UHGV virus genome: UHGV-0153635
Direction: 5' to 3' (one strand)
DNA from: a virus
Length of the DNA stretch: 44,021 nt
Under the pieces are notes generated by a model. The model had not been told where the DNA came from. It did not search any database and saw only the letters and a list, made by a program, of their open reading frames with translations. Of the stretch, positions 1 through 44,021 are shown in pieces. A program made the translations under genes and the position numbers. How positions within the stretch are numbered: the first letter of the stretch is position 1; the number at the start of each line of letters is the position of its first letter.

Positions 1-536
1 TCCGAGCCATACTTCTCCGAGACATACTGAACCTTGCGAGCGCTCAGCCAATCCTCGGTCAACACTGTCACCCCCGTGCTTAGCCATTCCCCAGCAGCTG
101 CGTACTGCGCGGGCTGCCCCATGAGCACCCATTTGGGAGACTGGTACTGATGCAGCGCCCTCGCCAGGTACGTGCCGTTCTGTAAATCCCATACTAACCT
201 CTTTAGTTGCTCTGAATAGTAAACTGCACCAGCCATTTCTGGCATCAGCCCTTTTGATACTAGGAATCCGTAAAGCTGCGCCTGCAATTCCGCGCTCGTC
301 TGGTGAATCTGTATTAGCTGTGCGGGTGCAGGCAGCACCCTAGGCAGCACTTCCGGCTGCACCAGGGATACATATTGTTTGCGCTCACTGAGCGACGTAT
401 GACACCTGTGACAATACATCTGCCACGTATCAGGTTTATTGTAAAGCACTGCGGCAGGGGTTCTACCGCAGCATCTGAACCTGGCGGCTTGCCCCACAGC
501 CAGGCGCTTGCATGCTTGTAGCCAGGGGGCGTCCAT
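1..536 (-). CDS. DNA primase (DnaG/Toprim-type), 5' portion; gene continues across the window boundary into 43790..44021
   Basis: ATG at 536..534 preceded by GGAGAG RBS, 2 nt after the stop of the upstream gene; open frame runs to position 1 with no stop; the split codon (positions 2,1 + 44021) is in frame with the C-terminal segment; translated N-terminus contains a Cys/His cluster (C-x12-C-H-R-C-H). Confidence 0.6.
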   Translation of the reverse strand, partial: MDAPWLQACKRLAVGQAARFRCCGRTPAAVLYNKPDTWQMYCHRCHTSLSERKQYVSLVQPEVLPRVLPAPAQLIQIHQTSAELQAQLYGFLVSKGLMPEMAGAVYYSEQLKRLVWDLQNGTYLARALHQYQSPKWVLMGQPAQYAAAGEWLSTGVTVLTEDWLSARKVQYVSEKYGS

Positions 537-538
537 AG

Positions 539-1012
539 TTACTCTCCGTAAGGGTGTGCAATGGCTGGGTTTAGCGTAGTCTTACGCCCCTGCTGCTTCT
601 CCTTACGTTTGATATCCATAGCCATGCGCGTCAGGTCATGTGCTAGCTGCAAGGCTGCGTCAGGTGCAAGGTAGTTGTAACTCGCGAAATCCGGGAGTAT
701 TGAACGTATCTCAACCTCGCCAAACTCATTAGGGAGGATGTCCAAGTACTGTGTCTTACTTGGCACTGTGTAGTAACGCGCACTCTCCGGCGCTGGCGGG
801 AGCGGGTCGTCTTGCTCTACTTGAGAGGCTGCCTTGTACAGATCAAAGCGTTCAGACAGCACCCAACTACCCATGCTAAGGTCTGTCTTAATATAATCAT
901 AACCGCACTCCCGCTCCGTCGCCACTACTTCGTACAACTGCCCCTGCTCAACACCGTTAGCCTCGTTATCCTGATTACCTACAACGATGTCACCCACTTT
1001 AAACTTAGTCAT
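539..1012 (-). CDS. hypothetical early protein (157 aa)
   Basis: ORF track; same strand and tight packing with neighbours. Confidence 0.55.
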   Translation of the reverse strand: MTKFKVGDIVVGNQDNEANGVEQGQLYEVVATERECGYDYIKTDLSMGSWVLSERFDLYKAASQVEQDDPLPPAPESARYYTVPSKTQYLDILPNEFGEVEIRSILPDFASYNYLAPDAALQLAHDLTRMAMDIKRKEKQQGRKTTLNPAIAHPYGE

Positions 1013-1015
1013 ACC

Positions 1016-1246
1016 CTACCCCTCATATTTAGTGTTGAAACAGCCAGCATTAGCAGCAGCCTCAGCTTGTTCACGTTGATATAATTCCCAAAGAGCCTCT
1101 ACATCATAGCTTGTGAGCCACACCGTGTCTACGTTCGGGCTATCCTCCGGCCCCCAGGCTTGCTGGACCTTGTAGATACTCTTGCCCAGCGGCCCCCGGG
1201 GTGGCAGTACCTGGATGTCCAGGTTGTGCTGTGTTTGCTTAGTCAT
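1016..1246 (-). CDS. hypothetical protein (start ambiguous: ATG 1246 or ATG 1312)
   Basis: ORF track 1016..1312; ATG at 1246 has AAGGAG upstream and overlaps the upstream stop by only 8 nt. Confidence 0.4.
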   Translation of the reverse strand: MTKQTQHNLDIQVLPPRGPLGKSIYKVQQAWGPEDSPNVDTVWLTSYDVEALWELYQREQAEAAANAGCFNTKYEG

Positions 1247-1454
1247 GCTTAGGCATCTCCTTACCACAGTCCGCGCAGCAGCGCTCGGCCCCCTTTCCTT
1301 TAAACCACTCATGCTGGCACTGCTGCCTCAGAAGCTCTAGCAGCATCTTGTAAGCCTCTAGCTGGTATTCCTCGTTAAGTGAGATATTCATACGTGCCTT
1401 GTATATCTCCAACCACTTAACCTTCTCCTGCAACGTCTCAGCGTTAACTTGCAT
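1239..1454 (-). CDS. hypothetical protein (71 aa), C-terminal Cys cluster CCADC
   Basis: ORF track; ATG start; overlaps upstream stop. Confidence 0.45.
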   Translation of the reverse strand: MQVNAETLQEKVKWLEIYKARMNISLNEEYQLEAYKMLLELLRQQCQHEWFKGKGAERCCADCGKEMPKHD

Positions 1455-1632
1455 CAGGTAACTCCCCCGTCTTAATGAAATGCTCCAGGATTGGCAGTAA
1501 CTGCTGCGCTTGCTCTTGGCATAGTGAAATTGGATACTTCGTGGCCTCTGTTGTAAGGTCTAACGTTGTAACACTATCGTTATCAATGAGTAGCTGCACA
1601 GGGCCACACAACATTGTCTCTTTAAGCTGCAT
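1444..1632 (-). CDS. hypothetical protein (62 aa)
   Basis: ORF track; ATG start 1632 immediately after the stop of 1622..1948. Confidence 0.45.
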   Translation of the reverse strand: MQLKETMLCGPVQLLIDNDSVTTLDLTTEATKYPISLCQEQAQQLLPILEHFIKTGELPDAS

Positions 1633-1948
1633 AACTAACCCTCCAATCGTAGTAATCTTGTATAGCTTCGTAGAACGCTCTCTGAGCGCCTTTGTACCCT
1701 AAGCGCTGTAGTTGCCCTACCACGTCGAACTTAAGCTCTCCCAGGGCTTCCTGTGCGCTCTCAGGGCTATAGGCGTACCAGCCTTCCAGTAGGCGCAGCC
1801 CCTCGCGGTACTCAAAGCCTGTGCGCCACTGCAAAGGCGCTAGCTTCCGCAGCTGCACCGGGATATCCCGCAGGGACTTCAGGCCCATGCTTCGTTGCTG
1901 CTCCAGCATCTGCCAGAACAGCGCAGCGGTCTCAGCGGGAGTAAGCAT
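1622..1948 (-). CDS. hypothetical early protein (108 aa)
   Basis: ORF track; ATG at 1948 overlaps the stop of the upstream small ORF (TAATG). Confidence 0.55.
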   Translation of the reverse strand: MLTPAETAALFWQMLEQQRSMGLKSLRDIPVQLRKLAPLQWRTGFEYREGLRLLEGWYAYSPESAQEALGELKFDVVGQLQRLGYKGAQRAFYEAIQDYYDWRVSYAA

Positions 1949-2127
1949 TAGATAACCCCTTTAACGCCAAAGCGCTCACAGTACGTGCGCAGGCTCAGCC
2001 CTAGCTGACGTGCCCGTACCTGGTAGTAATGCTTAAGCCCCTGCTTAGCTGCGTGCTCCCGCGCTAAGCCCTCGATAGTTGGCTGCTCCTGCTTAATCAG
2101 GATAGCCTCTGGATTCTGTGCTGTCAT
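1948..2127 (-). CDS. hypothetical small protein (59 aa, below the track's 60-aa cutoff)
   Basis: Manual translation: ATG at 2127..2125 with AAGGAAG RBS; stop overlaps next ATG. Confidence 0.4.
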   Translation of the reverse strand: MTAQNPEAILIKQEQPTIEGLAREHAAKQGLKHYYQVRARQLGLSLRTYCERFGVKGVI

Positions 2128-2253
2128 TTTGTGCTTCCTTCTTCAATAAGTTTCATTGCCCGGCCCCAGGCTGACTCAGCGCTGAAGCCGTTAGCGAGTA
2201 GGTACTGCATGTACTGGTACGCAATGCTCTGGATAGTCATACCGTGCAACCTC

Positions 2254-2414
2254 TAAAGTGCTGTGATAAGTGTATTAGGGTAGCTGGCGCGTAAGCCCTG
2301 CCACGTTGCTGAGAAATAAAAATAAGCCTGGTGGCGAATCTTACGACGGTCCATATCCGGGTACAGCTTAGTGAGGGATTTTGTAATCTTGCTTAAGCGT
2401 TGTTGCTTTGTCAT
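2254..2414 (-). CDS. hypothetical small basic protein (~53 aa)
   Basis: Manual translation; ATG at 2414..2412 lies 9 nt downstream of the AGAGG inside the conserved 12-mer AGAGGTTGCACG. Confidence 0.3.
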
Positions 2415-2438
2415 GTCGTGCAACCTCTGTTTAGTTAG

Positions 2439-2636
2439 TTAGCGGAACAGCTCTAGCAAGCGCAGAATCAACCGCGCTATACCTTCGCAGATATAAGGTA
2501 GCAGCACTATAGCTGCCATGACCAGGAAGAACGTTAGCCAGAACATTTGCGGCCCCCAGTAAGCATCAGGAACAGCGCGAACATCTCTGCTTCGCGCTTG
2601 CGTTCTGTTTCGACTGTCTGATTGTTCATACTGCAC
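2439..2636 (-). CDS. hypothetical small membrane protein (track start is GTG; an internal ATG would give a 35-aa hydrophobic peptide)
   Basis: ORF track; hydrophobic stretch FWLTFFLVMAAIVLLPYI; start uncertain. Confidence 0.35.
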   Translation of the reverse strand: MQYEQSDSRNRTQARSRDVRAVPDAYWGPQMFWLTFFLVMAAIVLLPYICEGIARLILRLLELFR

Positions 2637-2639
2637 CTC

Positions 2640-2870
2640 TCAATAAAATACAACGCAACTGTACTTACCTGCACAGACGGTTATACGCTTATTAGCGTAG
2701 TCCCCTTCCCAGTACCTGGGGTAAGCAACCGGGGAGTAATCCGACCTGGTCACTGGTGTTTTAAAGCAGCTCTGTAAGTGCCTGTAAGCCCTCTCGAACA
2801 ACCCGCCCCGATACACAACCGCTTGAGCCTTGCGTGCCGTCCGAAACTGCTCTAACTCTGCGTAGGTCAT
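2640..2870 (-). CDS. hypothetical protein (~76 aa)
   Basis: ORF track 2640..2903 trimmed to ATG 2870, which has AGGAGA RBS and sits 1 nt after the upstream stop. Confidence 0.45.
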   Translation of the reverse strand: MTYAELEQFRTARKAQAVVYRGGLFERAYRHLQSCFKTPVTRSDYSPVAYPRYWEGDYANKRITVCAGKYSCVVFY

Positions 2871-2871
2871 A

Positions 2872-3114
2872 CTAAATCTCCTGGTCTGATTTACCGTCAA
2901 CAATAAGCAGCACTGGCTTATCAGGATAAGCGCCCTGGAAGCTCTGTAGCAGGCGCTTGCCTAAGCCCTTGCAGCCACCCTCCGGGTCCTCGTAAAGCTC
3001 GTACCCGGGCTGCCCTGTGACTTCTACGGTGCAGTACGGGATAGGTGCTGCTACGTTGCTGCTCAGTAGCAGCACTGCGGACTTAACCGCGATAGTAATT
3101 GTCTGAATCATCAT
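2872..3114 (-). CDS. hypothetical protein (80 aa)
   Basis: ORF track; ATG start; overlaps upstream stop. Confidence 0.5.
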   Translation of the reverse strand: MMIQTITIAVKSAVLLLSSNVAAPIPYCTVEVTGQPGYELYEDPEGGCKGLGKRLLQSFQGAYPDKPVLLIVDGKSDQEI

Positions 3115-3353
3115 TTAACTCCTCTTGGGATACGCCCTTTGCTGGCGTAGTAGCTGTTAATCTTGCTGTCGGTCTTGTTACCGATACTGCGTACGTTCGT
3201 ACTGAAGCCCTGTGGCCTTGCCCGGTCAGTAGCCTCAAAGGTCTGAAGCTTCTTCAGGCGCTTACGCTCCTCAGAGCCTTCTGGAGTCTGCGCAGCAGCT
3301 ACCAGAGCTTTGATTGACTGCTCGCGCTTCTTACAGAGTTTTAAGTAACCCAT
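3111..3353 (-). CDS. hypothetical basic protein (80 aa); first sizeable gene downstream of the early promoter block
   Basis: ORF track; ATG 3353 with AAGGGG RBS; Lys/Arg-rich. Confidence 0.55.
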   Translation of the reverse strand: MGYLKLCKKREQSIKALVAAAQTPEGSEERKRLKKLQTFEATDRARPQGFSTNVRSIGNKTDSKINSYYASKGRIPRGVK

Positions 3354-3699
3354 TTGAATCCCCTTAATTCTGCACCCTCGCTGTGAGGACGCTTAACTAA
3401 GAAACTTCTCTTAGCGAGTCACCCTTTACTGGTTAGACTCTCATCGGTTCTCCCTGCGGGAATGCCCGGACGCACCCTTCGACACATTTTCTTTGTGGCC
3501 TAGTGTCTCGCTCGACCTCCTCAGCAGATTTTTAACGTGACGCTGGGGACCCCACCTGACTTTAGCGGCACTTCACAGTGCGTTTGCTTGCTATCTAAGT
3601 TACTGCGTGTTTCTGTACTTGTCAAGCTCTGTTTCTGAACTTTTGCTCTTAACTCTCTAGCTAGCGCCTTGATAGGCTGGCTAGTTGCCAGCGCTACCG

Positions 3700-3846
3700 T
3701 TATAGCTTAATGCATTTGTGTCTAAGGAACCAGACACGCAGCCTACCTTGCTCCCCCTTGAGGGTTACAAGGCCGTGCTCATTGATTGTATCTACCGTTA
3801 CAATGAAACCAGTAGGGGTTAAGAATGAGTCGTTTTGCTTAATCAT
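3700..3846 (-). CDS. possible small ORF (48 aa) in the early leader region
   Basis: Manual translation; ATG 3846 with AAAGGTG RBS; no homology evidence. Confidence 0.2.
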   Translation of the reverse strand: MIKQNDSFLTPTGFIVTVDTINEHGLVTLKGEQGRLRVWFLRHKCIKL

Positions 3847-3998
3847 GATAGTACACCTTTAGTTAATGAGCCTATCAAGACACTAGCCGGATTGTTAAAG
3901 AGCGCTACTGCCTACTACTTATCGATTATCCAGGCTTCGTATGCCCTGGCGCTACTCCCCGTTACCGGGCGGCTCCTTGCCTCTCGATGTTGTGTTCA

Positions 3999-4026
3999 CT
4001 ATAAACAGGGCACTTCTAAATGTCAA
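3999..4026 (-). promoter_or_regulatory. sigma70-type promoter candidate (TTGACA - 17 bp - TATAGT), reading toward lower coordinates
   Basis: Minus strand reads TTGACAtttagaagtgccctgttTATAGT; hexamers and 17-bp spacing read directly. Confidence 0.5.
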
Positions 4027-4029
4027 ACT

Positions 4030-4515
4030 TTATTTTGCTCTGTGGAACTCTTTTGTTAATGCCGCGCTCACACGGACAGCCGCTGAGTGCGCAACCTCTG
4101 CGCTGCTATAACCCTCCTTGCAATAGCGCTTACCGTCCACCACTACCACGTATTTAAAACCGTCTACAGTTCGCTGCACCCATTTAAAACCGCTGGTATT
4201 ATTAGCCGGACGTTTACTATTGTGCCTGTTCTGCTGAGGTGTTGCAGCTCTCAGATTCTCCACTCTATTATCTTTTGGATTCCCGTTAATGTGGTCAACA
4301 ACCTCTGGGTAGAACCCGTGGTGCAGAGCAAATATAATCCTGTGTATACAGTAGTATGCGCCATCTACACGGATTACTCGGTAACCTTTAGCAATCTGAG
4401 TACCTAATGGTTTATTGGCCTGCCGCCCTTTACCAGGCACCCTCCAGTACAGAACGCCCTTTGTACTTTCATATCGCATGTTGCTACGCACAAAATCTAA
4501 ATCTAAATCCGCCAT
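4030..4515 (-). CDS. HNH homing endonuclease (paralog family member 1)
   Basis: VDHINGNPKDNRVENLR...QQNRHN HNH motif; ATG 4515 with AGAGGG RBS (track start 4551 is further upstream). Confidence 0.8.
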   Translation of the reverse strand: MADLDLDFVRSNMRYESTKGVLYWRVPGKGRQANKPLGTQIAKGYRVIRVDGAYYCIHRIIFALHHGFYPEVVDHINGNPKDNRVENLRAATPQQNRHNSKRPANNTSGFKWVQRTVDGFKYVVVVDGKRYCKEGYSSAEVAHSAAVRVSAALTKEFHRAK

Positions 4516-4634
4516 ATAATACCCTCTTAGTGTGTTGAAAAAGGGAAGCACTGTACAGCTAGTGCCTCCCCTCGGTTAATGTCACTGCCCGCACCGCATT
4601 AGCAGCGCTTTCCCGGTGCAACGTAAGCTATAGG

Positions 4635-4901
4635 TTACTTTAAGGCATTATGCATAGCAGCGCTAGGTACACAATACCGATCAAGAAACTCTGCTGCATC
4701 CGGATAAACCTCCCTGTACTTAAGCTGATTAAACTCTACATAGAACTCAACCAGCCCTAACCCAAGCAAGTGCATCCGCTTAGGCTTACCCAACCCCTCC
4801 CATAGCTGCAAGGATGTATCGTAAGCCGGATAGGAGCCTGCTTGCTTATGCATATAGTCGTAGATGCCCAGTAACCCTTTCTTCAATGCTACAGCATTCA
4901 T
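4635..4901 (-). CDS. hypothetical protein (88 aa)
   Basis: ORF track; ATG 4901 preceded by GAGGA within a duplicated upstream element. Confidence 0.55.
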   Translation of the reverse strand: MNAVALKKGLLGIYDYMHKQAGSYPAYDTSLQLWEGLGKPKRMHLLGLGLVEFYVEFNQLKYREVYPDAAEFLDRYCVPSAAMHNALK

Positions 4902-4903
4902 TT

Positions 4904-4955
4904 AAATGTCCTCAAATTAATTACCTATAGTATATAGCGTAGCGCCTATACGCTA
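4904..4955 (-). repeat. copy 1 of a duplicated ~45-bp upstream element (second copy 5555..5604)
   Basis: Shared core AAATGTCCTCAAATTAATTACC plus TATAG..AGCGTAGCG..TATA with hairpin potential, read on the plus strand in both copies. Confidence 0.5.
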
Positions 4956-5534
4956 AAACGGAAACTCTGAGTCGTCAAAGTGCACTAGCACTGTATCAGC
5001 AGTAGCTACAACCCCCGGTACAGTTCGCATAGCCTCAGCACGTTCCTGCTCTTGCAGTATAGAACGTATCGACATAACCTCAACCAGATACTGCAAGCCC
5101 CGCTCAGCCCTGCTAACAGCCCTCTCCGCACAGTACAGGAAATCCTCCCAGGCAACCGGGCAGTAACGCAGCTTCAGGCTCATAAGGTCCTGTACAGCGC
5201 TCAGGAGCATACCTCTCTGCACTGCATCTAGTCCCTGTATTACATCTATCCGGCTGTACAACTCCCTCTGCTTATCCTGTATAGCAGCAGCATCCAGAGC
5301 CTGCACTGTACCAATTAGCATAGGCTGTAACCCCCTGAGTCTGTCCAGTACTGGATTATCAGAATCCGCTAGCTCAACAGGCATTCCTAAGTGCCAGACC
5401 CTGGCTGTACCGGCATCACTACGAGGCTTATGCTGCTTCCTGGCTGGAGCAGGAACCTCACAGCCTAACTCCGTGTCCCAGTAGTAGTTCTGCTTCTTAC
5501 CGTCTACCCGGCGCTGCTTACGCAGTATCGTCAT
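4953..5534 (-). CDS. hypothetical protein (193 aa); leftmost gene in phage orientation
   Basis: ORF track; ATG 5534 with GAGGAGGG RBS. Confidence 0.55.
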   Translation of the reverse strand: MTILRKQRRVDGKKQNYYWDTELGCEVPAPARKQHKPRSDAGTARVWHLGMPVELADSDNPVLDRLRGLQPMLIGTVQALDAAAIQDKQRELYSRIDVIQGLDAVQRGMLLSAVQDLMSLKLRYCPVAWEDFLYCAERAVSRAERGLQYLVEVMSIRSILQEQERAEAMRTVPGVVATADTVLVHFDDSEFPF

Positions 5535-5554
5535 AGTACCCTCCTCAACATAGT

Positions 5555-5604
5555 AAATGTCCTCAAATTAATTACCCTCCTTATAGAGCGTAGCGAGTAT
5601 AAGG
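5555..5604 (-). repeat. copy 2 of the duplicated ~45-bp upstream element
   Basis: Same core as 4904..4955. Confidence 0.5.
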
Positions 5605-5632
5605 TTAGGTAACTCTGGTTAACTCTGAGATA

Positions 5633-5661
5633 ACTATAGCACTCTGTACCTTAACGTGCAA
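5633..5661 (-). promoter_or_regulatory. sigma70-type promoter candidate (TTGCAC - 17 bp - TATAGT) overlapping one copy of the conserved 12-mer
   Basis: Minus strand reads TTGCACgttaaggtacagagtgcTATAGT about 100 bp upstream of ATG 5534. Confidence 0.35.
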
Positions 5662-5689
5662 CCTCTGTAGTTAAAGCTGTGGCTAATCC

Positions 5690-5945
5690 TGTGCTATCTC
5701 CGGTCTATACCTGTGGAGTCTATGGCTATCCTTAGGCTATCACTGCGCTGCACAGAGAAGACGAAAAGAGGTAAGGCAGCGCCCACCTCCGCCACCACAC
5801 TAAGCACAGCCCAGAGCTATCACTCAGAGCCAACCAGAGCCACGCTAAGGCTATCACAGGGCTATCCCTATGCTATCCCATTGGCTATCCGGTAGAAGCG
5901 CTTAGAGAAGCTCCCAGAGCCTCGTAGAGGCCCCAGGCTATCCGC
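5690..5945. repeat. array of about nine GCTATC-core heptamer repeats (GGCTATC on plus, GATAGCC in phage orientation); candidate genome-terminus region
   Basis: Copies read at about 5693, 5724, 5735, 5816, 5849, 5860, 5870, 5883, 5937 in the only large intergenic gap between the last late gene and the first left-end gene. Confidence 0.55.
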
Positions 5946-6159
5946 TGGTAAGCACAGGCCCCCACCCCACCCCGGCCTTAGTTATGGCTGAGGCACCCCC
6001 TATGGGGGAACTGAGGGGCGTTGAGGGTGAGGGCCAGCCTCGCGTAAGTATAACATTTTTAGGGAGCGAGTATACACCTGCCCCAGTGACAATCCCATAC
6101 TAAGCCTGCCAGCTCTAGCAAGCCCAATGCACTGGCACTGAGCCTGCTCAGGGACCAAC

Positions 6160-7824
6160 CTAGCGCACAACGAACTTACCGAGGCTAATATCGTTAACCA
6201 GGGTAGCTACGATACTAGATAACTGCGTAGTAGTAAGGGTATTAACATCCCCACCGCGTAAGGTGGCGGCATTTGTAAACGGATACGCTTGCGGCTGCTT
6301 AGTATCGAAGAACTGATTCCCCTGCTCGTACCGGTAAGCTGGTGTAGTTGTATAAAGTATTCCGTTCGTAGTTACAGGAACAGAACAATTCACGATGTTT
6401 ACATGCGCAGCGAGACCGGCGCACTCAATAGGACGAGCAACAGTGCCGAACGGCTGAACACCTACCAGACGGTTTATGTTCAGGCTCTGTGCCGCCTGCG
6501 CATACAGATAAGAACTAGGAAGGCCGTTAACACCGCGAATATTCCAGTTATCTACTTCAATATGTCGGGCATTAATAATCTGGCAGATTGCTTGACCGTC
6601 TGCATCAGGATTTGCGCCAACAATACGCACATTCTTAATAGTGATGTCGGAAGTAGCTGTTGTGTTCGCCCCACAGTTAATCATAACAGCTTTAGAACCA
6701 GATTGTGTGCAGTGGATTGTCAACCCGTCAAACTCAATATCACCTAGATTTACTGTGTGAGAGGAGCCGGCCTGGCGTAAAAAGAACACAGCCCAATCCG
6801 TGTGGTTGGATATTAAGATATTACTAAAGCGCAGTCGTGTGACTTCTACCGGATAGAATCTGCATAAAATCCCCTGAGAGCAGTTTCGGATGAAGATGTT
6901 GTCGTAAGTGACATCACGTGAACCCTCAATAGCAATACCTGCATTACAACTTTCAATGTATAACCCGGTCACGCTGCCGTTGGAGAAGTTCGCGCGGAGG
7001 CCATGTGATTCACAGTTCTTGATGGTTACGCCGCTGATGTTTACACGCGTAATTGCAGTACCCCCACCAACGCCAGCCCCTAAATCGTCAGACTGAAGGC
7101 GCAACCCATTACCGCCGGAGCCATTAATGCTGACATCGTGAATCATCACGTTAAGTGTGCGACCTGGTTTGGATGAATCCACAAACACAGAAGATGCCCA
7201 AGTTGTTTGGGTGCGTACATGATGAATGTGCGCTTCGGTGGCATTACCAACAACAATCGCCATACCCTGCCGGTTACTTCCGTCTGGATTCTGTATTTGT
7301 CCGCGACCGCAGTCATGAGAATAAAGATTATCAGCAATTACCCAGCGTCCGTGCTCCATGGCTACGTTATTCTGCCACGCTCCCTGTAACTCGCACCCTG
7401 AAAGCTCAAGAGTACCAGCGGATTGCATAGCCAGCCCAACCCCTGGGGTAAAGGACGCATCCTGTCGATAAAAATCAAACAGGAAATTTCCAACGATACG
7501 AATATCATAGGGGGTGTAATCAAACTCCTGATTTGCTTCGTTCCAGGTACGAGGTGAACGCAACACAAACTGGCGAGAGTCTACGATTACTTTAGGTAGT
7601 TGCGTACGTATCCTTACATCTGTTGGGATAATAAATAACCCCTCTAAAGTTACCGGGGTGTAGGCCACCTCTATATTACCACCCGTAGATAGTGCCGCCT
7701 GTAATTCAGAGTCACTACGAACAACCTTCCAACCACTGAGTAGTCCGTCCAGCGCCGCGCCTACTGTAGTATCATTATAATCCACCTGGTATGCATCTAC
7801 GTGGATGTTTTCAACAAGGGCCAT
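6160..7824 (-). CDS. tailspike protein, right-handed beta-helix (pectate-lyase-like) polysaccharide depolymerase candidate
   Basis: 554 aa with recurring beta-helix-like motifs (IKNCESHG, IESCNAGIAIEGS, IRNCSQGI, IVNCSVP) and Gly/Asn/Ser/Thr-rich content; ATG 7824 with AAGGAG RBS; last gene of the late operon. Confidence 0.65.
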   Translation of the reverse strand: MALVENIHVDAYQVDYNDTTVGAALDGLLSGWKVVRSDSELQAALSTGGNIEVAYTPVTLEGLFIIPTDVRIRTQLPKVIVDSRQFVLRSPRTWNEANQEFDYTPYDIRIVGNFLFDFYRQDASFTPGVGLAMQSAGTLELSGCELQGAWQNNVAMEHGRWVIADNLYSHDCGRGQIQNPDGSNRQGMAIVVGNATEAHIHHVRTQTTWASSVFVDSSKPGRTLNVMIHDVSINGSGGNGLRLQSDDLGAGVGGGTAITRVNISGVTIKNCESHGLRANFSNGSVTGLYIESCNAGIAIEGSRDVTYDNIFIRNCSQGILCRFYPVEVTRLRFSNILISNHTDWAVFFLRQAGSSHTVNLGDIEFDGLTIHCTQSGSKAVMINCGANTTATSDITIKNVRIVGANPDADGQAICQIINARHIEVDNWNIRGVNGLPSSYLYAQAAQSLNINRLVGVQPFGTVARPIECAGLAAHVNIVNCSVPVTTNGILYTTTPAYRYEQGNQFFDTKQPQAYPFTNAATLRGGDVNTLTTTQLSSIVATLVNDISLGKFVVR

Positions 7825-7833
7825 ACTTACTCC

Positions 7834-8376
7834 TTACTTGGGCAGGGCTGCTACAGCTTCCTGCACTGATTTAAATTCATTACCGATAGCCTTGCTCTGC
7901 CATAAGCGGCGCTTCCATAAGCCGTAGCAGACCTTGTTACCTTTGATGCTGCAATCGTACTTCTTACCGTTCAAGGTAATGTACTTCCATTGCAGAACCG
8001 CCTGCCCGGCTGCGCGGTAATCCCCTTGCTTTAGCTTACGCTTAGCTGCGCTGTTTGAGAATCCAGAGACGCCTACGTTGTAGGCCATATCCAGGCTGCC
8101 CAGCAGAACCACGTCAGGAAGCGACTCAGGAAGCCCTACAAGCGCCTGTGCGTGCTCCCCCGCTGATTGTATCAGTTGCTTCTGACAATCGCTTAGAGAG
8201 CGTTTCTGGCCCATCTGTACGCCTTTAGTCTCACCGTAGCAGATGGTAGGTACTCCGGCGCTGTCTCTGTATGCGGTGCTGCTATAACCTTCGTTGTTCT
8301 GGATAACGGCGGTGATACCGCCGCCCAGAAGAGACGCCCCGGCAAGGGCACCTACAATCTTATTTCTTAAACTCAT
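7834..8376 (-). CDS. SAR endolysin (T4-lysozyme-type muramidase)
   Basis: Catalytic E-x8-D-x5-T (NEGYSSTAYRDSAGVPT); N-terminal Gly/Ala-rich weakly hydrophobic segment IVGALAGASLLGGGITAV typical of a signal-anchor-release domain; ATG 8376 chosen over GTG 8388. Confidence 0.8.
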   Translation of the reverse strand: MSLRNKIVGALAGASLLGGGITAVIQNNEGYSSTAYRDSAGVPTICYGETKGVQMGQKRSLSDCQKQLIQSAGEHAQALVGLPESLPDVVLLGSLDMAYNVGVSGFSNSAAKRKLKQGDYRAAGQAVLQWKYITLNGKKYDCSIKGNKVCYGLWKRRLWQSKAIGNEFKSVQEAVAALPK

Positions 8377-8608
8377 AGAATGGGACACCTTTTCGTACAG
8401 CCTCTTCCTGTAGCTTCAGGCGCTTGTGGCTGATATAAGCATTCCATGCAGCGGTAAGGATAGCGCAGATAGTCGCAGTGATGAAACTGATAGCGCTCCA
8501 GTTCCAGGACATAACCTCTGCTAACCAACCGCCGCTCGTAGCTACGCCCGTAGCCATTACCCCTGCCCGAGTAGCCAGGTCAGCGGGTACATCAGAGAGT
8601 CGAATCAT
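8360..8608 (-). CDS. holin, two-TMD pinholin-like
   Basis: Two hydrophobic segments (Gly/Ala/Thr-rich TMD1, then WSAISFITATICAILTAAW) and a charged C-terminus; directly upstream of the SAR endolysin; ATG 8608 with AAGGA RBS. Confidence 0.55.
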   Translation of the reverse strand: MIRLSDVPADLATRAGVMATGVATSGGWLAEVMSWNWSAISFITATICAILTAAWNAYISHKRLKLQEEAVRKGVPFYEFKK

Positions 8609-9005
8609 CAACCTTATCCTTACCGCGAGAGAATCTGCGGAACAGTAGCACAATCACCAGAATCAGAATCGGGATGGCTGCGCCTACTGCTGCTGCTAAA
8701 ATTAAGCTACTGCTGTCATTATTAACTACCTGTAGTTTATCAGCGGTGATAGTCCCGGTGCTAATAGTCTGGACTTGTTTTTTACTGGATGTATCCAGAG
8801 CACCTACGGTAGAATCTTGAATGTCTGTTTTATTGGTGGTGCTGGTGTCCACCTTGTTATTGAGGCCGACAGTTTGCTTGGTGTTCTCGGCCCCCACCTG
8901 AGCAGACACATCCGGCTTAGAGCCGATGAGTCCAGTCAGGGCAGAGGTCGCTGAGCAACCAGAGAGCATAACTGCCAGCAGTAACCCAGCGACCAGGTTA
9001 CGCAT
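8592..9005 (-). CDS. unimolecular spanin (u-spanin) candidate: outer-membrane lipoprotein signal plus C-terminal TMD
   Basis: N-terminal signal with lipobox L-S-G-C; Ser/Thr/Val-rich middle; C-terminal hydrophobic helix LILAAAVGAAIPILILVIVLLF followed by RRFSRGK. Confidence 0.55.
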   Translation of the reverse strand: MRNLVAGLLLAVMLSGCSATSALTGLIGSKPDVSAQVGAENTKQTVGLNNKVDTSTTNKTDIQDSTVGALDTSSKKQVQTISTGTITADKLQVVNNDSSSLILAAAVGAAIPILILVIVLLFRRFSRGKDKVDDSTL

Positions 9006-9193
9006 TATGCAGGCAGGGTGTAGCCAGCAGCTTTAATAGCAGCCAGGGCAGGGGTCATGAGCGTATCAAACGCAGGACCACTGGATGCCATAGACTGTGG
9101 TTGCGTCTTCAACTGGTACATAGCCTTAGCTACGATATTGAGCTGACGCAGAAGCTCCTGCTGTACTGCTTCAGTTTGTGCTGCAATTGCCAT
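9005..9193 (-). CDS. hypothetical protein (62 aa)
   Basis: ORF track; TAATG-type coupling on both sides. Confidence 0.45.
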   Translation of the reverse strand: MAIAAQTEAVQQELLRQLNIVAKAMYQLKTQPQSMASSGPAFDTLMTPALAAIKAAGYTLPA

Positions 9194-11044
9194 TTAGTAC
9201 CTTCCTTTTCTTCTAGTTAAACCCCGGTCAATCCGGGCCTGTGTACCACGGCTGCGCGGGGCAACCATACTTTGCTTCCAGTCCATAGGGTTATCCATGA
9301 ACTTACGAGCTTGCTTCTGCTGTTCCTTCTCAGCAGATACCTTCTCGTCCTCAACCAGGAAGCCGTTGAGTTCTGCTACGAGCATAGCTACTGCGTCGGC
9401 ACGGTCGTCCTTTGCTAAGCTACCACGGTCGTAGGTAATGCTTTGGAGCTGTTGGAACGCGCTATATAACCAGCGCTTATCGCGGCTATAGGCCATGCAG
9501 CTCTGAATGTCGTCTGTAAGCGCCCTAGAATGCACTACAAGGCGATGCCTGCGCGTCACTGGGGAGATGGTATCGATGATACGCCTCTCCTTCTGTGAGG
9601 TGTTGTAGCCCCCTCTAACGCCTATACCGGGAATCTTACGCTCGCGCAGTCGGTTCATGAACAGCATCTCTACTGTACCATGCCCCATGTTGCTCTCGAT
9701 GAACAGGTCCGAGATACCCAGCTCAATAGCCAAGTCAATGAGCTTGTCGATGTTCTCGGTGCTGATACCTCCCTGGAACCCGCCTACAGAGAACAGGTGC
9801 AAGTACGAGTTCGCTGCCCCGCCCGCTGCATAAGACACCTCATCCCCACCACAACCAGCAGGGTCAATCACCATGAGCTTGTGCTGGTACGGCAGCATCA
9901 GCTCACCATAGCTAGCTGGCTGGTACAGCAACTGCCCACGGATACCTTCGTGTTCCTCCGTATAGAGGTAGCGCTTGTCCGCAATATAGCTTAGACGGTC
10001 CGGGGCTGCATCATGCGAACCCGAGTAGACCATGCAATCGCTGAGCTTAATCCTTGTTCTCATTGCGTCAGACATAGTAGTGTCGAGCATGTACTGCAAC
10101 TGGAAGCCCTCTGGACCAAAGTCCAGCTCCTTCTCAATCAGAGCATCCTCGTCGTAACGCCCCTTGTCTGCGCACTCCCCTAAGGTTCCGTCTAATCCGA
10201 ATCCGGTACGTTTATACCCGCGCTCAATAAGCTCACAGATATAAGGAGCAAGTGTATCGCCATAACGTTCCTGCATTTCCTCGTTTGGTATACGACCAGG
10301 CCATACGCGCACTTCAAAGCCACGCCCCGGCAAGGTCTTGTAGATACTATCCTTAGTCTGAGGTGTTCCCAGATACAGCGTATCCCCGTGCGTACAGATA
10401 GCGGCGAAGTCCTTGGATATCATGAGCAACTGCTCACGCATCGTCTGGGTCAGGCCATTCTTCGTAGTCTCAATATCATCCGGGATAAGCAGGTCCGCAC
10501 GCTTACCCTGCAACTGCGCAGTAATACCTACGCACGCAATGCTAGCGGACTTATCCAGAGGCTTCAGGTCGCAGTGCACGTCATAACCCTCGTAAGAGGT
10601 GCGGTCGCCACGGGCCGGGTCAGCCTTGAGGTAGCACAGCAAAGGCCACGTTTCAATCATACGAATGACCAGCGTAGCCACCTCAGACGCCTGCTTCTCA
10701 CCACCAGATACAATCAGGATACGACAGCTCTGGTCCTGTATCAGACGCCACACCGCATACAGTGCAGCCAGGGTAGACTTAGCCTCACCACGCTGAGCAG
10801 CGACCATGCGCTTGCGCGGACCTTTCTGCATGAACTCTGCTATATCGGCCTGCATCTCCGTAAGGTTAAATCCGAGGAACTTCATACCTAAGTATGCGAA
10901 CTCCCGGAAATCCTTCAGAGTCACAGCCATCATCAGCGCTACTTCCTCACGCTGGTCCTTCGGGATAGTTCTTGGGCTATCATTCATTACCGTTGTACGA
11001 GCACTGATGAGCTTGAGTCTGCTCAGTGTAGTTTGGCTTATCAT
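9194..11044 (-). CDS. terminase large subunit (T7 gp19-like)
   Basis: 616 aa, size and position after the small subunit; global resemblance to T7-type terminases. Confidence 0.85.
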   Translation of the reverse strand: MISQTTLSRLKLISARTTVMNDSPRTIPKDQREEVALMMAVTLKDFREFAYLGMKFLGFNLTEMQADIAEFMQKGPRKRMVAAQRGEAKSTLAALYAVWRLIQDQSCRILIVSGGEKQASEVATLVIRMIETWPLLCYLKADPARGDRTSYEGYDVHCDLKPLDKSASIACVGITAQLQGKRADLLIPDDIETTKNGLTQTMREQLLMISKDFAAICTHGDTLYLGTPQTKDSIYKTLPGRGFEVRVWPGRIPNEEMQERYGDTLAPYICELIERGYKRTGFGLDGTLGECADKGRYDEDALIEKELDFGPEGFQLQYMLDTTMSDAMRTRIKLSDCMVYSGSHDAAPDRLSYIADKRYLYTEEHEGIRGQLLYQPASYGELMLPYQHKLMVIDPAGCGGDEVSYAAGGAANSYLHLFSVGGFQGGISTENIDKLIDLAIELGISDLFIESNMGHGTVEMLFMNRLRERKIPGIGVRGGYNTSQKERRIIDTISPVTRRHRLVVHSRALTDDIQSCMAYSRDKRWLYSAFQQLQSITYDRGSLAKDDRADAVAMLVAELNGFLVEDEKVSAEKEQQKQARKFMDNPMDWKQSMVAPRSRGTQARIDRGLTRRKGRY

Positions 11045-11045
11045 C

Positions 11046-11345
11046 TTAAATAATCCCTGCTAAATCATCCTCTGGGTCTGCCCCGGCCTGGGCTAATAGC
11101 TCCTCAGCCTTGGCTTTACGCTTGGCTGCTAGCTCATCCTCGAATACATCCCGCAGCTCCTGCATCTCCGCAGAGTCTGCATCTGCCGTGATGTCATTGT
11201 CCTTGAGGAATTTCGCTATCACGGATTTATCCGCCGCAGGTAAAGGAATCTCCTCCTCCCCCGCCTGCTTGAGTTCGCTAATTAGCGCCTCAGTAAACAT
11301 CCTGTGAAGTTCGCTGAGGCGGCTCTTGGTTGCCGCCTTTGCCAT
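11046..11345 (-). CDS. terminase small subunit (T7 gp18-like)
   Basis: ATG 11345..11343 overlaps the tail-fiber stop (TAATG); acidic ~99-aa product; track ORF 11046..11519 trimmed to this internal Met. Confidence 0.55.
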   Translation of the reverse strand: MAKAATKSRLSELHRMFTEALISELKQAGEEEIPLPAADKSVIAKFLKDNDITADADSAEMQELRDVFEDELAAKRKAKAEELLAQAGADPEDDLAGII

Positions 11346-12853
11346 TAACGCATCCTCCGTGCTCTGATATAACCGTCCGCTGTGCAGGTACTTGTGAACG
11401 TGGCCTGCGCTACTAGGTACAGCGTAGTAGTCGTGCTGAGCAGAACCCTGCGAGACATACCCTGACGAGTAGAAGTACCAGCTGCTAGAGTTGTAGTGAT
11501 GTTGTAACGGTCCCACCAATCTGTAGGTAGGGTGGCTGAGGTAGCACTGACCCCAAAGTTCAGGAGCGTGACGTTACCTGCATTAGTTACACGCAGAGCA
11601 CTCTCCAGCTCCCAATCCCCAGCGGGTAGGCTGATACTTGCGATGTTGGTTAATGCCCCGGACGTCAAGGATACAGCAGTACCAGAGGCAGCCGACACCT
11701 CTTGCCCCACAATACCGGAAGCAGCCGCAGTACCTGTAACCAGGCCAGTAATACCGCTACTCAACGCAGTGAGTGCAGTGATATCCGAGTTAGAACCGCT
11801 AGAAGCAGCACCAAGATTATTACGAGCACCTGCTGGGGTAGTACCGCCTGTGCCGCCGTTGGCTATAGGCAGTATACCTGTTACGCCCGGGGAGATGTTG
11901 GCGGAGCCATCGAAGCTGGCTGCGGCGGTGGTTGCTAGGTTTACTTGTACAGTACGAGAGGTTTCAAGGACTGTCGCTTTAGGCGATACACCAGTAGCAC
12001 TGCCTGTGCCGCCTTGAGCTGTACTGAGTGGCGTTGTAAGTCCGCTCAAGCTTGTGATATCAGAGTTGGCACCCTTAGCAGCCTTGCCGTCGATATCTGC
12101 CTGTAGCGCGTTGTGCTCAAGCTGGGCTTGGCTGATAGCAGCAGCTAGCTGGTCCGCAGTGGCATAGTTAGGGTCTAGACCTACATCCTCACCCAGACGG
12201 GCAAATATGTGTGTACCAGCAGGTACAGGGTCTGCCAGCATAATCTGGTTATCCACTACCTCGTAGCTATAACCAGGTGTCTGGCATACGCCGTTGATGT
12301 AAAGAGCTGCCTTGATGAAGTTAAAGGGTGGGTCCAGTACATCGGTTTCAGTGATAGTAGTCGTGTACCATGGGTAGCTAGTAGTAGCCGTTACCCAGGT
12401 CTCCTCTAGACTAGTTACACGCTGGTCTACTACGTCAAGCTGCCCCTTATTAACCGCATCCCCAGGATTAACCCCAGCACCTAAGTTGGTGATGCGGAAC
12501 CCGTTCATGCTCAAGTCGCCGTAGAAGCCCTCAATAGAGCGCCCCTCGGTTAGTTCTTGGGCAAGATGCAGGAACTGCGTGTTCTGTGTATCTATGTTCT
12601 CACGGATGAACGCGGCACCCTCTGCGAACATTATGTACAGAAACTCCTTATCAGTACGCCGCACTATGAGTACGTCTGTACTGGCAGCCAGTGCACTGTC
12701 TAACTGAATAACAGTGTCACTTGCCCAGGTATAAGCAGTAGTCAGTACATTATCCAGGTACAAGTAAATATAAGACTTATCCAGATAATCAATGTTCACA
12801 TTAACGCTAGTGGTGCCAGCCGGGTACGTTAGTTCTTCCCAACTGAAAGCCAT
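11345..12853 (-). CDS. tail fiber protein with T7 gp17-like N-terminal adaptor domain
   Basis: 502 aa; C-terminal Gly/Thr/Ala-rich repeats (ANGGTGGTTPAGARNNLGAA and relatives). Confidence 0.8.
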   Translation of the reverse strand: MAFSWEELTYPAGTTSVNVNIDYLDKSYIYLYLDNVLTTAYTWASDTVIQLDSALAASTDVLIVRRTDKEFLYIMFAEGAAFIRENIDTQNTQFLHLAQELTEGRSIEGFYGDLSMNGFRITNLGAGVNPGDAVNKGQLDVVDQRVTSLEETWVTATTSYPWYTTTITETDVLDPPFNFIKAALYINGVCQTPGYSYEVVDNQIMLADPVPAGTHIFARLGEDVGLDPNYATADQLAAAISQAQLEHNALQADIDGKAAKGANSDITSLSGLTTPLSTAQGGTGSATGVSPKATVLETSRTVQVNLATTAAASFDGSANISPGVTGILPIANGGTGGTTPAGARNNLGAASSGSNSDITALTALSSGITGLVTGTAAASGIVGQEVSAASGTAVSLTSGALTNIASISLPAGDWELESALRVTNAGNVTLLNFGVSATSATLPTDWWDRYNITTTLAAGTSTRQGMSRRVLLSTTTTLYLVAQATFTSTCTADGYIRARRMR

Positions 12854-12855
12854 GC

Positions 12856-15800
12856 TTAATCATCTCCAAAGTTATTAATGATGGCTCGCGTAGGCGCGAA
12901 CTCCTGAATCAAAGGCATCTGCTTAGACAAGCCCTTTGCATCTACATTACCGCTAGCTACGTCCTGCATTAAGCCGAGCATACCCATGATGTACCCCATA
13001 CCAGCCAAGCTATGACGCGGGGATTGGTCCCCAAATACATCCTGAATCATAGTAAGACCACCGAGCACGGACATACCCATTACTGCATCCGTAATGAGCT
13101 TCTTGTCAGACTGTTCCCCGGCTTTCCCATCCAGAGCATACTTAGCCTGGGTCATGAGCAGCATCATAGGGAACTGGTATGCAGCGATATGCGCTAAGCC
13201 AATCCAGCCTGCATCATTCATCTCCCTGCGCAGAATCTTGTTCGTAGCAGCCATAGCAAAGCTCTGGTAGCCTACAACAACCTTCCCTACTGGGCTGAAT
13301 TGTGCAAAGTGACTGGTCTCACCTGTACGCACCTGCTGCACTACGTAGTCCATTAAGCGCGAGCCTACAACTTCCATTTGCATTTGCAGGTCCGGTGGTA
13401 GCATCTTCCCAGGGTTCTTGGCATACGCAGCTTGCATCTGCTTAGCGAGGTCCTTATCCAGGCCCCAGCGCTCCAGGCGCTTGACTGCATCAGCAGAACC
13501 ACTGAGCATACTCTGCAACTCGTCCATAACGATACCAGAGTTCCAGTTAACCTGCGCCCTGTGCACCATGGACATCCCGTTAACATGCCGAGCAGCCTGG
13601 CCTACGTTCTGTGTAACGTTGAACCAATTGCTACTGCGTGTCAAATCCAGGTTATCGTCAGCATAGGTATTGAGCCAGCGGAAGCGCATCTCCTTCTGCA
13701 AAGAGCCTCGCAGGATAGAATCCAGGCGCCCAGCCATGTCCTGGTCCTTAAAGACTACTGAGCCTTCCTTGAACCACGGTTGTTCGCGCATACTCCGAAG
13801 CACGCGAGCCATACCAAACTCTTTCATAGCCAGAGCTGTGTCGGTAATCTGGTACAGCGCGGAGTTCTTGAGCATGGTTGCGTTAGCAAGGTTCCCAGCG
13901 GCACGGAAGATTTCAGGAAGCTGTGCTCCTGCACCACCCGCTACACCGCCGAGCATGAAGTCGATGGTGTCATTCACAGCCTGTTCCCATCTACCCGGGT
14001 CAGCCAGCGTATGCTTACCGTCGTTAATCATAGTCTCAAGCTGCTTCAGGTCCTCTATACCCGCGTAGGACATGCCTACACGCCCCGACATCCTGTTAGT
14101 GTACCCATGCATTACCTTGGCTACATCAGTGTCCAGGAGGTCCTGTAAGCGCATTGGTTGCCCATCCACGATATACTCCTTGGACATATTAAAGCGGTTA
14201 CGCTGCTTCAGGTTCCGGGCAGGGGCAGTGGCTCCAGATGGCTTAACGTTAGTCGCTAAGAACCCTTGGATATCCGCCTCATCGATGCCCGCTTGCCGCA
14301 TAGCCATGACAAGTTCATCATTGCCCATACCGTTAATAAGCTGCTTCCACATAGGCCCAGTACCACCAGCCCGACCATTATAAATACCATCCGTAATCTC
14401 CTTAGCTACGCGCTGGACTACTTCAGATTCCATGGTAGGGTAGATATCACGCAGGGCCTGACGGAACAGGTCCCGGTAGTTATCCAGAGTACGCCCCTCT
14501 CGTAGAGCCTGTCGCATCTTGTCGTAACTGTACTGGCGCGGGAAGTAGTAGTCTGAGCGTACAATAGTAGCGTCGTCTACAAGCCCAGAGGCCTGCATAT
14601 GGTCGTACCATTTCCCAGCCCAACCAGAGTCCTTATACGCTTTAATTACCGGGGCAATGTCCTCTGATGGCACAGGTACAGCACGCCCAGCTACCTCAGC
14701 AGAATAAGCATCATCAAGGTATACACCTACACGTTGCTCCAAGTCCCGTCGCGCAGTGATAAACTTAGAACGATGGAAGAACCTGTCCAGCATACCTACG
14801 CCCTGCTGTTGCTTCAGGGCGCTTGTAATAGCGTCCTCAACGACACTGGCACTGGCATCCATCTCAAGCATCAGGTTACGCTTAAAGTCTGCTACAGAGG
14901 GTTTACGAGCGCCTACAGCAGCTCCATCAGATACCAGTAAATCTGCGAGGTCCTTGTTACCCTGGGCGATGTTATCATACAGGGCGAAGTTGGTTCTGAA
15001 GCCTGTCTTAACCTTATCCAGCAGTTTCTGGTCCCCTGCTGGGGTAGCTGCTACGTTCTCTCCGAAGCTGGACATGGACTCGCTCTTGAAGCGCACGGCC
15101 TGGGCATCTTCAGCCGCAACCTTAAGTACACTCTCATAGGAATCCAGAACCTTGGCTAACGCAGTGTCATTACCCTTGTATCCCAGGGCACGCAGAACTG
15201 TCTCACCGATACGGCGCAGCAGCGTCTTATCCCCGACCTGTACAGAGTTCAGGTAGTCCACCCAGTGCTTGCTATCCGCTAACCCCGCCAGCATCTCCTC
15301 TGGAGAATTAGCGAAGTAGCGCAGGTTCTTGGGTAGGTCTGCACGTCCCAGAAGCTCATGTCCCAGCTTCTGCAAGGTTTCTCTTGCAGCAACAGCCTCA
15401 GGTACAGTGGAGCTGATAGCTCGTACTGTAGCAGCGTGTACAAGCTCATGCACAGCAATCTTAGCAGTGTTCTGGTCCAGAGAGTTCAGAGCATCCCCTA
15501 CAGTGCTCCAGGTCTTACCCTGAGAAGCTTTACTGGCACGCATAGCAACGTAGTCTGTACCTTGCTCTGGCATGCGATAGTACGCGCTGCGCAGGTTCGT
15601 GTCCCCTGTCAGGTGCACAGATACATCATCCACTAAGCCATCCAGTGTCTTCAGAATAGCTTTCTGACCATCGTCCAGATACGTAGACTTCATGAGGTGC
15701 TCAGCAACATCCTTAGCACGCACTACAACCTTCGCCTGCTGCCCTTTCAGTACCTGGATAGGTTCTACCAAGGACTTAGCCGCAACCTCCTCAGAGGCCG

Positions 15801-16566
15801 CTGTACGAGCGTATACAGTGTCTTTAGCAGTACGCTTAGTAGGTGCATCTGGGTCAAAGCGCGAGGCTCTGCTAGCAGCTGATTCAGCACGTCCAGTAGC
15901 CTTAGCTACTTTAGCCATATCCCAGAGCTGGTCTACACCGGAGATACCTGCAACCAGTGCAGCTACCCCTTCGCTTTGCCCGAGCTGGTCAGAAGCATAT
16001 ATAGCACTTCCGACATCCACAGCGCGAATGGCAGTACGAGCAGCCAACCCAGCACGTCCCGCCACGCCTGCGGCTCCCAGAGGAGCAAGCATAATGGGGG
16101 CATCCCCAATAATAGAACCTGCAATACCTGATATAATATTCTTAGATACATCCCGGTCCCTCTGGCGTTGCTCCAGCATTTGCTGTATACGGTACTGATA
16201 ATCGTCCTGACTCACGGAGTCATGCAGATACTCAATCTCGTCCTGATTAGGTGCAAGCAGGCGCATACTCTGGTCCTGCGGCATAACCTTACGAGCATCC
16301 CAGTTGTAGTCTGTCTCGAAGTTCGGAGCGTCAGCTTTACGGATAGCCGCAGCGATGATGCTATTGCCTATACCAGCAGCGAAGCTCTCACCCGCTGTAA
16401 CAGCAGGGGTCTTACCTGATGCCTGGATAGCGGCACGCTCTAAAGCGTTCACACCCATGTCTGTAGCACTGTTCCAGTCCAGCTTCTCTGCTGCCTGTAC
16501 AGGTGCTACGCTCTTAGCAGAATCCTTTTCTTGTGGATTAGCTTCTTGATTCAAGAACTGAGCCAT
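12856..16566 (-). CDS. internal virion / ejection protein (T7 gp16-like)
   Basis: 1236 aa, largest gene, position between gp15-like and tail fiber; ATG 16566 with GAGGGA RBS. Confidence 0.7.
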   Translation of the reverse strand: MAQFLNQEANPQEKDSAKSVAPVQAAEKLDWNSATDMGVNALERAAIQASGKTPAVTAGESFAAGIGNSIIAAAIRKADAPNFETDYNWDARKVMPQDQSMRLLAPNQDEIEYLHDSVSQDDYQYRIQQMLEQRQRDRDVSKNIISGIAGSIIGDAPIMLAPLGAAGVAGRAGLAARTAIRAVDVGSAIYASDQLGQSEGVAALVAGISGVDQLWDMAKVAKATGRAESAASRASRFDPDAPTKRTAKDTVYARTAASEEVAAKSLVEPIQVLKGQQAKVVVRAKDVAEHLMKSTYLDDGQKAILKTLDGLVDDVSVHLTGDTNLRSAYYRMPEQGTDYVAMRASKASQGKTWSTVGDALNSLDQNTAKIAVHELVHAATVRAISSTVPEAVAARETLQKLGHELLGRADLPKNLRYFANSPEEMLAGLADSKHWVDYLNSVQVGDKTLLRRIGETVLRALGYKGNDTALAKVLDSYESVLKVAAEDAQAVRFKSESMSSFGENVAATPAGDQKLLDKVKTGFRTNFALYDNIAQGNKDLADLLVSDGAAVGARKPSVADFKRNLMLEMDASASVVEDAITSALKQQQGVGMLDRFFHRSKFITARRDLEQRVGVYLDDAYSAEVAGRAVPVPSEDIAPVIKAYKDSGWAGKWYDHMQASGLVDDATIVRSDYYFPRQYSYDKMRQALREGRTLDNYRDLFRQALRDIYPTMESEVVQRVAKEITDGIYNGRAGGTGPMWKQLINGMGNDELVMAMRQAGIDEADIQGFLATNVKPSGATAPARNLKQRNRFNMSKEYIVDGQPMRLQDLLDTDVAKVMHGYTNRMSGRVGMSYAGIEDLKQLETMINDGKHTLADPGRWEQAVNDTIDFMLGGVAGGAGAQLPEIFRAAGNLANATMLKNSALYQITDTALAMKEFGMARVLRSMREQPWFKEGSVVFKDQDMAGRLDSILRGSLQKEMRFRWLNTYADDNLDLTRSSNWFNVTQNVGQAARHVNGMSMVHRAQVNWNSGIVMDELQSMLSGSADAVKRLERWGLDKDLAKQMQAAYAKNPGKMLPPDLQMQMEVVGSRLMDYVVQQVRTGETSHFAQFSPVGKVVVGYQSFAMAATNKILRREMNDAGWIGLAHIAAYQFPMMLLMTQAKYALDGKAGEQSDKKLITDAVMGMSVLGGLTMIQDVFGDQSPRHSLAGMGYIMGMLGLMQDVASGNVDAKGLSKQMPLIQEFAPTRAIINNFGDD

Positions 16567-16662
16567 TGTATTCCCTCAAAAGAATTGTGATAAGAGCAGG
16601 GGCCGAAGCCCCTTGCTTTAATTAAACTAGTCTATTTCCTAGTAGCCAAGATAAGGACCACC

Positions 16663-17055
16663 TCACTTTCTGCCGAACGGAGTAAACCATTCCTGCTGAG
16701 ACGAGTGCCTACCCTTATCCAGACTCTCTTGGATGTTATCCGAATGAGTTACTGGACGCAGGTGACGGGGATTAATACAAGCAGGGTTATCGCAAGAATG
16801 CGCAAGTTCGAGTTCAGCCTGGTCGTAGTCACCTTTGTGGAGCACGTATGACACCTTGTGCGCCCCTAGGTTCTTACCACCTATCTTGAACCTCCCATAA
16901 CCATACTGGTCCTTACTCCCCAGGTACTCTATGCAACCATCCTCCTTGACAGTGCTAAGTCTATACAGCCGACTGTATGGATTCTCCCTACATGGCTGGG
17001 ATACCATCCAATTAAAGTCGTACACGATGCATCCTCCGTTAGAAGCGGGTTCCAT
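16663..17055 (-). CDS. HNH endonuclease (distinct from the other four); start uncertain
   Basis: ELAHSCDNPACINPRHLRPVTHSDN motif; track ORF runs to GTG 17130 overlapping the upstream gene, ATG 17055 chosen. Confidence 0.7.
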   Translation of the reverse strand: MEPASNGGCIVYDFNWMVSQPCRENPYSRLYRLSTVKEDGCIEYLGSKDQYGYGRFKIGGKNLGAHKVSYVLHKGDYDQAELELAHSCDNPACINPRHLRPVTHSDNIQESLDKGRHSSQQEWFTPFGRK

Positions 17056-19723
17056 ACAGCCAACTGCGGAAGTTCTCTTCCAAGTACTTCTTACGTGATG
17101 GCTGCGCCTGCTTGTACGCTGGTTGTGCACGCAGAGTCTGCCAGGCCTTACCCTCGGCTTCGGAGACCGGGTACTGGTAAGCCCCTACAGGTTGCTTCTG
17201 CGCTTTACGAACCTGCGCTACTGCTTCTGCTACTGGAGCAGAACTACCGTTACCGCCGTGATAGTTCAGGTCAAACATAACCTTCATGGCTTCATCTGTT
17301 GCTGGTAAAGCGTTAGACTTAAGCTGCTTCTGCACGGCCGGGAGGTACTGCTTCTCCATGCTGGTCTTCAGCACAGACACAGCCCAGGCTGGTGTAAGCT
17401 CCTTAGGAACAGGCATACCGGACTTGTCATGCAGGCCAAAGCCTACGCTACCATTGCCCTTCTTAGCCCTGTATCCTTCGAACTGCATGGTATTAGCTGT
17501 AATCTCAGAGAACAGGTTCGGGTCTACACCAACAGTGTTCTTCCCATCCACGTTCATCTGCACAGTACGCCCGTTGTCATGGTCGTAGAAAGTTGCTGGT
17601 CTAGAGCCTACAGCGGTGCTGCCAATCTTGACACCGCCAGCCAGGGCCTTGTCATAACCTTCCTGAGCCAGTTCTTGTACCTGTGAGTTGTTGATGCTGA
17701 CGTTATGCATTAAGCCATCAGTATCAATTACAGTAGCAGTGAGGTTCTGCCCACGGGAACCAGCAGTCCCCGCCTGGATGATAACTTTCTGCACTTTACT
17801 AGGGTCTACAACGCCATCTACAGCATCTTGTACAGTCTGCTGCAACGCGGTGGTGTACTGCTGAGTATCCCCCTGATAGCTACCCATGAGGTCCTTCATA
17901 GAGGAGCCTGCTGGCAGGTACACATGCCGTGGCTTACCTGCTACGTCAATCTCAAGCTTACGTGCCTGGATGTTCCCAGCAAGCATAGTGCTGATATCCT
18001 CAGCGCTCTTACCTACCAGTGCCTCGGGGTTAGTACGGTACAGATAACGGTATTCCGCCTCCATAGCAGCACGCCCTTCCTGACGCTGCATATCCGCAGT
18101 GTCTCCGAAGCTGAACCAGTTAGCAGTGCCCTTGGCATCCAGCATATCCTCGGTAGGATTCACTGCTAGGTTGTTGTAGCGTCCAGAAGCCTTGTTCTGT
18201 GAGAGTCTGCGGATATCATCCAGCATGATGTTGCTGGCGTTACTAGGCCCCTGAGAGGCTGCGCGCTGCACTACGCCCTTCCAATCCCCCGGTACAGAGT
18301 CCAGCAGCGCCATCTTGCCTACATCAGTGCTTTGTTGGTACATCTGCACCCATGTAGCGATGGTAGCTTGGTTCTCTGCGGAGATTTGCCCATCCTCTCC
18401 GAGCTGGTCCAGACTCGCTAAGGTATTAGACAGGTTCTTGGACATACGAGACTGTGCAGTCTGAATAGCCCACGGGTCCTTACTGGATGCTCCGTACTGC
18501 GCTAGCAGGATGTTACCTTGCGCTGTATCAGGGAACTGCCCCAGGACTTGGTTACGAGCCTTATCGACGTCTCCGCCGAACATACCTGCCAGTACCGTGG
18601 TGGGCGCATTACTAGAGATTACGTTCTGTAGCGCGTACTTAGCAGACGCCTGCTCACGCAGCTTGTTGGCACTATCCCAGATTTCCATCTGAGTGCCTGG
18701 GCTGAGCACATCCATCTTGCCGTACTTAATTAACTCTGCACGGATAGTCTGCATACCTTGCTCTTGCTCCTCAGGGGAAGCACTTTGCAGAATCTGCAAC
18801 TGGTCCGATATATTAAAACGTACCTCAGATTCAAGCTGAGCGCCTGCGCGCTTAAACTCTGAGTACAGCGCCTTGTTAACCTCGACTGCGTTAACACCCA
18901 GCTCCCGTGTAGCGAGTTGCTGTAGCTTGTCGATGAGCATAGGGTCTGTCGTGTTCTGAGCGATACTAACCAGGTAGTTCTTAGCACGGTCCAGCTTCTT
19001 ATCTTTGTCCAGGTGCGCAGCGCCTAGGATAGCTTCCATACCGCCCATCACAGCGCCCTCGGCAGCGCCTGCTTGCCCCTGCTCGATACGCGCGTAGAAC
19101 TCATCAGAGCTAGCGCTCAGGTTCTTATCTAAGGCACGGTCAGCTTGTACTACAGCGAACTCTGCACGCCCTTTCTGGAACGCTACGTAGTTGCCTGCGC
19201 TGGTCATTTGCAACTGCTTCAGGGCGGCTGCTTGGGACTGCTTATCCATCTTAGGGAGGTACAGTCCGAGCTTATCTTGCATCTGCTGTACGTACTTCTG
19301 CTCCTGCTGATGGAACTCCTGGTCAGACATTCCAGACAGCGCTGCATCACTAGCACGCTTAACAGAATCAGCTTTCCACCGGGCTAGCTCCCCGCTAGCC
19401 GCAGCTTGTAAGTACCCTTCCTGGTAATACCCCCGGAGCAGGAACCCTTGCTTCTTAACGTTCTCGTCCAGTTCCCCGGCAGCATCCATAGAGCCTTGAG
19501 CATCCATAGCGCCACGTACAGCAGCCTTAGCGCCCTCAGCTTCTACACCCTGCTGAAACCCTACTGTAAAATCCCCGAAGAACTTCTCTACTGCGGCCCT
19601 ACGATTCAGGGATGCCTGGTCAATAGTAGGAGCACCCACGCCTACAGCGAAGTCTACCTGAGAGGGTGCTAGCTCAGCAGCCCCCAGATTCAGGCCCTGT
19701 CGCTGTGTATTAATTACTGGCAT
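17039..19723 (-). CDS. internal virion protein (T7 gp15-like)
   Basis: 894 aa; position; ATG 19723 with GGGAG RBS. Confidence 0.65.
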   Translation of the reverse strand: MPVINTQRQGLNLGAAELAPSQVDFAVGVGAPTIDQASLNRRAAVEKFFGDFTVGFQQGVEAEGAKAAVRGAMDAQGSMDAAGELDENVKKQGFLLRGYYQEGYLQAAASGELARWKADSVKRASDAALSGMSDQEFHQQEQKYVQQMQDKLGLYLPKMDKQSQAAALKQLQMTSAGNYVAFQKGRAEFAVVQADRALDKNLSASSDEFYARIEQGQAGAAEGAVMGGMEAILGAAHLDKDKKLDRAKNYLVSIAQNTTDPMLIDKLQQLATRELGVNAVEVNKALYSEFKRAGAQLESEVRFNISDQLQILQSASPEEQEQGMQTIRAELIKYGKMDVLSPGTQMEIWDSANKLREQASAKYALQNVISSNAPTTVLAGMFGGDVDKARNQVLGQFPDTAQGNILLAQYGASSKDPWAIQTAQSRMSKNLSNTLASLDQLGEDGQISAENQATIATWVQMYQQSTDVGKMALLDSVPGDWKGVVQRAASQGPSNASNIMLDDIRRLSQNKASGRYNNLAVNPTEDMLDAKGTANWFSFGDTADMQRQEGRAAMEAEYRYLYRTNPEALVGKSAEDISTMLAGNIQARKLEIDVAGKPRHVYLPAGSSMKDLMGSYQGDTQQYTTALQQTVQDAVDGVVDPSKVQKVIIQAGTAGSRGQNLTATVIDTDGLMHNVSINNSQVQELAQEGYDKALAGGVKIGSTAVGSRPATFYDHDNGRTVQMNVDGKNTVGVDPNLFSEITANTMQFEGYRAKKGNGSVGFGLHDKSGMPVPKELTPAWAVSVLKTSMEKQYLPAVQKQLKSNALPATDEAMKVMFDLNYHGGNGSSAPVAEAVAQVRKAQKQPVGAYQYPVSEAEGKAWQTLRAQPAYKQAQPSRKKYLEENFRSWLYGTRF

Positions 19724-19724
19724 A

Positions 19725-20345
19725 TTAGTTGCTCCCTAAATAGCTTTTCCAGGATTGTACTTGCCCACTGTTACCGCCGCTACCTTGACTACCCCACAGG
19801 TCATAACCAGTTGAGTTGGTGCTCTGTGTATTTGCAGCGCCGCTGGACTCTCCGCTGGAACTGCCCAGGCTACTCATAGCCCCACCAGCATACTGCCCAG
19901 CCATCTGACCACCCATACTGAGCAGTCCGTTCCAGAGCTTATCAGAACCGCTCTCCCAGTCCATGCGTGCACTGGTGTCGTCAATGGCGCGGTCTACCTG
20001 TAACCGCAGTTGTTCCTCAGTCTGAGCTTGCTGACGGTTAATGGAGGACGTTTGACGGTCCTCCTGAATATTAACTGTGCTAACAGCATCTTGTACGGAA
20101 GCGCCAATAGTATCTGAAGCAGCGGACTGCAAACCAATCTGTGAGCGTACCTGGTCAGCTTGGAGTTGTGTATTGTAAAGGGCTTGCGCAGTGCGCTGGC
20201 GGGAGGCTGTACGGTTCAGGTTAATCTGAGTTACACCTTTAGCCAGTTGCGTCATAGCCGCTGTATTTTGAGCTTTGGAGGCTTTCATCTCAGACCCGGC
20301 CCCAAGAACCGCTTTCGCTGCCATAGCAGCAACCACCCACCACAT
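19725..20345 (-). CDS. internal virion protein (T7 gp14-like)
   Basis: 206 aa; hydrophobic N-terminus; position between tail tubular B and gp15-like. Confidence 0.55.
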   Translation of the reverse strand: MWWVVAAMAAKAVLGAGSEMKASKAQNTAAMTQLAKGVTQINLNRTASRQRTAQALYNTQLQADQVRSQIGLQSAASDTIGASVQDAVSTVNIQEDRQTSSINRQQAQTEEQLRLQVDRAIDDTSARMDWESGSDKLWNGLLSMGGQMAGQYAGGAMSSLGSSSGESSGAANTQSTNSTGYDLWGSQGSGGNSGQVQSWKSYLGSN

Positions 20346-20347
20346 AA

Positions 20348-22708
20348 TTAAACCCTCTGTCTGCGTTGGTTGTATCTAAGGATGTACGAAACATCCAGCA
20401 CGTTCATCTCTTGAGTACCGGACGTACTGAGAGTTACCTCGGTTGTATCTGAGTTAGTACGGCAAGGGATTATAATGTTTCCTAAGTCAGCCTTGAGCGG
20501 AAGCCCCGGGGCTAGTTCTTTAGAGTTCATTAGCACCCCTGATACTTCGTCAGTTGTATCTACATCCCGAGTAGTATCTAGCACCTCTACGTCAAAGTCC
20601 CCGGAGCTGCGGATAGCTACATCCAGGCGCAGTAAACGTACGTGCCCAGAGCCTACGAGGTTGTCATTCTGGTCCTTCAGCATAGGCGGCGTAAGCTTCG
20701 CCAGAGCCTCTGTACGTAGTCCTACGTAGTAGCTACCGTCCGGTACACCCCGAACTGTTTGAACGTTCCAAGAGGCGTCCAGGCCGCTTAAACCGAGTTC
20801 TGAACCTGCTGCTGTAGCATCCTCTTTATAAGCCAGAGCAATGTCCTCTACGGTAATACCGGGGAAGCGTAGTGCCGCTGGTAAAGAGAAGCTGCGACTG
20901 CTTACTGCAACTGCCAGGGGCAGGTCCACGTACGGGTAATCATAAGCTGCACCAGCAACGAAACCCTCACGCGGGTCTACTTGCAGGGCCTGTACGTTCC
21001 CGTTAGCCCCGCGTACAAACAAGTACATAAGCTCGGACTGTGCGTGCATATTCAGTATCGTAGCAGGGAGTACCCACTTGTGATAAGCTGCCTGAGACTT
21101 AGCCCCATCAGAACCCCACAGGAACTCATACACCAACAGGGCATTACGCTCCCCAGAGTACCTGAAGAACCCGATGTTCGTAACGCTGGAAACATCCATA
21201 CTCATAATACGCCCTGGGATGTACTTCGGTAAATGCACTGTAGCATCCTGAGAGACGTACTGCGAGGATGTGTAAGCCGAGGGGATGAACTCTAGCAACC
21301 CAGCGTAGTTCTGATTGCGTCTGTTGGCATACAGAACAGTCTGCCCTGTAACGATAGGAGATACCCTGCTGTCACAGGAGAACTCTGAGGTTAGGGTTAT
21401 GCTGGCGTTAGTGGGGGTAAGCGCATTCCCACCCGGAACTACAGCCTGCATACTATCCCCGAACACTACCAGGTCCCGGTTGAACTGTAGAGCTGTACGG
21501 AACACGGAGTCCTGCGCTGAGGCAGAGGCAATGTCTATACGGTCTGTATCCAGCAAGGAGGTCACTGTACTGCGGTAGAAGCGCTGATACAAGCCGCTAG
21601 CGCTCATGCAGATACTCGCCCCAGAGAGCAGGACCAGCCTGCCCTGGAACGCTGCAATACCTGTGATGTACCCGTTCTCTACAAATGCAGGGTCTTCGTT
21701 AGTATCGTCGTCGCCCGCTAATCGCCCCTCGAAGTTGCGCACGATAATATTATCATCAGCTGCCAGTTCCAGAGGCATATTAGAGATGCTACTGATACTA
21801 CCGTAAGCTCCAGCTTCTTCCCAGGTTCTGGTGCTGTAATCGTACTTGTACCAAGTAGCATCCGACCCCGCCTGCCCTACTCTGCACATAGCCCCGTCAG
21901 CAATACTCGGGAGGGCTGCTGGTAAGTCCGATTCTTGGTCCACTCTGCTTTGATTAGACCACGTAGCATAAGTAGTGCCAGAGCTAGAAGTAACCACCAG
22001 GTTAGGCAGGCCACTAATGAAGATACAAGCCCCGGATGAGTCTCGGGTTACTGTACCACCCGCAGCCTCTACTGCTGCACGTATACCGCTGCTCCAACCG
22101 TTGCCACCATCCACCAGGTTCTGCGTAATCGTAGACGCTGCTGCATCCTCTGCGCTAGCCCCAGTGCTAATGTTAGAGTAGCCCGTCACGGAGCCACCTG
22201 TCCAGGACACTGAGATTTCCCAGCGCTTGCCGAAGGCTGCTGTATTCACCCGGAAGAACCCTGTGGTAGTAGGGTTGAGCTTGCCAGTGTTACTTACTGT
22301 AGTAACAGGTTGCTTCTCTGTGTTCAGGATGTAGGTCAGGCCATTGATGCTTGCGGTCTGAATACTAGTAGCCCCGATACTGGTCTGCAAGTACGAACTA
22401 GTACCGGAGTTAATTAGAGTACCTGTATCCTTACTCAGCAACTGCCAGTAACCTGTCTGCGTATTAATCAGCAAGTGCCTGCCGTCTGTACCACGCTCTA
22501 TGTAAGCGGTGAACAGGAAGTCATCGGCAGGGGATACCATACTGGTTAAGCTCACGCTGCGTGCCGGAGGTCTGCGGCGCAACCCAGTAACCGGGTCACA
22601 GAGCATGTTCTGTAAAGCGCCTAACTGCCCAGGCTGGCGCTCTCGTGGAATCTGTTGGGACACACCCTGCAATAAGCTGGGCAGAGTGCCCTCGTATGTT
22701 TTCGCCAA
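20348..22708 (-). CDS. tail tubular protein B (T7 gp12-like)
   Basis: 786 aa; TTG start with AGGAGA RBS; position after tail tubular A. Confidence 0.8.
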   Translation of the reverse strand: MAKTYEGTLPSLLQGVSQQIPRERQPGQLGALQNMLCDPVTGLRRRPPARSVSLTSMVSPADDFLFTAYIERGTDGRHLLINTQTGYWQLLSKDTGTLINSGTSSYLQTSIGATSIQTASINGLTYILNTEKQPVTTVSNTGKLNPTTTGFFRVNTAAFGKRWEISVSWTGGSVTGYSNISTGASAEDAAASTITQNLVDGGNGWSSGIRAAVEAAGGTVTRDSSGACIFISGLPNLVVTSSSGTTYATWSNQSRVDQESDLPAALPSIADGAMCRVGQAGSDATWYKYDYSTRTWEEAGAYGSISSISNMPLELAADDNIIVRNFEGRLAGDDDTNEDPAFVENGYITGIAAFQGRLVLLSGASICMSASGLYQRFYRSTVTSLLDTDRIDIASASAQDSVFRTALQFNRDLVVFGDSMQAVVPGGNALTPTNASITLTSEFSCDSRVSPIVTGQTVLYANRRNQNYAGLLEFIPSAYTSSQYVSQDATVHLPKYIPGRIMSMDVSSVTNIGFFRYSGERNALLVYEFLWGSDGAKSQAAYHKWVLPATILNMHAQSELMYLFVRGANGNVQALQVDPREGFVAGAAYDYPYVDLPLAVAVSSRSFSLPAALRFPGITVEDIALAYKEDATAAGSELGLSGLDASWNVQTVRGVPDGSYYVGLRTEALAKLTPPMLKDQNDNLVGSGHVRLLRLDVAIRSSGDFDVEVLDTTRDVDTTDEVSGVLMNSKELAPGLPLKADLGNIIIPCRTNSDTTEVTLSTSGTQEMNVLDVSYILRYNQRRQRV

Positions 22709-22723
22709 GGGTGTATCTCCTAG

Positions 22724-23284
22724 TTAGATGCGGAAGCCAGCGGCGATACGCCCGGCTGTACGGGTACGTGCAGTACTGTATTTCTGATTACGTAAGTGCT
22801 CTCGGTAGTTCAGGGACTCATACTCAGCAGCCTTAGCAACAAGCTCCTGATAGTTCCCGTCAGCACCAAGGTCATTCAGATACACCTCCGCTGCGGTAGC
22901 ATAAGCTACCCACATAGCGCAGTGCTCTGGCAGGTCCTCGAACTCTATGTCCAGTGTAATCTTTAGATGCACCGTATCCGTGAATACTTTAGTCTGGTCC
23001 GCAAGGTTGTACAGAACCCCGTCACGCTCGCCGTACTTCTCGTTAGTGCAGCTATCATACAGAGACAATTGCGCCCAAGGCACGTTAATGAAGCCCGTAG
23101 TAGTCGTAGGCGTAGCGTCGCGGTAGATGGTGTTGAACCAAAATCCAGTAGCAATAGCACCTTTACGGGTACGGTTCAGGGCTGCACGAGCAAGCCCAGC
23201 AGTGGGGTTGCTTGTGTTGATGTCAACTATACGAGATTCCCCGAGGGCTTCGATAGTGACGTTTACAGCATCAATCTCCCTCAT
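22724..23284 (-). CDS. tail tubular protein A (T7 gp11-like)
   Basis: 186 aa; position after capsid and terminator. Confidence 0.75.
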   Translation of the reverse strand: MREIDAVNVTIEALGESRIVDINTSNPTAGLARAALNRTRKGAIATGFWFNTIYRDATPTTTTGFINVPWAQLSLYDSCTNEKYGERDGVLYNLADQTKVFTDTVHLKITLDIEFEDLPEHCAMWVAYATAAEVYLNDLGADGNYQELVAKAAEYESLNYREHLRNQKYSTARTRTAGRIAAGFRI

Positions 23285-23516
23285 TAGGGCATCTCCTGTT
23301 TGATTAAAAGGGTTGTGGCTGGAAGTTACTTTACTACTCCCCGCATTCCGGGGGACCTATTACCAGGGACCAACAGTGTCTTGCCTCTTTGAACAAGATT
23401 GCACCCCTGAACCATTTAACAACGTTGCGTATGCACCACAACGGAAAGAGCACTGCATGGTTTTACCATTACATCCGAGGATTTATCTGGTGTAGTCAAT
23501 GCTCTTACCTGTTGTA

Positions 23517-23576
23517 GTTTCTGAGGCCCAGAAACGAAAAAAGCCCCGTACCTCCAGTTAAGGAAGCACGGGGCTT
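23517..23576 (-). terminator. intrinsic terminator downstream of the capsid gene (T-phi analogue), two tandem hairpins
   Basis: Minus strand: stem AGCCCCGT/ACGGGGCT followed by TTTTTT, then second stem GTTTCTG/CAGAAAC. Confidence 0.6.
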
Positions 23577-23580
23577 GGGT

Positions 23581-23799
23581 TTACTCTGAGGCTTTCGCAG
23601 CCTTCTTAGCTTTCTTTTGAACAGGTGCAATCTCAGCACCTAGCTCCTTACTCAACAGCTCTTGCACCGCAGCCAGCACTTCTTCTGTAGTCGCCTCAGT
23701 ACCAAGGCGCTTCAGAGCTACCTCAATCTTAGGCAGCGCCAGCAGAGCCTGCTGGCGCTTAGTGCTAGGGCGGCTGCTGAAACTAGCTAGAACAGCCAT
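23581..23799 (-). CDS. small Lys/Ala-rich protein (72 aa) directly after the capsid gene in the -1 frame
   Basis: ATG 23799 with AGGGG RBS, 12 nt past the capsid stop. Confidence 0.45.
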   Translation of the reverse strand: MAVLASFSSRPSTKRQQALLALPKIEVALKRLGTEATTEEVLAAVQELLSKELGAEIAPVQKKAKKAAKASE

Positions 23800-23810
23800 C
23801 TTAGCCCCTA

Positions 23811-24806
23811 TTAAGAGAAGGTGAATTTAGCTACTGCTGCGGTGTCCGGACGACGCTCACCAACGTTATACATAGCGTAGCAATCCAGTACATTCGCGAA
23901 GTTCTCCTGATCATCCCAGATACGGGAAGTGAATGGCTTAGCTTCGACAGTTACCAGTGTCTTGGACTTGCTGAACGTAACCATACGGCAGTTAGCATCG
24001 TCTGCGGTAACGGTGAATGCAGAGCCCAATGGGTGCGTACCAGCAGCAGTAGGGAACTCGGTGCATTCTACAACCGGGATACCGTTCATCTTAACTACGC
24101 GACGGTTCTTGTAACCATCTTCATTGGTCATACCGAAGTCGCGGTCGAACAGCTTCGGATGCTCCAGCAGCATAGAGTAAGTATCTACGTCAACCAGAGT
24201 AACCATATCCGCCAGCGGAACCTTACGCTTAATCAGCTCATCAATACCAGCTTTATGCGCGAGGTTAATAGCCTCGGCGTTAGCTTCACGAGCAGCCTGG
24301 TCAGCAGGGGTAGCGTCTACAGTTACTGGGATTTCGATACCATCACTGAACGCAGGCTTCAGGTGCGCAGGAGCAACCCAGGAACGGCCCTTGATGAGCT
24401 GAATCAGGTGCGCCTGGTCGAAGGTCTCTGCGAACTCAGAGCCGTTGTTCTGACCCATCTCAGTTAGGAAATCGGGAGCAGTCCAATCGTCCTGGTAGTC
24501 AATAGGGTTACGGATGTACAGCACGGTCTCGACAGTGATAATCATCTTGTCGTTACGTACTGGGGTCGGGTCCAGAGCTACGCCAGAGGTACGGCCCTTA
24601 ACGGTGCTGGTGTTCAGACGGTCAATACGGTACGTGTTAGAGCGGTCAGCGGTAGAGCGCTGGGTAGACAGTCCCAGGAAGATAGCCTGGTACTGGAAAC
24701 GTGTATCCACTTCGTTCTGGTAGACCTCTAAATGCAGATCCACATCAGAAGCAGCCCCACCCCAGTGTGGGCGGGTCAGGTTTCCAGTGTACGCTGTGTT
24801 GGCCAT
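23811..24806 (-). CDS. major capsid protein
   Basis: 331 aa; between scaffold and T-phi-like terminator; ATG 24806 with AAGGAA RBS. Confidence 0.8.
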   Translation of the reverse strand: MANTAYTGNLTRPHWGGAASDVDLHLEVYQNEVDTRFQYQAIFLGLSTQRSTADRSNTYRIDRLNTSTVKGRTSGVALDPTPVRNDKMIITVETVLYIRNPIDYQDDWTAPDFLTEMGQNNGSEFAETFDQAHLIQLIKGRSWVAPAHLKPAFSDGIEIPVTVDATPADQAAREANAEAINLAHKAGIDELIKRKVPLADMVTLVDVDTYSMLLEHPKLFDRDFGMTNEDGYKNRRVVKMNGIPVVECTEFPTAAGTHPLGSAFTVTADDANCRMVTFSKSKTLVTVEAKPFTSRIWDDQENFANVLDCYAMYNVGERRPDTAAVAKFTFS

Positions 24807-24818
24807 GTTTTTAGTTCC

Positions 24819-25298
24819 TTATTTAAGAGTATGAGGCGATGCCGCCTCGTGATATTTAGCCTTAGCTGTTAGGTAGGCAGCTCTAGCGGCTTCGGGGGTC
24901 TTGAAATACCCAAAGTACACCAGCTTGCCATGACGCTTTAGACTTACCTTATAACGCCGCTCTGCGGGTATGTAGGTGTATCCCAAGTGTCGGCGGTTCT
25001 GCATGTTTTCGTAAGCGGTTACTAGTCGCAAGTTCTCTACGCGGTTGTTGAGTTTATCCCCGTCTATATGGTCAATCACCATACCATCCGGCACAGGGCC
25101 GTGGTGCAGGCACCAGACCACAATATGAGCCATTGTTGATAATTTACCACGACTTCCACGGTTCCAGCTAGCGCGTCTGTACCCGAAAGAGTTTACCTCT
25201 GTGTCCCCATAACGTCCCGTGCGCTTACTTCTAATACGCCCGGTTGACTGCTCGTATGAATACCTATCAAAGAACTCTACAGGTAGGTCCCTATACAT
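24819..25298 (-). CDS. HNH homing endonuclease (paralog family member 2)
   Basis: VIDHIDGDKLNNRVENLR...ENMQN; ATG 25298 overlaps scaffold stop. Confidence 0.8.
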   Translation of the reverse strand: MYRDLPVEFFDRYSYEQSTGRIRSKRTGRYGDTEVNSFGYRRASWNRGSRGKLSTMAHIVVWCLHHGPVPDGMVIDHIDGDKLNNRVENLRLVTAYENMQNRRHLGYTYIPAERRYKVSLKRHGKLVYFGYFKTPEAARAAYLTAKAKYHEAASPHTLK

Positions 25299-26152
25299 TA
25301 TAACCCCTTAGCTTTCCCCGCAGCTCTGCGTGATAACAGATTCTGATAGCGCTGGGCGAACTTAGGAGATTCTAAGCTACGATTCCCGGCCTCTTTGCGA
25401 AGTGCTAGGTACTCTTTAGAGAAGTCCGCTGCGGACAATGCACCGTCCAGAGCAGCACCTCCTTTGAGGATACCAGCTTCCTTAGCGATTAAACCCAGAC
25501 CTTGTACAGTCTCAACAACCAGTTTAGCAGCGCCAGCTACATCCCCAGAGTTAGCAAGAGCACGGGCAGCAGCTCGGACATGCTCAGACGCCTTAGCGTT
25601 GAACAGTTGCGATGCTGTCTCCCAGTTCTGCTTACCACCTACGAGGTCGTATGCCGCTGTAACCGCCCGCTGAGCCTGGCCTATCTGATCATCGAGGTAT
25701 GCCTTTGCAAGCAGCTCAGCGTACTGTGCATGCTCACCAAAGCGCTCTTTGATGAAGGCCGAGTCAATGAGATTCGGGTCGTTATACTCCACTGCTTTCC
25801 CAATAGCGCGAACCATGTCCGCATCATTGAGCTTTGACACCTGCTTCAACATGGCGATACCGGCGTCGATAGCTGGGTTCCCTGTCGTTGCGAGTTCTGT
25901 TTGAGCTTCTGCTTGAGGCTCTGCTGCTTCAGGCTTACCGTGCTTAGCCAGAGCCGCAGCTAACGCCTCCACATCAAAGGCGGGAGGCTCGGCACCCTGT
26001 GTTGGGGCTGCTGCCGTAGCTGCTTGTTCCTGCGGTACGCCCTGCATGTTCGGGGCTTTAGGACCGGGGCCGCCAGGAATCTTAGGGCCGCCTACGTTCT
26101 CTAGTACCGTTGTCTCTGGTGCCGCTGCTGCGGCGGTAGTAGTGTCTGTCAC
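25298..26152 (-). CDS. capsid assembly scaffolding protein
   Basis: 284 aa, Ala-rich and acidic; between portal and capsid; start is GTG in the track. Confidence 0.6.
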   Translation of the reverse strand: MTDTTTAAAAAPETTVLENVGGPKIPGGPGPKAPNMQGVPQEQAATAAAPTQGAEPPAFDVEALAAALAKHGKPEAAEPQAEAQTELATTGNPAIDAGIAMLKQVSKLNDADMVRAIGKAVEYNDPNLIDSAFIKERFGEHAQYAELLAKAYLDDQIGQAQRAVTAAYDLVGGKQNWETASQLFNAKASEHVRAAARALANSGDVAGAAKLVVETVQGLGLIAKEAGILKGGAALDGALSAADFSKEYLALRKEAGNRSLESPKFAQRYQNLLSRRAAGKAKGL

Positions 26153-26167
26153 ATTAACCTCGTTCTA

Positions 26168-27733
26168 TTATGCGATTAAGCCCAGTTGCTGAGCCGCTTG
26201 ATTAGGGTCTGCTGCCTGAAGAGCCTGTTGTTGCTGCTGCGCTGCTTGAGCTGCTCGCGTATCCTCCTGCTCCTGCAACTGCTTCAACTGCTCTTCCGTG
26301 TAGAAGAACTTGCTGCTGTTGATACCGAAGCTATCAAACACCGTATCAATCAAGGCATCCACGTTAGTACGCTTAGTGTACGTTTGTAGCACAGGTACAA
26401 TCAACTGCAAGGACTGCGTAGCTTCCAGTAGGCGGTCATTCTGCGCTGCTTTAGCGAGGGCTGCTGTACCCACCACGACATTCAGTGTCATAGCTTGCAG
26501 GTCCAACAGCGGCTGCATCTGCGGGTACAGCTCCAGACAGTACAGGTACGCCAGCTTAGTAAGCCATACGCTGCTTAGCTGACTGTACGCATCCCCCAGA
26601 GCCTCCTGTGCCTCCTGAGCATTCTGACGAATCTCATACGCCGTAACACGCTCTGCATCCCTGGTGTTGCCTCCGTACATAAACGCGCGGGCAAGACGTT
26701 GCTCAATGCTGGCAATCTCAGCCTGCATGACCTGAATCTTCTGGTAGACGCCGCCCTCATAGGCCCATATACCGGGGCCAGTAGTACCAGCCGGGGCATT
26801 AGTCTGGATGATGTCCCCTACCGCAGCTTCGTTGAATGCGTCGATATCTACACCGGATGCAGAGTTAGACATGTTCACAAAGCGCATAGCTTCAACTTCG
26901 TACAGCGTCAGGGCTTTACTCAGCTCAGATAATCTAGCGAACTCACCCGCGTAGTCCTCAACCAGCCCACGCCCGTAATGCTCAGAGTTAACGCGGTTCC
27001 AGACCAGTACCGTGTACGGGCACTGTTTCTCCGGATAGTAGCTAGGCTCGCCAACAGGTTTATTATCAACCTCCTGGTACACCTTGTAGACTACTGCACC
27101 GCCTTCTCGCACCTCACGGCATACGCCTGTATAGAGTTCCAGGTCCTCGTAATCTGCCTTGTTGTCGTACTGGATACGGTACTCATCGGGTAAATCCCCA
27201 ACGCAGATACGCTCCTTCAGGACAATCAGCATTACATCGCCAGAGCCATTACGCTTAACCGCGTAATCTCGGATGCTGTAGATATGAGAGCGCTGACGCT
27301 GCTTATCCCGGTACTCCAGGGCATTCCCTGTAACCATCAGCAGCTTCGTAGCGTGCAGCTTCGCAGCGTACTCTTCGTCTTTGTAGACCTGTGCCGACGC
27401 AGCCAGCTCAATCTCTGCCTGTACACTCGGTACTTCGCCCTGGATACCCAGCTCACCAACTACACCAGCCAGCTCATCGCTGTCTACGAAGCGGAAGAAC
27501 GGTGCTCCTTGAGGGAACAGCGATTTAACCACCTTGGTACTAGCGGTGTTAATCAGGATAGCTCCGAGGCTCTGGTAGTCCCGGTGCAGCGCCGAGCGCT
27601 TGCCGTCCATACCGGACAGGTCGCGCGTGAACACTGTGGGCAAAGACCACTCCGCGAATTTTTCAGCAGCTGTAAGGCATGAACTATCTTGCAGCTTAGC
27701 AAACAGCCCCGCTAGAGGCTCTTTAGGTTTCAT
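26168..27733 (-). CDS. portal (head-tail connector) protein (T7 gp8-like)
   Basis: ATG 27733 with GGAGG RBS (track GTG 27739 rejected); ATG overlaps the HNH stop as ATGA. Confidence 0.8.
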   Translation of the reverse strand: MKPKEPLAGLFAKLQDSSCLTAAEKFAEWSLPTVFTRDLSGMDGKRSALHRDYQSLGAILINTASTKVVKSLFPQGAPFFRFVDSDELAGVVGELGIQGEVPSVQAEIELAASAQVYKDEEYAAKLHATKLLMVTGNALEYRDKQRQRSHIYSIRDYAVKRNGSGDVMLIVLKERICVGDLPDEYRIQYDNKADYEDLELYTGVCREVREGGAVVYKVYQEVDNKPVGEPSYYPEKQCPYTVLVWNRVNSEHYGRGLVEDYAGEFARLSELSKALTLYEVEAMRFVNMSNSASGVDIDAFNEAAVGDIIQTNAPAGTTGPGIWAYEGGVYQKIQVMQAEIASIEQRLARAFMYGGNTRDAERVTAYEIRQNAQEAQEALGDAYSQLSSVWLTKLAYLYCLELYPQMQPLLDLQAMTLNVVVGTAALAKAAQNDRLLEATQSLQLIVPVLQTYTKRTNVDALIDTVFDSFGINSSKFFYTEEQLKQLQEQEDTRAAQAAQQQQQALQAADPNQAAQQLGLIA

Positions 27734-28182
27734 ACCCACGCCTCCACTGGACAGTTAGTATGTTTAGCAGCCTTAGCACGCATATAAGCTGCGCGAGCAT
27801 CTAGGATTGTACTGAAAGACCCTAGATGCTCAACCCCGTAATTGGTCCCTATGGCTGCGCAGAATGAGTAGCCGTTCCAGAAGAATCCTTTGCGCTTAGC
27901 ATTCTGAGCATTCTCTGCACGGGTAGCCGCACGTAAGTTAGATGGGGAGTTATTGGTTCGGCAGCGGTCTATGTGGTCTACCAGCTCAGGCCAATACCCG
28001 TGCGTTAGGTAGAACACTACGCGGTGTGCTTTGTAGGACACCCCTTTAATCTCGCCACAGTAGTAACCGTCCACTACTGTTTTCAGAGCAGGTTCACCAA
28101 CCTTGCACCGAGGACGTGCCACCTTCCAGGATAGCCCTGTAGGGCTGCTTGGGTCAATCTGCACTAGGTCTTGAATCTGCAT
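27730..28182 (-). CDS. HNH homing endonuclease (paralog family member 3)
   Basis: LVDHIDRCRTNNSPSNLR...AENAQN; ATG 28182 with AAGGAG RBS. Confidence 0.8.
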   Translation of the reverse strand: MQIQDLVQIDPSSPTGLSWKVARPRCKVGEPALKTVVDGYYCGEIKGVSYKAHRVVFYLTHGYWPELVDHIDRCRTNNSPSNLRAATRAENAQNAKRKGFFWNGYSFCAAIGTNYGVEHLGSFSTILDARAAYMRAKAAKHTNCPVEAWV

Positions 28183-28191
28183 CTTAGCTCC

Positions 28192-28455
28192 TTAAATGCC
28201 GAGCGCTGTGGATACCGCCCCCGCACGACGCTTTTTCTGTGACGCAGTGATATCGCTAGCCGAAGCCTGCGCTGCACCGCCTGAGTCTACTGTATTGATA
28301 TTCTCTGCCGAGGTATCAGCGTCTAACTGCGCTTGCGCTGCAAGCTGCTTCTGCTGCTCCTCGTACTGGCGCTGTTGCGCCTCCAGCGATTTTGTATCCG
28401 TCAACCCTACCATATCAGTGATAGAGCTTAAACCTTTCTTGAGAGAGTTGCTCAT
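28192..28455 (-). CDS. hypothetical small protein upstream of portal, Gln/Ala-rich
   Basis: ATG 28455 with AAGGGG RBS, ATGA overlap with upstream stop. Confidence 0.5.
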   Translation of the reverse strand: MSNSLKKGLSSITDMVGLTDTKSLEAQQRQYEEQQKQLAAQAQLDADTSAENINTVDSGGAAQASASDITASQKKRRAGAVSTALGI

Positions 28456-28877
28456 AGTCTCCACCCCTTCTGGATGTAAGTAGTATTATTAATTGCGCGG
28501 GATGTGATTAACCAATCCGCACCGTTCTCTTTAGCAATCCTGCGCATGTTCCTAACAAGGGTGCCGACTGCCGCTGGATGCCCCGGCTCTACTACCAAGA
28601 ACCAAGAGAGCATAACCTTGCCCGGATAATGAGAATCCTCTTTTAGTACAGGGTATAATGTAACTGCCCCCACTGGGGTATCCCCACTAAACACCACCAG
28701 CATAGAGTCTCCTTGGGCCTCTCGTACTACCCTCTGGAAGTGTTCCTCTAACTCTATACCTAGCTTTAAACCCGGACCATAGATATGAAGTTGTTTAATA
28801 ATACTAATTATATAATCACTAGAGTTACTCCAGTTATAGAGTCTAGTATTATACAGTGCTTTCTTTGTTTGGCTCAT
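28452..28877 (-). CDS. hypothetical protein (141 aa) in an AT-rich islet; weak acetyltransferase-like impression only
   Basis: ORF track; visibly lower GC than flanks; conserved 12-mer about 25 nt upstream of the ATG. Confidence 0.5.
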   Translation of the reverse strand: MSQTKKALYNTRLYNWSNSSDYIISIIKQLHIYGPGLKLGIELEEHFQRVVREAQGDSMLVVFSGDTPVGAVTLYPVLKEDSHYPGKVMLSWFLVVEPGHPAAVGTLVRNMRRIAKENGADWLITSRAINNTTYIQKGWRL

Positions 28878-28918
28878 GCTTCTCTTGCCCCTTGTTCTAT
28901 ACGTGCAACCTCTAATGG

Positions 28919-29287
28919 TTAGGATTTGTCCTGCTGCATCAGAAAAGCTATCATCCCTGCTCTTAAATGGTTAGTATCCTGTACTAGCACGTAATCTCCA
29001 TCTCCGTAAGGTGCTCTGGCTGTGTAGCAAACCCGTCCGCCTGAAGCCCCATCAGGACCGTAGTGTACTGTAATCTCTATACGGTTACGGTTTAGGATAC
29101 GCCATGCATCTGCTGGGTTGTTGCAGTAGTCCCGTGAGAAGCCGCCGTACCCATTGTCCATATAGACAACTGAGGAGTTCTGCGGGAAGGTTTTATTGTT
29201 GCATTCTGGTGATTTATTAATATCTGGCCAGAAAACATCGCTCACTCTTTTATTGATTTCAAAATCTGATAACTGTGAATAGTCCAT
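28919..29287 (-). CDS. hypothetical protein (~122 aa) in an AT-rich islet
   Basis: ATG 29287 with GAGAGG RBS, 10 nt after the RNAP stop; track start 29323 would overlap RNAP. Confidence 0.5.
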   Translation of the reverse strand: MDYSQLSDFEINKRVSDVFWPDINKSPECNNKTFPQNSSVVYMDNGYGGFSRDYCNNPADAWRILNRNRIEITVHYGPDGASGGRVCYTARAPYGDGDYVLVQDTNHLRAGMIAFLMQQDKS

Positions 29288-29297
29288 ATTATACCTC

Positions 29298-31739
29298 TCA
29301 ACAAAAGAAGAATGGGGATTCAAGTACTTGCGTTAAGTCCAGAGTGCCTTTCTGAGGCATCTCTAAACCTTCCAGGTCTGCGCCGCACTCTACCGCTGCG
29401 TCAGCCAGCGTTTGCAACGGGTCGTGCTCGGTGTACAAGCGCAGGAACTGCTCACGAATAGCTTTATGCATTGCGTCAACATCACAGGCATGCGTAGCCA
29501 GCGAGTCATGGATAGGCAGGATATCACCGTCGAAGGCGTTCAGTACCATCATCAGGTGCGTACTATCCAGCGAGTGCACGAAGTTCGGAGCGATACCAGA
29601 CTTAGCCTTACGGCGATTGTTCTGCTCGTAGTTACGGTTGTAACTGAGCAGGTACGTCAGGTTCATACTCTGAACTTTAACCCGGCACTCATCAGACTCT
29701 GTGTAGCGGTTAATGACCAACCCACCCAGCGGAGTCTTCCACTGTAAGTGCCGCTTAGTCGGGACACGTCCTGTAATCTGCTGAGCAAAGCGCATAGCCT
29801 TGGCAGCCGCAGGGTTAGCCTCCTCTACAGCAGCGCGCATACGCGGAGCTAAGTACCCTGCGAGCTTAAACAGGCTATACTCCTCAGTAGGCTCATAACC
29901 CTCATCCTTAGCACCCAGTAGGATGTACTCAGAGCAACTGCGTACAGTCGCAGAATACACATAGGTCATACAGGGGCGCTTGGTCATACTCCTAGTAATT
30001 GGGTTCTCTCTCCAGTACGTAGCCTGCACTACGTGCTCTGGGTCAGTGAGGTCCATGATTACCTTGGAGTCCGTGCGCTCCTTCACGTCCATGTACATAT
30101 CCGCTTTCTCTGCGTTACCCTCCCAGAACAGGTTCGTTAAGCGCCCACCGATTGGGTCCCGGAGCATTGCGCTGTAGTGCTGAGAACCCGAGTTTGTAGC
30201 GTCCATAGCGACTGGTACGTGCGATACATACTCTCGCGGCTCCACAGAGCTAAGAGCATTAACAAGCTCGACTGCTGCTGCCAGGAAGCACCATGGACTA
30301 TCTGCCTGTTTAAAAGCGTCCGAATTAAATGGGTCATCTGCCAGGCGTCTAATCGCTTCATAGTTCGCATCAGCCCAAGCTGCACGGGCTTCGAATAGGG
30401 CTTTGTCATAACCAAAGCAAGTGGCGACATGCACCTTGAGCCAAAATAATCCACGCTCCCCAAGCGGTTTTCCGCGACCAAATTCAAGCAAGGCCTTCTG
30501 CAAATCAGAACCTTGTGGGTGCAGGCTGGACTTGAAGTACAGGCGGTATCGCCAATCCACACAAGTCGGGAAGTACAGCTCTGTTTCATCTTTGAACTCC
30601 TCGCACATACTTACGGTTGTAACCAGGGCGCGAAGCTGCCCTACGCGAGTACGCTCATCCGCGTACCACTGGCGCATATGCATCTTCCACTCCTGGAACT
30701 CCTCAAGCTCACGCTCAGTGTACTCTTCCTTAGGCACACCATCCAAGCGCCACTCTGGTTTAGGGGCTGGGTTGCTGCTAGGCATGCCTGTGCTTACTCC
30801 CAAGGCACGCGCCTGCTGCACCAGCTTCAGCATAGTCTTATTAATACGGTACGGCACTTCCTGAGCACGATTCAGAGCCTGCTGTAACTGCGGAGCCTGC
30901 TTGAACGCCTCGGCTACTTCACGCTTCATGCTTCGCTGAATCTGTGAGTTGCTGTAAGTACCGCGTCTATCAATGTCCGTGAGGTATCCACCGGAGAACA
31001 TCGTATCATGCGGCTGCGGCGGGATAAGCATAGGTGGCTTCAGCTGCACTGTATCGGCGTGCTCTACCAGCTCAGACAGTACCTGCTCCAGCGCTGGGGC
31101 TGGGGTGAGATACTGCAACTGCGTCTTATCGCGCTTGCTCCACACGAACAGCCCGGTTTCCCACACCGCCTGCATCAAGAGCTTGCCCACGGAGATGCAC
31201 TGTGAGTTCGACCAAGGCTCATGCTGGTAATGCACGTTCTCAGCAGAGGCACGCAAGGTCTTCAGGATATGCGAGGGGCTGGTGGTATTACGTTCCTTCA
31301 GGTACTCATGCACCCGGTTCATATATGCCGGGGCTACAGCCTGGAGCTGCACAGCCAGTAGCTCCGCCTGAACCTGACGGCCCAGCGCAGAGAGCACGGA
31401 CTGTGCTGAGCTGGCACTGTTAGTGCCTACGTTAGAGAATAGCGAATCGAAGCACTTCGTCAAGGACATTACGGCCAGGACATCCGTAGGGATTAAGCGC
31501 AGGAACGCGCGGTACTTAGCGCCTACACCAGCAGTCTTCTCCTGCTTAGTGCTGTTGATGCCTGCGCATACAGTGTCGTATGCAGCCGCAATCATACGCT
31601 GCACTGGCGGCAAGGTGCTGAGGCTACCAGAGTCCAGGGCTTTCTGCACCAGGCTCTTGCTGCGCTCCAGGCTGCGTGTACGGTACTGCTGCTCTAGCTG
31701 GAGCTGTCGCTCTGTGCGTTCTTCTAAGGTTTCTTTCAA
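29298..31739 (-). CDS. single-subunit DNA-directed RNA polymerase (T7 RNAP family)
   Basis: 813 aa; SGSQHYSAMLRD, IAPNFVHSLDSTH, C-terminal ESPFFFC align with T7 RNAP motifs; TTG start with GAGGA RBS. Confidence 0.95.
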   Translation of the reverse strand: MKETLEERTERQLQLEQQYRTRSLERSKSLVQKALDSGSLSTLPPVQRMIAAAYDTVCAGINSTKQEKTAGVGAKYRAFLRLIPTDVLAVMSLTKCFDSLFSNVGTNSASSAQSVLSALGRQVQAELLAVQLQAVAPAYMNRVHEYLKERNTTSPSHILKTLRASAENVHYQHEPWSNSQCISVGKLLMQAVWETGLFVWSKRDKTQLQYLTPAPALEQVLSELVEHADTVQLKPPMLIPPQPHDTMFSGGYLTDIDRRGTYSNSQIQRSMKREVAEAFKQAPQLQQALNRAQEVPYRINKTMLKLVQQARALGVSTGMPSSNPAPKPEWRLDGVPKEEYTERELEEFQEWKMHMRQWYADERTRVGQLRALVTTVSMCEEFKDETELYFPTCVDWRYRLYFKSSLHPQGSDLQKALLEFGRGKPLGERGLFWLKVHVATCFGYDKALFEARAAWADANYEAIRRLADDPFNSDAFKQADSPWCFLAAAVELVNALSSVEPREYVSHVPVAMDATNSGSQHYSAMLRDPIGGRLTNLFWEGNAEKADMYMDVKERTDSKVIMDLTDPEHVVQATYWRENPITRSMTKRPCMTYVYSATVRSCSEYILLGAKDEGYEPTEEYSLFKLAGYLAPRMRAAVEEANPAAAKAMRFAQQITGRVPTKRHLQWKTPLGGLVINRYTESDECRVKVQSMNLTYLLSYNRNYEQNNRRKAKSGIAPNFVHSLDSTHLMMVLNAFDGDILPIHDSLATHACDVDAMHKAIREQFLRLYTEHDPLQTLADAAVECGADLEGLEMPQKGTLDLTQVLESPFFFC

Positions 31740-31782
31740 TTCGCTATCCTCTACGTTAATCTGGACGTTTCTGAGGTTATTA

Positions 31783-32448
31783 CTATCGGTTTGCTAAGTA
31801 AACTGCCTGCGCGAAGCCTCTCGGGGTAAGAGAGCGTAGCTGCTTAGTCTTAGGGGACTTACCGCCCAAGTAAGCCCAGCCCCAGAACTTGCCGATATGT
31901 GGCACAGGCTTCTTCTCAGGCATAATAAAACCGCCACCCACCCACAAGCAGGTCTTCTTAGTGTAAGCATCCTGAGCAGGCATACGCGGATGAAAGCTCT
32001 CTTCTTCCCCGGACATGTACCCGCCATACTCATATGGGTTAAAGTAATAGTCAGGCTTACGATATAGTGTAGATAACTTACCCACGGGGTTCTCAATCAT
32101 ATACCGGGCGTTGTAGTCCCGGGCTAGCTTAACAATCATCTTTGTATTAACCAGGGTAGCTAGCCCTGTGTGGTTATGTTTCGCCCCAGACACTGCAAAC
32201 TCTGTGCAATCTGGGAATGCAAAGATGATGTCTGGCGCTCCTAATCCTAAGCGGTATGCGAAGTCTTCAAAGTATTCATCAATCCAGCAGTTCACATAAG
32301 TTATATTCTCATGCTGGACCCGGATAGGTTCATAGCTTCCGTGGTTAGCATTCTCATAATTAAAGCAGTAGCACTTACAACCTGCATCAGCCCAAGGCTT
32401 AACCATAATGCCGGAACCGTCAAACATAGACCAGATAACTCTCTGCAT
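31783..32448 (-). CDS. compact DNA cytosine-C5 methyltransferase-like protein (221 aa)
   Basis: Ordered matches to C5-MTase motif I (MFDGSG), motif IV with catalytic Cys (FPDCTEFAVSG), motif VI (MIENPVG), C-terminal LTPR..AQAV resembling motifs IX/X; spacing of I-IV-VI similar to M.HhaI; ATG 32448 with AGGAGGG RBS. Confidence 0.5.
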   Translation of the reverse strand: MQRVIWSMFDGSGIMVKPWADAGCKCYCFNYENANHGSYEPIRVQHENITYVNCWIDEYFEDFAYRLGLGAPDIIFAFPDCTEFAVSGAKHNHTGLATLVNTKMIVKLARDYNARYMIENPVGKLSTLYRKPDYYFNPYEYGGYMSGEEESFHPRMPAQDAYTKKTCLWVGGGFIMPEKKPVPHIGKFWGWAYLGGKSPKTKQLRSLTPRGFAQAVYLANR

Positions 32449-32457
32449 AGCACCCTC

Positions 32458-32664
32458 CTAGATAGTGCAGCCGTCGCACGTACCATCGTCGTTGAGCTCG
32501 CAGGTGCTCTCTGTTTGGGCCTGCTCACGCTCTGCATTACGCGCTGCTACGGCATCTTCATCGAAGTCCAGGATGAACCCATCAAACTCATCCTTAGGCT
32601 CATCCTTAGGGCATGCCCCGATGCTGCAACGGTTAGTACAATCTGCTCCGCATTTACCTGTCAT
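32458..32664 (-). CDS. Cys-rich acidic mini-protein (68 aa), possible metal-binding
   Basis: C-x3-C-x3-C-x4-C-P near the N-terminus and C-x7-C-x2-C at the C-terminus; 9 nt upstream of the MTase-like gene. Confidence 0.45.
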   Translation of the reverse strand: MTGKCGADCTNRCSIGACPKDEPKDEFDGFILDFDEDAVAARNAEREQAQTESTCELNDDGTCDGCTI

Positions 32665-32823
32665 GCTATTCCCCTTTCTTAGTTTCTTGTTCGCGTCTTA
32701 CCCAAAGCTCGTGCATACCCAAATAAGCTTGTGCAGATGCAGCGTCACCGCGCCCCAGCGCTTCTTCGTAGCGTTCCCGGCACCATGCGCTAGGTGCCAG
32801 GGGTTCCTGTGTATTATCCAATA

Positions 32824-33075
32824 CTACCCCTTAACTTTGATTCCAGCTTCTTCTATACACTCTGCGCATAAATCTATAGCGTGCTGAGCAACCTCTGAAC
32901 TGTACATTCCAAACCCTTCTGTGGTTGTTGGTAGCTGCACTACAACAGCGTCACGCGAAGCCTGCCAACACTTGAAGTACGTACTTATAACTGAATTTTC
33001 AAAGTTGAGGCTACCTTTAACTGGGTCAACCTCTCTCTTGAACCACTTTTCAAACTGCTTTATTGATTCGTTCAA
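32824..33075 (-). CDS. hypothetical protein (83 aa)
   Basis: ORF track; TTG start with GGGAG RBS. Confidence 0.4.
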   Translation of the reverse strand: MNESIKQFEKWFKREVDPVKGSLNFENSVISTYFKCWQASRDAVVVQLPTTTEGFGMYSSEVAQHAIDLCAECIEEAGIKVKG

Positions 33076-33231
33076 TGCAAGGTCTCCCCGGCACTCTCTG
33101 AGTGCTCAATCAAGTAGAAGTCAATGTCCTTAGTAACGACACCCTCAAGGTATCCGACGTGCAGGAGGTTCTGCATGAACTCCTCCGCATCGTCCAGGTT
33201 ATCCGTATCCAGCTCAATCACTGCGGCAATC

Positions 33232-33669
33232 TTAGGCATTATCCTGCTCCAGTTCTATAGCGCGCTTAGCGCTCTCGTAGATGTTCTGGAGGTCCTCGGC
33301 AGCGTCTTTATGACCACGCTGCCCTACTGCCAGAGCCTTCTTGATGAGGTGCTGTAGTGCCGGGTTAACTACGGAGAAAGCACGCAGCACGTCATATACA
33401 TCCACAAACACCCCCGGCTTAATCTCCCGCAAGTACTTTACACCGTCCTGCGGCTGGCGCACCGGGTCAGACTTCGCTGCTTCAGCGGCAGGCTCTTCAT
33501 CCCAATCTATCAGCAGGGCGGAGAAGCCGTGCCAATGCTCGCATATAGAACCGTCCCAACACACACGGTAGCCACTGAAGGTCTCACCAATGATTGTTCC
33601 GGATAACCCCACATACCGACTATCACTACCTACATACTTTACGCGCCTACCAGTTGCAGTCTTACCCAT
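33232..33669 (-). CDS. hypothetical protein (145 aa)
   Basis: ORF track; ATG start. Confidence 0.5.
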   Translation of the reverse strand: MGKTATGRRVKYVGSDSRYVGLSGTIIGETFSGYRVCWDGSICEHWHGFSALLIDWDEEPAAEAAKSDPVRQPQDGVKYLREIKPGVFVDVYDVLRAFSVVNPALQHLIKKALAVGQRGHKDAAEDLQNIYESAKRAIELEQDNA

Positions 33670-34090
33670 TCTTAATTACCTCCCGTGCTTTCCTCTGTGC
33701 CCGCACCCTACGGCGCTTAGCGTTCTGTGCTGCCTTAGCTTCTTCCTCGGTCTTCCAGGAGTAGTACAGCAGCTGCGTTGGTTCCCGGTCTAGATAGTCA
33801 GCCACCCGGCGTAGAGCAGCAGCGATAGCAGCGCTAGACTGCATACTCCCAACAATCCAACGCCCAGCGGCTGATGCCACTTTGCCTTCTCCACCGTTAC
33901 AAGAGCGGTGCAAAGCCCCGCGAATACGCCCAGTTATATGGCAATGGTCAACCACAACAGAGTCACCTTTAACCCCCTTGATTGAGAAGTCCAGAGCACC
34001 TCCACAGAGCAGGCACACCCCGCCCTGCTCCTTCGCCAGCTTCATAGCTACGCTGCGGATTTGCCCGCGCGTAATCTTGCGTAGAATCAT
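33662..34090 (-). CDS. endonuclease VII-type Holliday-junction resolvase
   Basis: CLLCGG...VVDHCHITGRIRGALHRSCNGGEGK matches the T4 endo VII zinc/HNH-like core. Confidence 0.8.
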   Translation of the reverse strand: MILRKITRGQIRSVAMKLAKEQGGVCLLCGGALDFSIKGVKGDSVVVDHCHITGRIRGALHRSCNGGEGKVASAAGRWIVGSMQSSAAIAAALRRVADYLDREPTQLLYYSWKTEEEAKAAQNAKRRRVRAQRKAREVIKNG

Positions 34091-34287
34091 TCCCGCACCA
34101 CCTTGAAACTGCGGAAGTAGTCCGACATGGAGTAGCTACTAGAGGTATGGCGGACCCCAGGGTTCGGTGCTAAGACGAATGTATAACCATCTTCTGACAC
34201 ATACTCTACGGTGTACTTATTACCTGTGTGAATACTCTGTATAATATCCCCAACTTCTAACCTCATAACCCAATCTCCTCTAAGCAA
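34087..34287 (-). CDS. hypothetical protein (66 aa)
   Basis: ORF track. Confidence 0.4.
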   Translation of the reverse strand: MLRGDWVMRLEVGDIIQSIHTGNKYTVEYVSEDGYTFVLAPNPGVRHTSSSYSMSDYFRSFKVVRE

Positions 34288-34460
34288 TCCAGGTCATGCT
34301 GCTCGTGAATCGCAGCAGCCATAGCTTTAGCAAGCTCTCGATGCTGCTCGGGGTACTGCTCTGCCATTGCAAGCATAAGCAGTTCCAGCTTAATGAATTC
34401 GTCTGCATAGAATAACTCCCAGGCCTTAAGGCGCATCTGCTTCATTGATTGTTTCTTCAT
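34263..34460 (-). CDS. hypothetical protein (65 aa)
   Basis: ORF track. Confidence 0.4.
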   Translation of the reverse strand: MKKQSMKQMRLKAWELFYADEFIKLELLMLAMAEQYPEQHRELAKAMAAAIHEQHDLDCLEEIGL

Positions 34461-35385
34461 TACCCTGCTCCAGAATATAGGTTCGGTACTGCTTGTGATA
34501 GTCCCTGAGCTGGGTTAACCAGCTCCTGTATTCTGGAGTAGTTACCAAAGACATCAGGTACTCATACGCTGAATCCTGTTCGTGCCTTCTCAGCCAGAGT
34601 GCTTCTGCTTCCGCCAGTACATCCTGCCCTATGGCTGCGTAGGCTCCTAGGACACGCTCTGCGGCCTCCTCTGCTGAGGCAATAGGGTTGATTACCTCGA
34701 AGGCTTTCGTAGCCCCACAGAGCTTCCCATTGAGCCTGAGGATGCCTTTGATGTTGTCTGCTGCATCACCAGCCAGTAACTGCGCGAAGAAGAACTTTGT
34801 TCCCTGCCCGACTATTGGGAATGAGTGTGATTCGTCCCACGCGATGTAGCCATACGGGTCAGATACTCCCTCCAAGGTATGTCCTGCTGGCATCTCAAGT
34901 CTGGCGTATGGTGATAATCGAAGGTCCTTATCGCCGGAGCTGATGATACAGCGTTCCCTAAAGCGATATGAATCCATAACGATAAGGTCGTCCGCTTCAT
35001 ATTCATAGCTCCCCAGCACCTCTATACCGTGCTGACTGTACTCATTAGGATTGCTCAGCAGGTGCCGCTTCAGCGGCTGCTTGAGAGGTAGCTCCGGGCG
35101 CGCAGTACGTTGCGCCTGGTAAGGTCGTACAGTCGGTAGCAGGTATCTACCGCACTTAGCACAACCAGTAGGAGTAAGATACACCAGACACTCTTTGACG
35201 TTAGCATAGAAACATTGCTCCAATACCCATGTGTAGAACCTGCGTATGGCCGTATCTAAGCGCTTGCAGGTTGCAGCCGCAGCATACACCCCGAAGTCGC
35301 CATCCAGCAGCAGAATCTTGTCTGATACAGCAGGGGCCTGCAACTGCTCAGGCAGGCCCGATAAGTCGATGCCCCGTATCTGCAT
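34426..35385 (-). CDS. 5'-3' exonuclease (T7 gp6 / FEN family)
   Basis: KILLLDGDFGVYAAAA and CIISSGDKDLRLSP parallel T7 gp6 motifs. Confidence 0.85.
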   Translation of the reverse strand: MQIRGIDLSGLPEQLQAPAVSDKILLLDGDFGVYAAAATCKRLDTAIRRFYTWVLEQCFYANVKECLVYLTPTGCAKCGRYLLPTVRPYQAQRTARPELPLKQPLKRHLLSNPNEYSQHGIEVLGSYEYEADDLIVMDSYRFRERCIISSGDKDLRLSPYARLEMPAGHTLEGVSDPYGYIAWDESHSFPIVGQGTKFFFAQLLAGDAADNIKGILRLNGKLCGATKAFEVINPIASAEEAAERVLGAYAAIGQDVLAEAEALWLRRHEQDSAYEYLMSLVTTPEYRSWLTQLRDYHKQYRTYILEQGNEETINEADAP

Positions 35386-35585
35386 TAATCCCCCGGCTTT
35401 TGCAGTTCATACAGGCGTTGAGCCTCTTTAATACCGCAGGTCCAGGCTGACAAGCAGGCGCCACCCGCCCCCTTACCGGAAATAATGCGCGCACCAGCTG
35501 CCATTAACAGGACTCCTGGCACAATAAGCACCACTGCTGGGATCGTGAATAAGTATTTCAGCATATTAGTACCCCGCAGCTTCAA
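35385..35585 (-). CDS. small membrane protein (66 aa)
   Basis: ORF track; hydrophobic segment FTIPAVVLIVPGVLLMAAGA. Confidence 0.4.
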   Translation of the reverse strand: MKLRGTNMLKYLFTIPAVVLIVPGVLLMAAGARIISGKGAGGACLSAWTCGIKEAQRLYELQKPGD

Positions 35586-35946
35586 GAACCAGCACAGTAC
35601 CCAGCAGCTCCCCCATTACCTCTACGGCAACCAGGCCCTGCTCTGGGTCGTACAGCACCGCAGCGATATTCCCTAGGTGCGCTGAGAGGCTACCTACAAT
35701 GCGCAGGTACACCAGCGGGTCCTCTAAGAGCTTCTCAGCCTTAGCTGGGATATCGTTGTGCTGTTGCATCTGCTCCTCAACCAGGGCGAAGTCTGCGCCA
35801 TACACCTTACCCAGCAGCACCAGGTCAGACTTAATGCAGCTAACGGTAGGCTCTGCGTCGTTGTACAAGTCCCCAATGAAGCGGCTTACTTCGTAGGATA
35901 GGTTCTGGAAAGCAGTCTGAATCTCTTTAGTATTCTCGGTCATCAT
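35566..35946 (-). CDS. hypothetical protein (126 aa)
   Basis: ORF track; ATG ATG start; hairpin AGGCCC/GGGCCT in its upstream intergenic. Confidence 0.5.
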   Translation of the reverse strand: MMTENTKEIQTAFQNLSYEVSRFIGDLYNDAEPTVSCIKSDLVLLGKVYGADFALVEEQMQQHNDIPAKAEKLLEDPLVYLRIVGSLSAHLGNIAAVLYDPEQGLVAVEVMGELLGTVLVLEAAGY

Positions 35947-36012
35947 AATCCTTAGAGGCCCACTAGGGGCCTATTGCATTGGGTAGGTTTCAAAGTCTAA
36001 CTGTGCTGGCGT

Positions 36013-36816
36013 TCAGGCTACCGGAGGAGCGATAGGCGCTACCGGAGCCTGCGGAGCTACTGGAGCAACAGGCGCAGCAGCAACTGGGGCAGCGGGGGCC
36101 GTAGGGGCTGCCGGGGCAGGGGTGGTTGCAGGTGCCATATCCTCAGGAGCAGGTACGCCTCCCATCAGCATCTGCTGCAACGGTGAACCTTCAAAATCCA
36201 CCGCAGCCAAGATGTCGTTCTGAATGAAGTTATTAGCTGCAATATGCAGAGAGTCCCAAGTTTCCTGAGTGGGGTTCTGCCAAAGAAAGATTCGCAGGAA
36301 CTGCTCGTCCAGCTCAGGCAGCACGATAGGTGCACCAGTGTTCGGGTCAAACTTCGGCAGAGGGCGAGTACCGGAGAACTCAATAACGTTCAGGGTCTTG
36401 CCCGCCTTAGTGGTGTGCTGCTCTACCTCAAATGCCATAGGCTTACCCAGTGCCTGTGCCAGGTGCTTCATGGTGCCATCTACGTTCATCTTGTCGAACA
36501 GTTGCTTGAACTTAGCTTTCTCGAAGCTGGACACCACCATAGGGAACGGGTTAATGCGCTTGATACCGCCGTCTGGGGTGTAGATGATAAAGCCTGTGCG
36601 TACGTTCAACACTGCTGGCTTACCAGTAGGCTTGCCTGCGTTCATTGGAATCTTCTTGCCCAGCTCGATGTACTCAACCATGCGTCCGTAGTAAGTACCC
36701 TTCGGCAGCAGCACGTCCTCAAAGTTACCGCCGCCCTGCTGCGTAATGCTGTGATCTACGCCCTGGGTTTCTACGGTTTCGTTTACCAGCGCAGCGATGT
36801 TGTTCAGAATAGTCAT
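36013..36816 (-). CDS. hypothetical protein (267 aa) with Pro/Ala-rich low-complexity C-terminal tail
   Basis: ATG 36816 with GAGAGAG RBS; C-terminus PAPAAPTAPAAPVAAAPVAPVAPQAPVAP. Confidence 0.55.
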   Translation of the reverse strand: MTILNNIAALVNETVETQGVDHSITQQGGGNFEDVLLPKGTYYGRMVEYIELGKKIPMNAGKPTGKPAVLNVRTGFIIYTPDGGIKRINPFPMVVSSFEKAKFKQLFDKMNVDGTMKHLAQALGKPMAFEVEQHTTKAGKTLNVIEFSGTRPLPKFDPNTGAPIVLPELDEQFLRIFLWQNPTQETWDSLHIAANNFIQNDILAAVDFEGSPLQQMLMGGVPAPEDMAPATTPAPAAPTAPAAPVAAAPVAPVAPQAPVAPIAPPVA

Positions 36817-37069
36817 ATAGATTAGCTCTCTCGTGTGATTAATGTATTATTTACGTTCAGATGCAGGCGGGGCCTACGTTATACGATGATGGTATCACCA
36901 ACCTTTAAGGCGTGCGCAGACTCCTCAGATTTGAACCACTTCTCCGTACTGCTGGTATGGCCCCAGCAGTTATACTCCACCTGTACACGCCAGGTCTGGT
37001 ATTGCTCATCCCAAACAGGCATTTCTACCTTTGTTAACGTAGCGTCTAATGTATTCATAGAACCTCCAG

Positions 37070-38047
37070 TTACTTCTTACGCCCTACCCAACGACCGTTT
37101 TCGTCGAGTAGCATAGGTACGATTTGGGGGCAACCTTCAGTAATTACCATACACCCCAGAATCGGCTTGCTACGAGACAACTTACCATAAGCAAACGCCA
37201 GGCTTTTGTTGTCAATCAAGCAACCGCAGTGTGCTCCAAAGTACAGGGCCGTGCTGCTGGCTGCATACTGAATATCTAGCTTACCGTGAAAGTGCCCTAT
37301 CACCATTGATTTGCGCTCATGCGCAGCGTTAAGCAACAGGTCCCCGGCTACCTGATGTTGGAAGCGCACGGTGCCGAGCGCTGTTTCCAAGTCCCAAGCG
37401 TCACCCCAGCTCCAACCAGGAGCACCGTGCTCTGGGAATAAGATGTCGCGGTACTTCTTGATGAACTGAACAGGCAGCCCGTGCGCCTTCGCTCTGCGAT
37501 AGATAAGCGAGCCGTGGTTAGAGTCGCACAGTAGCATGTTCGGGAAGATGCCGTGCAGTTTCTCTAAGCCAGCCTTGGCTTTCTCCAACTCAACCCCCGC
37601 GCTATCTAGCTCCGGGCTGCTGTCATGGAAGCTAATAGCGTGACCATCAGTCTCATCACCAATCTGTACAACAATATCAGGGTAGTACTCATCCCGCACA
37701 GACTTCAGGAAGTCATAAGCGTCTGGGTGTACATACGGCTCGTGCAGGTCCCCCACTACCAGAATGCGCTGACACACTTCCGGTACGTAAGTATTGCCCA
37801 AGTCGTCCGTAGGGGATGGCTGGATTACTTTACGGGCTTGCATCAGGGCGTTGTTAGCCTTGCTCTTGCTGCCGCCGTTATCAATGAAGATGCTGCGCCA
37901 GTACCGTACTAACTGACGGGACACTGTGTGTTGATAACCTGTGCGCTCAGTATAGGCTAATGAGGCATCGAAGTTATCTGGGTACTCTTTTAGAATCTGC
38001 TCATGCTGCTCTTTAGTGAATAACTTAATTAGAGATACTTTAGCCAA
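37070..38047 (-). CDS. calcineurin-like metallophosphoesterase
   Basis: GDLHE, GDETDGH and CDSNHG motifs; start moved to TTG 38047 with AGGAGA RBS (track start 38119 is also TTG). Confidence 0.65.
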   Translation of the reverse strand: MAKVSLIKLFTKEQHEQILKEYPDNFDASLAYTERTGYQHTVSRQLVRYWRSIFIDNGGSKSKANNALMQARKVIQPSPTDDLGNTYVPEVCQRILVVGDLHEPYVHPDAYDFLKSVRDEYYPDIVVQIGDETDGHAISFHDSSPELDSAGVELEKAKAGLEKLHGIFPNMLLCDSNHGSLIYRRAKAHGLPVQFIKKYRDILFPEHGAPGWSWGDAWDLETALGTVRFQHQVAGDLLLNAAHERKSMVIGHFHGKLDIQYAASSTALYFGAHCGCLIDNKSLAFAYGKLSRSKPILGCMVITEGCPQIVPMLLDENGRWVGRKK

Positions 38048-38122
38048 GGGGATTCTCCTGTATTGTCCTATACGTGTTACTTCTATTGCAGCAGTTTCAT
38101 AGTCCTGCTGCAATGTCAAGCA

Positions 38123-38335
38123 TTATTCTACGAGCTTGTACTCGCCGGGGAAGAAGGTTACTGTGTCGTTTATATCAGTCCACAACTCAATCTCCCCGGT
38201 ATCCGGCCAATAAGCTACCACCTCATGCCGCGTGCCCACGGGGAAACGCTTGGCATCTTCTGGGTCAATGTAGTCCAGGTCGTGATGCACAATCTCAATG
38301 ATGCTGCCTACTTTAATCATCTTCCGGCTCCTCAC
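38123..38335 (-). CDS. hypothetical protein (70 aa)
   Basis: ORF track. Confidence 0.4.
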   Translation of the reverse strand: MRSRKMIKVGSIIEIVHHDLDYIDPEDAKRFPVGTRHEVVAYWPDTGEIELWTDINDTVTFFPGEYKLVE

Positions 38336-38519
38336 AATAAACTTCTCTGAAGTAGGTTAGTAGGTTACTCTGCGCACACAACATCTCGTGCATGTAGCGA
38401 TGTATCATAGGGTCGGTTTTAATTAACCCCTCACCGCCTAGCTTACGTAGCATGTACGCAATGTCATTACCGCCCTTATCCATGTAGTAGTCTACTAACC
38501 TAGCGTTAAACTTCTGCAT
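38313..38519 (-). CDS. hypothetical protein (68 aa)
   Basis: ORF track. Confidence 0.4.
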   Translation of the reverse strand: MQKFNARLVDYYMDKGGNDIAYMLRKLGGEGLIKTDPMIHRYMHEMLCAQSNLLTYFREVYCEEPEDD

Positions 38520-38655
38520 CTTCGACCTCCATAGTTTCTACGTAAGCATCCCAAAGGTTACGGGAATGGTCTTGTGCTGCGTCCTTATCTAAGTATACAG
38601 CAGTAGGGGACACATCCCCCCAACAATCCCGCTCAAACACTATGTGAACTTGCAT
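38506..38655 (-). CDS. hypothetical small protein (start uncertain)
   Basis: ORF track 38506..38706 trimmed to an internal ATG to limit overlap with the polymerase gene. Confidence 0.3.
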   Translation of the reverse strand: MQVHIVFERDCWGDVSPTAVYLDKDAAQDHSRNLWDAYVETMEVEDAEV

Positions 38656-41029
38656 AGTACTCCTCAACGCTAGGTGTGTGTGTTTTGCTGTACATGCTCG
38701 GACCATGCTCTGCTGCCGCAGGGAATGGTACTTGCGAGATGATGCCGTAGTTAGGCCACAGTGCAGCGATGCGACGCGGCGCTTCCTCCATGCATTCCTT
38801 GACCAAGTTACCAGCTAGCACGGCAGTTTCCTCATCAGCACTGTCCAGATACAGGGCGTCGTGTACGTTAGTAATCAGGCACACCTTACCACCAAACCAA
38901 TCCTTAGCAATCAGATTACGCAGCACTTGCCCAGCGGCGATTGCCATGAGAAAGAACGCTTCTGATTGGCACCAGTAGTTAGCTAGCTCTGTGCCTTTGT
39001 AATCCATCACCTGCACTTTCCTTCCGCCGCCCTCGGGAACCTGCCACTGAAGTTTCTGCCTGAATGACAGGCGTGTACCCGCTGGGCTGGTCCAGTACCC
39101 TCGGCGATACAAACGCCACTGCCCATCCTCGCACTGCTCACGCAGCACAGGTTCCAGCATCCCGGTGCGCTCAACCTCGGCGCGTACTACATCACGGAAG
39201 CCAATGGTTGTAGGGAACAGCTTAGCCTCGTTATCCAGGAAGCTCTGCGCGTACTCCACGGTACAGCCTGTAGCAAACGCAATCCCCTTGGCTGTAGCGC
39301 CATATTGCGCTGCGAAGCTCGGGGGCTTGATGTCTGTACGCTGCTGCTTCCAGTACTTGTAGTCCGGTCCATCCTGGTTATGGCAGAGCTGGTACATCTC
39401 CTCGTAGCTCTTGCCTTCCTTGAAGGCTAGGCGGTAGCAGTGCATGTCCGTGTCTTTCTGGAGTAGCTCAAGTAGTTTAAGGTCTCCTGTATGAACACAG
39501 GACATAACCACTTCCAGGGCCGAGTAGTCAACTTCAGTGATACGACCAGACTCTCCGAAACGAGAGGTGAACATCTGTTTAACCCGACTTGTCCCATCGC
39601 GCGGTAGATTCTGGAGGTTCGGATTGGACGCTGAAAGACGCCCTGTGACGGTACTGCATGTATTAAGACGGTGGTGGATAATACCTGAACCATCAGGGTT
39701 CTCAGGTATGACGTACTGAAGCATGCCCGAGGTCTTCTTAACTGAGCCATCTTTATTGTACTCCGTGCGAAGGTAGTAAGTTCCCGTGTCTTTCTCCAGC
39801 GCAGCCAGCTCATTCACTAACTTAGCGAACTCGAAGCCCTGCGCAGCCAGGCCGTTCATTGCATCACCGCTGGTGCTGTACACTGGGGAACCGTCAGGCA
39901 GTACCTGAGCACCTCTGAACTCCCCGCGCTCACTGTACTTCTCCTGTAAATGCTGCGGTAGCTCCTGAATGTTCACGATGCCGGGGAAGTTGTAGATGCC
40001 CTTGCCCCACTTCAGCTTCTCCTTGTCAGAGTCTACCCGGAATACCTTGGGCATACCCTTGTTCTTACCCGCAGCGTAAGTTACATAGTTATGATTACCA
40101 CTAACATCAGTTTCTGCGCACGGTACGTAAGTACTGTCGCTGCCCCGCACCAAGTACGCATCATACTTCTCGTACTGCGGCGGGTCATACGGAACCTTCA
40201 TGTCATAGCGAATAGGTCCGCCATACACCAGCGCAGACATATGATAGTTGCTACCGTAGTTGAACTCGAACTCTTCCGGCAGGTCCTTAGGCAGGTACTG
40301 CTGCAACTGCTGACGCAGCTCCTGAATGCGCTGCTCCTGCTCAGCTTGGTTCCGCTGCGCTACAGGCATGTTTACGTAAAGGCCGAAGAACTCACAGTAC
40401 GCCCAAGCCAGCATAGCATCCATACGCTCCCAGACCATCTGCATTTGCCCGCGCTCTGCGAAGATACTGCACTGTCCGTAGAAGCACAGGGCCGTATTTG
40501 GCACGTCACCATTCACCAAGTAATCCCTCAGTAGAATGGGGTCTATCTCTGAGGTTAAAGCGCCTTGTTCCCACAGTAACTTAACCCCATCAATCTTATG
40601 CTCACCGCCGTACTTAGGTGCGGTTTCGTCTAGAGAGGGGTACAGGTCCTGAAAGTCACTAGCAATATAATGTCCATGCATCGTGTCAAATACTCGGCCC
40701 CCGCGCTTCAAGAACTCCTCGAAGTGCTGACGCTGATAGGTCAGGAACCAGCTAATCTCGAACGCCGCGTTATGCGCTACAAGGAGCCAACAATCGCTGG
40801 GTATACGGAACCACAGATGCTCCCCGGCTACATCATCCAAGAACTCCTGCTTGCTGTTGAAGCGAATGTCAAAGGTCGGCTCTACAGTAACCGTACCATC
40901 ATCATGGGCCCTGTCGATGCGGTAGGCTGAGTGCACTACGTAGTTGTCAGGGCAATAAGGACTAGCCTTGCTGCCGTAGTACGGGTGATTCTCGACCTCA
41001 AGGTCAATCGTCATAATGCTACTAGTCAT
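38633..41029 (-). CDS. DNA polymerase, family A with 3'-5' exonuclease domain (T7 gp5-like)
   Basis: 798 aa; N-terminal exo motif TIDLEVEN; ATG 41029 one nt after the HNH stop. Confidence 0.9.
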   Translation of the reverse strand: MTSSIMTIDLEVENHPYYGSKASPYCPDNYVVHSAYRIDRAHDDGTVTVEPTFDIRFNSKQEFLDDVAGEHLWFRIPSDCWLLVAHNAAFEISWFLTYQRQHFEEFLKRGGRVFDTMHGHYIASDFQDLYPSLDETAPKYGGEHKIDGVKLLWEQGALTSEIDPILLRDYLVNGDVPNTALCFYGQCSIFAERGQMQMVWERMDAMLAWAYCEFFGLYVNMPVAQRNQAEQEQRIQELRQQLQQYLPKDLPEEFEFNYGSNYHMSALVYGGPIRYDMKVPYDPPQYEKYDAYLVRGSDSTYVPCAETDVSGNHNYVTYAAGKNKGMPKVFRVDSDKEKLKWGKGIYNFPGIVNIQELPQHLQEKYSERGEFRGAQVLPDGSPVYSTSGDAMNGLAAQGFEFAKLVNELAALEKDTGTYYLRTEYNKDGSVKKTSGMLQYVIPENPDGSGIIHHRLNTCSTVTGRLSASNPNLQNLPRDGTSRVKQMFTSRFGESGRITEVDYSALEVVMSCVHTGDLKLLELLQKDTDMHCYRLAFKEGKSYEEMYQLCHNQDGPDYKYWKQQRTDIKPPSFAAQYGATAKGIAFATGCTVEYAQSFLDNEAKLFPTTIGFRDVVRAEVERTGMLEPVLREQCEDGQWRLYRRGYWTSPAGTRLSFRQKLQWQVPEGGGRKVQVMDYKGTELANYWCQSEAFFLMAIAAGQVLRNLIAKDWFGGKVCLITNVHDALYLDSADEETAVLAGNLVKECMEEAPRRIAALWPNYGIISQVPFPAAAEHGPSMYSKTHTPSVEEYYASSHSV

Positions 41030-41030
41030 A

Positions 41031-41519
41031 TTATAGTCCGTGATTATTGTGGTACCCGGCTGCTTCAGCCGCCAACCTCCGGCACTCTATGGCTTGCTCG
41101 ATATTACCGAAGGACCCTAACTGTTTATTTCCAATAGTTGCTATCCAACGATTACCTTTCTTGTATACCCCGACGTAACCGCTGCGATTGCTTTTGTATA
41201 AAGACTTGTTCTGCATGTTTTGCTCTGGTAGCACTGCTCTTAAATTATCTGGAGTATCATCTAACCTATTATGGTTTATGTGGTCTACATGATAACCTGC
41301 CCGCAGCGGCCCATTATGCATCTCATATACTATCAAACTTCTCTTATATAACTTGTTGTGTAGCTTAATGTACCAGTACCCGCACACCTTGTTTAAGGTG
41401 CCCGCTTCGGAACCTGCTGCACAATTTAGACGGCTACGCCCGCGTCCGCTGCGAACTTCATGCTTCCAATAAAGCTTGCCATCTCTGTATGTAAACCAAG
41501 TACCCCAATTCATTTCCAC
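41031..41519 (-). CDS. HNH homing endonuclease (paralog family member 4), AT-rich
   Basis: HVDHINHNRLDDTPDNLR...EQNMQN; visibly lower GC than the flanking polymerase and helicase genes. Confidence 0.8.
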   Translation of the reverse strand: MEMNWGTWFTYRDGKLYWKHEVRSGRGRSRLNCAAGSEAGTLNKVCGYWYIKLHNKLYKRSLIVYEMHNGPLRAGYHVDHINHNRLDDTPDNLRAVLPEQNMQNKSLYKSNRSGYVGVYKKGNRWIATIGNKQLGSFGNIEQAIECRRLAAEAAGYHNNHGL

Positions 41520-41672
41520 TTAGCCCTCCGAGCCTTGTTAATCGCCAGGTGCACTATGAGCTGGCTTGACTCTAGCGCGTAGCTTTTACGGGAAGTACGT
41601 GCAGATGCAGCGTAGGCCTTAATGACCTCGTAGTCCCGGTCAGTGACGTCTTCTTTAGTCAGCATGTTACTC

Positions 41673-41846
41673 ACCTATATTCATAGGCACAGTGTGCACA
41701 GCTACGAACATATCGAAAGCTCCGCGCATGTAAGGTTTCTGGTATATGCCCTCTACCTGAACAAAACTATCTTCAACATTATCAAAATGTTTTGCTACAT
41801 AACCTTCAAAGGCTGCTTTTAATGCCTCATACTCTGCTCGTGTCAT
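41673..41846 (-). CDS. hypothetical small protein (58 aa)
   Basis: Manual translation; ATG 41846 with GAGGTTAGT upstream; AT-rich. Confidence 0.3.
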
Positions 41847-41925
41847 ACTAACCTCTACACTCTATATAATAGGGGATAATTGAGACAACCAACACGCCAG
41901 CCTCTGCTGGAAGCTGGCTTAGTAG

Positions 41926-42132
41926 TTACTCTACTACGAAGTAGATAGCTTGCATTCGCTCAAGGTCGTCGGTGTGTGCGTCCCCTGTATCGAAGTACTC
42001 ATTGCTATTCTCATCGTAAGCCAGAATCTCTCCGCCAACGTCGTGGAAGGAGGTGCTCCACACTTGCCCGGCGTGCTCCCATACCGCTACAAAGTTTCCT
42101 GACTCTGGACGAGTTTTTACTTGCTTAATCAT
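41926..42132 (-). CDS. hypothetical protein (68 aa)
   Basis: ORF track; ATG overlaps helicase stop. Confidence 0.45.
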   Translation of the reverse strand: MIKQVKTRPESGNFVAVWEHAGQVWSTSFHDVGGEILAYDENSNEYFDTGDAHTDDLERMQAIYFVVE

Positions 42133-43406
42133 GCTAATTTCCCCGCGTTGAACTGGCAGCGTCCACCATCGAACTCTACCTGGAATTGTAAGTAGCTCTG
42201 ACTACCGGACTTGCCGAGCTTGTTCTTTGGCGTGCTAATGCCGCGAACATCCAGCATATCCGGCCTTGTGCTGGGGTCTAACCTGCCCATCATGATGCAC
42301 AGGTCCAGCGCGCCCTGTACACCAATCTTGCTCTGCTTCATCGCTGTCAGCGGTGGGTACAGCATATCGTAACCTTCGACTGATAGCTGCATAGTGCCTA
42401 TGATGATGCAGTCGTACTCGCAGCCCAGTACTCGCAGCTCCTGCCATTTCGCTTCCAGCCCCTGGTGCTCTGACTCTGCTGTACCGCCCCGGATATTCGC
42501 AACCATATCCACAACCAGCACAGCCGGGCGCATCTCCTCCATCAATGTAGCTATCTGAGGCATAGTGATGCTGTGCGCATCCTTAACTCTGATGCGGTCC
42601 CAGCTACCTACCTTAGCCAGGTACTTCTCTGCGAACTTACCTTGCTTATGCTGCTCTACAATCTCATGCAATGTCAGCCCTGTAGCTGCCTGGTAGATAC
42701 GCGGTACAGTACGCTTAGCTAAGCTTTCATTGACGAGCCATAGTACAGGGCGGTCAGCATAGCTTTCCTCTTTTCGTGCCATCTGCTCGACCAGGCCCAC
42801 GACAGTTGCAGCCAGTAAAGAGGTTTTCCCTGCATCGACGGGTGCCGCAACAGCAACACAGTCCCCACCGCGGAGACCACGGATATTGTCAGCAAGCTCA
42901 GGAAATACATTAAGTTTAAGGCCGCCGCTTTCATCAGTAGCCGCAAGTATATCATCTACACCCCCATCTTCCCAGTTCAACAAAGAGTCCTGCGCTGTCG
43001 CTACGCTGCTGTACTTGCGCTCTAACTGCTTGGCCTCTGCGATAAAGTCTATCTCTGCACCATCCTGGTACTGCTGCACCAGCGCCGCCATCTCGCCGGA
43101 GTAGGCCATCTCATTCAGAGTACGCACTACCCCGGCTGCTGCCTCGTCTGGAACCTGCTGCACTTGCTTGAGCATGTGCTTCAGAATATCCATCTGCTCT
43201 TTCTGTAGATGCTGCCCGCGCATCCCCAGGAGCGTCTGCATAGCGTCCCACTGCACAGCGTTGCTGTCGGTGTAGGTTCCGTAGTACAGGTCCACCCAGC
43301 CCAGCAGCGCTACTGTATCTACAGCCAGCATGGACTTCGGTATCTGCTCTCGCAAGCGTTGCCAGACCTTGCGTTCACACATCGCCTTTACGATTAAGTA
43401 ATCCAA
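42129..43406 (-). CDS. replicative DNA helicase (DnaB/T7 gp4 helicase-domain family)
   Basis: Walker A APVDAGKTS; 425 aa; TTG start with AAGGAG RBS. Confidence 0.85.
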   Translation of the reverse strand: MDYLIVKAMCERKVWQRLREQIPKSMLAVDTVALLGWVDLYYGTYTDSNAVQWDAMQTLLGMRGQHLQKEQMDILKHMLKQVQQVPDEAAAGVVRTLNEMAYSGEMAALVQQYQDGAEIDFIAEAKQLERKYSSVATAQDSLLNWEDGGVDDILAATDESGGLKLNVFPELADNIRGLRGGDCVAVAAPVDAGKTSLLAATVVGLVEQMARKEESYADRPVLWLVNESLAKRTVPRIYQAATGLTLHEIVEQHKQGKFAEKYLAKVGSWDRIRVKDAHSITMPQIATLMEEMRPAVLVVDMVANIRGGTAESEHQGLEAKWQELRVLGCEYDCIIIGTMQLSVEGYDMLYPPLTAMKQSKIGVQGALDLCIMMGRLDPSTRPDMLDVRGISTPKNKLGKSGSQSYLQFQVEFDGGRCQFNAGKLA

Positions 43407-43409
43407 GCC

Positions 43410-43793
43410 TTACTCCTTCTCGTTTAAGTATTCCTGCATCTTCTTCTCCAGAACCTTCAGAGAACTTCCGGCCAGCTTCTGAACATCCGGGTTTTTAGCT
43501 ACCGCCTCAACGCCACTTGCTGCTGCCATGGTGTAAATAGTCTTGGTAGTGGGCACAAAGGGGTACATCAGCAACAGCACTGCCCATACTACAGCCGCAT
43601 AGCGCACTACTTTAAAAGAGGATTTACGCGCGGACTGTTCTGCCTCATAGCTGTTTGTTAGCATGTCCGCTAGCATTAGTATAATCATAGGGGAGAGTAC
43701 CAAAGCAAACCCTCCCAGCACCAACACAATCTCCAGCGTTGACTTAACACCGCCAACAGTACCTGCCAAGTAGATAAAAGTAGCAAAGTTCAT
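43410..43793 (-). CDS. membrane protein (127 aa) between primase and helicase
   Basis: ORF track; several hydrophobic helices. Confidence 0.5.
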   Translation of the reverse strand: MNFATFIYLAGTVGGVKSTLEIVLVLGGFALVLSPMIILMLADMLTNSYEAEQSARKSSFKVVRYAAVVWAVLLLMYPFVPTTKTIYTMAAASGVEAVAKNPDVQKLAGSSLKVLEKKMQEYLNEKE

Positions 43794-44021
43794 TTTAAAC
43801 CCTCCAGAATCTCTGAGATATTACATGCCTTAGGGTCGTCCCTAAGCACCCGGTCGTGCACTGGCAGGAACGGCTTCAGGGTACGCTGTATCGTCTTAGC
43901 CCCGGCCCAGCCAGCTTCGTCATTGTCCAGCATCAACAGCACTGGCTTACCAAGCTGAATCAGCTTCGCTTTCAGCGGCAGCGATAATCTGGTCCCAAGT
44001 AAGGCTACCGCCGTAACAGGT
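43790..44021 (-). CDS. DNA primase, 3' portion with Toprim DxD motif; continues from 1..536
   Basis: Translation entering from the window edge gives ...VLLMLDNDEAGWAGAKTIQRT...ILEGLK, then TGA overlapping the next ATG (ATGA). Confidence 0.6.
   Translation of the reverse strand, partial: PVTAVALLGTRLSLPLKAKLIQLGKPVLLMLDNDEAGWAGAKTIQRTLKPFLPVHDRVLRDDPKACNISEILEGLK

What the first reader, a model, noticed from the sequence alone, without database searches (positions are those of the whole stretch)
7834..9005. Lysis cassette reads as u-spanin + pinholin-like holin + SAR endolysin
8592-9005 encodes a protein with a lipobox (LSGC) signal at the N-terminus and a single C-terminal TMD, the architecture of unimolecular spanins (as in phage T1 gp11) rather than an Rz/Rz1 pair. 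The holin has a Gly/Ala-rich first TMD, and the endolysin has a weakly hydrophobic SAR N-terminus with an E-x8-D-x5-T triad. All three overlap tightly. The u-spanin is the less common outer-membrane disruption solution.
Basis: partly seen in the sequence, partly recalled or inferred. Interest (0 to 1): 0.5.

Follow-up and report, generated by a model that had tools for sequence, protein, structure and literature searches.

The report
Known phage lysis cassette with u-spanin

Summary
The window is a reverse-complemented, permuted genome of a Koutsourovirus (KP34-like Autographiviridae), about 91% identical in DNA to Enterobacter phage phiKDA1.

The minus strand carries, in order: large terminase, a 62-aa ORF, a 137-aa lipoprotein with a C-terminal TMD (8592-9005), an 82-aa holin (8360-8608), a 180-aa lysozyme (7834-8376) and the tailspike.

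- **u-spanin.** The protein is 100% identical to phiKDA1 gp59. Kongari et al. 2018 list that protein in the T1 gp11 unimolecular-spanin family. It is 39% identical to T1 gp11 itself (E 3e-24) and has the same LSGC lipobox.
- **Endolysin.** It aligns with the solved SAR endolysin R21 across both the N-terminal domain and the E-x8-D-x5-T triad.
- **Holin.** It has a Gly/Ala/Ser/Thr-rich first hydrophobic segment. Its close relatives fall in the phage 21 pinholin Pfam family, while this copy scores just below the cut-off.
- **No rival spanin.** No other lipobox ORF lies on the coding strand, so there is no Rz/Rz1 pair.

Eriksson et al. 2015 described this same spanin-holin-endolysin cassette for KP34-like phages. 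The pinholin and SAR assignments remain in silico. Interest is low.

The parts
8592..9005 (-). Unimolecular spanin (u-spanin), 137 aa, T1 gp11 family
   Evidence: phrog_1804 at E 8e-50. 39% identical to T1 gp11, E 3e-24. 100% identical to phiKDA1 gp59. Annotated 'U-spanin' in Enterobacter phage Entb_48.
8955..9005 (-). Lipoprotein signal peptide with lipobox LSGC; the acylated Cys17 is encoded at 8955-8957
   Evidence: Read directly from the sequence. G16 and C17 are invariant in the eight-phage alignment. T1 gp11 has the same LSGC (PMC6139136).
8709..8954 (-). Periplasmic domain of the u-spanin, 82 aa, no Cys, with the conserved motif AQVGAENTKQ
   Evidence: The AF2 model was low confidence here. 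JPred figures for the phiKDA1 u-spanin, whose sequence shows is identical, are 27% strand and 9% helix (PMC6139136 supplement).
8640..8708 (-). C-terminal transmembrane anchor of the u-spanin (aa 100-122), followed by the basic cytoplasmic tail encoded at 8595-8639
   Evidence: Best 19-aa KD mean 3.02. AF2 helix 98-129 is the only part of the model with pLDDT of 60-80. A hydrophobic stretch is present in all eight homologues.
8360..8608 (-). Holin, 82 aa, probable pinholin. TMD1 is encoded at 8510-8566 and TMD2 at 8432-8494
   Evidence: phrog_20 holin at E 2e-12. PF04971 at 21 bits, below the cut-off of 26. 11 of 14 sequences in the family alignment hit PF04971, and relatives carry it as their precomputed family.
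7834..8376 (-). SAR-type endolysin, 180 aa, phage lysozyme (Pfam PF00959). The SAR segment is encoded at 8302-8358 and the catalytic E-x8-D-x5-T triad at 8245-8292
   Evidence: PF00959 at 75 bits. phrog_7 endolysin. R21 (3hde) at E 1.4e-11, with the alignment starting at residue 3. 29% identical to T1 gp12 including the N-terminus. 96.7% identical to the phiKDA1 endolysin.
9005..9193 (-). Context only: a conserved 62-aa ORF of unknown function. Its stop overlaps the u-spanin start (TAATG)
   Evidence: phrog_7375, function unknown. No TMD. Found in 262 phage records, nearly all from Klebsiella and other enterobacterial hosts, the same host range as the holin's 267 records.

Best explanation
This is the late-operon lysis cassette of a Koutsourovirus/KP34-like podophage. 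It is transcribed terminase, orf62, u-spanin, holin, endolysin, tailspike.

Proposed mechanism (inferred from the phage 21 and T1 paradigms, not shown for this phage):
1. The endolysin is exported by Sec and held inactive in the inner membrane by its weakly hydrophobic N-terminal SAR segment.
2. The 82-aa holin accumulates in the inner membrane. At a set time its Gly/Ala-rich first segment leaves the bilayer and the second TMD oligomerises into small holes that collapse the proton-motive force.
3. Depolarisation releases the SAR endolysin into the periplasm, where it refolds and cleaves peptidoglycan using the Glu-Asp-Thr triad.
4. The u-spanin is lipid-anchored in the outer membrane through Cys17 and anchored in the inner membrane by its C-terminal TMD. 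Once the murein meshwork is gone it is free to act, and it disrupts the outer membrane, probably by fusing it with the inner membrane.

What is shown here: the sequence features, the homology and the gene order. What is inferred: membrane topology, SAR release, hole size and fusion.
For: **Identity of the window**
- About 91% nucleotide identity to phiKDA1 and SDFMU_Pec over about 84% of 25 kb.
- Synteny with the phiKDA1 and KP34 cassettes.

**u-spanin**
-.
- T1 gp11 complements a lambda Rz/Rz1 defect, and its LSGC lipobox was tested in that assay (PMC6139136).
- phiKDA1 and KP34 are listed in the T1 gp11 family. All members of that family except J8-65 and Limezero sit in pinholin plus SAR-endolysin cassettes.

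**Endolysin**
-.

**Holin**
-.
- T1 gp13 has the same layout of a G/A/S/T-rich segment followed by a TMD.

**Absence of rivals and operon structure**
- There is no second lipobox ORF on the coding strand.
- phiKDA1 carries only one spanin annotation in its whole genome.
- No promoter-like or terminator-like site lies on the minus strand within the cassette itself (7834-9193). The only minus-strand matches in the scanned 5500-11200 stretch lie inside or downstream of the tailspike gene, and the strongest terminator-like hairpin is at 5767-5790, past its end.

**Prior description**
- The same cassette and reading were published for KP34-like phages (PMC4411677).
Against: - The holin itself scores below Pfam's gathering threshold for the S21 family (21 against 26 bits).
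- Its first segment is so weakly hydrophobic (KD mean 1.01) that the published KP34 annotations call it a one-TMD class III holin.
- No dual-start antiholin motif is visible.
- No SignalP, LipoP or TMHMM run was possible. A signal-peptidase I site (ITA|V) cannot be excluded from sequence alone.
- The AF2 model of the spanin periplasmic domain was uninformative (pLDDT 41-47), so the beta-rich fold is not confirmed here.
- I found no experimental lysis data for the KP34/phiKDA1 clade in the literature searched.
Confidence: 0.88

Rival explanations
1. The holin is a canonical large-hole holin or a single-TMD class III holin, not a pinholin. SAR endolysins can work with either type, as P1 Lyz does.
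For: - The KP34 GenBank note and Eriksson et al. 2015 report one TMD by TMHMM and Phobius.
- Segment 1 has a KD mean of only 1.01 and contains Glu31.
- The PF04971 score is below the cut-off.
- Kongari et al. note that u-spanins occur with both holin-endolysin types.
Against: - A weakly hydrophobic, G/A/S/T-rich first segment that TMHMM misses is what is expected of a pinholin SAR-like TMD1.
- 11 of 14 sequences in the family alignment hit the S21 holin Pfam family.
- The segment is conserved across the family.
- Kongari et al. class the cassettes of the T1 gp11 family as pinholin plus SAR endolysin.
Confidence: 0.2
2. The endolysin N-terminus is a cleavable Sec signal peptide, giving a secreted endolysin rather than a signal-arrest-release anchor.
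For: A basic n-region followed by a hydrophobic core is also the pattern of a signal peptide. A possible -3/-1 site, I-T-A|V, lies at aa 21-24 (read from the sequence). SignalP could not be run.
Against: - The N-terminal segment aligns with the uncleaved SAR domain of R21 in the full-length structure 3hde and with T1 gp12.
- The putative cleavage site is only 5 residues from the catalytic Glu.
- About half of the segment is Gly, Ala, Ser or Thr (48% over the 23-residue stretch that contains it), which is typical of SAR domains.
Confidence: 0.06
3. The 137-aa lipoprotein is not a lysis protein but a surface or exclusion lipoprotein of the kind that blocks receptors, such as T5 Llp or Cor.
For: One source names relatives 'outer membrane lipoprotein SlyB'. 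No direct functional test exists for this clade.
Against: - Clear homology to T1 gp11, which complements lambda Rz/Rz1.
- A C-terminal TMD is not expected in exclusion lipoproteins.
- The gene overlaps the holin gene inside the lysis cassette.
- No other spanin exists in the genome.
Confidence: 0.03

Closest known systems
Enterobacter phage phiKDA1 gp59-gp60-gp61 (Koutsourovirus KDA1, NC_027980)
   Same: Same gene order and the same 17-nt overlaps. The u-spanin is 100% identical, the holin 96.3% and the endolysin 96.7%. The phiKDA1 u-spanin is already catalogued in SpaninDB.
   Different: The window lacks the 288-nt ORF56 that phiKDA1 carries between the terminase and the 62-aa ORF. It also carries a different tailspike downstream.
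Klebsiella phage KP34-like (Drulisvirus) lysis cassette gp54-55-56, described by Eriksson et al. 2015 (PMC4411677)
   Same: Spanin-holin-endolysin order. The u-spanin is 77% identical, the holin 65% and the SAR endolysin 61%.
   Different: The KP34 endolysin is 22 aa longer because of an insertion in its C-terminal half. The host genus differs.
Phage T1 gp13-gp12-gp11 (prototype u-spanin, complements lambda Rz/Rz1)
   Same: - Homologous u-spanin: 39% identity, the same LSGC lipobox, the AQVGAENTKQ motif and a C-terminal TMD.
- Homologous SAR-type lysozyme (29% identity).
- Holin with the same layout of a G/A/S/T-rich segment followed by a TMD.
   Different: The gene order is holin-endolysin-spanin in T1 and spanin-holin-endolysin here. 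T1 is a siphovirus (Drexlerviridae). Holin similarity is marginal, covering 28 aa at E 1e-5.
Phage 21 S21 pinholin / R21 SAR endolysin
   Same: The endolysin aligns with R21 (3hde/3hdf), including the SAR segment and the Glu-Asp-Thr triad. There is no Cys in the SAR segment, so regulation would be of the R21 type and not P1 Lyz disulfide caging. The holin family matches PF04971.
   Different: Phage 21 uses an Rz/Rz1 two-component spanin and a dual-start holin/antiholin (from my own knowledge of that system). No dual start is seen here. The window's holin is below the Pfam cut-off.
phiKMV gp44-gp45-gp46/46.1 (pinholin, SAR endolysin, Rz/Rz1)
   Same: An Autographiviridae lysis cassette downstream of the terminase, with a SAR endolysin and a pinholin (Briers et al. 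2011, as cited in PMC4411677).
   Different: phiKMV has the order holin-endolysin-Rz/Rz1 with a two-component spanin. Here a unimolecular spanin comes first.

Membership tests
T1 gp11-type unimolecular spanin | N-terminal lipoprotein signal with lipobox [LVI][ASTVI][GAS]C | tested here: met
   MRNLVAGLLLAVMLSG|C17, lipobox LSGC. G16 and C17 are invariant in eight homologues. LipoP was not available.
T1 gp11-type unimolecular spanin | Outer-membrane sorting, meaning no Asp at +2 after the lipidated Cys | tested here: met
   Residue +2 is Ser18. The rule itself is established knowledge of Lol sorting.
T1 gp11-type unimolecular spanin | Single C-terminal TMD with a cytoplasmic basic tail | tested here: met
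   aa 100-122, best 19-aa KD mean 3.02, followed by RRFSRGKDK. AF2 helix at 98-129. Present in all aligned homologues.
T1 gp11-type unimolecular spanin | Sequence homology to family members (Kongari threshold: 40% identity over 40% of the length to a member) | tested here: met
   100% identical to phiKDA1 gp59, a listed member. 39% identical to T1 gp11 over 122 aa, E 3e-24. 46% identical to the PaulSarasin u-spanin. phrog_1804 at E 8e-50.
T1 gp11-type unimolecular spanin | No periplasmic cysteine | tested here: met
   No Cys among the 82 periplasmic residues. This is true of all 58 u-spanins in SpaninDB.
T1 gp11-type unimolecular spanin | Periplasmic domain with a short helix followed by four or more beta strands | tested here: inconclusive
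   AF2 with a 12-sequence alignment gave pLDDT 41-47 and no strands. Only a short helix at 20-27 was predicted. Published JPred figures for the phiKDA1 u-spanin, identical in sequence, are 27% strand and 9% helix.
T1 gp11-type unimolecular spanin | Complements a lambda Rz/Rz1 lysis defect | not testable with these tools
   Shown only for T1 gp11 (PMC6139136).
T1 gp11-type unimolecular spanin | No two-component spanin elsewhere in the genome | tested here: met
   The six-frame lipobox scan found only 8592-9005 on the coding strand. phiKDA1 has one spanin annotation in its whole genome.
SAR endolysin (R21 type, phage lysozyme Pfam PF00959) | Phage lysozyme catalytic domain with the E-x8-D/C-x5-T triad | tested here: met
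   PF00959 at 75.2 bits against a cut-off of 22.3. E29, D38 and T44 align with the R21 Glu, Asp and Thr in 3hde and 3hdf.
SAR endolysin (R21 type, phage lysozyme Pfam PF00959) | N-terminal weakly hydrophobic, Gly/Ala/Ser/Thr-rich TMD preceded by basic residues | tested here: met
   R4 and K6, then IVGALAGASLLGGGITAVI (KD mean 1.95 over these 19 residues; 48% G/A/S/T on the 23-residue stretch containing them). The segment aligns with the R21 SAR segment and is conserved in KP34, Nobby_B2 and T1-like homologues.
SAR endolysin (R21 type, phage lysozyme Pfam PF00959) | Uncleaved, membrane-tethered, and released and activated on depolarisation | not testable with these tools
   This needs fractionation and energy-poison experiments. 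SignalP was not available.
Pinholin (S21 type, PF04971) | Two hydrophobic segments, the first SAR-like, with a basic cytoplasmic C-terminus | tested here: met
   Segments at aa 15-33 (58% G/A/S/T, KD 1.01) and aa 39-59 (KD 1.61), with C-terminus SHKRLKLQEEAVRKG.... The pattern is conserved across the family.
Pinholin (S21 type, PF04971) | Membership of Pfam PF04971 (phage P21 holin S) | tested here: inconclusive
   The window protein scores 21 bits against a gathering score of 26, E 3.4e-4. 11 of 14 sequences in the family alignment match at E up to 0.01, the best at 2e-7. The 60-66% identical relatives carry PF04971 as their precomputed family.
Pinholin (S21 type, PF04971) | Paired with a SAR endolysin | tested here: met
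   The adjacent gene, overlapping by 17 nt, encodes the SAR-type lysozyme.
Pinholin (S21 type, PF04971) | Forms small, non-protein-conducting holes; TMD1 leaves the membrane | not testable with these tools
   No experiment on this clade was found in the papers searched.

The most novel reading that the evidence does not exclude
The conserved 62-aa soluble ORF at 9005-9193 (phrog_7375) could be a fourth, unrecognised component or regulator of the spanin-first cassette.
- Its stop overlaps the u-spanin start.
- It occurs in about as many phage records as this holin (262 against 267), with the same enterobacterial host range.

The unusual order (spanin before holin before endolysin, with two 17-nt overlaps) would then reflect translational coupling that sets stoichiometry or timing. 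My evidence neither supports nor excludes this. It rests on adjacency and co-distribution within one phage subfamily, which shared ancestry explains equally well.
Probability: 0.07. Interest if true: 0.4.

Novelty: already known. Interest (0 to 1): 0.08.

Why it matters
It matters little beyond correct annotation.

- The u-spanin protein is already in public records with an identical sequence (phiKDA1 gp59, Salmonella phage KKP 3828) and is catalogued as a T1 gp11-family u-spanin.
- The spanin-holin-endolysin cassette with an inferred pinholin and SAR endolysin was published for KP34-like phages in 2015.
- Several GenBank relatives (SDFMU_Pec, KKP 3828, parts of Entb_48) still label these genes 'hypothetical' or 'transmembrane protein'. 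Confirming the reading has annotation value for them.
- The clade could serve as a second experimental system for the still unresolved mechanism of u-spanins.

Tried and rejected
- **Second spanin system.** Strict and relaxed six-frame lipobox scans and a TMD scan of all ORFs found nothing on the coding strand. The plus-strand hits are antisense to large structural genes and were rejected.
- **AlphaFold2 of the u-spanin.** With the only alignment allowed (12 sequences, 76-99% identical), the mean pLDDT was 50 and the periplasmic domain was unresolved. I ran no fold search because the model is too poor.
- **NCBIfam.** It gave only weak sub-threshold hits: spanin2_3 at 22.8 bits against 80, and a gene-transfer-agent endolysin at 45 bits against 315.
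- **Spurious Pfam hits.** The RIFIN and Stevor hits of the spanin are compositional (TMD plus low complexity) and were rejected.
- **Kongari et al. 2018, J Virol (PMC6206483), on T1 gp11 localisation.** The paper is not held in the library.
- **Holin start.** The TTG 8653 start of the holin ORF was rejected. It has no properly spaced ribosome-binding site and would overlap the spanin gene by 62 nt, and every full-length homologue is 81-83 aa.
- **Endolysin start.** The GTG 8388 start was rejected in favour of ATG 8376, because MSL(R/K) is the conserved N-terminus in phiKDA1, KP34, Nobby_B2 and T1.
- **orf62 as a lysis gene.** Its distribution merely mirrors the phage subfamily, so no conclusion was drawn.
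Full report
**What is there.** All genes in this part of the window lie on the minus strand. In order of transcription they are:
- a 616-aa large terminase (9194-11044);
- a 62-aa ORF (9005-9193);
- a 137-aa ORF (8592-9005);
- an 82-aa ORF (8360-8608, from its ATG);
- a 180-aa ORF (7834-8376, from its ATG; the longest ORF starts at GTG 8388);
- a 554-aa tailspike-like protein (6160-7824).

The junctions are tight. TerL/orf62 is TAAATG and orf62/spanin is TAATG. The spanin/holin overlap is 17 nt and the holin/endolysin overlap is 17 nt. No promoter-like or terminator-like site lies on the minus strand within the cassette itself (7834-9193). The only minus-strand matches in the scanned stretch lie inside or downstream of the tailspike gene, and the strongest terminator-like hairpin is at 5767-5790, past its end. 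The cassette is therefore part of the late operon.

**What the window is.** Megablast places it in the genus Koutsourovirus (Slopekvirinae, Autographiviridae).
- It is 91-93% identical to Enterobacter phages SDFMU_Pec and phiKDA1 over the cassette.
- It is about 91% identical over about 84% of a 25-kb stretch.
- The phiKDA1 RefSeq record annotates the syntenic genes as 'Rz-like spanin; putative RzlA', 'putative transmembrane protein' and 'putative endolysin'.
- Entb_48 annotates 'U-spanin', and SU552A and KP34 annotate spanin, holin and endolysin.
- At the protein level, the window's spanin is 100% identical to phiKDA1 gp59, the holin 96.3%, the endolysin 96.7% and orf62 98.4%.

**The u-spanin.** The sequence shows the following:
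- a lipoprotein signal MRNLVAGLLLAVMLSG|C with lipobox LSGC;
- Ser at +2, which is compatible with Lol transfer to the outer membrane (established rule);
- 82 periplasmic residues without Cys;
- a strongly hydrophobic C-terminal helix (aa 100-122, best 19-aa KD mean 3.02);
- a basic tail.

It matches PHROG 1804 'Rz-like spanin' at E 8e-50. It is 39% identical to T1 gp11 over 122 residues (E 3e-24), including the identical LSGC lipobox and the motif AQVGAENTKQ.

I aligned it with homologues from KP34, Pectobacterium phage Nobby_B2, T1, PaulSarasin, NPat, phiJLA23 and LIMEzero, which are 32-78% identical to it. The lipobox Gly-Cys and the AQ.G..N.K...G motif are invariant. Every sequence ends in a hydrophobic stretch followed by basic residues.

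Kongari et al. 2018 list phiKDA1 and KP34 in the 28-member T1 gp11 family. They report that T1 gp11 complements the lambda Rz/Rz1 defect and that none of the 58 u-spanins has a periplasmic Cys. They also report that all members of that family except J8-65 and Limezero sit in pinholin plus SAR-endolysin cassettes (PMC6139136). Their supplement gives the phiKDA1 protein as 137 aa with an 81-residue periplasmic domain predicted as 27% strand and 9% helix.

My own AF2 run, limited to a shallow alignment, resolved only the signal helix, a short helix at 20-27 and the C-terminal TMD helix (mean pLDDT 50). The beta-rich fold is therefore not independently confirmed.

**No Rz/Rz1 elsewhere.** A strict and a relaxed six-frame scan for lipobox ORFs found only 8592-9005 on the coding strand. 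The other hits are short plus-strand ORFs antisense to structural genes. The fully annotated phiKDA1 genome has a single spanin.

**The endolysin.**
- It matches PF00959 at 75 bits (cut-off 22.3) and PHROG 7.
- Its best solved relatives are the phage 21 SAR endolysin R21, in its full-length inactive form (3hde, E 1.4e-11) and its active form (3hdf), and E. coli RrrD (4zpu).
- The 3hde alignment begins at residue 3. It therefore spans the N-terminal segment, and it places E29, D38 and T44 on the R21 Glu-Asp-Thr triad.
- The N-terminus is MSLRNK followed by IVGALAGASLLGGGITAVI (about half G/A/S/T; KD mean 1.95).
- It contains no Cys, so regulation would be of the R21 refolding type rather than P1 Lyz disulfide caging. 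This is an inference from my own knowledge of those two systems.
- T1 gp12 is 29% identical and shares the MSLKN start. KP34 and Nobby_B2 share it too.
- Whether the segment is uncleaved and releasable cannot be tested here.

**The holin.**
- It matches PHROG 20 holin at E 2e-12.
- The layout is a 14-residue charged N-terminus; segment 1, AGVMATGVATSGGWLAEVM (58% G/A/S/T, KD 1.01); the loop SWNWS; segment 2, AISFITATICAILTAAWNAYI (KD 1.61); and a basic C-terminus.
- The Pfam match to PF04971 'Bacteriophage P21 holin S' is below the cut-off for this protein (21 against 26 bits).
- The 60-66% identical KP34-type relatives carry PF04971 as their precomputed family, and 11 of 14 sequences in the family alignment match it (best E 2e-7).
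- Both segments are conserved across the family. Segment 2 has a conserved S41-xxx-A45-xxx-A49 small-residue face. This is my reading of the alignment, by analogy with the S21 glycine zipper, and is not tested.
- T1 gp13 has the same layout, but its sequence similarity is marginal.
- Published annotations call the KP34 holin a one-TMD class III holin, and then argue from the SAR endolysin that it is a pinholin. The weak first segment explains that discrepancy.
- I saw no dual-start motif.

**Mechanism.** The best-supported model is the phage 21/T1 pathway:
1. The SAR endolysin is exported by Sec and held in the inner membrane.
2. The pinholin triggers and depolarises the membrane.
3. The endolysin is released and degrades the murein.
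4. The u-spanin, which is tethered to both membranes and held in check by the murein meshwork, destroys the outer membrane, probably by membrane fusion.

Steps 1 to 4 are inferred by homology. Kongari et al. state that the mechanism of u-spanins themselves is still unknown.

**Comparison and novelty.** Eriksson et al. 2015 described this cassette for 'Kp34likevirus'. They reported the order spanin-holin-endolysin, a u-spanin in place of the phiKMV Rz/Rz1 pair, a SAR endolysin and an inferred pinholin (PMC4411677). Because the window's spanin is identical to a catalogued one, the finding is already known. u-spanins are indeed the minority solution: 58 of 677 genomes, against 528 with two-component spanins. 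Within this clade and among T1-like phages, however, they are the rule. tblastn found relatives in 1171 phage records.

**Verdict.** Novelty: already known. Interest is low.

Noticed in passing
window 9005-9193 (-): A conserved 62-aa soluble ORF (phrog_7375, function unknown). Its start overlaps the terminase stop (TAAATG) and its stop overlaps the u-spanin start (TAATG). tblastn finds it in 262 phage records, against 267 for the holin, with the same enterobacterial host range. One record calls it a 'putative structural protein'.
   Followed up: partly
window ~9193/9194, compared with L002 3122-3409 (phiKDA1 ORF56): phiKDA1 has an extra 288-nt gene, similar to a LIMElight protein, between the large terminase and the 62-aa ORF. 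The window lacks it, and there the terminase stop abuts the 62-aa ORF.
   Followed up: no
window 7834-8376 (-), around aa 135-140: The Koutsourovirus endolysin is 180 aa. The KP34 and Pectobacterium phage Nobby_B2 endolysins are about 200 aa because of a roughly 22-residue insertion before the conserved 'DCS...NKVC.GLW.RR' region. Close relatives also diverge here at the DNA level: KKP 3828 matches the holin and spanin region of the query but not the endolysin gene at megablast sensitivity, which suggests mosaicism.
   Followed up: partly
window 6160-7824 (-): For the phiKDA1-type Enterobacter phages (phiKDA1, SDFMU_Pec, SDFMU_EhYP), megablast matches stop at about 7817-7832, the endolysin/tailspike boundary; Entb_48's match stops earlier, inside the endolysin gene. 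Salmonella phage KKP 3828's joined match (82% of the query, 8 pieces) starts at 6001, so it may extend across the tailspike region. This looks like an exchanged receptor-binding module.
   Followed up: no
window 5500-6160 and 539-5534 (-): The window is a permuted genome. The last late gene (tailspike) and a terminator-like hairpin at 5767-5790 are followed, at lower coordinates, by early-region small ORFs. The physical genome ends, which in phiKDA1 are 267-bp direct terminal repeats, should therefore lie near 5.6-6.1 kb.
   Followed up: no
window 43410-43793 (-) and 35385-35585 (-): Small predicted membrane proteins on the coding strand: 127 aa with two hydrophobic segments, and 66 aa with an N-terminal TMD. 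Their function is unknown. Neither has a lipobox partner, so they are not spanin candidates.
   Followed up: partly
L012 1501-1752 (KP34 gp55) and PMC4411677: Public annotation of the KP34-type holin as a 'one transmembrane domain, class III' holin conflicts with the two conserved hydrophobic segments seen in the family alignment. The first segment is too weakly hydrophobic for TMHMM.
   Followed up: partly

What the first reader, a model, noticed from the sequence alone, without database searches (positions are those of the whole stretch)
16567..16662. GC-rich hairpin with a TTCG loop between the HNH gene and the gp16-like gene
The minus strand reads AAGGGGC TTCG GCCCCTG followed by a partly U-rich stretch, in the 96-bp gap after HNH 16663-17055 and before ATG 16566. 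It could be a processing/stability element or a weak terminator isolating the inserted HNH gene.
Basis: seen in the sequence. Interest (0 to 1): 0.2.

Follow-up and report, generated by a model that had tools for sequence, protein, structure and literature searches.

The report
Conserved RNA hairpin before phage gp16
The GC-rich hairpin is real, but it is a native stem-loop found just upstream of the gp16-like internal virion gene in all KP34-like podophages examined, with or without the HNH gene; it is most likely a weak transcript boundary or mRNA-stability element, which is an ordinary kind of feature.

Summary
Observation confirmed. On the minus (gene) strand, 16616..16596 reads GCAAGGGGC-UUCG-GCCCCUGC, a c(UUCG)g-capped stem of -13.4 kcal/mol. 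It is one of the four most stable compact hairpins on that strand.

The interpretation that it insulates the inserted HNH gene is not supported. Five HNH-less Koutsourovirus relatives carry the same 100-nt gp15-gp16 spacer, hairpin included. The HNH gene is a bare 372-bp insertion (17032..16661) upstream of the hairpin.

A hairpin occupies the same place in Drulisvirus, Vibrio VP93-like, E. coli, Proteus and Providencia relatives. The stems differ and show compensatory changes, while loop identity varies. In 60 distinct Drulisvirus contexts the hairpin and leader are about 15-fold less variable than neighbouring synonymous sites.

The hairpin lacks a canonical U-tract (T-tail score 0.5-2.5, against 4.3-5.9 for the post-capsid terminators of the window phage and KP34). 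It is too short for RNase III and matches no Rfam family.

Downstream lies a separable conserved leader, TTATCA-N5-CTTT-SD, that goes with the gp16 start.

Best reading (inferred, not shown): an intercistronic stem-loop acting as a leaky terminator and/or 3'-exonuclease barrier, followed by the gp16 translation-initiation leader. This is a new member of a known kind, of low interest.

The parts
16596..16616 (-). Stem-loop GCAAGGGGC-UUCG-GCCCCUGC. The 6-bp perfect core is 16613..16598, and it extends to 8 bp with one bulged A. The tetraloop is c(UUCG)g.
   Evidence: Sequence; fold -13.4 kcal/mol, z -2.84; centroid structure of the gap; among the 4 most stable 21-nt folds on this strand. It is conserved, with compensatory stem changes, across lineages.
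16588..16594 (-). CTTATCA box, 1-3 nt after the stem. TTATCA is invariant in the aligned Koutsourovirus, Drulisvirus, L064, L065/L142 and Vibrio sequences.
   Evidence: Invariant columns in alignment A4. Where the gap is longer (L014, L037, P64441) the box stays next to the gp16 ribosome-binding site rather than next to the hairpin. A second exact TTATCA-N5-CTTT+GAGG lies at 2269..2247, before another start codon.
16573..16582 (-). CTTTT followed by the Shine-Dalgarno GAGGG, 6 nt before ATG 16566. This is the 3' half of the gp16 translation-initiation leader. From memory, it resembles the T7 gene 10 leader ...CTTTAAGAAGGAGATATACATATG.
   Evidence: Sequence. CTTT is invariant in A4. The leader's nucleotide diversity is 0.019 in 60 Drulisvirus contexts.
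16617..16660 (-). Koutsourovirus-specific native spacer between the insertion point and the hairpin. It is absent from Drulisvirus, whose gap is 50 nt. It contains a weak ACTAG/CTAGT inverted repeat and a second CCTTATC.
   Evidence: Alignments A1 and A2; fold.
16661..17032 (-). 372-bp insertion carrying only the HNH endonuclease ORF (GTG 17025 to TGA 16663). A GAGG microhomology flanks both junctions: TAACGGAGG|ATGCATC...AAGTGAGG|TGGTCC.
   Evidence: Gap in alignment A1 against five relatives. Pfam HNH_3, 26.6 bits, E 4.7e-6. No DNA match among 50,697 phage records.
17033..17037 (-). GGAGG immediately after the gp15 stop codon. It is native sequence, also present in empty sites, and now sits 7 nt upstream of the HNH GTG start, where it can serve as its Shine-Dalgarno.
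17039..19723 (-). Upstream gene: T7 gp15-like internal virion protein B (894 aa).
   Evidence: ORF list; annotation of homologues.
12856..16566 (-). Downstream gene: T7 gp16-like internal virion protein / ejectosome component (1236 aa).
   Evidence: ORF list; annotation of homologues.

Best explanation
The window is a complete, circularly permuted genome of a KP34-like podophage (Autographiviridae, Slopekvirinae, genus Koutsourovirus). All genes are on the minus strand.

The hairpin is a native sense-strand RNA stem-loop in the spacer between the gp15-like and gp16-like internal virion genes. That spacer is one of only a few non-coding gaps in the late operon.

Shown:
- The hairpin predates the HNH insertion.
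- A hairpin is kept at this junction across several genera, although the stem sequences differ.
- The hairpin and the leader are under strong purifying selection.

Inferred: the hairpin acts on the long late transcript as a segment boundary. It would be a leaky terminator or pause site and/or a barrier to 3'-to-5' exonucleases. The effect would be that the upstream segment (capsid, tail and gp14-gp15, here also HNH) accumulates more than gp16 and the genes after it. T7 virions contain fewer copies of gp16 than of gp15 (from memory).

The adjoining TTATCA-N5-CTTT-SD leader is a separable part, the translation-initiation region of gp16. The HNH cassette has neither promoter nor terminator of its own. 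It simply inserted upstream of this unit and rides on the gp15 transcript.
For: Identity of the phage: about 93% DNA identity to phiKDA1 and Entb_48.

Native origin: five HNH-less relatives share the spacer and the hairpin.

Structural conservation with different stems:
- Koutsourovirus GCAAGGGGC/GCCCCUGC
- Drulisvirus GAGGCCC/GGGCCUC
- L065/L142 GUGGGGCC/GGCCCCGC, with a U.G pair that is possible only on the sense strand
- Vibrio GGUGGGGC/GCCCCUCC
- P64441 GGGAUAC/GUAUCCC against L080 GGGGUAC/GUACCCC
- PM16/PS3 GAGGGUAG/CUACCCUC
.

Pair counts on A4: 94% of cells paired against 76% in shuffles, three pairs changed on both sides, and pairing collapses when the partners are slid.

Purifying selection in 60 distinct Drulisvirus contexts: diversity is 0.025 for the hairpin and 0.019 for the leader, against 0.17-0.36 at flanking third codon positions. 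All stem positions are invariant among the 41 contexts of modal spacer length.

Not a canonical terminator: the stem is -11 to -16 kcal/mol and the T-tail score 0.5-2.5. The post-capsid terminators of the window phage and KP34 score -25 to -30 kcal/mol and 4.3-5.9.

Genomic context: in KP34 this is one of only two gaps of 40 nt or more in the late operon, the other holding the annotated terminator. It is KP34's most stable compact hairpin.

Prior annotation: the PM16 RefSeq record marks the homologous spot as a putative rho-independent terminator.

No promoter here: the KP34 RNAP promoter is absent, as is the window's own repeated motif.

A hairpin followed by YTTAT is a mapped terminator motif in phiKZ (PMC10914365).
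Against: No transcript 3'-end, decay or expression data exist for any of these phages. Searches found none, so the functional step is inference.

The tail is a poor U-tract, so termination by host RNAP would be weak at best. How KP34-type single-subunit RNAPs respond to it is unknown.

In five lineages the hairpin lies a constant 27-31 nt from the gp16 ATG, which fits a 5'-UTR or translation role equally well.

In P64441-type phages a near-perfect sigma70 promoter lies just upstream of the hairpin. That would be odd for a terminator.

Much of the covariation signal in A4 rests on one lineage split, Drulisvirus against the rest.
Confidence: 0.5

Rival explanations
1. 5'-UTR or translation element of gp16. 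The hairpin together with the TTATCA box would form the upstream boundary of the gp16 translation-initiation region. Possible roles: keeping the AU-rich leader unstructured as a ribosome standby site; uncoupling gp16 initiation from ribosomes terminating on gp15; stabilising a processed 5' end; or serving as an operator for a translational repressor.
For: The distance from hairpin to ATG is constant at 27-31 nt in Koutsourovirus, Drulisvirus, L064, L065 and Vibrio phages, while the distance to the upstream stop codon varies from 3 to about 430 nt.

Every insertion lies upstream of the hairpin: HNH here, a 66-aa ORF in PS3 and a promoter-like hairpin in P64441.

The 32-nt leader is invariant in Drulisvirus.

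A second TTATCA-N5-CTTT-GAGG precedes another start codon in the window.

In P64441-type phages a promoter-like TTGACG-17-TATAAT would place the hairpin near a transcript's 5' end.
Against: In P64441, L014 and PM16 types the hairpin is 46-76 nt from the ATG, and the TTATCA box stays with the ribosome-binding site, not with the hairpin. The two parts are therefore separable.

The hairpin does not occlude the SD or the start codon.

No candidate RNA-binding protein is known.
Confidence: 0.25
2. An efficient, canonical rho-independent terminator that ends the upstream late transcription unit, as annotated for Proteus phage PM16.
For: GC-rich stem with a UUCG loop, as in KP34's verified-type terminator GCCCCTGGTGCC-TTCG-GGTGCCAGGGGC-T10. 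PM16 annotation. In KP34 a strong phage promoter lies 744 nt further on, inside gp16, and could restart transcription for downstream genes.
Against: There is no U-run. The T-tail score is 0.5-2.5, against 4.3-5.9 for the post-capsid terminators of the window phage and KP34, and the stem has half their stability. It was not flagged on the gene strand by the terminator scan. Eriksson et al., using ARNold, reported only the post-capsid terminator in five KP34-like genomes. Efficient termination would starve gp16, which has no promoter between the hairpin and its start codon. No phage-promoter motif lies in or after the gap in the window.
Confidence: 0.1
3. One reading: the hairpin belongs to, or evolved to insulate, the inserted HNH homing-endonuclease gene.
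For: It lies directly downstream of the HNH stop codon.
Against: The hairpin and the spacer are identical in HNH-less relatives, and homologous hairpins occur in several other lineages. The insertion ends 44 nt upstream of the hairpin.
Confidence: 0.03
4. A DNA-level or polymerase-specific signal. The palindrome plus the invariant TTATCA would be a protein-binding site, or a sequence-specific (class II-like) pause or termination signal for the KP34-type single-subunit RNAP. Alternatively it could be a plus-strand terminator for antisense transcripts.
For: The TTATCA sequence is invariant across lineages, not just its composition. The stem sequence is invariant within Drulisvirus despite 0.3 synonymous divergence. 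It shares TATC followed by a T-rich run with the T7 class II signal ATCTGTT (from memory). The plus-strand reading passes the terminator rule in the window.
Against: Stem sequences differ completely between lineages while pairing is kept, which is the RNA-structure signature. The T-rich plus-strand tail is absent in Drulisvirus. There are no plus-strand genes. The motif is single-copy apart from one leader-like match at 2269. Only 4 of the 7 class II positions match.
Confidence: 0.07

Closest known systems
Weak or leaky intrinsic terminators, and the phage's own post-capsid (T-phi-like) terminator (window 23575..23531; KP34 26623..26660)
   Same: GC-rich stem-loop between co-oriented late genes, transcribed in the sense direction. 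The KP34 terminator also has a c(UUCG)g loop. The homologous PM16 site is annotated as a putative rho-independent terminator.
   Different: The stem is half as long and half as stable. There is no U-run: the tail is C/U-rich with UUAU, and the T-tail score is 0.5-2.5 against 4.3-5.9.
C(UUCG)G hairpins in intercistronic regions of phage T4 mRNAs (Tuerk et al. 1988, PNAS 85:1364; from memory, not in the searchable library)
   Same: An unusually stable UNCG-capped short GC hairpin between cistrons of a phage polycistronic mRNA, proposed to stabilise mRNA or organise its folding.
   Different: A different phage family. Here loop identity is not conserved: UUCG, UCCG, UACG, CUCG, UCCA, AUUA, GUGU and ACCU all occur. 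The stem matters, not the tetraloop.
Intercistronic decay-barrier hairpins that set differential expression within operons (REP in malE-malF, puf operon hairpins, pap operon; from memory)
   Same: A stable stem-loop at the 3' side of the more abundant upstream segment, with an AU-rich single-stranded stretch downstream that could be an endonuclease entry point.
   Different: No decay or processing data exist here. The element is single-copy rather than a repeated family.
phiKZ terminator motif: stem-loop followed by TTAT (5'-BCCYCCCCHWWDGGGRRGGBYTTATKYYGT-3'; Putzeys et al. 2024, PMC10914365)
   Same: A G/C-rich hairpin followed by YTTAT rather than by a long U-run, mapped there as real transcript 3' ends.
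   Different: phiKZ uses unrelated multisubunit RNAPs and has 61 copies of the motif. Here there is one copy per genome, and the TTATCA box segregates with the downstream ribosome-binding site when the gap is longer.
T7 RNase III processing sites (R sites)
   Same: Intergenic stem-loops in late mRNAs of a T7-like phage.
   Different: R sites are about 20-bp irregular duplexes. This stem has 6-8 bp, which is too short for RNase III.

Membership tests
Intrinsic (rho-independent) terminator | GC-rich stem of 5 bp or more with a 3-8-nt loop | tested here: met
   6-bp perfect core (8 bp with a bulge), 5 GC pairs in the core, 4-nt loop, -13.4 kcal/mol.
Intrinsic (rho-independent) terminator | U-tract immediately 3' of the stem (at least 5 U in 8 nt, or a high T-tail score) | tested here: not met
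   4 U in the first 8 nt. The T-tail score is 0.75-2.1 here and 0.5-2.5 in homologues, against 4.3 and 5.9 for the bona fide terminators. The gene strand was not reported by the terminator scan.
Intrinsic (rho-independent) terminator | Transcript 3' ends at the base of the stem | not testable with these tools
   No transcriptome data were found for Koutsourovirus or Drulisvirus.
UNCG extra-stable tetraloop hairpin | c(UNCG)g loop with a C-G closing pair | tested here: met
   GGGGC-UUCG-GCCCC in the window. UUCG, UCCG and UACG occur in most relatives, but CUCG, UCCA, AUUA, AUUU, GUGU and ACCU in others. The feature is therefore present here but not conserved.
RNase III processing site (T7 R-site type) | About 20 bp or more of (interrupted) double-stranded RNA | tested here: not met
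   Only 6-8 bp. No longer helix appears in the 96-nt fold centroid or in the alignment fold.
Any curated Rfam family | Covariance-model match at or near the gathering score | tested here: not met
   No hit in 15500-18000 at E<=10 other than an irrelevant 18.6-bit match elsewhere. No hit in the whole window at gathering thresholds.
Phage single-subunit RNAP promoter (KP34 strong promoter T(A/G)ATGTTACAGGAGTA) | Match to the experimentally defined 16-nt promoter | tested here: not met
   No match with 3 or fewer mismatches near the gap. The window's own repeated motif GAGGTTGCACG is not in the gap either.
Part of the HNH mobile cassette | Present only where the HNH gene is present | tested here: not met
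   Present in five HNH-less Koutsourovirus genomes and in other genera.
Conserved structured RNA element (generic criterion) | Base-pairing kept through compensatory changes across relatives | tested here: met
   Two G-C to C-G flips plus A-U to U.G in A4, with 94% of cells paired against 76% in shuffles. A-U to G-C change between P64441 and L080. Wholly different stems in PM16/PS3. Caveat: few independent events.

The most novel reading that the evidence does not exclude
The hairpin plus the invariant YUUAUCA box could be a dedicated cis-regulatory signal of KP34-like phages. It might be an RNA operator through which a phage protein controls gp16 translation. Or it might be a sequence-specific (class II-like) pause or termination signal read by the KP34-type single-subunit RNA polymerase, for which no termination signals have yet been defined. 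Either would explain why sequence, and not only structure, is frozen across genera.
Probability: 0.1. Interest if true: 0.45.

Novelty: new member of a known kind. Interest (0 to 1): 0.2.

Why it matters
The practical value is modest.

First, the result corrects the reading of this locus. The HNH gene is a bare 372-bp ORF dropped between a stop codon and a pre-existing regulatory hairpin. The space between the gp15 stop codon and the hairpin appears to be a recurrent insertion site in this phage group.

Second, it defines an unannotated, strongly conserved non-coding module (hairpin plus TTATCA-N5-CTTT-SD leader) at the gp15/gp16 junction of Slopekvirinae and related phages. These phages are widely used as Klebsiella and Enterobacter therapy candidates, and the module could guide genome engineering: inserting payloads upstream of the hairpin is evidently tolerated.

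Third, if the hairpin is a real attenuator for KP34-type RNA polymerase, it would be a first handle on termination signals for an enzyme now being developed for in vitro RNA synthesis.

Tried and rejected
1. Rfam scans of the region (E<=10) and of the whole window found nothing relevant.

2. Phage promoter at the gap. The KP34 strong promoter is absent. A k-mer comparison with the post-RNAP region found a repeated GAGGTTGCACG motif, but not in the gap or in gp16.

3. Sigma70 promoter TTATCA-17-TACAAT, flagged. Rejected because the -10 hexamer overlaps the ATG, so a transcript would start inside gp16. The -10-like hexamer owes its last two bases to the ATG itself, preceded by the A/T-rich SD-ATG spacer, and it is not kept in several relatives.

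4. Plus-strand terminator. The tail is not conserved in Drulisvirus, and there are no plus-strand genes.

5. RNase E consensus, DnaA box, IHF site and Fur box readings of TTATCA. I compared these by eye, using consensus sequences from memory. None holds across the lineages.

6. Repeat family. The leader and the hairpin are single-copy.

7. A wider RNAalifold run (-62..+36) showed no further conserved structure upstream of the ATG. MAFFT misaligned the loop there, so A4 was used for the pair counts.

8. phiKMV comparison. gp36 and gp37 are only 3 nt apart there, so the element is not present in Krylovirinae.

9. Literature searches for transcript maps of KP34-like phages found none. The supplementary TTS tables for LUZ19 are not held.

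10. The HNH DNA has no match in the phage collection. One fold (L075:345-364) used wrong coordinates and should be ignored.

Full report
**What the window is.** All long ORFs lie on the minus strand. The region around the finding is about 93% identical to Enterobacter phages Entb_48, SDFMU_Pec, SDFMU_EhYP and phiKDA1 and to Salmonella phage KKP 3828. These belong to Autographiviridae/Slopekvirinae, genus Koutsourovirus. At 44,021 nt the window is a complete, circularly permuted genome of such a phage. The flanking genes are the T7 gp15-like internal virion protein (17039..19723, 894 aa) and the gp16-like internal virion/ejectosome protein (12856..16566, 1236 aa).

**Checking the observation.** The minus strand reads GCAAGGGGC-TTCG-GCCCCTGC at 16616..16596.
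- The perfect core AGGGGC/GCCCCT (16613..16598) was recovered by an independent hairpin scan.
- The 21-mer folds at -13.4 kcal/mol (z = -2.84), and the hairpin is the centroid of the 96-nt gap.
- The gap as a whole is not unusually structured (z = -1.21).
- Hairpins of this grade are near chance frequency genome-wide: 14 observed against 9.7 +/- 3.4 in dinucleotide shuffles, or about 0.02 expected per 96 nt.
- Only four loci on the gene strand fold as stably in 21 nt.
- The tail CUCUUAUCACAAUUCUUUU is U-rich but interrupted. The gene-strand reading failed the terminator rule; only the plus-strand reading passed.

**The hairpin is not part of the HNH insertion.** I aligned the window with five HNH-less relatives.
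- They have a 100-nt gp15-gp16 spacer that includes the same hairpin. Entb_48 and SDFMU_EhYP are identical to the window over all 96 nt.
- The window differs by a 372-bp insertion (17032..16661) placed right after TAACGGAGG, with GAGG microhomology at both junctions.
- The insert holds only an HNH_3 endonuclease ORF. It most likely starts at GTG 17025, 7 nt after the native GGAGG, and ends at TGA 16663. It has no DNA relative in the phage collection.
- The insertion ends 44 nt upstream of the hairpin.

The hairpin therefore cannot have evolved to insulate the HNH gene.

**Conservation beyond the genus.** I gathered loci through the gp16 N-terminus from IMG/VR, metagenomes and GenBank phages. 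A hairpin occupies the same junction in:
- Drulisvirus (KP34-like Klebsiella phages): GAGGCCC-UUCG/UCCG/UCCA-GGGCCUC
- two unclassified lineages: L064 GGGGC-UACG-GCCCC; L065/L142 GUGGGGCC-GUGU/ACCU-GGCCCCGC
- Vibrio VP93-like phages: GGUGGGGC-AUUA/AUUU-GCCCCUCC
- E. coli phage P64441 and relatives: GGGAUAC...GUAUCCC, with GGGGUAC...GUACCCC in L080
- Proteus PM16 and Providencia PS3: GAGGGUAG-UUCUGUG-CUACCCUC

On a 15-sequence alignment, 94% of cells pair, against 76% in shuffles. Three of the six pairs change on both sides, and pairing collapses when the partners are slid. The caveat is that much of this signal comes from one split, Drulisvirus against the rest. The unrelated stems of the P64441 and PM16 types are additional, independent support.

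The loop is not conserved, so the UUCG tetraloop is a local feature and not the functional core. L065/L142 have a U.G pair that exists only on the sense strand. phiKMV itself has no gap (3 nt) between gp36 and gp37, so the element is absent from Krylovirinae.

**Strength of selection.** In 60 distinct Drulisvirus contexts:
- Nucleotide diversity is 0.025 for the hairpin and 0.019 for the 26-nt leader.
- Third codon positions score 0.26-0.34 in the end of gp15 and 0.17-0.36 in the start of gp16.
- First and second codon positions score 0.05-0.15.
- Among the 41 contexts of modal spacer length, the only variable positions are one base before the stem, loop positions 2 and 4, and one base in the SD-ATG spacer.

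**Two separable parts.** Downstream of the stem, TTATCA and CTTT are invariant in five lineages, in the arrangement TTATCA-N5-CTTT-(N0-3)-SD-ATG. Where the gap is longer (L014, L037, P64441, PM16), the TTATCA...CTTT...SD block stays next to the start codon. The hairpin keeps only a pyrimidine-rich tail. A second exact TTATCA-N5-CTTT followed by GAGG occurs in the window at 2269..2247, directly before another start codon. The 3' half resembles the T7 gene 10 leader CTTTAAGAAGGAGATATACATATG (from memory). I therefore read this block as the gp16 translation-initiation leader, distinct from the hairpin.

**What the hairpin is not.**
- Not a canonical terminator. The stem is -11 to -16 kcal/mol and the T-tail score 0.5-2.5 in all lineages. 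The window's post-capsid terminator (23575..23531) has -28 to -30 kcal/mol and 4.3; KP34's has -25 kcal/mol and 5.9.
- Not an RNase III site, because the stem is too short.
- Not an Rfam family.
- Not a phage promoter. The experimentally defined KP34 promoter (Lu et al. 2019, PMC6834552) is absent. The window's own repeated motif GAGGTTGCACG lies elsewhere.
- Not a repeat family.
- The sigma70-like hit TTATCA-17-TACAAT overlaps the ATG and would start transcription inside gp16.
- The plus-strand terminator reading is not conserved.

**Most likely mechanism.** The late operon is almost gap-free. In KP34 only two gaps of 40 nt or more exist: the annotated post-capsid terminator and this one. This hairpin is KP34's most stable compact hairpin on the coding strand. 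The PM16 RefSeq record annotates the homologous site as a putative rho-independent terminator. In phiKZ, hairpins followed by YTTAT are mapped 3' ends (PMC10914365).

I infer an intercistronic boundary element: a leaky terminator or pause site and/or a 3'-exonuclease barrier. It would let the upstream segment outlast or outnumber the gp16 segment, which fits the lower gp16 copy number in T7-type virions (from memory). In Drulisvirus a strong phage promoter 744 nt inside gp16 could then re-supply the downstream tail, terminase and lysis genes. No transcript data exist for these phages, so this step is inference, with confidence about 0.5.

The main rival, at about 0.25, is a role tied to gp16 translation or to its 5' end. 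Supporting it are the constant 27-31-nt distance to the ATG in five lineages, the fact that every insertion lies upstream of the hairpin, and a near-perfect sigma70 promoter just upstream of the hairpin in P64441-type phages.

**Verdict.** The structure is real and conserved but of an ordinary kind. It is a new, unnamed member of a known kind. Interest is low (0.2).

Noticed in passing
window 23531-23575 (-) and 23285-23580: A canonical intrinsic terminator (15-bp stem, -29.6 kcal/mol, U6 tail) follows the capsid gene and a 72-aa ORF. After it come about 290 nt with no long ORF before the tail tubular protein A gene. KP34 has only 89 nt there, so this phage carries about 200 nt of extra, strongly folding non-coding sequence (MFE -105 kcal/mol for 296 nt).
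   Followed up: partly
window 28912, 5665, 2427, 2253 (- strand, first base of GAGGTTGCACG): Four copies of (A)GAGGTTGCACG sit near the genome's left end, just after the RNAP module and before two early genes. The first two positions parallel the KP34 strong promoters at its left end and after its RNAP gene, while the KP34 promoter sequence itself is absent. This is a candidate Koutsourovirus phage-RNAP promoter, or a shared ribosome-binding-site leader.
   Followed up: partly
window 4903-4950 and 5554-5601: A 48-nt direct repeat (83% identity) lies in the early region. It contains TATAG-type palindromes and resembles the 'putative phage promoter' motif that Eriksson et al. 2015 reported at two early sites in KP34-like phages.
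   Followed up: no
window 2247-2269 (-): A second exact TTATCA-N5-CTTT followed by GAGG overlaps the end of a 56-aa early ORF and precedes ATG 2240. The only other exact copy is the gp16 leader. With one mismatch allowed there are 7 matches, against 1.7 expected.
   Followed up: partly
L033/L145 (KP34 33721-33736) and 46 other Drulisvirus loci, locus positions 1444-1459 (2554-2570 in L006 and L007): The experimentally verified KP34 RNAP strong promoter TAATGTTACAGGAGTA lies 744 nt inside the gp16-like coding sequence and is conserved there. The window phage has no equivalent at the homologous position.
   Followed up: partly
L078 (E. coli phage P64441), L014, L080: about 60-110 nt upstream of the gp16 ATG: A near-perfect sigma70 promoter (TTGACG-17 nt-TATAAT) is embedded in a nested inverted repeat within the same gp15-gp16 gap, upstream of the conserved hairpin.
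   Followed up: no
L077 (Proteus phage PM16, NC_027342) positions 335 and 401: The RefSeq start of gp37 is 22 codons upstream of the conserved MAKFLN start, which has an AGGAG Shine-Dalgarno. The annotated start probably extends the ORF into the non-coding leader.
   Followed up: no
window 35956-35972 (-); KP34 (L145) 9472 and 15881: Other GC hairpins without a U-tract sit alone in intergenic gaps of about 50-66 nt in the DNA-metabolism region. The window 35972 hairpin corresponds in position to KP34 15881. The gp15/gp16 hairpin may therefore be one of a small class of intercistronic stem-loops in these phages.
   Followed up: partly
window 16617-17038; L076 95-292; L078 270-400: The space between the gp15 stop codon and the hairpin is a recurrent insertion site. 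It holds HNH here, a 66-aa ORF in Providencia phage PS3 and a promoter-like hairpin in P64441. In Koutsourovirus it holds a 57-nt spacer that begins with a near-perfect extended Shine-Dalgarno, TAACGGAGGTGGTCC, serving no ORF. That spacer may be a scar of an earlier gene.
   Followed up: partly
window 23735-23759 (-): An 11-bp perfect hairpin (AGCGCCAGCAG-GCT-CTGCTGGCGCT) lies inside the 72-aa ORF after the capsid gene. It has the longest perfect stem found by the hairpin scan on the gene strand.
   Followed up: no

What the first reader, a model, noticed from the sequence alone, without database searches (positions are those of the whole stretch)
24819..25298. Five free-standing HNH endonuclease genes, four of them clear paralogs, inserted at classical homing hotspots
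HNH genes sit at 4030-4515, 24819-25298 (between scaffold and capsid), 27730-28182 (before portal), 41031-41519 (before DNA polymerase) and 16663-17055 (between internal virion proteins). Four share the HRxxF..HG..P..VDHIxG...NRxxNLR...N core; the fifth has a distinct DNPACINPRHL type. Several overlap neighbours by ATGA/TAATG and the polymerase-adjacent copy is AT-rich. Five is a high load for a genome of this size and implies active intron-less homing.
Basis: partly seen in the sequence, partly recalled or inferred. Interest (0 to 1): 0.55.

Follow-up and report, generated by a model that had tools for sequence, protein, structure and literature searches.

The report
Five mobile HNH nuclease genes in phage
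This 44-kb phiKMV-like Enterobacter/Salmonella-type phage genome really does carry five small free-standing HNH homing-endonuclease genes wedged between essential genes, but this is a well-known kind of selfish DNA in this phage group, so the finding is correct and ordinary.

Summary
Exactly five HNH ORFs exist, all on the minus strand and all above Pfam's HNH_3 threshold. The catalytic residues are intact in all five.

Four (4030-4515, 24819-25298, 27730-28182, 41031-41519) are I-HmuI-like. The focal one has a modelled C-terminal AP2-like domain. The fifth (16663-17025, not 17055) is a short His-Cys-box-like variant that lacks the C-terminal region of its homologs.

The window is a complete, circularly permuted Koutsourovirus genome, about 86-90% identical to phiKDA1 and four other relatives. 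Three HNH genes are clean indels absent from four or all five relatives. Across the six genomes the HNH count runs from 0 to 5, spread over about ten sites.

The "paralogs" are only 30-46% identical, and each has better matches in other phages. They were acquired independently, not duplicated.

The polymerase-adjacent copy differs by 2-3 of 489 nt from two relatives, with identity decaying into the polymerase gene. It recurs at the same site in Drulisvirus. This looks like a homing and co-conversion footprint.

Two copies were inserted exactly at the start codon of the portal and polymerase genes, taking over their ribosome-binding sites.

Five is the maximum in this genus but is not exceptional: phage CB5 also has five. 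Verdict: new members of a known kind. Nuclease activity is untested.

The parts
24819..25298 (-). H3, the focal gene: a 159-aa I-HmuI-like HNH endonuclease with a C-terminal AP2-like domain, between the scaffold gene (25298-26152) and the capsid gene (23811-24806)
   Evidence: Pfam HNH_3 78.1 bits. I-HmuI 1U3E matches by sequence at E 4e-9 with D76/H77/N89/N98 aligned. The AF2 model has pLDDT 88, and its top PDB fold hit is 1U3E (E 6e-6). The C-terminus superposes on AP2 domains at about 1 A. The gene is absent from 4 of 5 relatives. phiKDA1 has a 42%-identical HNH at the same site, and Drulisvirus has 44-46% homologs there.
27730..28182 (-). H4: a 150-aa HNH_3 endonuclease inserted exactly at the start codon of the portal gene
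   Evidence: Pfam 54.9 bits. The 446-bp indel 27733-28178 is absent from all five relatives. Relatives read TAAGGAGCTAAGATGC|GTGGAACC (portal start), while the window reads TAAGGAGCTAAGATGC|AGATTC (HNH start). The nearest homologs (44-46%) sit at other sites.
26168..27733 (-). Portal gene with a replaced initiation region: a new GGAGG..ATGA start is supplied by the 3' end of H4, and the N-terminus reads MKPKEPLAGL instead of MRGTKEPLAGL
   Evidence: Junction alignment. An independent gene call gives 521 aa overlapping the HNH stop.
41031..41519 (-). H5: a 160/162-aa HNH_3 endonuclease immediately upstream of the DNA polymerase gene; AT-rich; probable start at ATG 41513
   Evidence: Pfam 48.8 bits. 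GC is 45.0%. It differs by 2-3 of 489 nt from SDFMU_Pec and KKP 3828. It is 86-90% identical in protein at the same site in Drulisvirus. Its 90% cluster has 46 members. The 5' junction shows capture of the polymerase RBS and ATG: GGAGGGCTAAGTGGAAATGA|....
40170..41029 (-). 5' ~860 nt of the DNA polymerase gene: a candidate co-conversion tract linked to H5
   Evidence: Identity to the H5-carrying relatives is 98/95% (nt 1-300), 96/97% (301-600) and 91/92% (601-860), then 81%. For nt 1-300, identity is 81-82% to H5-carrying Drulisvirus but 58-64% to H5-less genomes of either genus. Caveat: two H5-less Drulisvirus genomes have the same allele from about nt 50 onward.
16663..17025 (-). H2: a 120-aa short His-Cys-box-like HNH (AHSCDNPACINPRHL) between the two large internal virion protein genes (17039-19723 and 12856-16566)
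   Evidence: Pfam HNH_3 26.6 bits (cut-off 24.8), with PF05551 below its threshold. phrog_1872 matches at E 8.5e-26 but covers only profile positions 18-119 of 166. C31, H76, C78, C83, H88 and N97 are invariant among homologs, which are 146-193 aa and carry an extra C-terminal region. The 368-bp insert 16665-17032 is absent from all five relatives and flanked by a GAGG microhomology. Kayfunavirus carries 37-39% homologs at the same site.
4030..4515 (-). H1: a 161-aa HNH_3 endonuclease in the variable early region
   Evidence: Pfam 53.9 bits. phrog_99 matches at E 1.8e-46. The region 3643-4570 has no counterpart in any of the five relatives. The best phage homolog is 44% identical. GC is 46.9%.
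3998..4026 (-). Near-consensus sigma-70 promoter-like site (TTGACA-17-TATAGT) directly downstream of the H1 stop codon
   Evidence: 11 of 12 matches in the scan; sequence read. This is a consensus match only.

Best explanation
The window is a complete Koutsourovirus (phiKMV-like, Autographiviridae) genome that has independently acquired five free-standing homing endonuclease genes of the His-Me-finger (HNH) superfamily.

Four are I-HmuI-like enzymes with an N-terminal beta region and an HNH core. A C-terminal AP2-like DNA-binding domain is modelled for the focal copy and inferred by alignment for the other three. The fifth is a short zinc-binding His-Cys-box-like variant.

Proposed mechanism (inferred):
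1. During co-infection with a related phage that lacks the gene, the enzyme nicks or cuts the empty allele close to its own insertion point.
2. Recombinational repair from the HNH-carrying genome copies the gene and a variable stretch of flanking DNA into the recipient.
3. The carrier allele is protected because the insertion splits the site and the flanking codons differ.

Each gene is packed so as not to disturb its essential neighbours:
- H4 and H5 are inserted exactly at the start codon of the portal and DNA polymerase genes. They use that gene's ribosome-binding site and ATG, and carry a replacement RBS and ATG in their own 3' end.
- The stop codon of H3 regenerates the capsid RBS.
- H2 sits just after a pre-existing GGAGG.

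Shown here: the identity, fold and catalytic residues; the precise presence/absence polymorphism; the junction architecture; and the identity gradient around H5. Inferred: nuclease activity, target sites, and present-day mobility.
For: - Family and catalytic residues.
- Fold of the focal protein.
- Exactly five copies.
- Precise indels against five relatives, and a 0-5 copy census over about ten sites in the genus.
- Independent acquisition, with external homologs better than internal ones.
- Site-specific lineages across genera: scaffold|capsid, upstream of the polymerase, and gp15|gp16.
- H5 is near-identical between phages that are otherwise about 88-90% identical, with identity decaying with distance into the polymerase gene.
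- Lower GC and GC3 than the core genes.
- Start-codon capture at the portal and polymerase genes.
- Literature: sporadic HNH homing endonuclease genes between replication and structural genes of phiKMV-like phages, five of them in CB5 (PMC6115819); HEGs cluster beside essential genes and mark exchange boundaries (PMC10448857); I-HmuI-like HNHs cluster by insertion site and show marker exclusion in Skunavirus (PMC12724721).
Against:
- H1-H4 have no near-identical copies outside this phage lineage (the IMG/VR scans for H3 and H4 were empty), so recent movement is undocumented for four of the five.
- H2 lacks the C-terminal region present in all of its homologs that were aligned and may be inactive.
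- The link between H5 and the window-type polymerase 5' allele is not absolute. H5-less JKT1 and PWKp2 carry that allele from about nt 50 onward, and mtp6 carries it behind a different upstream ORF.
- Mosaic recombination unrelated to nuclease activity could also produce local identity peaks.
Confidence: 0.85

Rival explanations
1. Some or all of the five are decaying relics: former homing endonuclease genes that are fixed in this lineage and no longer cut anything. They would be at the late stage of the invasion, fixation, degeneration and loss cycle.
For: H2 is 120 aa against 146-193 aa for its homologs. It ends right after the nuclease core and matches only positions 18-119 of the 166-position phrog_1872 profile. 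H1-H4 are singletons in the databases, with 90% clusters of 2-5 members.
Against: All five ORFs are uninterrupted and keep the catalytic His and the Asn/Asp (or the Zn ligands). H1, H3, H4 and H5 are full-length relative to phrog_99 and to their homologs. H5 shows signs of very recent exchange.
Confidence: 0.3
2. The nucleases are retained because they benefit the phage, not because they are purely selfish. Possible benefits are interference competition against co-infecting relatives, stimulation of recombination or module exchange, or a role in DNA metabolism or packaging.
For: The published HEG work retrieved here frames these genes as drivers of phage genome evolution, not only as selfish elements (PMC10448857; PMC12724721, which also reports marker-exclusion activity of expressed HNH endonucleases). 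Start-codon capture ties expression of the portal and polymerase genes to the HNH 3' ends, which would penalise simple deletion.
Against: One congener has none of them, and the others have different sets, so none is required. None lies next to the terminase genes (9194-11519), so the HK97 gp74-type packaging role does not fit. phiKDA1-type phages have direct terminal repeats.
Confidence: 0.15
3. The four similar genes arose by duplication within this genome (true paralogs) and then spread to new intergenic sites.
For: All four fall in the same Pfam family and PHROG (HNH_3, phrog_99) and share the same domain order.
Against: Pairwise identity is only 30-46%, at 40-67 bits. Each has a better match in another phage: H5 at 86-99%, H3 at 46% over the full length and 131 bits, H1 at 134 bits, H4 at 110 bits. 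H3 and H5 belong to lineages tied to their own site in another genus.
Confidence: 0.03

Closest known systems
I-HmuI (Bacillus phage SPO1 intron-encoded HNH nicking endonuclease, PDB 1U3E)
   Same: Same HNH_3 catalytic core, with the D-H...N(LR)...N residues aligned. There is a sequence match at E 4e-9 and the top fold match at E 6e-6, including the N-terminal beta region. Both are associated with a phage DNA polymerase gene (own knowledge for I-HmuI; for H5).
   Different: I-HmuI is encoded inside a group I intron and ends in a helix-turn-helix domain (own knowledge). The window genes are free-standing ORFs between genes, and the modelled C-terminus of H3 is AP2-like. Identity is only about 20-30%.
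Free-standing HNH homing endonuclease genes of phiKMV-like / KP34-like phages (e.g. Pectobacterium phage CB5 with five; Drulisvirus; phiKDA1 gp23, gp30, gp45, gp53)
   Same: Same genome type and size, the same family, and the same sporadic placement between replication and structural genes. The scaffold|capsid and pre-polymerase sites are identical (PMC6115819; PMC7013548).
   Different: The particular proteins H1-H4 are only 42-46% identical to any deposited phage homolog. The portal-start insertion of H4 was not seen in the relatives examined.
T4 free-standing HEGs (Seg and Mob families, e.g. mobE, SegG) and intronless homing
   Same: The proposed mechanism is the same: cleavage of the HEG-less allele near the insertion point, repair from the HEG-carrying genome, co-conversion of flanking markers, and marker exclusion (PMC2790892, PMC2988022).
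   Different: The T4 Seg enzymes are GIY-YIG. No activity is demonstrated here. The evidence is comparative only.
HNH-AP2 endonucleases (HNH fused to an AP2/ERF-type DNA-binding domain)
   Same: The C-terminal 45-50 residues of H3 superpose on plant AP2 domains (1GCC, 7ET4; rmsd 0.9-1.3 A). Several database homologs carry PF00847. Dickeya phage BF25/12 gp41, a 44% homolog of H4, is annotated HNHc + AP2.
   Different: Pfam's AP2 model does not reach any reportable score on the window proteins themselves.
I-PpoI / His-Cys box homing endonucleases
   Same: H2 shares the H-x-C...C-x-N-P-x-H-L...N pattern. This aligns with I-PpoI H98, C100, C105, H110 and N119 (residue numbers from own knowledge).
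   Different: The scores are weak: PF05551 gives 19.3 bits against a threshold of 27, and the profile against PDB gives E 0.046. H2 passes HNH_3 instead and is much shorter.

Membership tests
HNH_3 / I-HmuI-like His-Me-finger endonucleases | Match to the Pfam PF13392 profile above the gathering score | tested here: met
   53.9, 78.1, 54.9, 48.8 and 26.6 bits against a cut-off of 24.8. The fifth is marginal.
HNH_3 / I-HmuI-like His-Me-finger endonucleases | Conserved general-base His plus the Asn/Asp residues of the HNH motif | tested here: met
   The His is invariant across all ten aligned proteins. D-H, N(LR) and the distal N are present in four. H2 has H76, H88 and N97 plus Cys ligands.
HNH_3 / I-HmuI-like His-Me-finger endonucleases | Beta-beta-alpha-metal fold resembling I-HmuI | tested here: met
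   Tested for H3 only. The AF2 model has pLDDT 88.2, and Foldseek's top hit is 1U3E at E 6e-6 with probability 1.00. The other four were not modelled.
HNH_3 / I-HmuI-like His-Me-finger endonucleases | Metal-dependent DNA nicking or cleavage | not testable with these tools
   Requires biochemistry.
Free-standing homing endonuclease gene (intronless homing) | Own ORF between host genes, not inside an intron or intein | tested here: met
   The junctions show separate start and stop codons and intact flanking genes.
Free-standing homing endonuclease gene (intronless homing) | Sporadic presence or absence among close relatives, with precise boundaries | tested here: met
   Indels at 16665-17032, 24822-25304 and 27733-28178. 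The genus census gives 0-5 copies at about ten sites.
Free-standing homing endonuclease gene (intronless homing) | Co-conversion footprint: elevated identity centred on the gene, shared between otherwise diverged genomes | tested here: inconclusive
   Clear for H5: 99.5% falling to 98, 96 and 91% against about 81% further into the polymerase gene, plus a cross-genus link to the polymerase 5' end. H5-less genomes also carry most of that allele. For H1-H4 no second carrier is available. Only short altered flanks are seen for H3 and H4.
Free-standing homing endonuclease gene (intronless homing) | Cleavage of the cognate empty allele and super-Mendelian inheritance in crosses | not testable with these tools
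   Needs cleavage mapping and co-infection crosses.
HNH-AP2 architecture | C-terminal AP2/ERF-type three-strand-plus-helix DNA-binding domain | tested here: inconclusive
   H3 shows a fold-level match: 1GCC and 7ET4 at rmsd 0.9-1.3 A over 44-49 columns, probability 1.00, but E 0.2-0.6. Some homologs carry PF00847. Pfam AP2 was not detected on any window protein.
His-Cys box (I-PpoI-like) homing endonucleases | Match to the zinc-binding-loop profile PF05551 or significant similarity to I-PpoI | tested here: not met
   H2 gives 19.3 bits against a cut-off of 27. I-PpoI matches at E 0.85 with the single sequence and 0.046 with the profile. There is motif resemblance only.
Terminase-associated HNH (HK97 gp74-type packaging factor) | HNH gene adjacent to the terminase genes and conserved with them | tested here: not met
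   The terminase genes lie at 9194-11519 (PF11123 hit). No HNH is within 5 kb, and all five are dispensable in congeners.

The most novel reading that the evidence does not exclude
Start-codon capture may be a selected anchoring strategy and not an accident of insertion. Two of the five genes (H4 at the portal gene, H5 at the DNA polymerase gene) sit exactly on the initiation codon of an essential gene. They take over its ribosome-binding site and ATG, and supply a substitute start from their own 3' end. Imprecise loss of the HNH gene would then cripple an essential gene, which is an addiction-like stabilisation. It would also guarantee that the nuclease is expressed together with its neighbour. 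If this is general across Slopekvirinae, it would explain why these selfish genes persist at the same sites across genera.
Probability: 0.15. Interest if true: 0.5.

Novelty: new member of a known kind. Interest (0 to 1): 0.25.

Why it matters
For annotation, these five genes should be called free-standing HNH homing endonucleases. The starts of the portal gene (27733), H2 (17025) and probably H5 (41513) should be corrected.

For phage biology, the genus offers a convenient natural system. The six sequenced congeners carry 0, 2, 2, 2, 4 and 5 HNH genes at about ten sites. One of them, H5, shows a fresh exchange footprint and a candidate target around the polymerase start / Exo I motif region. 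Intronless homing and marker exclusion could therefore be tested directly by co-infection.

For phage therapy or engineering, such genes predict directional marker transfer between cocktail members. None of this changes current understanding of homing endonucleases.

Tried and rejected
- Intragenomic duplication was rejected, because the pairwise and external identities do not fit it.
- A sixth or different homing endonuclease was looked for in the ORFs that vary between relatives (43410-43793, 28919-29323, 33232-33669, 4953-5534, 539-1012 and others). Pfam shows none; 28919-29323 is NinX-like. The six-frame HMM census also finds none.
- IMG/VR scans for close relatives of H3 and H4 found nothing.
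- Pfam's AP2 model did not detect the C-terminal domain on any of the five, so a structure model was used instead.
- A terminase-associated packaging role was rejected on position and dispensability.
- A simple statement that the polymerase 5' allele segregates with H5 was weakened once H5-less Drulisvirus genomes carrying most of that allele were found.

Full report
**What the window is.** All long ORFs lie on the minus strand. Megablast places the sequence in the genus Koutsourovirus (Autographiviridae, Slopekvirinae; phiKMV/KP34-like). The nearest records are Enterobacter phages SDFMU_Pec, SDFMU_EhYP, phiKDA1 and Entb_48, and Salmonella phage KKP 3828, at about 86-90% identity over aligned DNA. 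Both ends of phiKDA1, which carries 267-bp terminal repeats, map to window 5637-6062. The source is a 44,098-bp metagenomic contig (ENA ERZ507919), 77 bp longer than the window. The window is therefore a complete, circularly permuted genome.

**Checking the observation.**
- All pass Pfam HNH_3: 53.9, 78.1, 54.9, 48.8 and 26.4 bits against a cut-off of 24.8.
- A six-frame census using an HMM of phage HNHs, phmmer and a motif regex finds exactly these five.
- Ten further ORFs that vary between relatives show no nuclease domain.
- In the alignment, the general-base His is invariant. Four proteins carry D-H...N-L-R...N, and the fifth carries A-H-S-C-D-N-P-A-C-I-N-P-R-H-L...N.
- PHROGs places the four in phrog_99 and the fifth in phrog_1872.
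- The polymerase-adjacent copy is indeed AT-rich: 45.0% GC against 52.0%, the 1.4th percentile. All five have lower GC3 (0.46-0.55) than five of the six core genes checked (0.58-0.63; the sixth, the 12856-16566 internal virion protein gene, is 0.544).
- TAATG and ATGA overlaps are real at two junctions.
- Together the five genes occupy about 2.27 kb, or 5.2% of the genome.

**The focal gene, 24819-25298.** It matches I-HmuI (PDB 1U3E) by sequence at E 4e-9, with D76, H77, N89 and N98 aligned to what I recall from the literature as I-HmuI D74, H75, N87 and N96. An AlphaFold model built on 32 homologs has pLDDT 88. Its best PDB fold match is again 1U3E (E 6e-6). Its last ~50 residues superpose on plant AP2 domains at about 1 A. 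Pfam's AP2 model does not detect this domain on the window protein, but several homologs carry PF00847.

**Are they paralogs?** Only in the loose sense of belonging to one family. Pairwise identity among the four is 30-46%, at 40-67 bits. Each has a better external match: H5 at 86-99%, H3 at 46% over the full length (131 bits), H1 at 44% (134 bits), and H4 at 46% (110 bits). They were acquired separately.

**Synteny with relatives.** blastn against the five congeners gives clean breaks.
- 16665-17032 and 27733-28178 are absent from all five.
- 24822-25304 is absent from four. phiKDA1 holds a different HNH there, 42% identical.
- 3643-4570 has no counterpart in any relative.
- 41031-41519 is present in SDFMU_Pec and KKP 3828.

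An HMM census gives five HNH genes in the window, four in phiKDA1, two each in Pec, KKP 3828 and Entb_48, and none in EhYP. They are spread over about ten different sites.

**Junction anatomy.**
- *H4.* Relatives read TAAGGAGCTAAGATGC-GTGGAACC, which is the portal RBS and start. The window reads TAAGGAGCTAAGATGC-AGATTC, which is the HNH start. The HNH ends ...GGAGGCGTGGGTATGA, and the portal gene restarts at that ATG (MKPKEPLAGL instead of MRGTKEPLAGL). An independent gene call agrees (521 aa).
- *H5.* HNH-less Drulisvirus genomes read GGAGGGCTAAGTGGAAATGA-CAACC (polymerase start). The window reads GGAGGGCTAAGTGGAAATGA-ATTGG (HNH start). A new TAATATGAC polymerase start follows the HNH stop. 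Both genes have therefore captured the initiation region of an essential gene and replaced it from their own 3' end.
- *H3.* It overlaps the scaffold stop (TAATG). Its own stop codon forms the capsid RBS (TAAGGA). The last ~9 scaffold codons and the first capsid codons differ from those of HNH-less relatives. The 3' flank is shared with phiKDA1 and Drulisvirus carriers.
- *H2.* It is a 368-bp insert placed after TAACGGAGG, with a GAGG microhomology, and the flanks are unchanged. The in-frame GTG lies 7 nt after the GGAGG, homolog alignments start there, and a 120-aa gene call exists. Together these move the start from 17055 to 17025.

**Evidence for mobility.**
- *H5 across phages.* H5 differs from the Pec and KKP 3828 copies by 3 and 2 of 489 nt. 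Identity then falls to 98/95%, 96/97%, 91/92% and 81% across successive segments of the polymerase gene. The same gene, at 86-90% protein identity, sits at the same place in Drulisvirus Klebsiella phages. Its 90% cluster has 46 members, against 2-5 for the other four.
- *Polymerase allele.* Polymerase nt 1-300 of the window are 81-82% identical to H5-carrying Drulisvirus, but 58-64% identical to H5-less genomes of either genus.
- *Caveat.* The H5-less Drulisvirus phages JKT1 and PWKp2 carry the window-type allele from about nt 50 onward. mtp6 carries it behind a different upstream ORF. The differences specific to H5 carriers are therefore confined to the first ~50 nt. That stretch is the MT(T/S)SIM(H/T)IDLE... 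region, which I take to be Exo I, and it is my candidate target.
- *Other sites.* Homologs of H3 at 42-46% occupy the scaffold|capsid site in Drulisvirus. Homologs of H2 at 37-39% occupy the equivalent gp15|gp16 site in T7-like Kayfunavirus. The nearest homologs of H4 are at other sites, so the portal-start location is not a documented hotspot.

**Caveat on H2.** It is 120 aa against 146-193 aa for its homologs. It stops just after the nuclease core and lacks their C-terminal (HTH-like) region. It may be a decaying copy. Its similarity to I-PpoI is at motif level only.

**Comparison with what is known.** Sporadic HNH homing endonuclease genes between replication and structural genes are described for phiKMV-like phages. 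Pectobacterium phage CB5 has five, and PP90 has a split portal gene (PMC6115819). Closely related Drulisvirus phages differ by single HEGs (PMC7013548). HEGs clustering beside essential genes and at boundaries of genetic exchange are documented (PMC10448857). So is the clustering of I-HmuI-like HNHs by insertion site, together with marker exclusion (PMC12724721). Other Slopekvirinae records show four or five HNH-matching places. Five is therefore the maximum in this genus but not unusual for the group.

**Verdict.** They are new members of a known kind. The most interesting detail is the start-codon capture by two of the five. Interest is low to moderate.

Noticed in passing
window 5637-6062: Both termini of phiKDA1 (267-bp direct terminal repeats) map here. 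The source contig is 77 bp longer than the window, a difference I read as an assembler k-mer overlap (my inference, not checked). The window therefore appears to be a complete, circularly permuted genome with the terminal repeat collapsed to one copy.
   Followed up: partly
window 41520-41669 / 41029, and L001 8555-8992, L005 34139-34495, L020 ~1380-1500: The slot between the conserved 51-aa ORF and the DNA polymerase gene is occupied differently in different phages. It holds an H5-type HNH in the window, Pec and KKP 3828, and an H2-type HNH in phiKDA1 (gp23). Entb_48 has an unrelated 118-aa ORF there, EhYP has about 140 nt of spacer, and mtp6 has an ORF with an HTH-like end. JKT1, PWKp2 and Kp2 have nothing.
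   Followed up: partly
window 28919-29323 (-): A 134-aa ORF matching P22 NinX (PF10765, E 9e-14) sits between the RNA polymerase gene and the structural genes. Entb_48 carries an HNH gene in the same slot, and KKP 3828 carries a small unrelated ORF. This is another variable insertion slot.
   Followed up: partly
window 43410-43793 (-): A 127-aa ORF lies between the primase and helicase genes and has no counterpart in the five relatives. It has only weak sub-threshold hits, all to membrane-protein families (MFS-like, holin-like). Relatives have shorter unrelated ORFs there.
   Followed up: partly
window 16599-16612 (-): A perfect GGGGC-TTCG-GCCCC hairpin lies in the ~100-nt spacer upstream of the 1236-aa internal virion protein gene. 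It is conserved in all five relatives, with only a U/C change in the loop. It could be an RNA processing or terminator element. H2 is inserted about 50 nt upstream of it.
   Followed up: no
window 6160-7824 (-): The 554-aa ORF next to the endolysin has no nucleotide match in any of the five congeners. By its position it corresponds to the tail-spike gene that phiKDA1 annotates there, which would make it a swapped host-range module.
   Followed up: no
window 40072-40166 (-), within the DNA polymerase gene: A segment of about 75-93 nt is present in the window, phiKDA1, EhYP and Entb_48 but missing in SDFMU_Pec and KKP 3828. It lies exactly where the high-identity tract next to H5 ends.
   Followed up: no
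L002 (SDFMU_Pec) 9607-10092 and 10097: The deposited annotation of SDFMU_Pec leaves the H5 homolog unannotated. It also starts the DNA polymerase CDS at 10112 instead of the ATG at 10097. KKP 3828 is annotated entirely as hypothetical proteins.
   Followed up: partly
window 3998-4026 (-): A near-consensus sigma-70 promoter (TTGACA-17-TATAGT, 11 of 12) begins four bases after the H1 stop codon. H1 therefore sits among the early, host-RNA-polymerase-transcribed leader elements.
   Followed up: partly

What the first reader, a model, noticed from the sequence alone, without database searches (positions are those of the whole stretch)
28452..29287. AT-rich two-gene islet between RNAP and the portal-proximal genes
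Both ORFs (141 aa and ~122 aa) are visibly more AT-rich than the flanking RNAP and structural genes (qualitative, not computed), and a copy of the conserved 12-mer precedes the 141-aa gene. This looks like an accessory or moron insertion; the 141-aa protein gave only a weak acetyltransferase-like impression by eye.
Basis: partly seen in the sequence, partly recalled or inferred. Interest (0 to 1): 0.45.

Follow-up and report, generated by a model that had tools for sequence, protein, structure and literature searches.

The report
NinX accessory gene beside Rac-like acetyltransferase gene
The AT-rich stretch is real, but it is not one inserted islet: it holds an optional NinX-family gene sitting in a variable slot after the phage RNA polymerase gene, then the late promoter, then a conserved core gene for an acetyltransferase-fold protein related to the host-takeover protein Rac of Pseudomonas phage LUZ19 and to T7 gene 7, so it is mostly ordinary phage genome mosaicism.

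Summary
The window is a Koutsourovirus-like (Autographiviridae, Slopekvirinae) phage genome with its genes on the minus strand.

**Observation confirmed**
- 28452-29287 has 44.9% GC against 52.0% for the window. This is the lowest 0.3% of equal-sized windows.
- The two genes have the 3rd and 6th lowest GC3 of 56 genes.
- The 12-mer AGAGGTTGCACG occurs four times exactly, always on the coding strand. One copy lies 24 nt upstream of the 141-aa gene.

**Interpretation only partly right**
- The 122-aa ORF is a NinX/DUF2591 protein. It sits in a slot between the RNAP stop codon and the late promoter. In relatives this slot is empty, non-coding, or holds DUF3850 or HNH genes.
- The 141-aa gene is not an insert. 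It is syntenic in every relative and found in 279 phage records.
  - It has a confident GNAT fold.
  - It is homologous to LUZ19 Gp28 "Rac" (hhalign 96%, E 2e-9) and more weakly to T7 gene 7.
  - It is translationally coupled to the small virion protein gene.
- The Rac-like gene is AT-rich in all Koutsourovirus relatives examined, and NinX homologues are AT-rich in unrelated phages. Low GC is therefore not evidence of recent joint acquisition.
- A near-identical metagenomic genome carries the same NinX but a 66%-identical allele of the 141-aa gene. The two genes therefore assort independently.

Its function here is inferred, not shown.

The parts
29298..31739 (-). Single-subunit phage RNA polymerase gene (context; last conserved gene of the middle region)
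   Evidence: 813-aa ORF. It is 94-98% identical to Koutsourovirus RNAPs. Orthologues in L008/L011 carry Pfam RPOL_N and RNA_pol.
28919..29287 (-). NinX-family (PF10765/DUF2591) accessory gene, 122 aa, filling the variable slot between the RNAP stop codon and the late promoter
   Evidence: Pfam PF10765 E 6.7e-14, 52.6 bits against a 22.6-bit cut-off, full length; phrog_444. It starts 10 nt after the RNAP stop. The slot is empty, non-coding or holds other genes in relatives. The AF2 model has pLDDT 89.6.
28897..28913 (-). Probable phage-RNAP (T7-type) late promoter: 12-mer AGAGGTTGCACG (28913-28902) followed by TATAG, with a predicted start at G 28897
   Evidence: Four exact same-strand copies in the window. 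It is conserved at this position in relatives. It occupies the same position as the in vitro validated EM1 promoter upstream of the N-acetyltransferase gene (PMC9596486) and the annotated LIMElight phage promoter.
28452..28877 (-). Rac-like / T7 gp7-like degenerate GNAT-fold protein, 141 aa; first gene of the late operon
   Evidence: phrog_5167 E 1e-43; phrog_3986 (Rac) 5.4e-4; phrog_2746 (T7 gp7) 7.6e-3. AF2 pLDDT 92.9 with a GNAT fold. hhalign against Rac gives 96.2%, E 2.3e-9. T7 gene 7 is the only hit in the T7 genome.
28192..28455 (-). Small virion structural protein (LUZ19 gp29 family), 87 aa from the ATG at 28455, which overlaps the stop codon of the 141-aa gene (ATGA)
   Evidence: phrog_3112 E 5.9e-23, the same PHROG as LUZ19 gp29. 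The ATGA overlap was read from the sequence. The orthologues start at the equivalent position.
28200..28810 (.). Recombinant block: a divergent allele of the 141-aa gene plus the moderately divergent virion protein gene, inside an otherwise ~100% identical backbone
   Evidence: Sliding identity to L012 is 0.98-1.00 outside the block, 0.34-0.68 between 28800 and 28450, and 0.76-0.94 between 28450 and 28200.
27730..28182 (-). HNH homing endonuclease between the virion protein gene and the portal gene (optional; absent from L011)
   Evidence: Pfam HNH_3 E 6.7e-15; phrog_99. Presence and absence are seen.
26168..27739 (-). Portal (head-tail connector) gene (context)
   Evidence: 523-aa ORF. Orthologues carry PF12236 Head-tail_con.
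5655..5666 (-). Second copy of the 12-mer, 121 nt upstream of the 193-aa gene 4953-5534
2417..2428 (-). Third copy of the 12-mer, directly before a 53-aa ORF (ATG at 2414)
2243..2254 (-). Fourth copy of the 12-mer, directly before a 38-aa ORF (ATG at 2240)

Best explanation
The stretch is the junction between the middle and late regions of a phiKMV-type phage genome. It holds three independent elements rather than one inserted islet.

1. A NinX/DUF2591 accessory gene sits in a recombination-prone slot just after the RNAP stop codon. It has its own Shine-Dalgarno sequence but no promoter, so it is presumably read through from the RNAP transcript (inferred). Its molecular function is unknown. 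The model has a dsRBD-like alpha-beta-beta-beta-alpha core.

2. A T7-type phage-RNAP promoter, made of the 12-mer plus TATAG, starts the late operon. This is inferred from conservation and from the orthologous, experimentally active EM1 promoter.

3. The first late gene encodes a 141-aa GNAT-fold protein homologous to LUZ19 Gp28 'Rac' and to T7 gp7. It is translationally coupled (ATGA overlap) to the small virion protein gene. I think it most likely acts as Rac does. That would make it a host-directed modifier, produced when the phage polymerase takes over, which alters host proteins such as the transcription machinery by acetylation or by binding. This step is inferred and is uncertain, because the acetyl-CoA pocket residues of Rac are mostly replaced.

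Low GC characterises the Rac-like gene across the Koutsourovirus relatives examined and NinX homologues in unrelated phages. In this genome, the 141-aa gene, together with part of the virion protein gene, is a divergent allele exchanged by homologous recombination.

The confidence given (0.7) is for the identities and the evolutionary picture. The Rac-like host-directed mechanism on its own is about 0.35.
For: Taxonomy and synteny.

NinX:
- Family membership.
- The slot is variable: empty in SDFMU_Pec and EhYP (55-56 nt), DUF3850 in KKP 3828, HNH in Entb_48 and Peggy, and 386 nt of non-coding DNA in phiKDA1.
- NinX sits in the same slot in other metagenomic Koutsourovirus contigs, at 99% and 61% identity.
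- Its nearest relatives lie in unrelated phages and are also AT-rich.

Promoter.

GNAT fold: pLDDT 92.9. Foldseek against the PDB gives 140 hits at E<=1e-3; all 50 listed are GNAT-type acetyltransferases.

Rac homology:
- hhalign probability 96.2%, E 2.3e-9.
- Rac is phrog_3986, which the window protein and 15 of 30 family members match.
- The gene order is identical: vRNAP, slot, GNAT, overlapping gp29-type virion protein, portal.

T7 gp7 link:
- Gene 7 is the only significant hit of the family profile among 421 T7 six-frame ORFs (E 1.3e-4).
- Predicted structures of gp7-family 'host specificity protein A' rank among the top viral hits.
- One sequence, P0182, matches all three PHROGs.

Conserved AT-richness.

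Allele swap and independent assortment.
Against: - No Pfam GNAT model matches the 141-aa protein at E<=1.
- The Q/R-x-x-G-x-G/A motif is degenerate (H-P-A-A-V-G), and the model lacks helix alpha4.
- Only 1-2 of the five Rac acetyl-CoA pocket residues (QYV...VR) are kept, depending on the alignment.
- The Rac paper shows that the LKA1 homologue does not cause alpha-subunit cleavage, so the activity is not a family-wide property (PMC7552054).
- The T7 gp7 link is statistically weak in direct comparison (hhalign probability 3%).
- The transcription start is not mapped. Two of the four 12-mer copies lie immediately before ATG codons, which fits a ribosome-binding context as well as a promoter.
- No experimental function is recorded for NinX in the papers searched.
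Confidence: 0.7

Rival explanations
1. One reading: both genes form one recently acquired AT-rich accessory or moron islet.
For: Both genes are adjacent and similarly AT-rich. NinX is indeed optional.
Against: The 141-aa gene is present at the same position in every relative and in 279 phage records. It is AT-rich in all Koutsouroviruses. L012 shares the NinX gene at 99-100% but has a different 141-aa allele, and the divergent block begins inside the 141-aa gene rather than at the slot. A conserved promoter separates the two genes.
Confidence: 0.04
2. The 141-aa protein is a virion infectivity or assembly factor in the sense of the T7 gene 7 'host range and adsorption' annotation. It would act on the translationally coupled small virion protein, for example as a chaperone or by modifying its Lys/Arg-rich tail, rather than on host proteins.
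For: The ATGA coupling to the virion protein gene is conserved. The recombinant block spans both genes. The gene order 141 aa, small protein, HNH, portal matches T7 genes 7, 7.3, 7.7, 8. The C-terminus SQKKRRAGAVSTALGI resembles GRKKARAGG...GGINI of gp7.3. Structural hits to 'host specificity protein A' models support the gp7 link.
Against: The only experimentally studied homologue, Rac, acts on the host when expressed alone (PMC7552054). An HMM of the small virion protein does not detect T7 gp7.3. The virion protein part of the block is only mildly divergent. I found no paper describing the mechanism of T7 gp7.
Confidence: 0.25
3. The 141-aa protein is a catalytically dead GNAT-fold scaffold that works purely by binding a host or phage partner.
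For: The cofactor motif is degenerate, helix alpha4 is missing and there is no Pfam GNAT hit. The family-wide conserved feature is a D-x-H loop between strands beta3 and beta4, not the CoA site.
Against: GNATs bind CoA mainly through backbone amides, so sequence motifs are poor predictors (established knowledge). Rac needs its pocket residues. Several family members retain G and R at the pocket positions.
Confidence: 0.25
4. The low GC is a by-product of amino-acid composition or sampling noise in short genes.
For: The genes are short. GC1 and GC2 are also somewhat low.
Against: GC3 is 0.44-0.46 against 0.56 genome-wide. The same deficit recurs in orthologues of six relatives and in NinX genes of five unrelated phages.
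Confidence: 0.03

Closest known systems
[quoted passage not shown] 2020, PMC7552054)
   Same: It is homologous (hhalign 96%, E 2e-9). It has the GNAT fold. It occupies the same position downstream of the phage RNAP and overlaps the first structural gene, a gp29-type virion protein of the same PHROG. The D-x-H loop is conserved.
   Different: Rac is 157 aa, matches Pfam Acetyltransf_1 and carries the QYV...VR acetyl-CoA pocket. The window protein is 141 aa, matches no Pfam GNAT model and keeps only 1-2 of those five residues. The host is an enterobacterium rather than Pseudomonas. Alpha-subunit cleavage is known to be genus-specific (LKA1 is negative).
T7 gene 7 protein ('host range', 'host specificity protein A'; phrog_2746)
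   Same: It has a similar size (133 aa) and shares the D-x-H...V-x-P...D-W pattern. It is the only T7 ORF hit by the family profile. Predicted structures of gp7-family proteins are among the best viral structural matches. The neighbourhood is the same: small ejected or virion protein, HNH, portal.
   Different: Direct sequence similarity is marginal (window protein against phrog_2746, E 0.0076). In T7 the gene lies far from the RNAP gene. The mechanism of gp7 is not described in the papers I could search.
P22 NinX / DUF2591 (PF10765)
   Same: The match is full length and above the gathering score, and the conserved N-terminal and DYCNNPxDAWP motifs are present.
   Different: NinX is classically found in the nin region of temperate lambdoid phages. 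Here it lies in a virulent T7-supergroup phage, directly after the RNAP gene.
EM1 phage ORF45 promoter (TCAGAAGTCACACTATAA), PMC9596486
   Same: The genomic position is the same, between the RNAP gene and the putative N-acetyltransferase gene. The architecture is the same, with a ...CAC(G)TATA(G/A) 3' half. Its RNAP is 71% identical to that of phiKDA1.
   Different: The upstream specificity region differs (AGAGGTTG against CAGAAGTC). The element in the window has not been tested.

Membership tests
NinX / DUF2591 (PF10765) | Full-length match to the Pfam model above the gathering score | tested here: met
   52.6 bits against a 22.6-bit cut-off, residues 2-119 on model positions 1-114 of 114. 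All 120 listed homologues (295 at E<=1e-3) carry PF10765.
Moron (strict sense: an extra gene with its own promoter and terminator, absent from relatives) | Presence/absence polymorphism among close relatives | tested here: met
   For NinX only: it is absent from six isolate genomes and present in metagenomic relatives.
Moron (strict sense: an extra gene with its own promoter and terminator, absent from relatives) | Own promoter and terminator flanking the gene | tested here: not met
   No sigma70-like promoter or terminator-like site on the gene strand flanks NinX, and the gene starts 10 nt after the RNAP stop. This was only a consensus scan.
GNAT superfamily | GNAT fold (beta1-alpha1-alpha2-beta2-beta3-beta4-alpha3-beta5...) | tested here: met
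   The AF2 model has pLDDT 92.9. Foldseek against the PDB gives AAC(3)-Ia, AAC(2')-Ia, NatD and others, with E 4e-6 to 1e-4 and TM 0.5-0.66. Helix alpha4 is absent from the model.
GNAT superfamily | Sequence match to a Pfam GNAT model | tested here: not met
   No Pfam family matches at E<=1. The same holds for the T7, phiBO1E and LIMElight homologues, whereas Rac does match Acetyltransf_1.
GNAT superfamily | Motif A, Q/R-x-x-G-x-G/A, in the beta4-alpha3 loop | tested here: not met
   The window has H100-P-A-A-V-G105. Only the last position fits.
GNAT superfamily | Acetyl-CoA binding and acyl transfer | not testable with these tools
   This needs biochemistry.
Rac-like phage GNAT (LUZ19 Gp28, phrog_3986) | Sequence homology to Rac | tested here: met
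   hhalign of A3 against Rac gives probability 96.2%, E 2.3e-9 over 98 columns. The window protein matches phrog_3986 at E 5.4e-4.
Rac-like phage GNAT (LUZ19 Gp28, phrog_3986) | Location downstream of the vRNAP gene, with the coding sequence overlapping the first structural gene | tested here: met
   the paper text is.
Rac-like phage GNAT (LUZ19 Gp28, phrog_3986) | Acetyl-CoA pocket residues QYV...(A/V)R, required for the Rac phenotype | tested here: not met
   The equivalent residues are L/W, V/F, V/L ... V, G, depending on the alignment. One or two of the five are kept.
Rac-like phage GNAT (LUZ19 Gp28, phrog_3986) | [quoted passage not shown] | not testable with these tools
   This is experimental, and it is known to be genus-specific.
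T7 gp7 family (phrog_2746) | Profile-level homology | tested here: inconclusive
   The window protein matches phrog_2746 at E 0.0076. The family profile hits only gene 7 in the T7 genome, at E 1.3e-4. hhalign against the single T7 sequence gives only 3% probability. The bridging sequence P0182 matches all three PHROGs.
T7 gp7 family (phrog_2746) | Shared fold and gene neighbourhood | tested here: met
   BFVD 'host range' and 'host specificity protein A' models give E 1.7e-7 to 8e-7 and TM 0.63-0.70. For synteny.
T7-type single-subunit RNAP promoter | Conserved ~17-20 nt element ending in an AT-rich tract followed by an initiating purine, recurring upstream of late genes | tested here: met
   There are four same-strand copies, each followed by four mostly A/T bases and then G. 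The position is conserved in relatives.
T7-type single-subunit RNAP promoter | Transcription initiation by the phage RNAP at this site | not testable with these tools
   Only the orthologous EM1 promoter has been tested in vitro.

The most novel reading that the evidence does not exclude
Rac of phiKMV-like phages, the uncharacterised phrog_5167 proteins of KP34-like and Koutsourovirus phages, and T7 gene 7 ('host range') would form one ancient family of degenerate GNAT-fold proteins. The family would be encoded next to the small ejected virion protein and the portal across Autographiviridae. Its members would be host-directed modifiers whose targets differ by host. The allele swapping seen here (alleles only 65-75% identical on backbones that are 91-98% identical in RNAP and portal) would then be adaptation to host targets. 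That would give the long-unexplained T7 gene 7 host-range phenotype a testable biochemical basis.
Probability: 0.3. Interest if true: 0.55.

Novelty: new member of a known kind. Interest (0 to 1): 0.3.

Why it matters
Practical points:
- It corrects the annotation of a gene usually left as "hypothetical" in Koutsourovirus and Drulisvirus genomes, or misnamed holin, terminase or head-vertex protein. The gene encodes a Rac-like GNAT-fold protein.
- It places a probable late promoter.
- It identifies the RNAP-proximal slot as an insertion hot spot, which is useful for engineering these therapeutic-type phages.

Conceptual points:
- It links three separately annotated protein groups: Rac, phrog_5167 and T7 gp7.
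- It shows allele exchange at this locus between otherwise near-identical genomes. This hints that the protein faces host-specific selection.

None of this is very surprising for phage genomics.

Tried and rejected
- Sequence search of both proteins against the PDB gave nothing significant.
- Pfam and NCBIfam gave no family for the 141-aa protein.
- PADLOC gave no defence-system match.
- Rfam found nothing in 27500-30000 or in the phiKDA1 locus.
- The RNA fold of the region between NinX and the 141-aa gene is not better than shuffles (z -0.61).
- The 386-nt phiKDA1 slot element is not significantly structured (z -1.31).
- A terminator after the RNAP gene or after NinX was not found.
- Direct hhalign of the narrow family against the single T7 gp7 sequence was weak. 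It was replaced by the whole-genome profile scan and the structure search.
- An HMM of the small virion protein did not detect T7 gp7.3 or gp6.7. That equivalence therefore rests only on position and a short C-terminal motif.
- Literature searches for NinX and DUF2591 function found only genome annotations.
- Searches for the T7 gene 7 mechanism found nothing specific.
- Karlin codon-bias distance did not single out the two genes beyond their GC3.
Full report
**Context**

The window is a complete or near-complete phage genome, read as the reverse complement (genes on the minus strand). Its closest isolates are Enterobacter phages SDFMU_Pec, SDFMU_EhYP, phiKDA1 and Entb_48 and Salmonella phage KKP 3828. 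They are about 86-90% identical in nucleotides over 68-81% of a 24-kb query. Four of them are classified as Autographiviridae, Slopekvirinae, Koutsourovirus; the Entb_48 record gives no classification below 'Viruses'.

Around the finding the gene order on the gene strand is as follows:

| Coordinates | Feature |
|---|---|
| 29298-31739 | Single-subunit RNA polymerase |
| 28919-29287 | 122-aa ORF |
| 28452-28877 | 141-aa ORF |
| 28192-28455 | Small virion protein |
| 27730-28182 | HNH endonuclease |
| 26168-27739 | Portal |

Scaffold, a second HNH gene and the capsid gene follow.

**Check of the observation**

- Coordinates and ORF sizes are right.
- GC of 28452-29287 is 0.449 against 0.520 for the window. 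This is the 0.3rd percentile of all windows of the same length, and the 400-nt minimum of the whole window (0.42) lies inside the 141-aa gene.
- The deficit is visible at third codon positions: GC3 is 0.444 and 0.455 against 0.559 overall. The two genes rank 3rd and 6th lowest of 56 genes. RNAP and the portal have GC3 of 0.62 and 0.60.
- The region is not unique. 40441-42477 is equally AT-rich, and a length-sensitive codon-bias distance does not make the two genes outliers.
- The "conserved 12-mer" is AGAGGTTGCACG on the gene strand. It has four exact copies, all on the same strand, far more than chance predicts.
- The copy at 28902-28913 is followed by TATAG and then, 19 nt later, by the ATG of the 141-aa gene.

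**The 122-aa gene**

- It is a full-length NinX/DUF2591 protein (PF10765, 52.6 bits against a 22.6-bit cut-off; phrog_444).
- The true start is the ATG at 29287, 10 nt after the RNAP stop, behind a GAGAGG Shine-Dalgarno sequence. This reproduces the nearly invariant family N-terminus.
- Comparison with relatives shows that the interval between the RNAP stop and the element upstream of the 141-aa gene is a variable slot:

| Phage | Slot content |
|---|---|
| SDFMU_Pec, SDFMU_EhYP | 55-56 nt, no gene |
| KKP 3828 | 82-aa DUF3850/ASCH-like gene |
| Entb_48, Cronobacter phage Peggy | HNH endonuclease |
| phiKDA1 | 386 nt without an ORF |
| Window | NinX |

- The same NinX (99-100% identical) occupies the same slot in metagenomic contigs L011-L013. 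A 61%-identical NinX occupies it in L008/L009.
- The nearest other NinX proteins (55-68% identity) lie in unrelated phages, next to helicases, Dam, or tail genes. They are AT-rich there too (39-43% GC in loci of 45-52%).
- In the phage isolate collection the best match is only 54.5% identical (Klebsiella phage e270.1).
- NinX is therefore a genuine accessory gene drawn from the general enterobacterial phage pool. It has no promoter or terminator of its own in a consensus scan, so it is not a moron in the strict sense.
- Its AlphaFold model is confident (pLDDT 89.6).
- I found no experimental function in the literature.

**The 12-mer**

- In relatives the element upstream of the 141-aa gene is conserved. 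Its 3' half, (C)ACGTATAGAAC(A)AGGGGCAAGAGAAGCATG, is nearly invariant. The exception is Entb_48, which has GTAGGTATAG and GCAAGCAAAGC. The 5' half is either AGAGGTTG (window, KKP 3828, SDFMU_Pec, L008, L012) or GTAGAAACCA (phiKDA1, EhYP), or diverged (Entb_48).
- Its architecture, a specificity region followed by an AT-rich tract and G, is that of T7/SP6-type promoters.
- For the related EM1 phage (RNAP 71% identical to that of phiKDA1), the most active promoter in vitro is TCAGAAGTCACACTATAA. It lies upstream of ORF45, "a putative N-acetyltransferase", next to the RNAP gene ORF46 (PMC9596486). That is the orthologous place.
- LIMElight has an annotated phage promoter at the same place.
- I therefore read the 12-mer as the core of the phage-RNAP late promoter. 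The 141-aa gene is then the first late gene, and NinX sits upstream of that promoter at the tail of the RNAP transcript.
- This is inference, because no start site is mapped here. Two other copies (2243 and 2417) lie directly in front of small ORFs, so the GAGG inside the motif could also serve as a ribosome-binding site.

**The 141-aa gene**

It is not an insertion.

- A 426-nt orthologue lies at the same position in all Koutsourovirus genomes.
- tblastn finds the family in 279 phage records, mostly KP34-like Klebsiella phages and also LIMElight and Pectobacterium phages. It is annotated inconsistently as hypothetical, acetyltransferase, head morphogenesis, holin and so on.
- It belongs to phrog_5167 (E 1e-43).

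Fold:

- The AlphaFold model is confident (pLDDT 92.9). Its topology is beta1-alpha1-alpha2-beta2-beta3-beta4-alpha3-beta5-beta6.
- Foldseek against the PDB returns only GNAT acetyltransferases at the top, starting with AAC(3)-Ia at E 4e-6.

Sequence:

- No Pfam GNAT model matches, the Q/R-x-x-G-x-G/A motif is degenerate, and helix alpha4 is missing.
- The family signature is instead a D-x-H-x-P-G loop between beta3 and beta4. H83 is conserved in 28 of 30 diverse members.

**Relation to Rac**

The closest characterised relative is Rac, Gp28 of Pseudomonas phage LUZ19.

[quoted passage not shown] - The effect depends on its acetyl-CoA pocket residues, and the effect is absent for the LKA1 homologue (PMC7552054).

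Evidence for homology:

- hhalign of the diverse family alignment against Rac gives 96.2% probability and E 2.3e-9.
- Rac is phrog_3986 (E 2e-66). The window protein matches this PHROG at E 5.4e-4, and 15 of 30 family members match it.
- LUZ19 gp29, the overlapping virion protein, is in the same PHROG (3112) as the window's 87-aa protein.
- The gene order is identical.

Against functional identity:

- The Rac pocket residues QYV...VR correspond to L/W, V/F, V/L ... V, G in the window protein, so 1-2 of 5 are kept.

**Relation to T7 gene 7**

- The family also reaches T7 gene 7 ("host range"; phrog_2746).
- A profile built without T7 sequences hits gene 7 as the only significant ORF among 421 six-frame ORFs of T7 (E 1.3e-4; the next best is 0.4).
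- The intermediate sequence P0182 matches phrog_5167, phrog_3986 and phrog_2746.
- Predicted structures of gp7-family proteins ("host range protein", "host specificity protein A") are among the best viral structural matches, with E about 1e-7 and TM 0.63-0.70. They rank ahead of most generic GNATs.
- The order 141 aa, small virion protein, HNH, portal mirrors T7 genes 7, 7.3, 7.7 (HNH), 8.
- The direct single-sequence comparison is weak, so I rate this link as probable rather than proven.
- The equivalence of the 87-aa protein with gp7.3 rests only on position and a similar basic C-terminus.

**Composition and evolution**

- The Rac-like gene is AT-rich in every Koutsourovirus examined: GC 0.41-0.44 and GC3 0.38-0.44, against locus GC of 0.52-0.53 and neighbour GC3 of 0.49-0.64, with RNAP and portal at 0.60-0.64. 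This holds for a third allele (L023) and for a more distant genus (L024).
- It is mildly AT-rich in Peggy and in the Drulisvirus phiBO1E, and not at all in LIMElight.
- Low GC is thus an old, lineage-wide trait of this gene. It does not mark recent acquisition.
- What is special in this genome is the allele. The window protein is only 65-69% identical to the allele shared by all isolates. Those isolates are 93-97% identical to each other at this gene, while RNAP and the portal are 94-98% identical throughout.
- Against L012, nucleotide identity is 98-100% through the RNAP 3' end, NinX, the promoter and the first ~70 nt of the gene.
  - It drops to 34-68% from about 28800 to 28450.
  - It is 76-94% through the virion protein gene.
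  - It returns to 100% at about 28200.
- L011 carries the window allele (98%) with the same NinX, and L012 carries the common allele with the same NinX. NinX and the allele therefore assort independently.
- The real recombination unit is the Rac-like gene plus part of its translationally coupled partner, not NinX plus the Rac-like gene.

**Mechanism, with confidence**

Shown:

- identity of the families, the fold, synteny, the variable slot, the allele replacement and the conserved upstream element.

Inferred:

- The element is the late promoter (about 0.7).
- NinX is expressed by read-through from the RNAP transcript (about 0.6).
- The 141-aa protein acts as Rac does, as a host-directed modifier at the switch to phage transcription (about 0.35).
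- The alternative is a gp7-style role in particle infectivity through the coupled virion protein (about 0.25).
- A further alternative is a non-catalytic binding role (about 0.25). These options are not mutually exclusive.

**Verdict**

The "islet/moron" reading is half right. Everything found belongs to known kinds: a NinX accessory gene, a Rac-like GNAT and a T7-type promoter. Interest is modest. It lies in the probable unification of Rac, phrog_5167 and T7 gp7, and in the clean allele swap at that locus.

Noticed in passing
L002 (phiKDA1) 4700-5085 and L023 486-871: In phiKDA1 and in a metagenomic relative, the slot holds a ~386-nt ORF-free element that is nearly identical in the two. It is bounded by two promoter-like copies: AGAGGTTGCACGTATAGAAG at its 5' end and GTAGAAACCACACGTATAGAAC at its 3' end. 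There is no Rfam match, and the overall fold is not better than shuffles (z -1.31), though long local hairpins are predicted.
   Followed up: partly
window 2243-2254 and 2417-2428 (-): Two copies of the 12-mer lie 174 nt apart. Each is followed within 2 nt by the ATG of a small ORF (38 and 53 aa). The GAGG inside the motif could therefore double as a Shine-Dalgarno sequence. The motif may be a promoter, a translation signal, or both.
   Followed up: partly
window 27730-28182 (-) and 24819-25298 (-): Two HNH endonuclease genes are inserted between structural genes, one between the virion protein and the portal and one between the scaffold and the capsid. The first is absent from the otherwise near-identical contig L011 and present in L012 and L013. 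This is typical of free-standing homing endonucleases. Its position mirrors T7 gene 7.7.
   Followed up: partly
window 28452-28464: The mechanical ORF list starts the small virion protein at GTG 28464 (90 aa). The likely start is ATG 28455, which overlaps the TGA stop of the 141-aa gene (ATGA). This gives 87 aa and implies translational coupling.
   Followed up: yes
L002, L005 against the window, upstream of the 141-aa gene: Phages whose RNAPs are 94% identical carry different 5' halves of the promoter-like element (AGAGGTTGCACG against GTAGAAACCACACG). This suggests either two promoter classes or tolerance in the specificity region.
   Followed up: no
window 40441-42477: A second stretch is as AT-rich as the finding (minimum 0.425 in 400 nt). 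It includes the ORF 41031-41519 (GC 0.45) and the interval 41519-41926, where no ORF of at least 60 aa is listed on either strand.
   Followed up: no
L001 (KKP 3828) 4760-5008: The slot gene of KKP 3828 is a DUF3850/ASCH-like protein. In Erwinia phage Midgardsormr38 the tblastn match to NinX overlaps both an annotated NinX gene and a DUF3850 gene. This hints that the slot samples the same pool of nin-region-type genes.
   Followed up: no
L024 (metagenomic contig, RNAP 71% identical): In a more distant genus the Rac-like protein is 63% identical to the window's. That is about as close as the common allele within the window's own genus (66%). It suggests exchange of this gene across genus boundaries. 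In that contig an HNH gene separates it from the virion protein gene.
   Followed up: partly

What the first reader, a model, noticed from the sequence alone, without database searches (positions are those of the whole stretch)
31783..32664. Candidate DNA-modification module: compact cytosine-C5 methyltransferase-like protein with a Cys-rich mini-protein, directly upstream of the RNAP gene
The 221-aa protein carries MFDGSG (motif I), FPDCTEFAVSG (motif IV, catalytic Cys), MIENPVG (motif VI) and a C-terminal LTPR..AQAV (compressed IX/X), in the canonical order and with M.HhaI-like spacing between I, IV and VI. It is about 100 aa shorter than typical enzymes, implying a minimal target-recognition domain. 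The adjacent 68-aa acidic protein has seven Cys in two clusters. If active, this pair could methylate or otherwise modify phage cytosines, for anti-restriction or marking.
Basis: partly seen in the sequence, partly recalled or inferred. Interest (0 to 1): 0.7.

Follow-up and report, generated by a model that had tools for sequence, protein, structure and literature searches.

The report
Compact orphan phage cytosine-C5 DNA methyltransferase
The 221-aa gene is a real but already-recognised kind of very small phage DNA cytosine methyltransferase sitting in a swappable slot in front of the phage RNA polymerase gene, and the neighbouring cysteine-rich mini-protein is an unrelated genus-specific gene, not its partner.

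Summary
Both ORFs exist exactly as described: 31783-32448(-), 221 aa, and 32458-32664(-), 68 aa with 7 Cys, directly upstream of a T7-type RNAP. The window is a Koutsourovirus-like Autographiviridae phage.

A 49%-identical relative, phage K42/KarlJaspers-type 'Dcm' (236 aa; C82/E128/K175/K176), has published 5mC-forming activity and triggers retron Ec86. Relatives already annotate this gene as a DNA cytosine methyltransferase.

The 'module' idea fails:
- The Cys-rich gene occurs in only 6 phage records.
- Two of those genomes (KKP 3828, Entb_48) have it next to RNAP with no methyltransferase anywhere.
- The methyltransferase diverges far more than its neighbours (dS 1.69 vs 0.43).

Verdict: an orphan C5 DNA methyltransferase cassette, a new member of a known kind, of low interest. 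Its target sequence and the function of the Cys-rich protein remain unknown.

The parts
31783..32448 (-). Gene for a 221-aa compact orphan C5-cytosine DNA methyltransferase-like protein (phrog_757 family), pI 8.6
32410..32424 (-). Codons for residues 9-13, FDGSG: motif I-like AdoMet-binding loop after strand beta-1
   Evidence: Position. D10, G11, S12 and G13 are invariant among 36 close homologues. The broader family consensus is FDxTG. The AF2 model has strand 4-8 followed by a loop.
32203..32217 (-). Codons for residues 78-82, FPDCT: motif IV with the putative catalytic Cys81 (codon 32206-32208)
   Evidence: C81 is invariant in 91 diverse members and the family consensus is FPPCT. hhalign and a DNMT2 alignment place this Cys on the PC Cys of Dcm/DNMT2, but at non-significant E-values. 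It is equivalent to C82 of the K42 Dcm, one of four residues replaced together in the inactive mutant.
32080..32094 (-). Codons for residues 119-123, ENPVG: motif VI (ENV-like) with Glu119
   Evidence: E119 and P121 are invariant and N120 is >=90% conserved in 91 members. It is aligned with Dcm ENV by hhalign at E 0.2. It is equivalent to E128 of the K42 Dcm.
31948..31962 (-). Codons for residues 163-167, TKKTC: replaces motif VIII (QxRxR) at the start of a beta strand. K164/K165 are probable cytosine/phosphate contacts.
   Evidence: Y162, K164 and W169 are invariant and T166 is >=90% conserved. AF2 strand 166-171. Equivalent to K175/K176 of the K42 Dcm.
31801..31836 (-). Codons for residues 205-216, RSLTPRGFAQAV: motif IX-like segment and C-terminal helix. 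No recognisable motif X (GNAV) follows.
   Evidence: R205, S206, P209, G211 and A215 are >=90% conserved. There is a visual match to Dcm 'RRLTPRECARLM'. It is not supported statistically.
32458..32664 (-). Gene for a 68-aa acidic Cys-rich protein (Cx3Cx3Cx4CP ... Cx7Cx2C). It is genus-specific, of unknown function, and not a dedicated partner of the methyltransferase.
   Evidence: ORF. pI 4.05 and 7 Cys. 17 homologues with an invariant N-terminal KCGA.CTNRCS.G.CP. Found in only 6 phage records. Present without the MTase in KKP 3828 and Entb_48. AF2 model unusable, pLDDT 46.6. No Pfam, PHROG, NCBIfam or PADLOC hit.
31740..31782 (-). Conserved junction immediately upstream of the RNAP start codon. 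It is the right-hand boundary of the variable cargo slot that holds the methyltransferase.
   Evidence: From about 40 nt upstream of the RNAP start the five-phage alignment is nearly identical, whether the slot holds an MTase allele, an unrelated 65-aa ORF, or nothing. Upstream of that the sequences differ by cargo.
29298..31739 (-). T7-type single-subunit RNA polymerase gene (context)
   Evidence: PF00940 E 2.4e-90 and phrog_414 E 1.3e-267. 94-97% identical to the RNAPs of Koutsourovirus phages.

Best explanation
The 221-aa protein is a solitary (orphan) phage DNA cytosine-C5 methyltransferase of a compact, divergent family.

Proposed mechanism, by analogy with established C5-MTase chemistry:
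- The target cytosine is flipped out of the helix.
- The Cys81 thiolate attacks C6.
- Glu119 protonates N3.
- Lys164/Lys165 take the place of the motif VIII arginines.
- The methyl group of AdoMet is transferred to C5.

Only about 35 residues lie between the motif VIII-like strand and the C-terminal motif IX-like helix. DNA recognition must therefore rest on a minimal target-recognition region.

The gene is co-transcribed with the DNA-metabolism genes just before the RNAP gene, so the enzyme would methylate replicating phage DNA. The most likely benefit is protection from host restriction endonucleases. The likely costs are exposure to 5mC-dependent defences: retron Eco1/Ec86 is documented for a homologue, and type IV enzymes are inferred. 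That trade-off would fit the gene's behaviour as a dispensable, exchangeable cassette within the genus.

The adjacent Cys-rich gene is an independent, genus-specific small acidic protein, probably metal-binding, of unknown role.

Shown: fold class, residue conservation, homology to an experimentally active enzyme, orphan status, and cassette-like distribution. Inferred: activity of this particular protein, its target sequence, and anti-restriction as the selective benefit.
For: Family and fold:
- phrog_757 'DNA methyltransferase', E 8.7e-79.
- AF2 model pLDDT 79, pTM 0.81.
- Foldseek against the PDB is topped by DNMT3B, E 7e-5.
- BFVD neighbours are annotated as cytosine methylases.

Conservation:
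- C81, E119 and K164 are invariant in 91 members at 30-58% identity.
- PF00145 is the only Pfam family hit recurrently by family members, though only 8 of 91 and always below threshold.

Experimental link:
- The phage K42 'Dcm' is a 711-bp gene. Its quadruple mutant C82A/E128A/K175A/K176A lost the 5mC signal on msDNA seen with wild type by LC-MS, and the protein triggers retron Ec86.
- Damhaus and KarlJaspers carry a 711-bp homologue. The damhaus protein has exactly C82, E128, K175 and K176 and is 49% identical to the window protein, E 3e-74.

Orphan status and mobility:
- No nuclease partner in the window, or in a prophage copy.
- The cassette is absent from KKP 3828 and Entb_48.
- phiKDA1's allele is only 51% identical while its RNAP is 94% identical.
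- dS is 1.69 for the MTase against 0.43 for the neighbouring gene.
- Strong RBS (AGGAGG) and dN/dS 0.09.
Against: - There is no significant sequence match to canonical C5-MTases: Pfam none at E<=1, PDB phmmer and profile searches none, and hhalign against Dcm E 0.2.
- The window protein has Asp, not Pro, before the catalytic Cys, and Asn30 where most of the family has the motif II acidic residue.
- No motif X is recognisable.
- The activity of this protein was not measured.
- The K42 enzyme's CCWGG specificity was assumed rather than determined.
- Site-frequency analysis gives no hint of a protected site: CCWGG is 147 observed vs 162 expected, similar in MTase-plus and MTase-minus relatives.
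- The BASEL study found no simple link between such MTase genes and restriction resistance.
Confidence: 0.75

Rival explanations
1. One reading: the methyltransferase and the Cys-rich mini-protein form a two-component DNA-modification module, with the Cys-rich protein acting as a specificity, metal-binding or activating subunit.
For: The genes are adjacent with a 9-nt gap, and the Cys-rich stop codon lies inside the MTase ribosome-binding site. The MTase lacks a normal target-recognition domain. The pair is conserved in EhYP, Pec and phiKDA1.
Against: - The MTase family is in 1,496 phage records without this partner, while the Cys-rich protein is in only 6.
- KKP 3828 and Entb_48 keep the Cys-rich gene next to RNAP with no MTase anywhere in the genome.
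- A homologue expressed on its own from a plasmid methylated msDNA in E. coli.
- The two genes have different divergence depths between the same two genomes, dS 0.43 vs 1.69.
- Tight spacing is the rule in this genome.
Confidence: 0.05
2. The protein has the C5-MTase fold but transfers a different group or acts on a different substrate. Examples are carboxymethyl from Cx-SAM as in CmoX, or RNA/tRNA as in Dnmt2. Alternatively it is catalytically dead and acts only by binding.
For: - Enterobacterial hosts make Cx-SAM, and CmoX can use host Cx-SAM.
- Motif IV is unusual (P-D-C), N30 replaces the usual acidic residue, and motif X is missing.
- The K42 LC-MS assay was targeted at 5mC only.
Against: - The K42 homologue raised 5mC levels in a way that depended on the four-residue active-site mutant.
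- The K42-type protein also has Asn at the motif II position, so that substitution is compatible with activity.
- CmoX is defined by an SPPC motif, Arg350 and a linked CmoA/ligase. The related phiKDA1 genome annotates no CmoA, ligase or other modification genes.
- Strong purifying selection and invariant C81/E119/K164 argue against a dead enzyme.
Confidence: 0.07
3. It is an active DNA C5-methyltransferase, but its main role is not anti-restriction. It could be regulatory or epigenetic, for example marking phage DNA for replication, packaging or transcription timing, or modifying host DNA during takeover.
For: - It lies directly upstream of the RNAP at the middle/late boundary.
- BASEL found no simple correlation between these MTases and restriction resistance.
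- Expression of the homologue was reported as probably somewhat toxic in E. coli.
- Copies sit in prophage early operons.
Against: - The gene is dispensable within the genus. MTase-minus relatives have RNAPs 95-97% identical to the window's, which argues against an essential developmental role.
- Different alleles occupy the same slot.
- Patchy, cassette-like distribution is typical of accessory defence/counter-defence genes (inference).
Confidence: 0.1
4. It is the modification half of a restriction-modification system carried by the phage.
For: Many C5-MTases belong to type II R-M systems (general knowledge).
Against: No nuclease gene is adjacent. The neighbours are RNAP and small ORFs. The endonuclease VII gene 1.2 kb away is a standard Autographiviridae recombination/resolution gene. 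A prophage copy also lacks a nuclease neighbour.
Confidence: 0.01

Closest known systems
Phage K42 / KarlJaspers (Bas06)-type 'Dcm-like C5 cytosine methyltransferase' (236 aa), the trigger of retron Ec86/Eco1 (bioRxiv 10.1101/2023.08.16.553469)
   Same: Same family. The damhaus orthologue is 49% identical over the full length, E 3e-74. It has the same catalytic set: C82/E128/K175/K176 correspond to C81/E119/K164/K165. It is similarly small, lacks a canonical TRD and has the same C-terminal RSLTPRGFA.AV. It is also an orphan.
   Different: It comes from a different phage family (Drexlerviridae siphoviruses vs an Autographiviridae podovirus). The K42-type protein has canonical P-P-C whereas the window has P-D-C. 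The segment 172-200, the likely DNA-recognition region, is not conserved between them, so target specificity may differ. Activity is shown only for K42.
Canonical bacterial C5-cytosine DNA methyltransferases (Pfam PF00145; M.HhaI, M.HaeIII, E. coli Dcm)
   Different: - About 100-250 aa shorter.
- No PF00145 match, even at E<=1.
- Motif VIII QxRxR is replaced by TKKT.
- The TRD is reduced to about 35 residues.
- Motif X is not recognisable.
- No N-terminal Dcm domain (PF18284) and no Vsr partner.
DNMT3A/DNMT3B catalytic domains
   Different: Sequence identity is 10-15%. DNMT3 enzymes are eukaryotic, multidomain, and work as DNMT3L-assisted oligomers. Whether the phage enzyme also oligomerises to extend its DNA-binding surface is untested.
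CmoX, phage DNA cytosine C5-carboxymethyltransferase (PDB 8yf3; PMC12783734)
   Different: CmoX is 333 aa, carries SPPC and Arg350 for the carboxyl group, and is linked to CmoA and an amide ligase. None of these features is seen here or annotated in phiKDA1.

Membership tests
C5-cytosine DNA methyltransferases (PF00145 / M.HhaI-type) | Class-I AdoMet-MTase fold in the C5-MTase-specific arrangement | tested here: met
C5-cytosine DNA methyltransferases (PF00145 / M.HhaI-type) | Significant sequence match to the family profile (Pfam gathering threshold) | tested here: not met
   No PF00145 hit for this protein at E<=1. Only 8 of 91 diverse family members hit it, and all are below threshold, best E 0.0039. 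PDB sequence and profile searches give no MTase at E<0.4. hhalign against Dcm gives E 0.2.
C5-cytosine DNA methyltransferases (PF00145 / M.HhaI-type) | Motif IV Pro-Cys dipeptide with the catalytic Cys | tested here: inconclusive
   Cys81 is invariant in 91 members and the family consensus is FPPCT. It is aligned to the PC Cys of Dcm and DNMT2 only at non-significant E-values. The window protein itself reads P-D-C, so the Pro directly before the Cys is lost.
C5-cytosine DNA methyltransferases (PF00145 / M.HhaI-type) | Motif VI Glu-Asn-Val | tested here: met
   The window has E119-N120-P121-V122. E119 is invariant and N120 is >=90% conserved. It is placed in register with Dcm ENV.
C5-cytosine DNA methyltransferases (PF00145 / M.HhaI-type) | Motif I FxGxG AdoMet loop and motif II acidic residue | tested here: inconclusive
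   FDGSG is present at residues 9-13. Position 30 is Asp in >=90% of the wider family but Asn in the window's subfamily. The K42-type protein, whose orthologue is active, also has Asn there. AdoMet binding was not modelled.
C5-cytosine DNA methyltransferases (PF00145 / M.HhaI-type) | Motif VIII QxRxR, a sizeable TRD, then motifs IX and X | tested here: not met
   TKKT replaces QxRxR, with K164 invariant. Only about 35 residues separate it from the C-terminal RSLTPRGFAQAV. The protein ends 5 residues later with no GNAV-type motif. A profile of the C-terminal segment finds no C5-MTase.
C5-cytosine DNA methyltransferases (PF00145 / M.HhaI-type) | Formation of 5-methylcytosine in DNA | not testable with these tools
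   5mC formation is reported for the homologous K42 Dcm by LC-MS, and is lost in the mutant with four active-site substitutions. The window protein is 49% identical to the damhaus orthologue of that enzyme.
phrog_757 / short phage 'Dcm-like' methyltransferase family | Full-length profile match, 200-260 aa length, conserved FPxCT / ENPVG / YTKxTC.W / RSxTPRGFA.AV | tested here: met
   phrog_757 E 8.7e-79 over residues 1-220. 745 homologues, and 1,801 clusters that are nearly all 200-260 aa. All consensus blocks are present.
Type II restriction-modification system | Cognate restriction endonuclease gene linked to the methyltransferase | tested here: not met
   The neighbours are RNAP, the Cys-rich ORF and small PHROG 'unknown' ORFs. 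A prophage copy also has no nuclease neighbour.
   1,496 phage records carry the MTase against 6 with the Cys-rich gene. KKP 3828 and Entb_48 have the Cys-rich gene but no MTase in the whole genome.
CmoX-type C5-carboxymethyltransferase | SPPC motif, Arg350 carboxyl contact, linkage to CmoA and amide ligase | tested here: not met
   Motif IV here is FPDCT. No CmoA or ligase is annotated in the closely related phiKDA1 genome. The defining criteria come from PMC12783734. The Arg350 equivalent could not be assessed.

The most novel reading that the evidence does not exclude
This family lacks a normal target-recognition domain and a recognisable motif X. The window enzyme might therefore recognise a very short or degenerate site, or act on single-stranded or hairpin DNA, as the K42 enzyme does on retron msDNA. 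That would give dense 5mC across the phage genome from one of the smallest C5-methyltransferases known. In Koutsouroviruses, the invariant Cx3Cx3Cx4CP mini-protein might additionally be a metal-binding modulator of it. Neither point is excluded by my data, but the distribution data argue against the second.
Probability: 0.12. Interest if true: 0.5.

Novelty: new member of a known kind. Interest (0 to 1): 0.2.

Why it matters
For this window it mostly tidies the annotation. The gene is an orphan cytosine methyltransferase cassette, as relatives already annotate it, and the neighbouring Cys-rich gene should not be read as its partner.

Three points have modest wider value:
- Pfam and NCBIfam did not match this protein, and Pfam matched only 8 of 91 family members, all below threshold. 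Yet the family is present in about 3% of sequenced phages, so it is easy to miss in automated screens.
- One member is a documented trigger of retron Eco1. MTase-plus and MTase-minus Koutsouroviruses with 95-97% identical RNAPs therefore form a natural pair for testing the cost and benefit of phage 5mC against restriction, type IV enzymes and retrons.
- At about 220 aa it is a minimal scaffold whose sequence specificity is still undetermined.

Tried and rejected
Searches that found nothing useful:
- Pfam, NCBIfam and PADLOC scans of both proteins gave nothing.
- PDB sequence searches found no methyltransferase at a meaningful E-value. These used the single protein, a 36-sequence profile and a 91-sequence profile. 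The best hits were GyrB, E 0.43, and DNMT2, E 0.44, aligned over motifs I-IV.
- hhalign of the family against an alignment of Dcm orthologues gave E 0.2. It aligned only motifs IV-VI. The Dcm alignment was of low diversity because the homologue search returned only orthologues >=74% identical.
- A profile of the C-terminal 36-60 residues, built to test the motif IX resemblance, returned no C5-MTase.

Structure attempts:
- AF2 on the Cys-rich protein with 18 sequences gave pLDDT 46.6, which is unusable, so no fold search was run on it.
- The afdb50 fold library was unavailable.

Other analyses:
- Restriction-site statistics with a Markov expectation for 22 sites, compared between MTase-plus and MTase-minus genomes, showed no cytosine-containing site that tracks the MTase.
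- The sigma-70 promoter and terminator scan of 29000-34500 found nothing above shuffled expectation.
- Literature searches for Koutsourovirus methyltransferase and for phage orphan 5mC methylomes gave nothing specific to this family beyond the retron Ec86 and BASEL papers.

Ideas considered and rejected: an R-M system (no nuclease), and a CmoX-type carboxymethylase (no SPPC motif or CmoA context).
Full report
**1. What is in the sequence**

The minus strand carries a 221-aa ORF at 31783-32448 and a 68-aa ORF at 32458-32664, separated by 9 nt. A further 43 nt downstream of the 221-aa ORF lies an 813-aa T7-type RNA polymerase gene at 29298-31739 (PF00940, E 2.4e-90).

- FDGSG at residues 9-13
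- FPDCT at 78-82
- ENPVG at 119-123
- TKKTC at 163-167
- LTPRGF/AQAV at 207-216

The mini-protein is acidic (pI 4.05). Its Cys residues are at 5, 9, 13, 18 and at 55, 63, 66. The 221-aa gene has a strong AGGAGG ribosome-binding site that overlaps the stop codon of the Cys-rich gene.

Both genes are under purifying selection against phage SDFMU_EhYP, with dN/dS 0.09 and 0.10. The RNAP gives 0.08 against phiKDA1.

**2. Where the window comes from**

The region is 86-93% identical at the DNA level to Enterobacter phages SDFMU_EhYP, SDFMU_Pec and phiKDA1. These are genus Koutsourovirus, Slopekvirinae, Autographiviridae. In these records the orthologous gene is already annotated 'DNA cytosine methyltransferase' or 'putative DNA methylase'.

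The phiKDA1 genome annotation shows an ordinary KP34/phiKMV-like gene set. It has no other DNA-modification genes and no restriction nuclease.

**3. Is the 221-aa protein a C5-methyltransferase?**

Sequence evidence against canonical enzymes is weak:
- Pfam gives no hit even at E<=1, and NCBIfam and PADLOC give none.
- phmmer and two profile searches of the PDB find no methyltransferase at a useful E-value.
- hhalign against a Dcm alignment gives only E 0.2.

The weak alignments that do appear are consistent with one another:
- They place FPxC81T on the PC motif and E119-N120 on ENV.
- PF00145 is the only Pfam family hit recurrently when 91 diverse family members are scanned, though by only 8 members and always below threshold.

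Family-level evidence is strong:
- The protein matches phrog_757 'DNA methyltransferase' at E 8.7e-79.
- It has 745 homologues in one search and 1,801 clusters at 50% identity in an exhaustive search, nearly all 200-260 aa.
- In 91 members at 30-58% identity the invariant residues are C81, E119, P121, P138, Y162, K164, W169 and P177.

Structural evidence is clear:
- The AF2 model has pLDDT 79 and pTM 0.81.
- Generic class-I methyltransferases align only about 125-140 residues.
- Foldseek agrees, with DNMT3B at E 7e-5.
- BFVD neighbours are phage 'DNA-cytosine methylases'.

**4. Experimental anchor**

A preprint on retron Ec86 (10.1101/2023.08.16.553469) isolated escape mutants of phage K42, which is 95% similar to KarlJaspers/Bas06. 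All of them disrupt a 711-bp 'dcm' gene.
- The authors located C82, E128, K175 and K176 by AF2 superposition on DNMT3A.
- LC-MS showed that the wild-type protein, but not the quadruple mutant, raises 5mC on msDNA.

KarlJaspers and damhaus carry a 711-bp gene of this family. The damhaus protein has exactly C82, E128, K175 and K176. It is 49% identical to the window protein over its full length, E 3e-74.

The window equivalents are C81, E119, K164 and K165. The family therefore includes an enzyme with demonstrated cytosine-C5 methylation.

The CCWGG specificity quoted there was taken over from host Dcm and supported only indirectly. The target site of the family, and of this protein, is open.

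**5. How it differs from canonical enzymes**

- The protein is about 100 aa shorter than M.HhaI.
- Motif VIII QxRxR is replaced by TKKT.
- Only about 35 residues separate that strand from the C-terminal RSLTPRGFAQAV.
- That C-terminal segment looks like motif IX of Dcm (RRLTPRECARLM). A profile of the segment finds no C5-MTase.
- No GNAV-type motif X follows.
- The window's subfamily also has P-D-C instead of the family's P-P-C, and Asn30 instead of the usual acidic residue. The K42-type protein shares the Asn.

I therefore file it as a member of the short phage 'Dcm-like' family. It works like a C5-MTase but does not meet several formal PF00145 features.

**6. The 'module' with the Cys-rich protein**

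This part fails on several counts:
- tblastn finds the methyltransferase family in 1,496 of 50,697 phage records. They span Drexlerviridae, Dhillonvirus, Vequintavirinae, phapecoctaviruses, many ~49-kb Klebsiella phages, and Campylobacter and Arthrobacter phages.
- The Cys-rich protein is in 6 records, all relatives of phiKDA1, and has only 17 homologues in the metagenome-scale database.
- Salmonella phage KKP 3828 and Enterobacter phage Entb_48 carry the Cys-rich gene immediately before the RNAP. In KKP 3828 an unrelated 65-aa hydrophobic ORF sits between them. In Entb_48 there is nothing.
- A whole-genome tblastn finds no methyltransferase anywhere in either genome.
- About 40 nt upstream of the RNAP start is conserved in all five phages. 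Sequence upstream of that differs by cargo, which defines a variable slot.
- The slot holds different alleles. phiKDA1's methyltransferase is only 51% identical to the window's, while the RNAPs are 94% identical.
- Between the window and EhYP the methyltransferase has dS 1.69 against 0.43 for the adjacent Cys-rich gene.
- A chromosomal copy of the methyltransferase sits in a lambdoid prophage early region, again without this partner and without a nuclease.

The Cys-rich protein itself has an invariant N-terminal K-C-G-A-x-C-T-N-R-C-S-x-G-x-C-P and a C-terminal Cx7CxxC. It matches no family and could not be modelled, pLDDT 46.6. Its function is unknown. A small, metal-binding, acidic host-interaction protein is a guess.

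**7. Most likely function**

An orphan C5 DNA methyltransferase, expressed with the DNA-metabolism genes, methylates replicating phage DNA.
- Protection from host restriction is the most likely benefit (inference).
- A documented cost is activation of retron Eco1 by a homologue.
- Sensitivity to 5mC-dependent type IV enzymes is expected from general knowledge.
- This trade-off would explain the patchy, cassette-like distribution.

Site statistics give no hint of the target. CCWGG is 147 observed vs 162 expected, and no cytosine-containing site differs between MTase-plus and MTase-minus genomes. The BASEL study likewise found no simple link between such genes and restriction phenotypes.

**8. 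Rivals**

- A carboxymethyl- or other alkyl-transferase, or an RNA enzyme, is unlikely. The K42 homologue makes 5mC, there is no CmoX signature or CmoA context, and Dnmt2 scores lower than the DNA enzymes.
- A regulatory role is possible but disfavoured, because the gene is dispensable within the genus.
- An R-M system is excluded by gene content.

**9. Verdict**

Relatives already annotate the gene this way, and a published homologue supports the activity. The two-gene module is not supported. This is a new member of a known kind, of low interest. The undetermined specificity of a minimal C5-MTase and the unexplained Cys-rich protein are the only open questions.

Noticed in passing
whole window (1-44021); also L007, L008, L009: GATC is almost absent: 7 sites observed vs about 137 expected from a Markov model (ratio 0.05). 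GAGCTC is 1 vs 12.8. The same holds in phiKDA1, KKP 3828 and Entb_48 regardless of whether they carry the methyltransferase. This looks like classic restriction or Dam/MutH-site avoidance and is unrelated to the C5-MTase.
   Followed up: partly
window 31740-31785 (-); L001-L004 equivalents: A stretch of about 40-45 nt immediately upstream of the RNAP start codon (TAACCTCAGAAACGTCCAGATTAACGTAGAGGATAGCGAA-TTG) is nearly invariant in five phages, although the sequence just upstream of it is cargo-dependent. It could be a regulatory element or a recombination boundary for the variable slot. The RNAP ORF appears to start with TTG.
   Followed up: partly
L003:2707-2904 (Salmonella phage KKP 3828): In the slot occupied by the methyltransferase in the window, KKP 3828 carries an unrelated 65-aa hydrophobic, basic ORF (MFWYNIKTCALVVLLSAPLWPFTVLWY...). 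In Entb_48 the slot is empty.
   Followed up: partly
window 32458-32664 (-) and homologues P0131-P0133, P0135; L002:4474-4752: The Cys-rich protein has an invariant N-terminal Cx3Cx3Cx4CP block. This spacing is reminiscent of, but different from, ferredoxin CxxCxxCxxxCP. Right after it there is a variable insertion of about 14-29 residues in phiKDA1-like homologues. The metal or cluster type is unknown.
   Followed up: partly
window 31783-32448 vs 32458-32664, compared with L001: Between the same two phage genomes the methyltransferase gene has saturated synonymous divergence (dS 1.69), while the adjacent Cys-rich gene has dS 0.43. phiKDA1's MTase allele is only 51% identical, although its RNAP is 94% identical. 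This is evidence of allele replacement by recombination at this locus.
   Followed up: yes
BFVD hits A0A6J5SE15 and A0A6J5NPY6, not in the window: In uncultured Caudovirales phages a domain resembling this short methyltransferase (22-27% identity, TM about 0.6) lies within proteins of 1,126-1,397 aa. One of them is annotated helicase/UvrB N-terminal and the other is uncharacterized. This suggests MTase fusions built on the same compact scaffold.
   Followed up: no
window 33232-33669 (-) and 33662-34090 (-): Upstream neighbours are a 145-aa protein and an endonuclease VII. The C-terminal half of the 145-aa protein matches several PHROGs of unknown function (phrog_2452, E 2.3e-29). At a similar position phiKDA1 annotates a T7 gp1.7-like nucleotide kinase. 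The endonuclease VII matches PF02945, E 5.2e-12. These are ordinary Autographiviridae DNA-metabolism genes.
   Followed up: no
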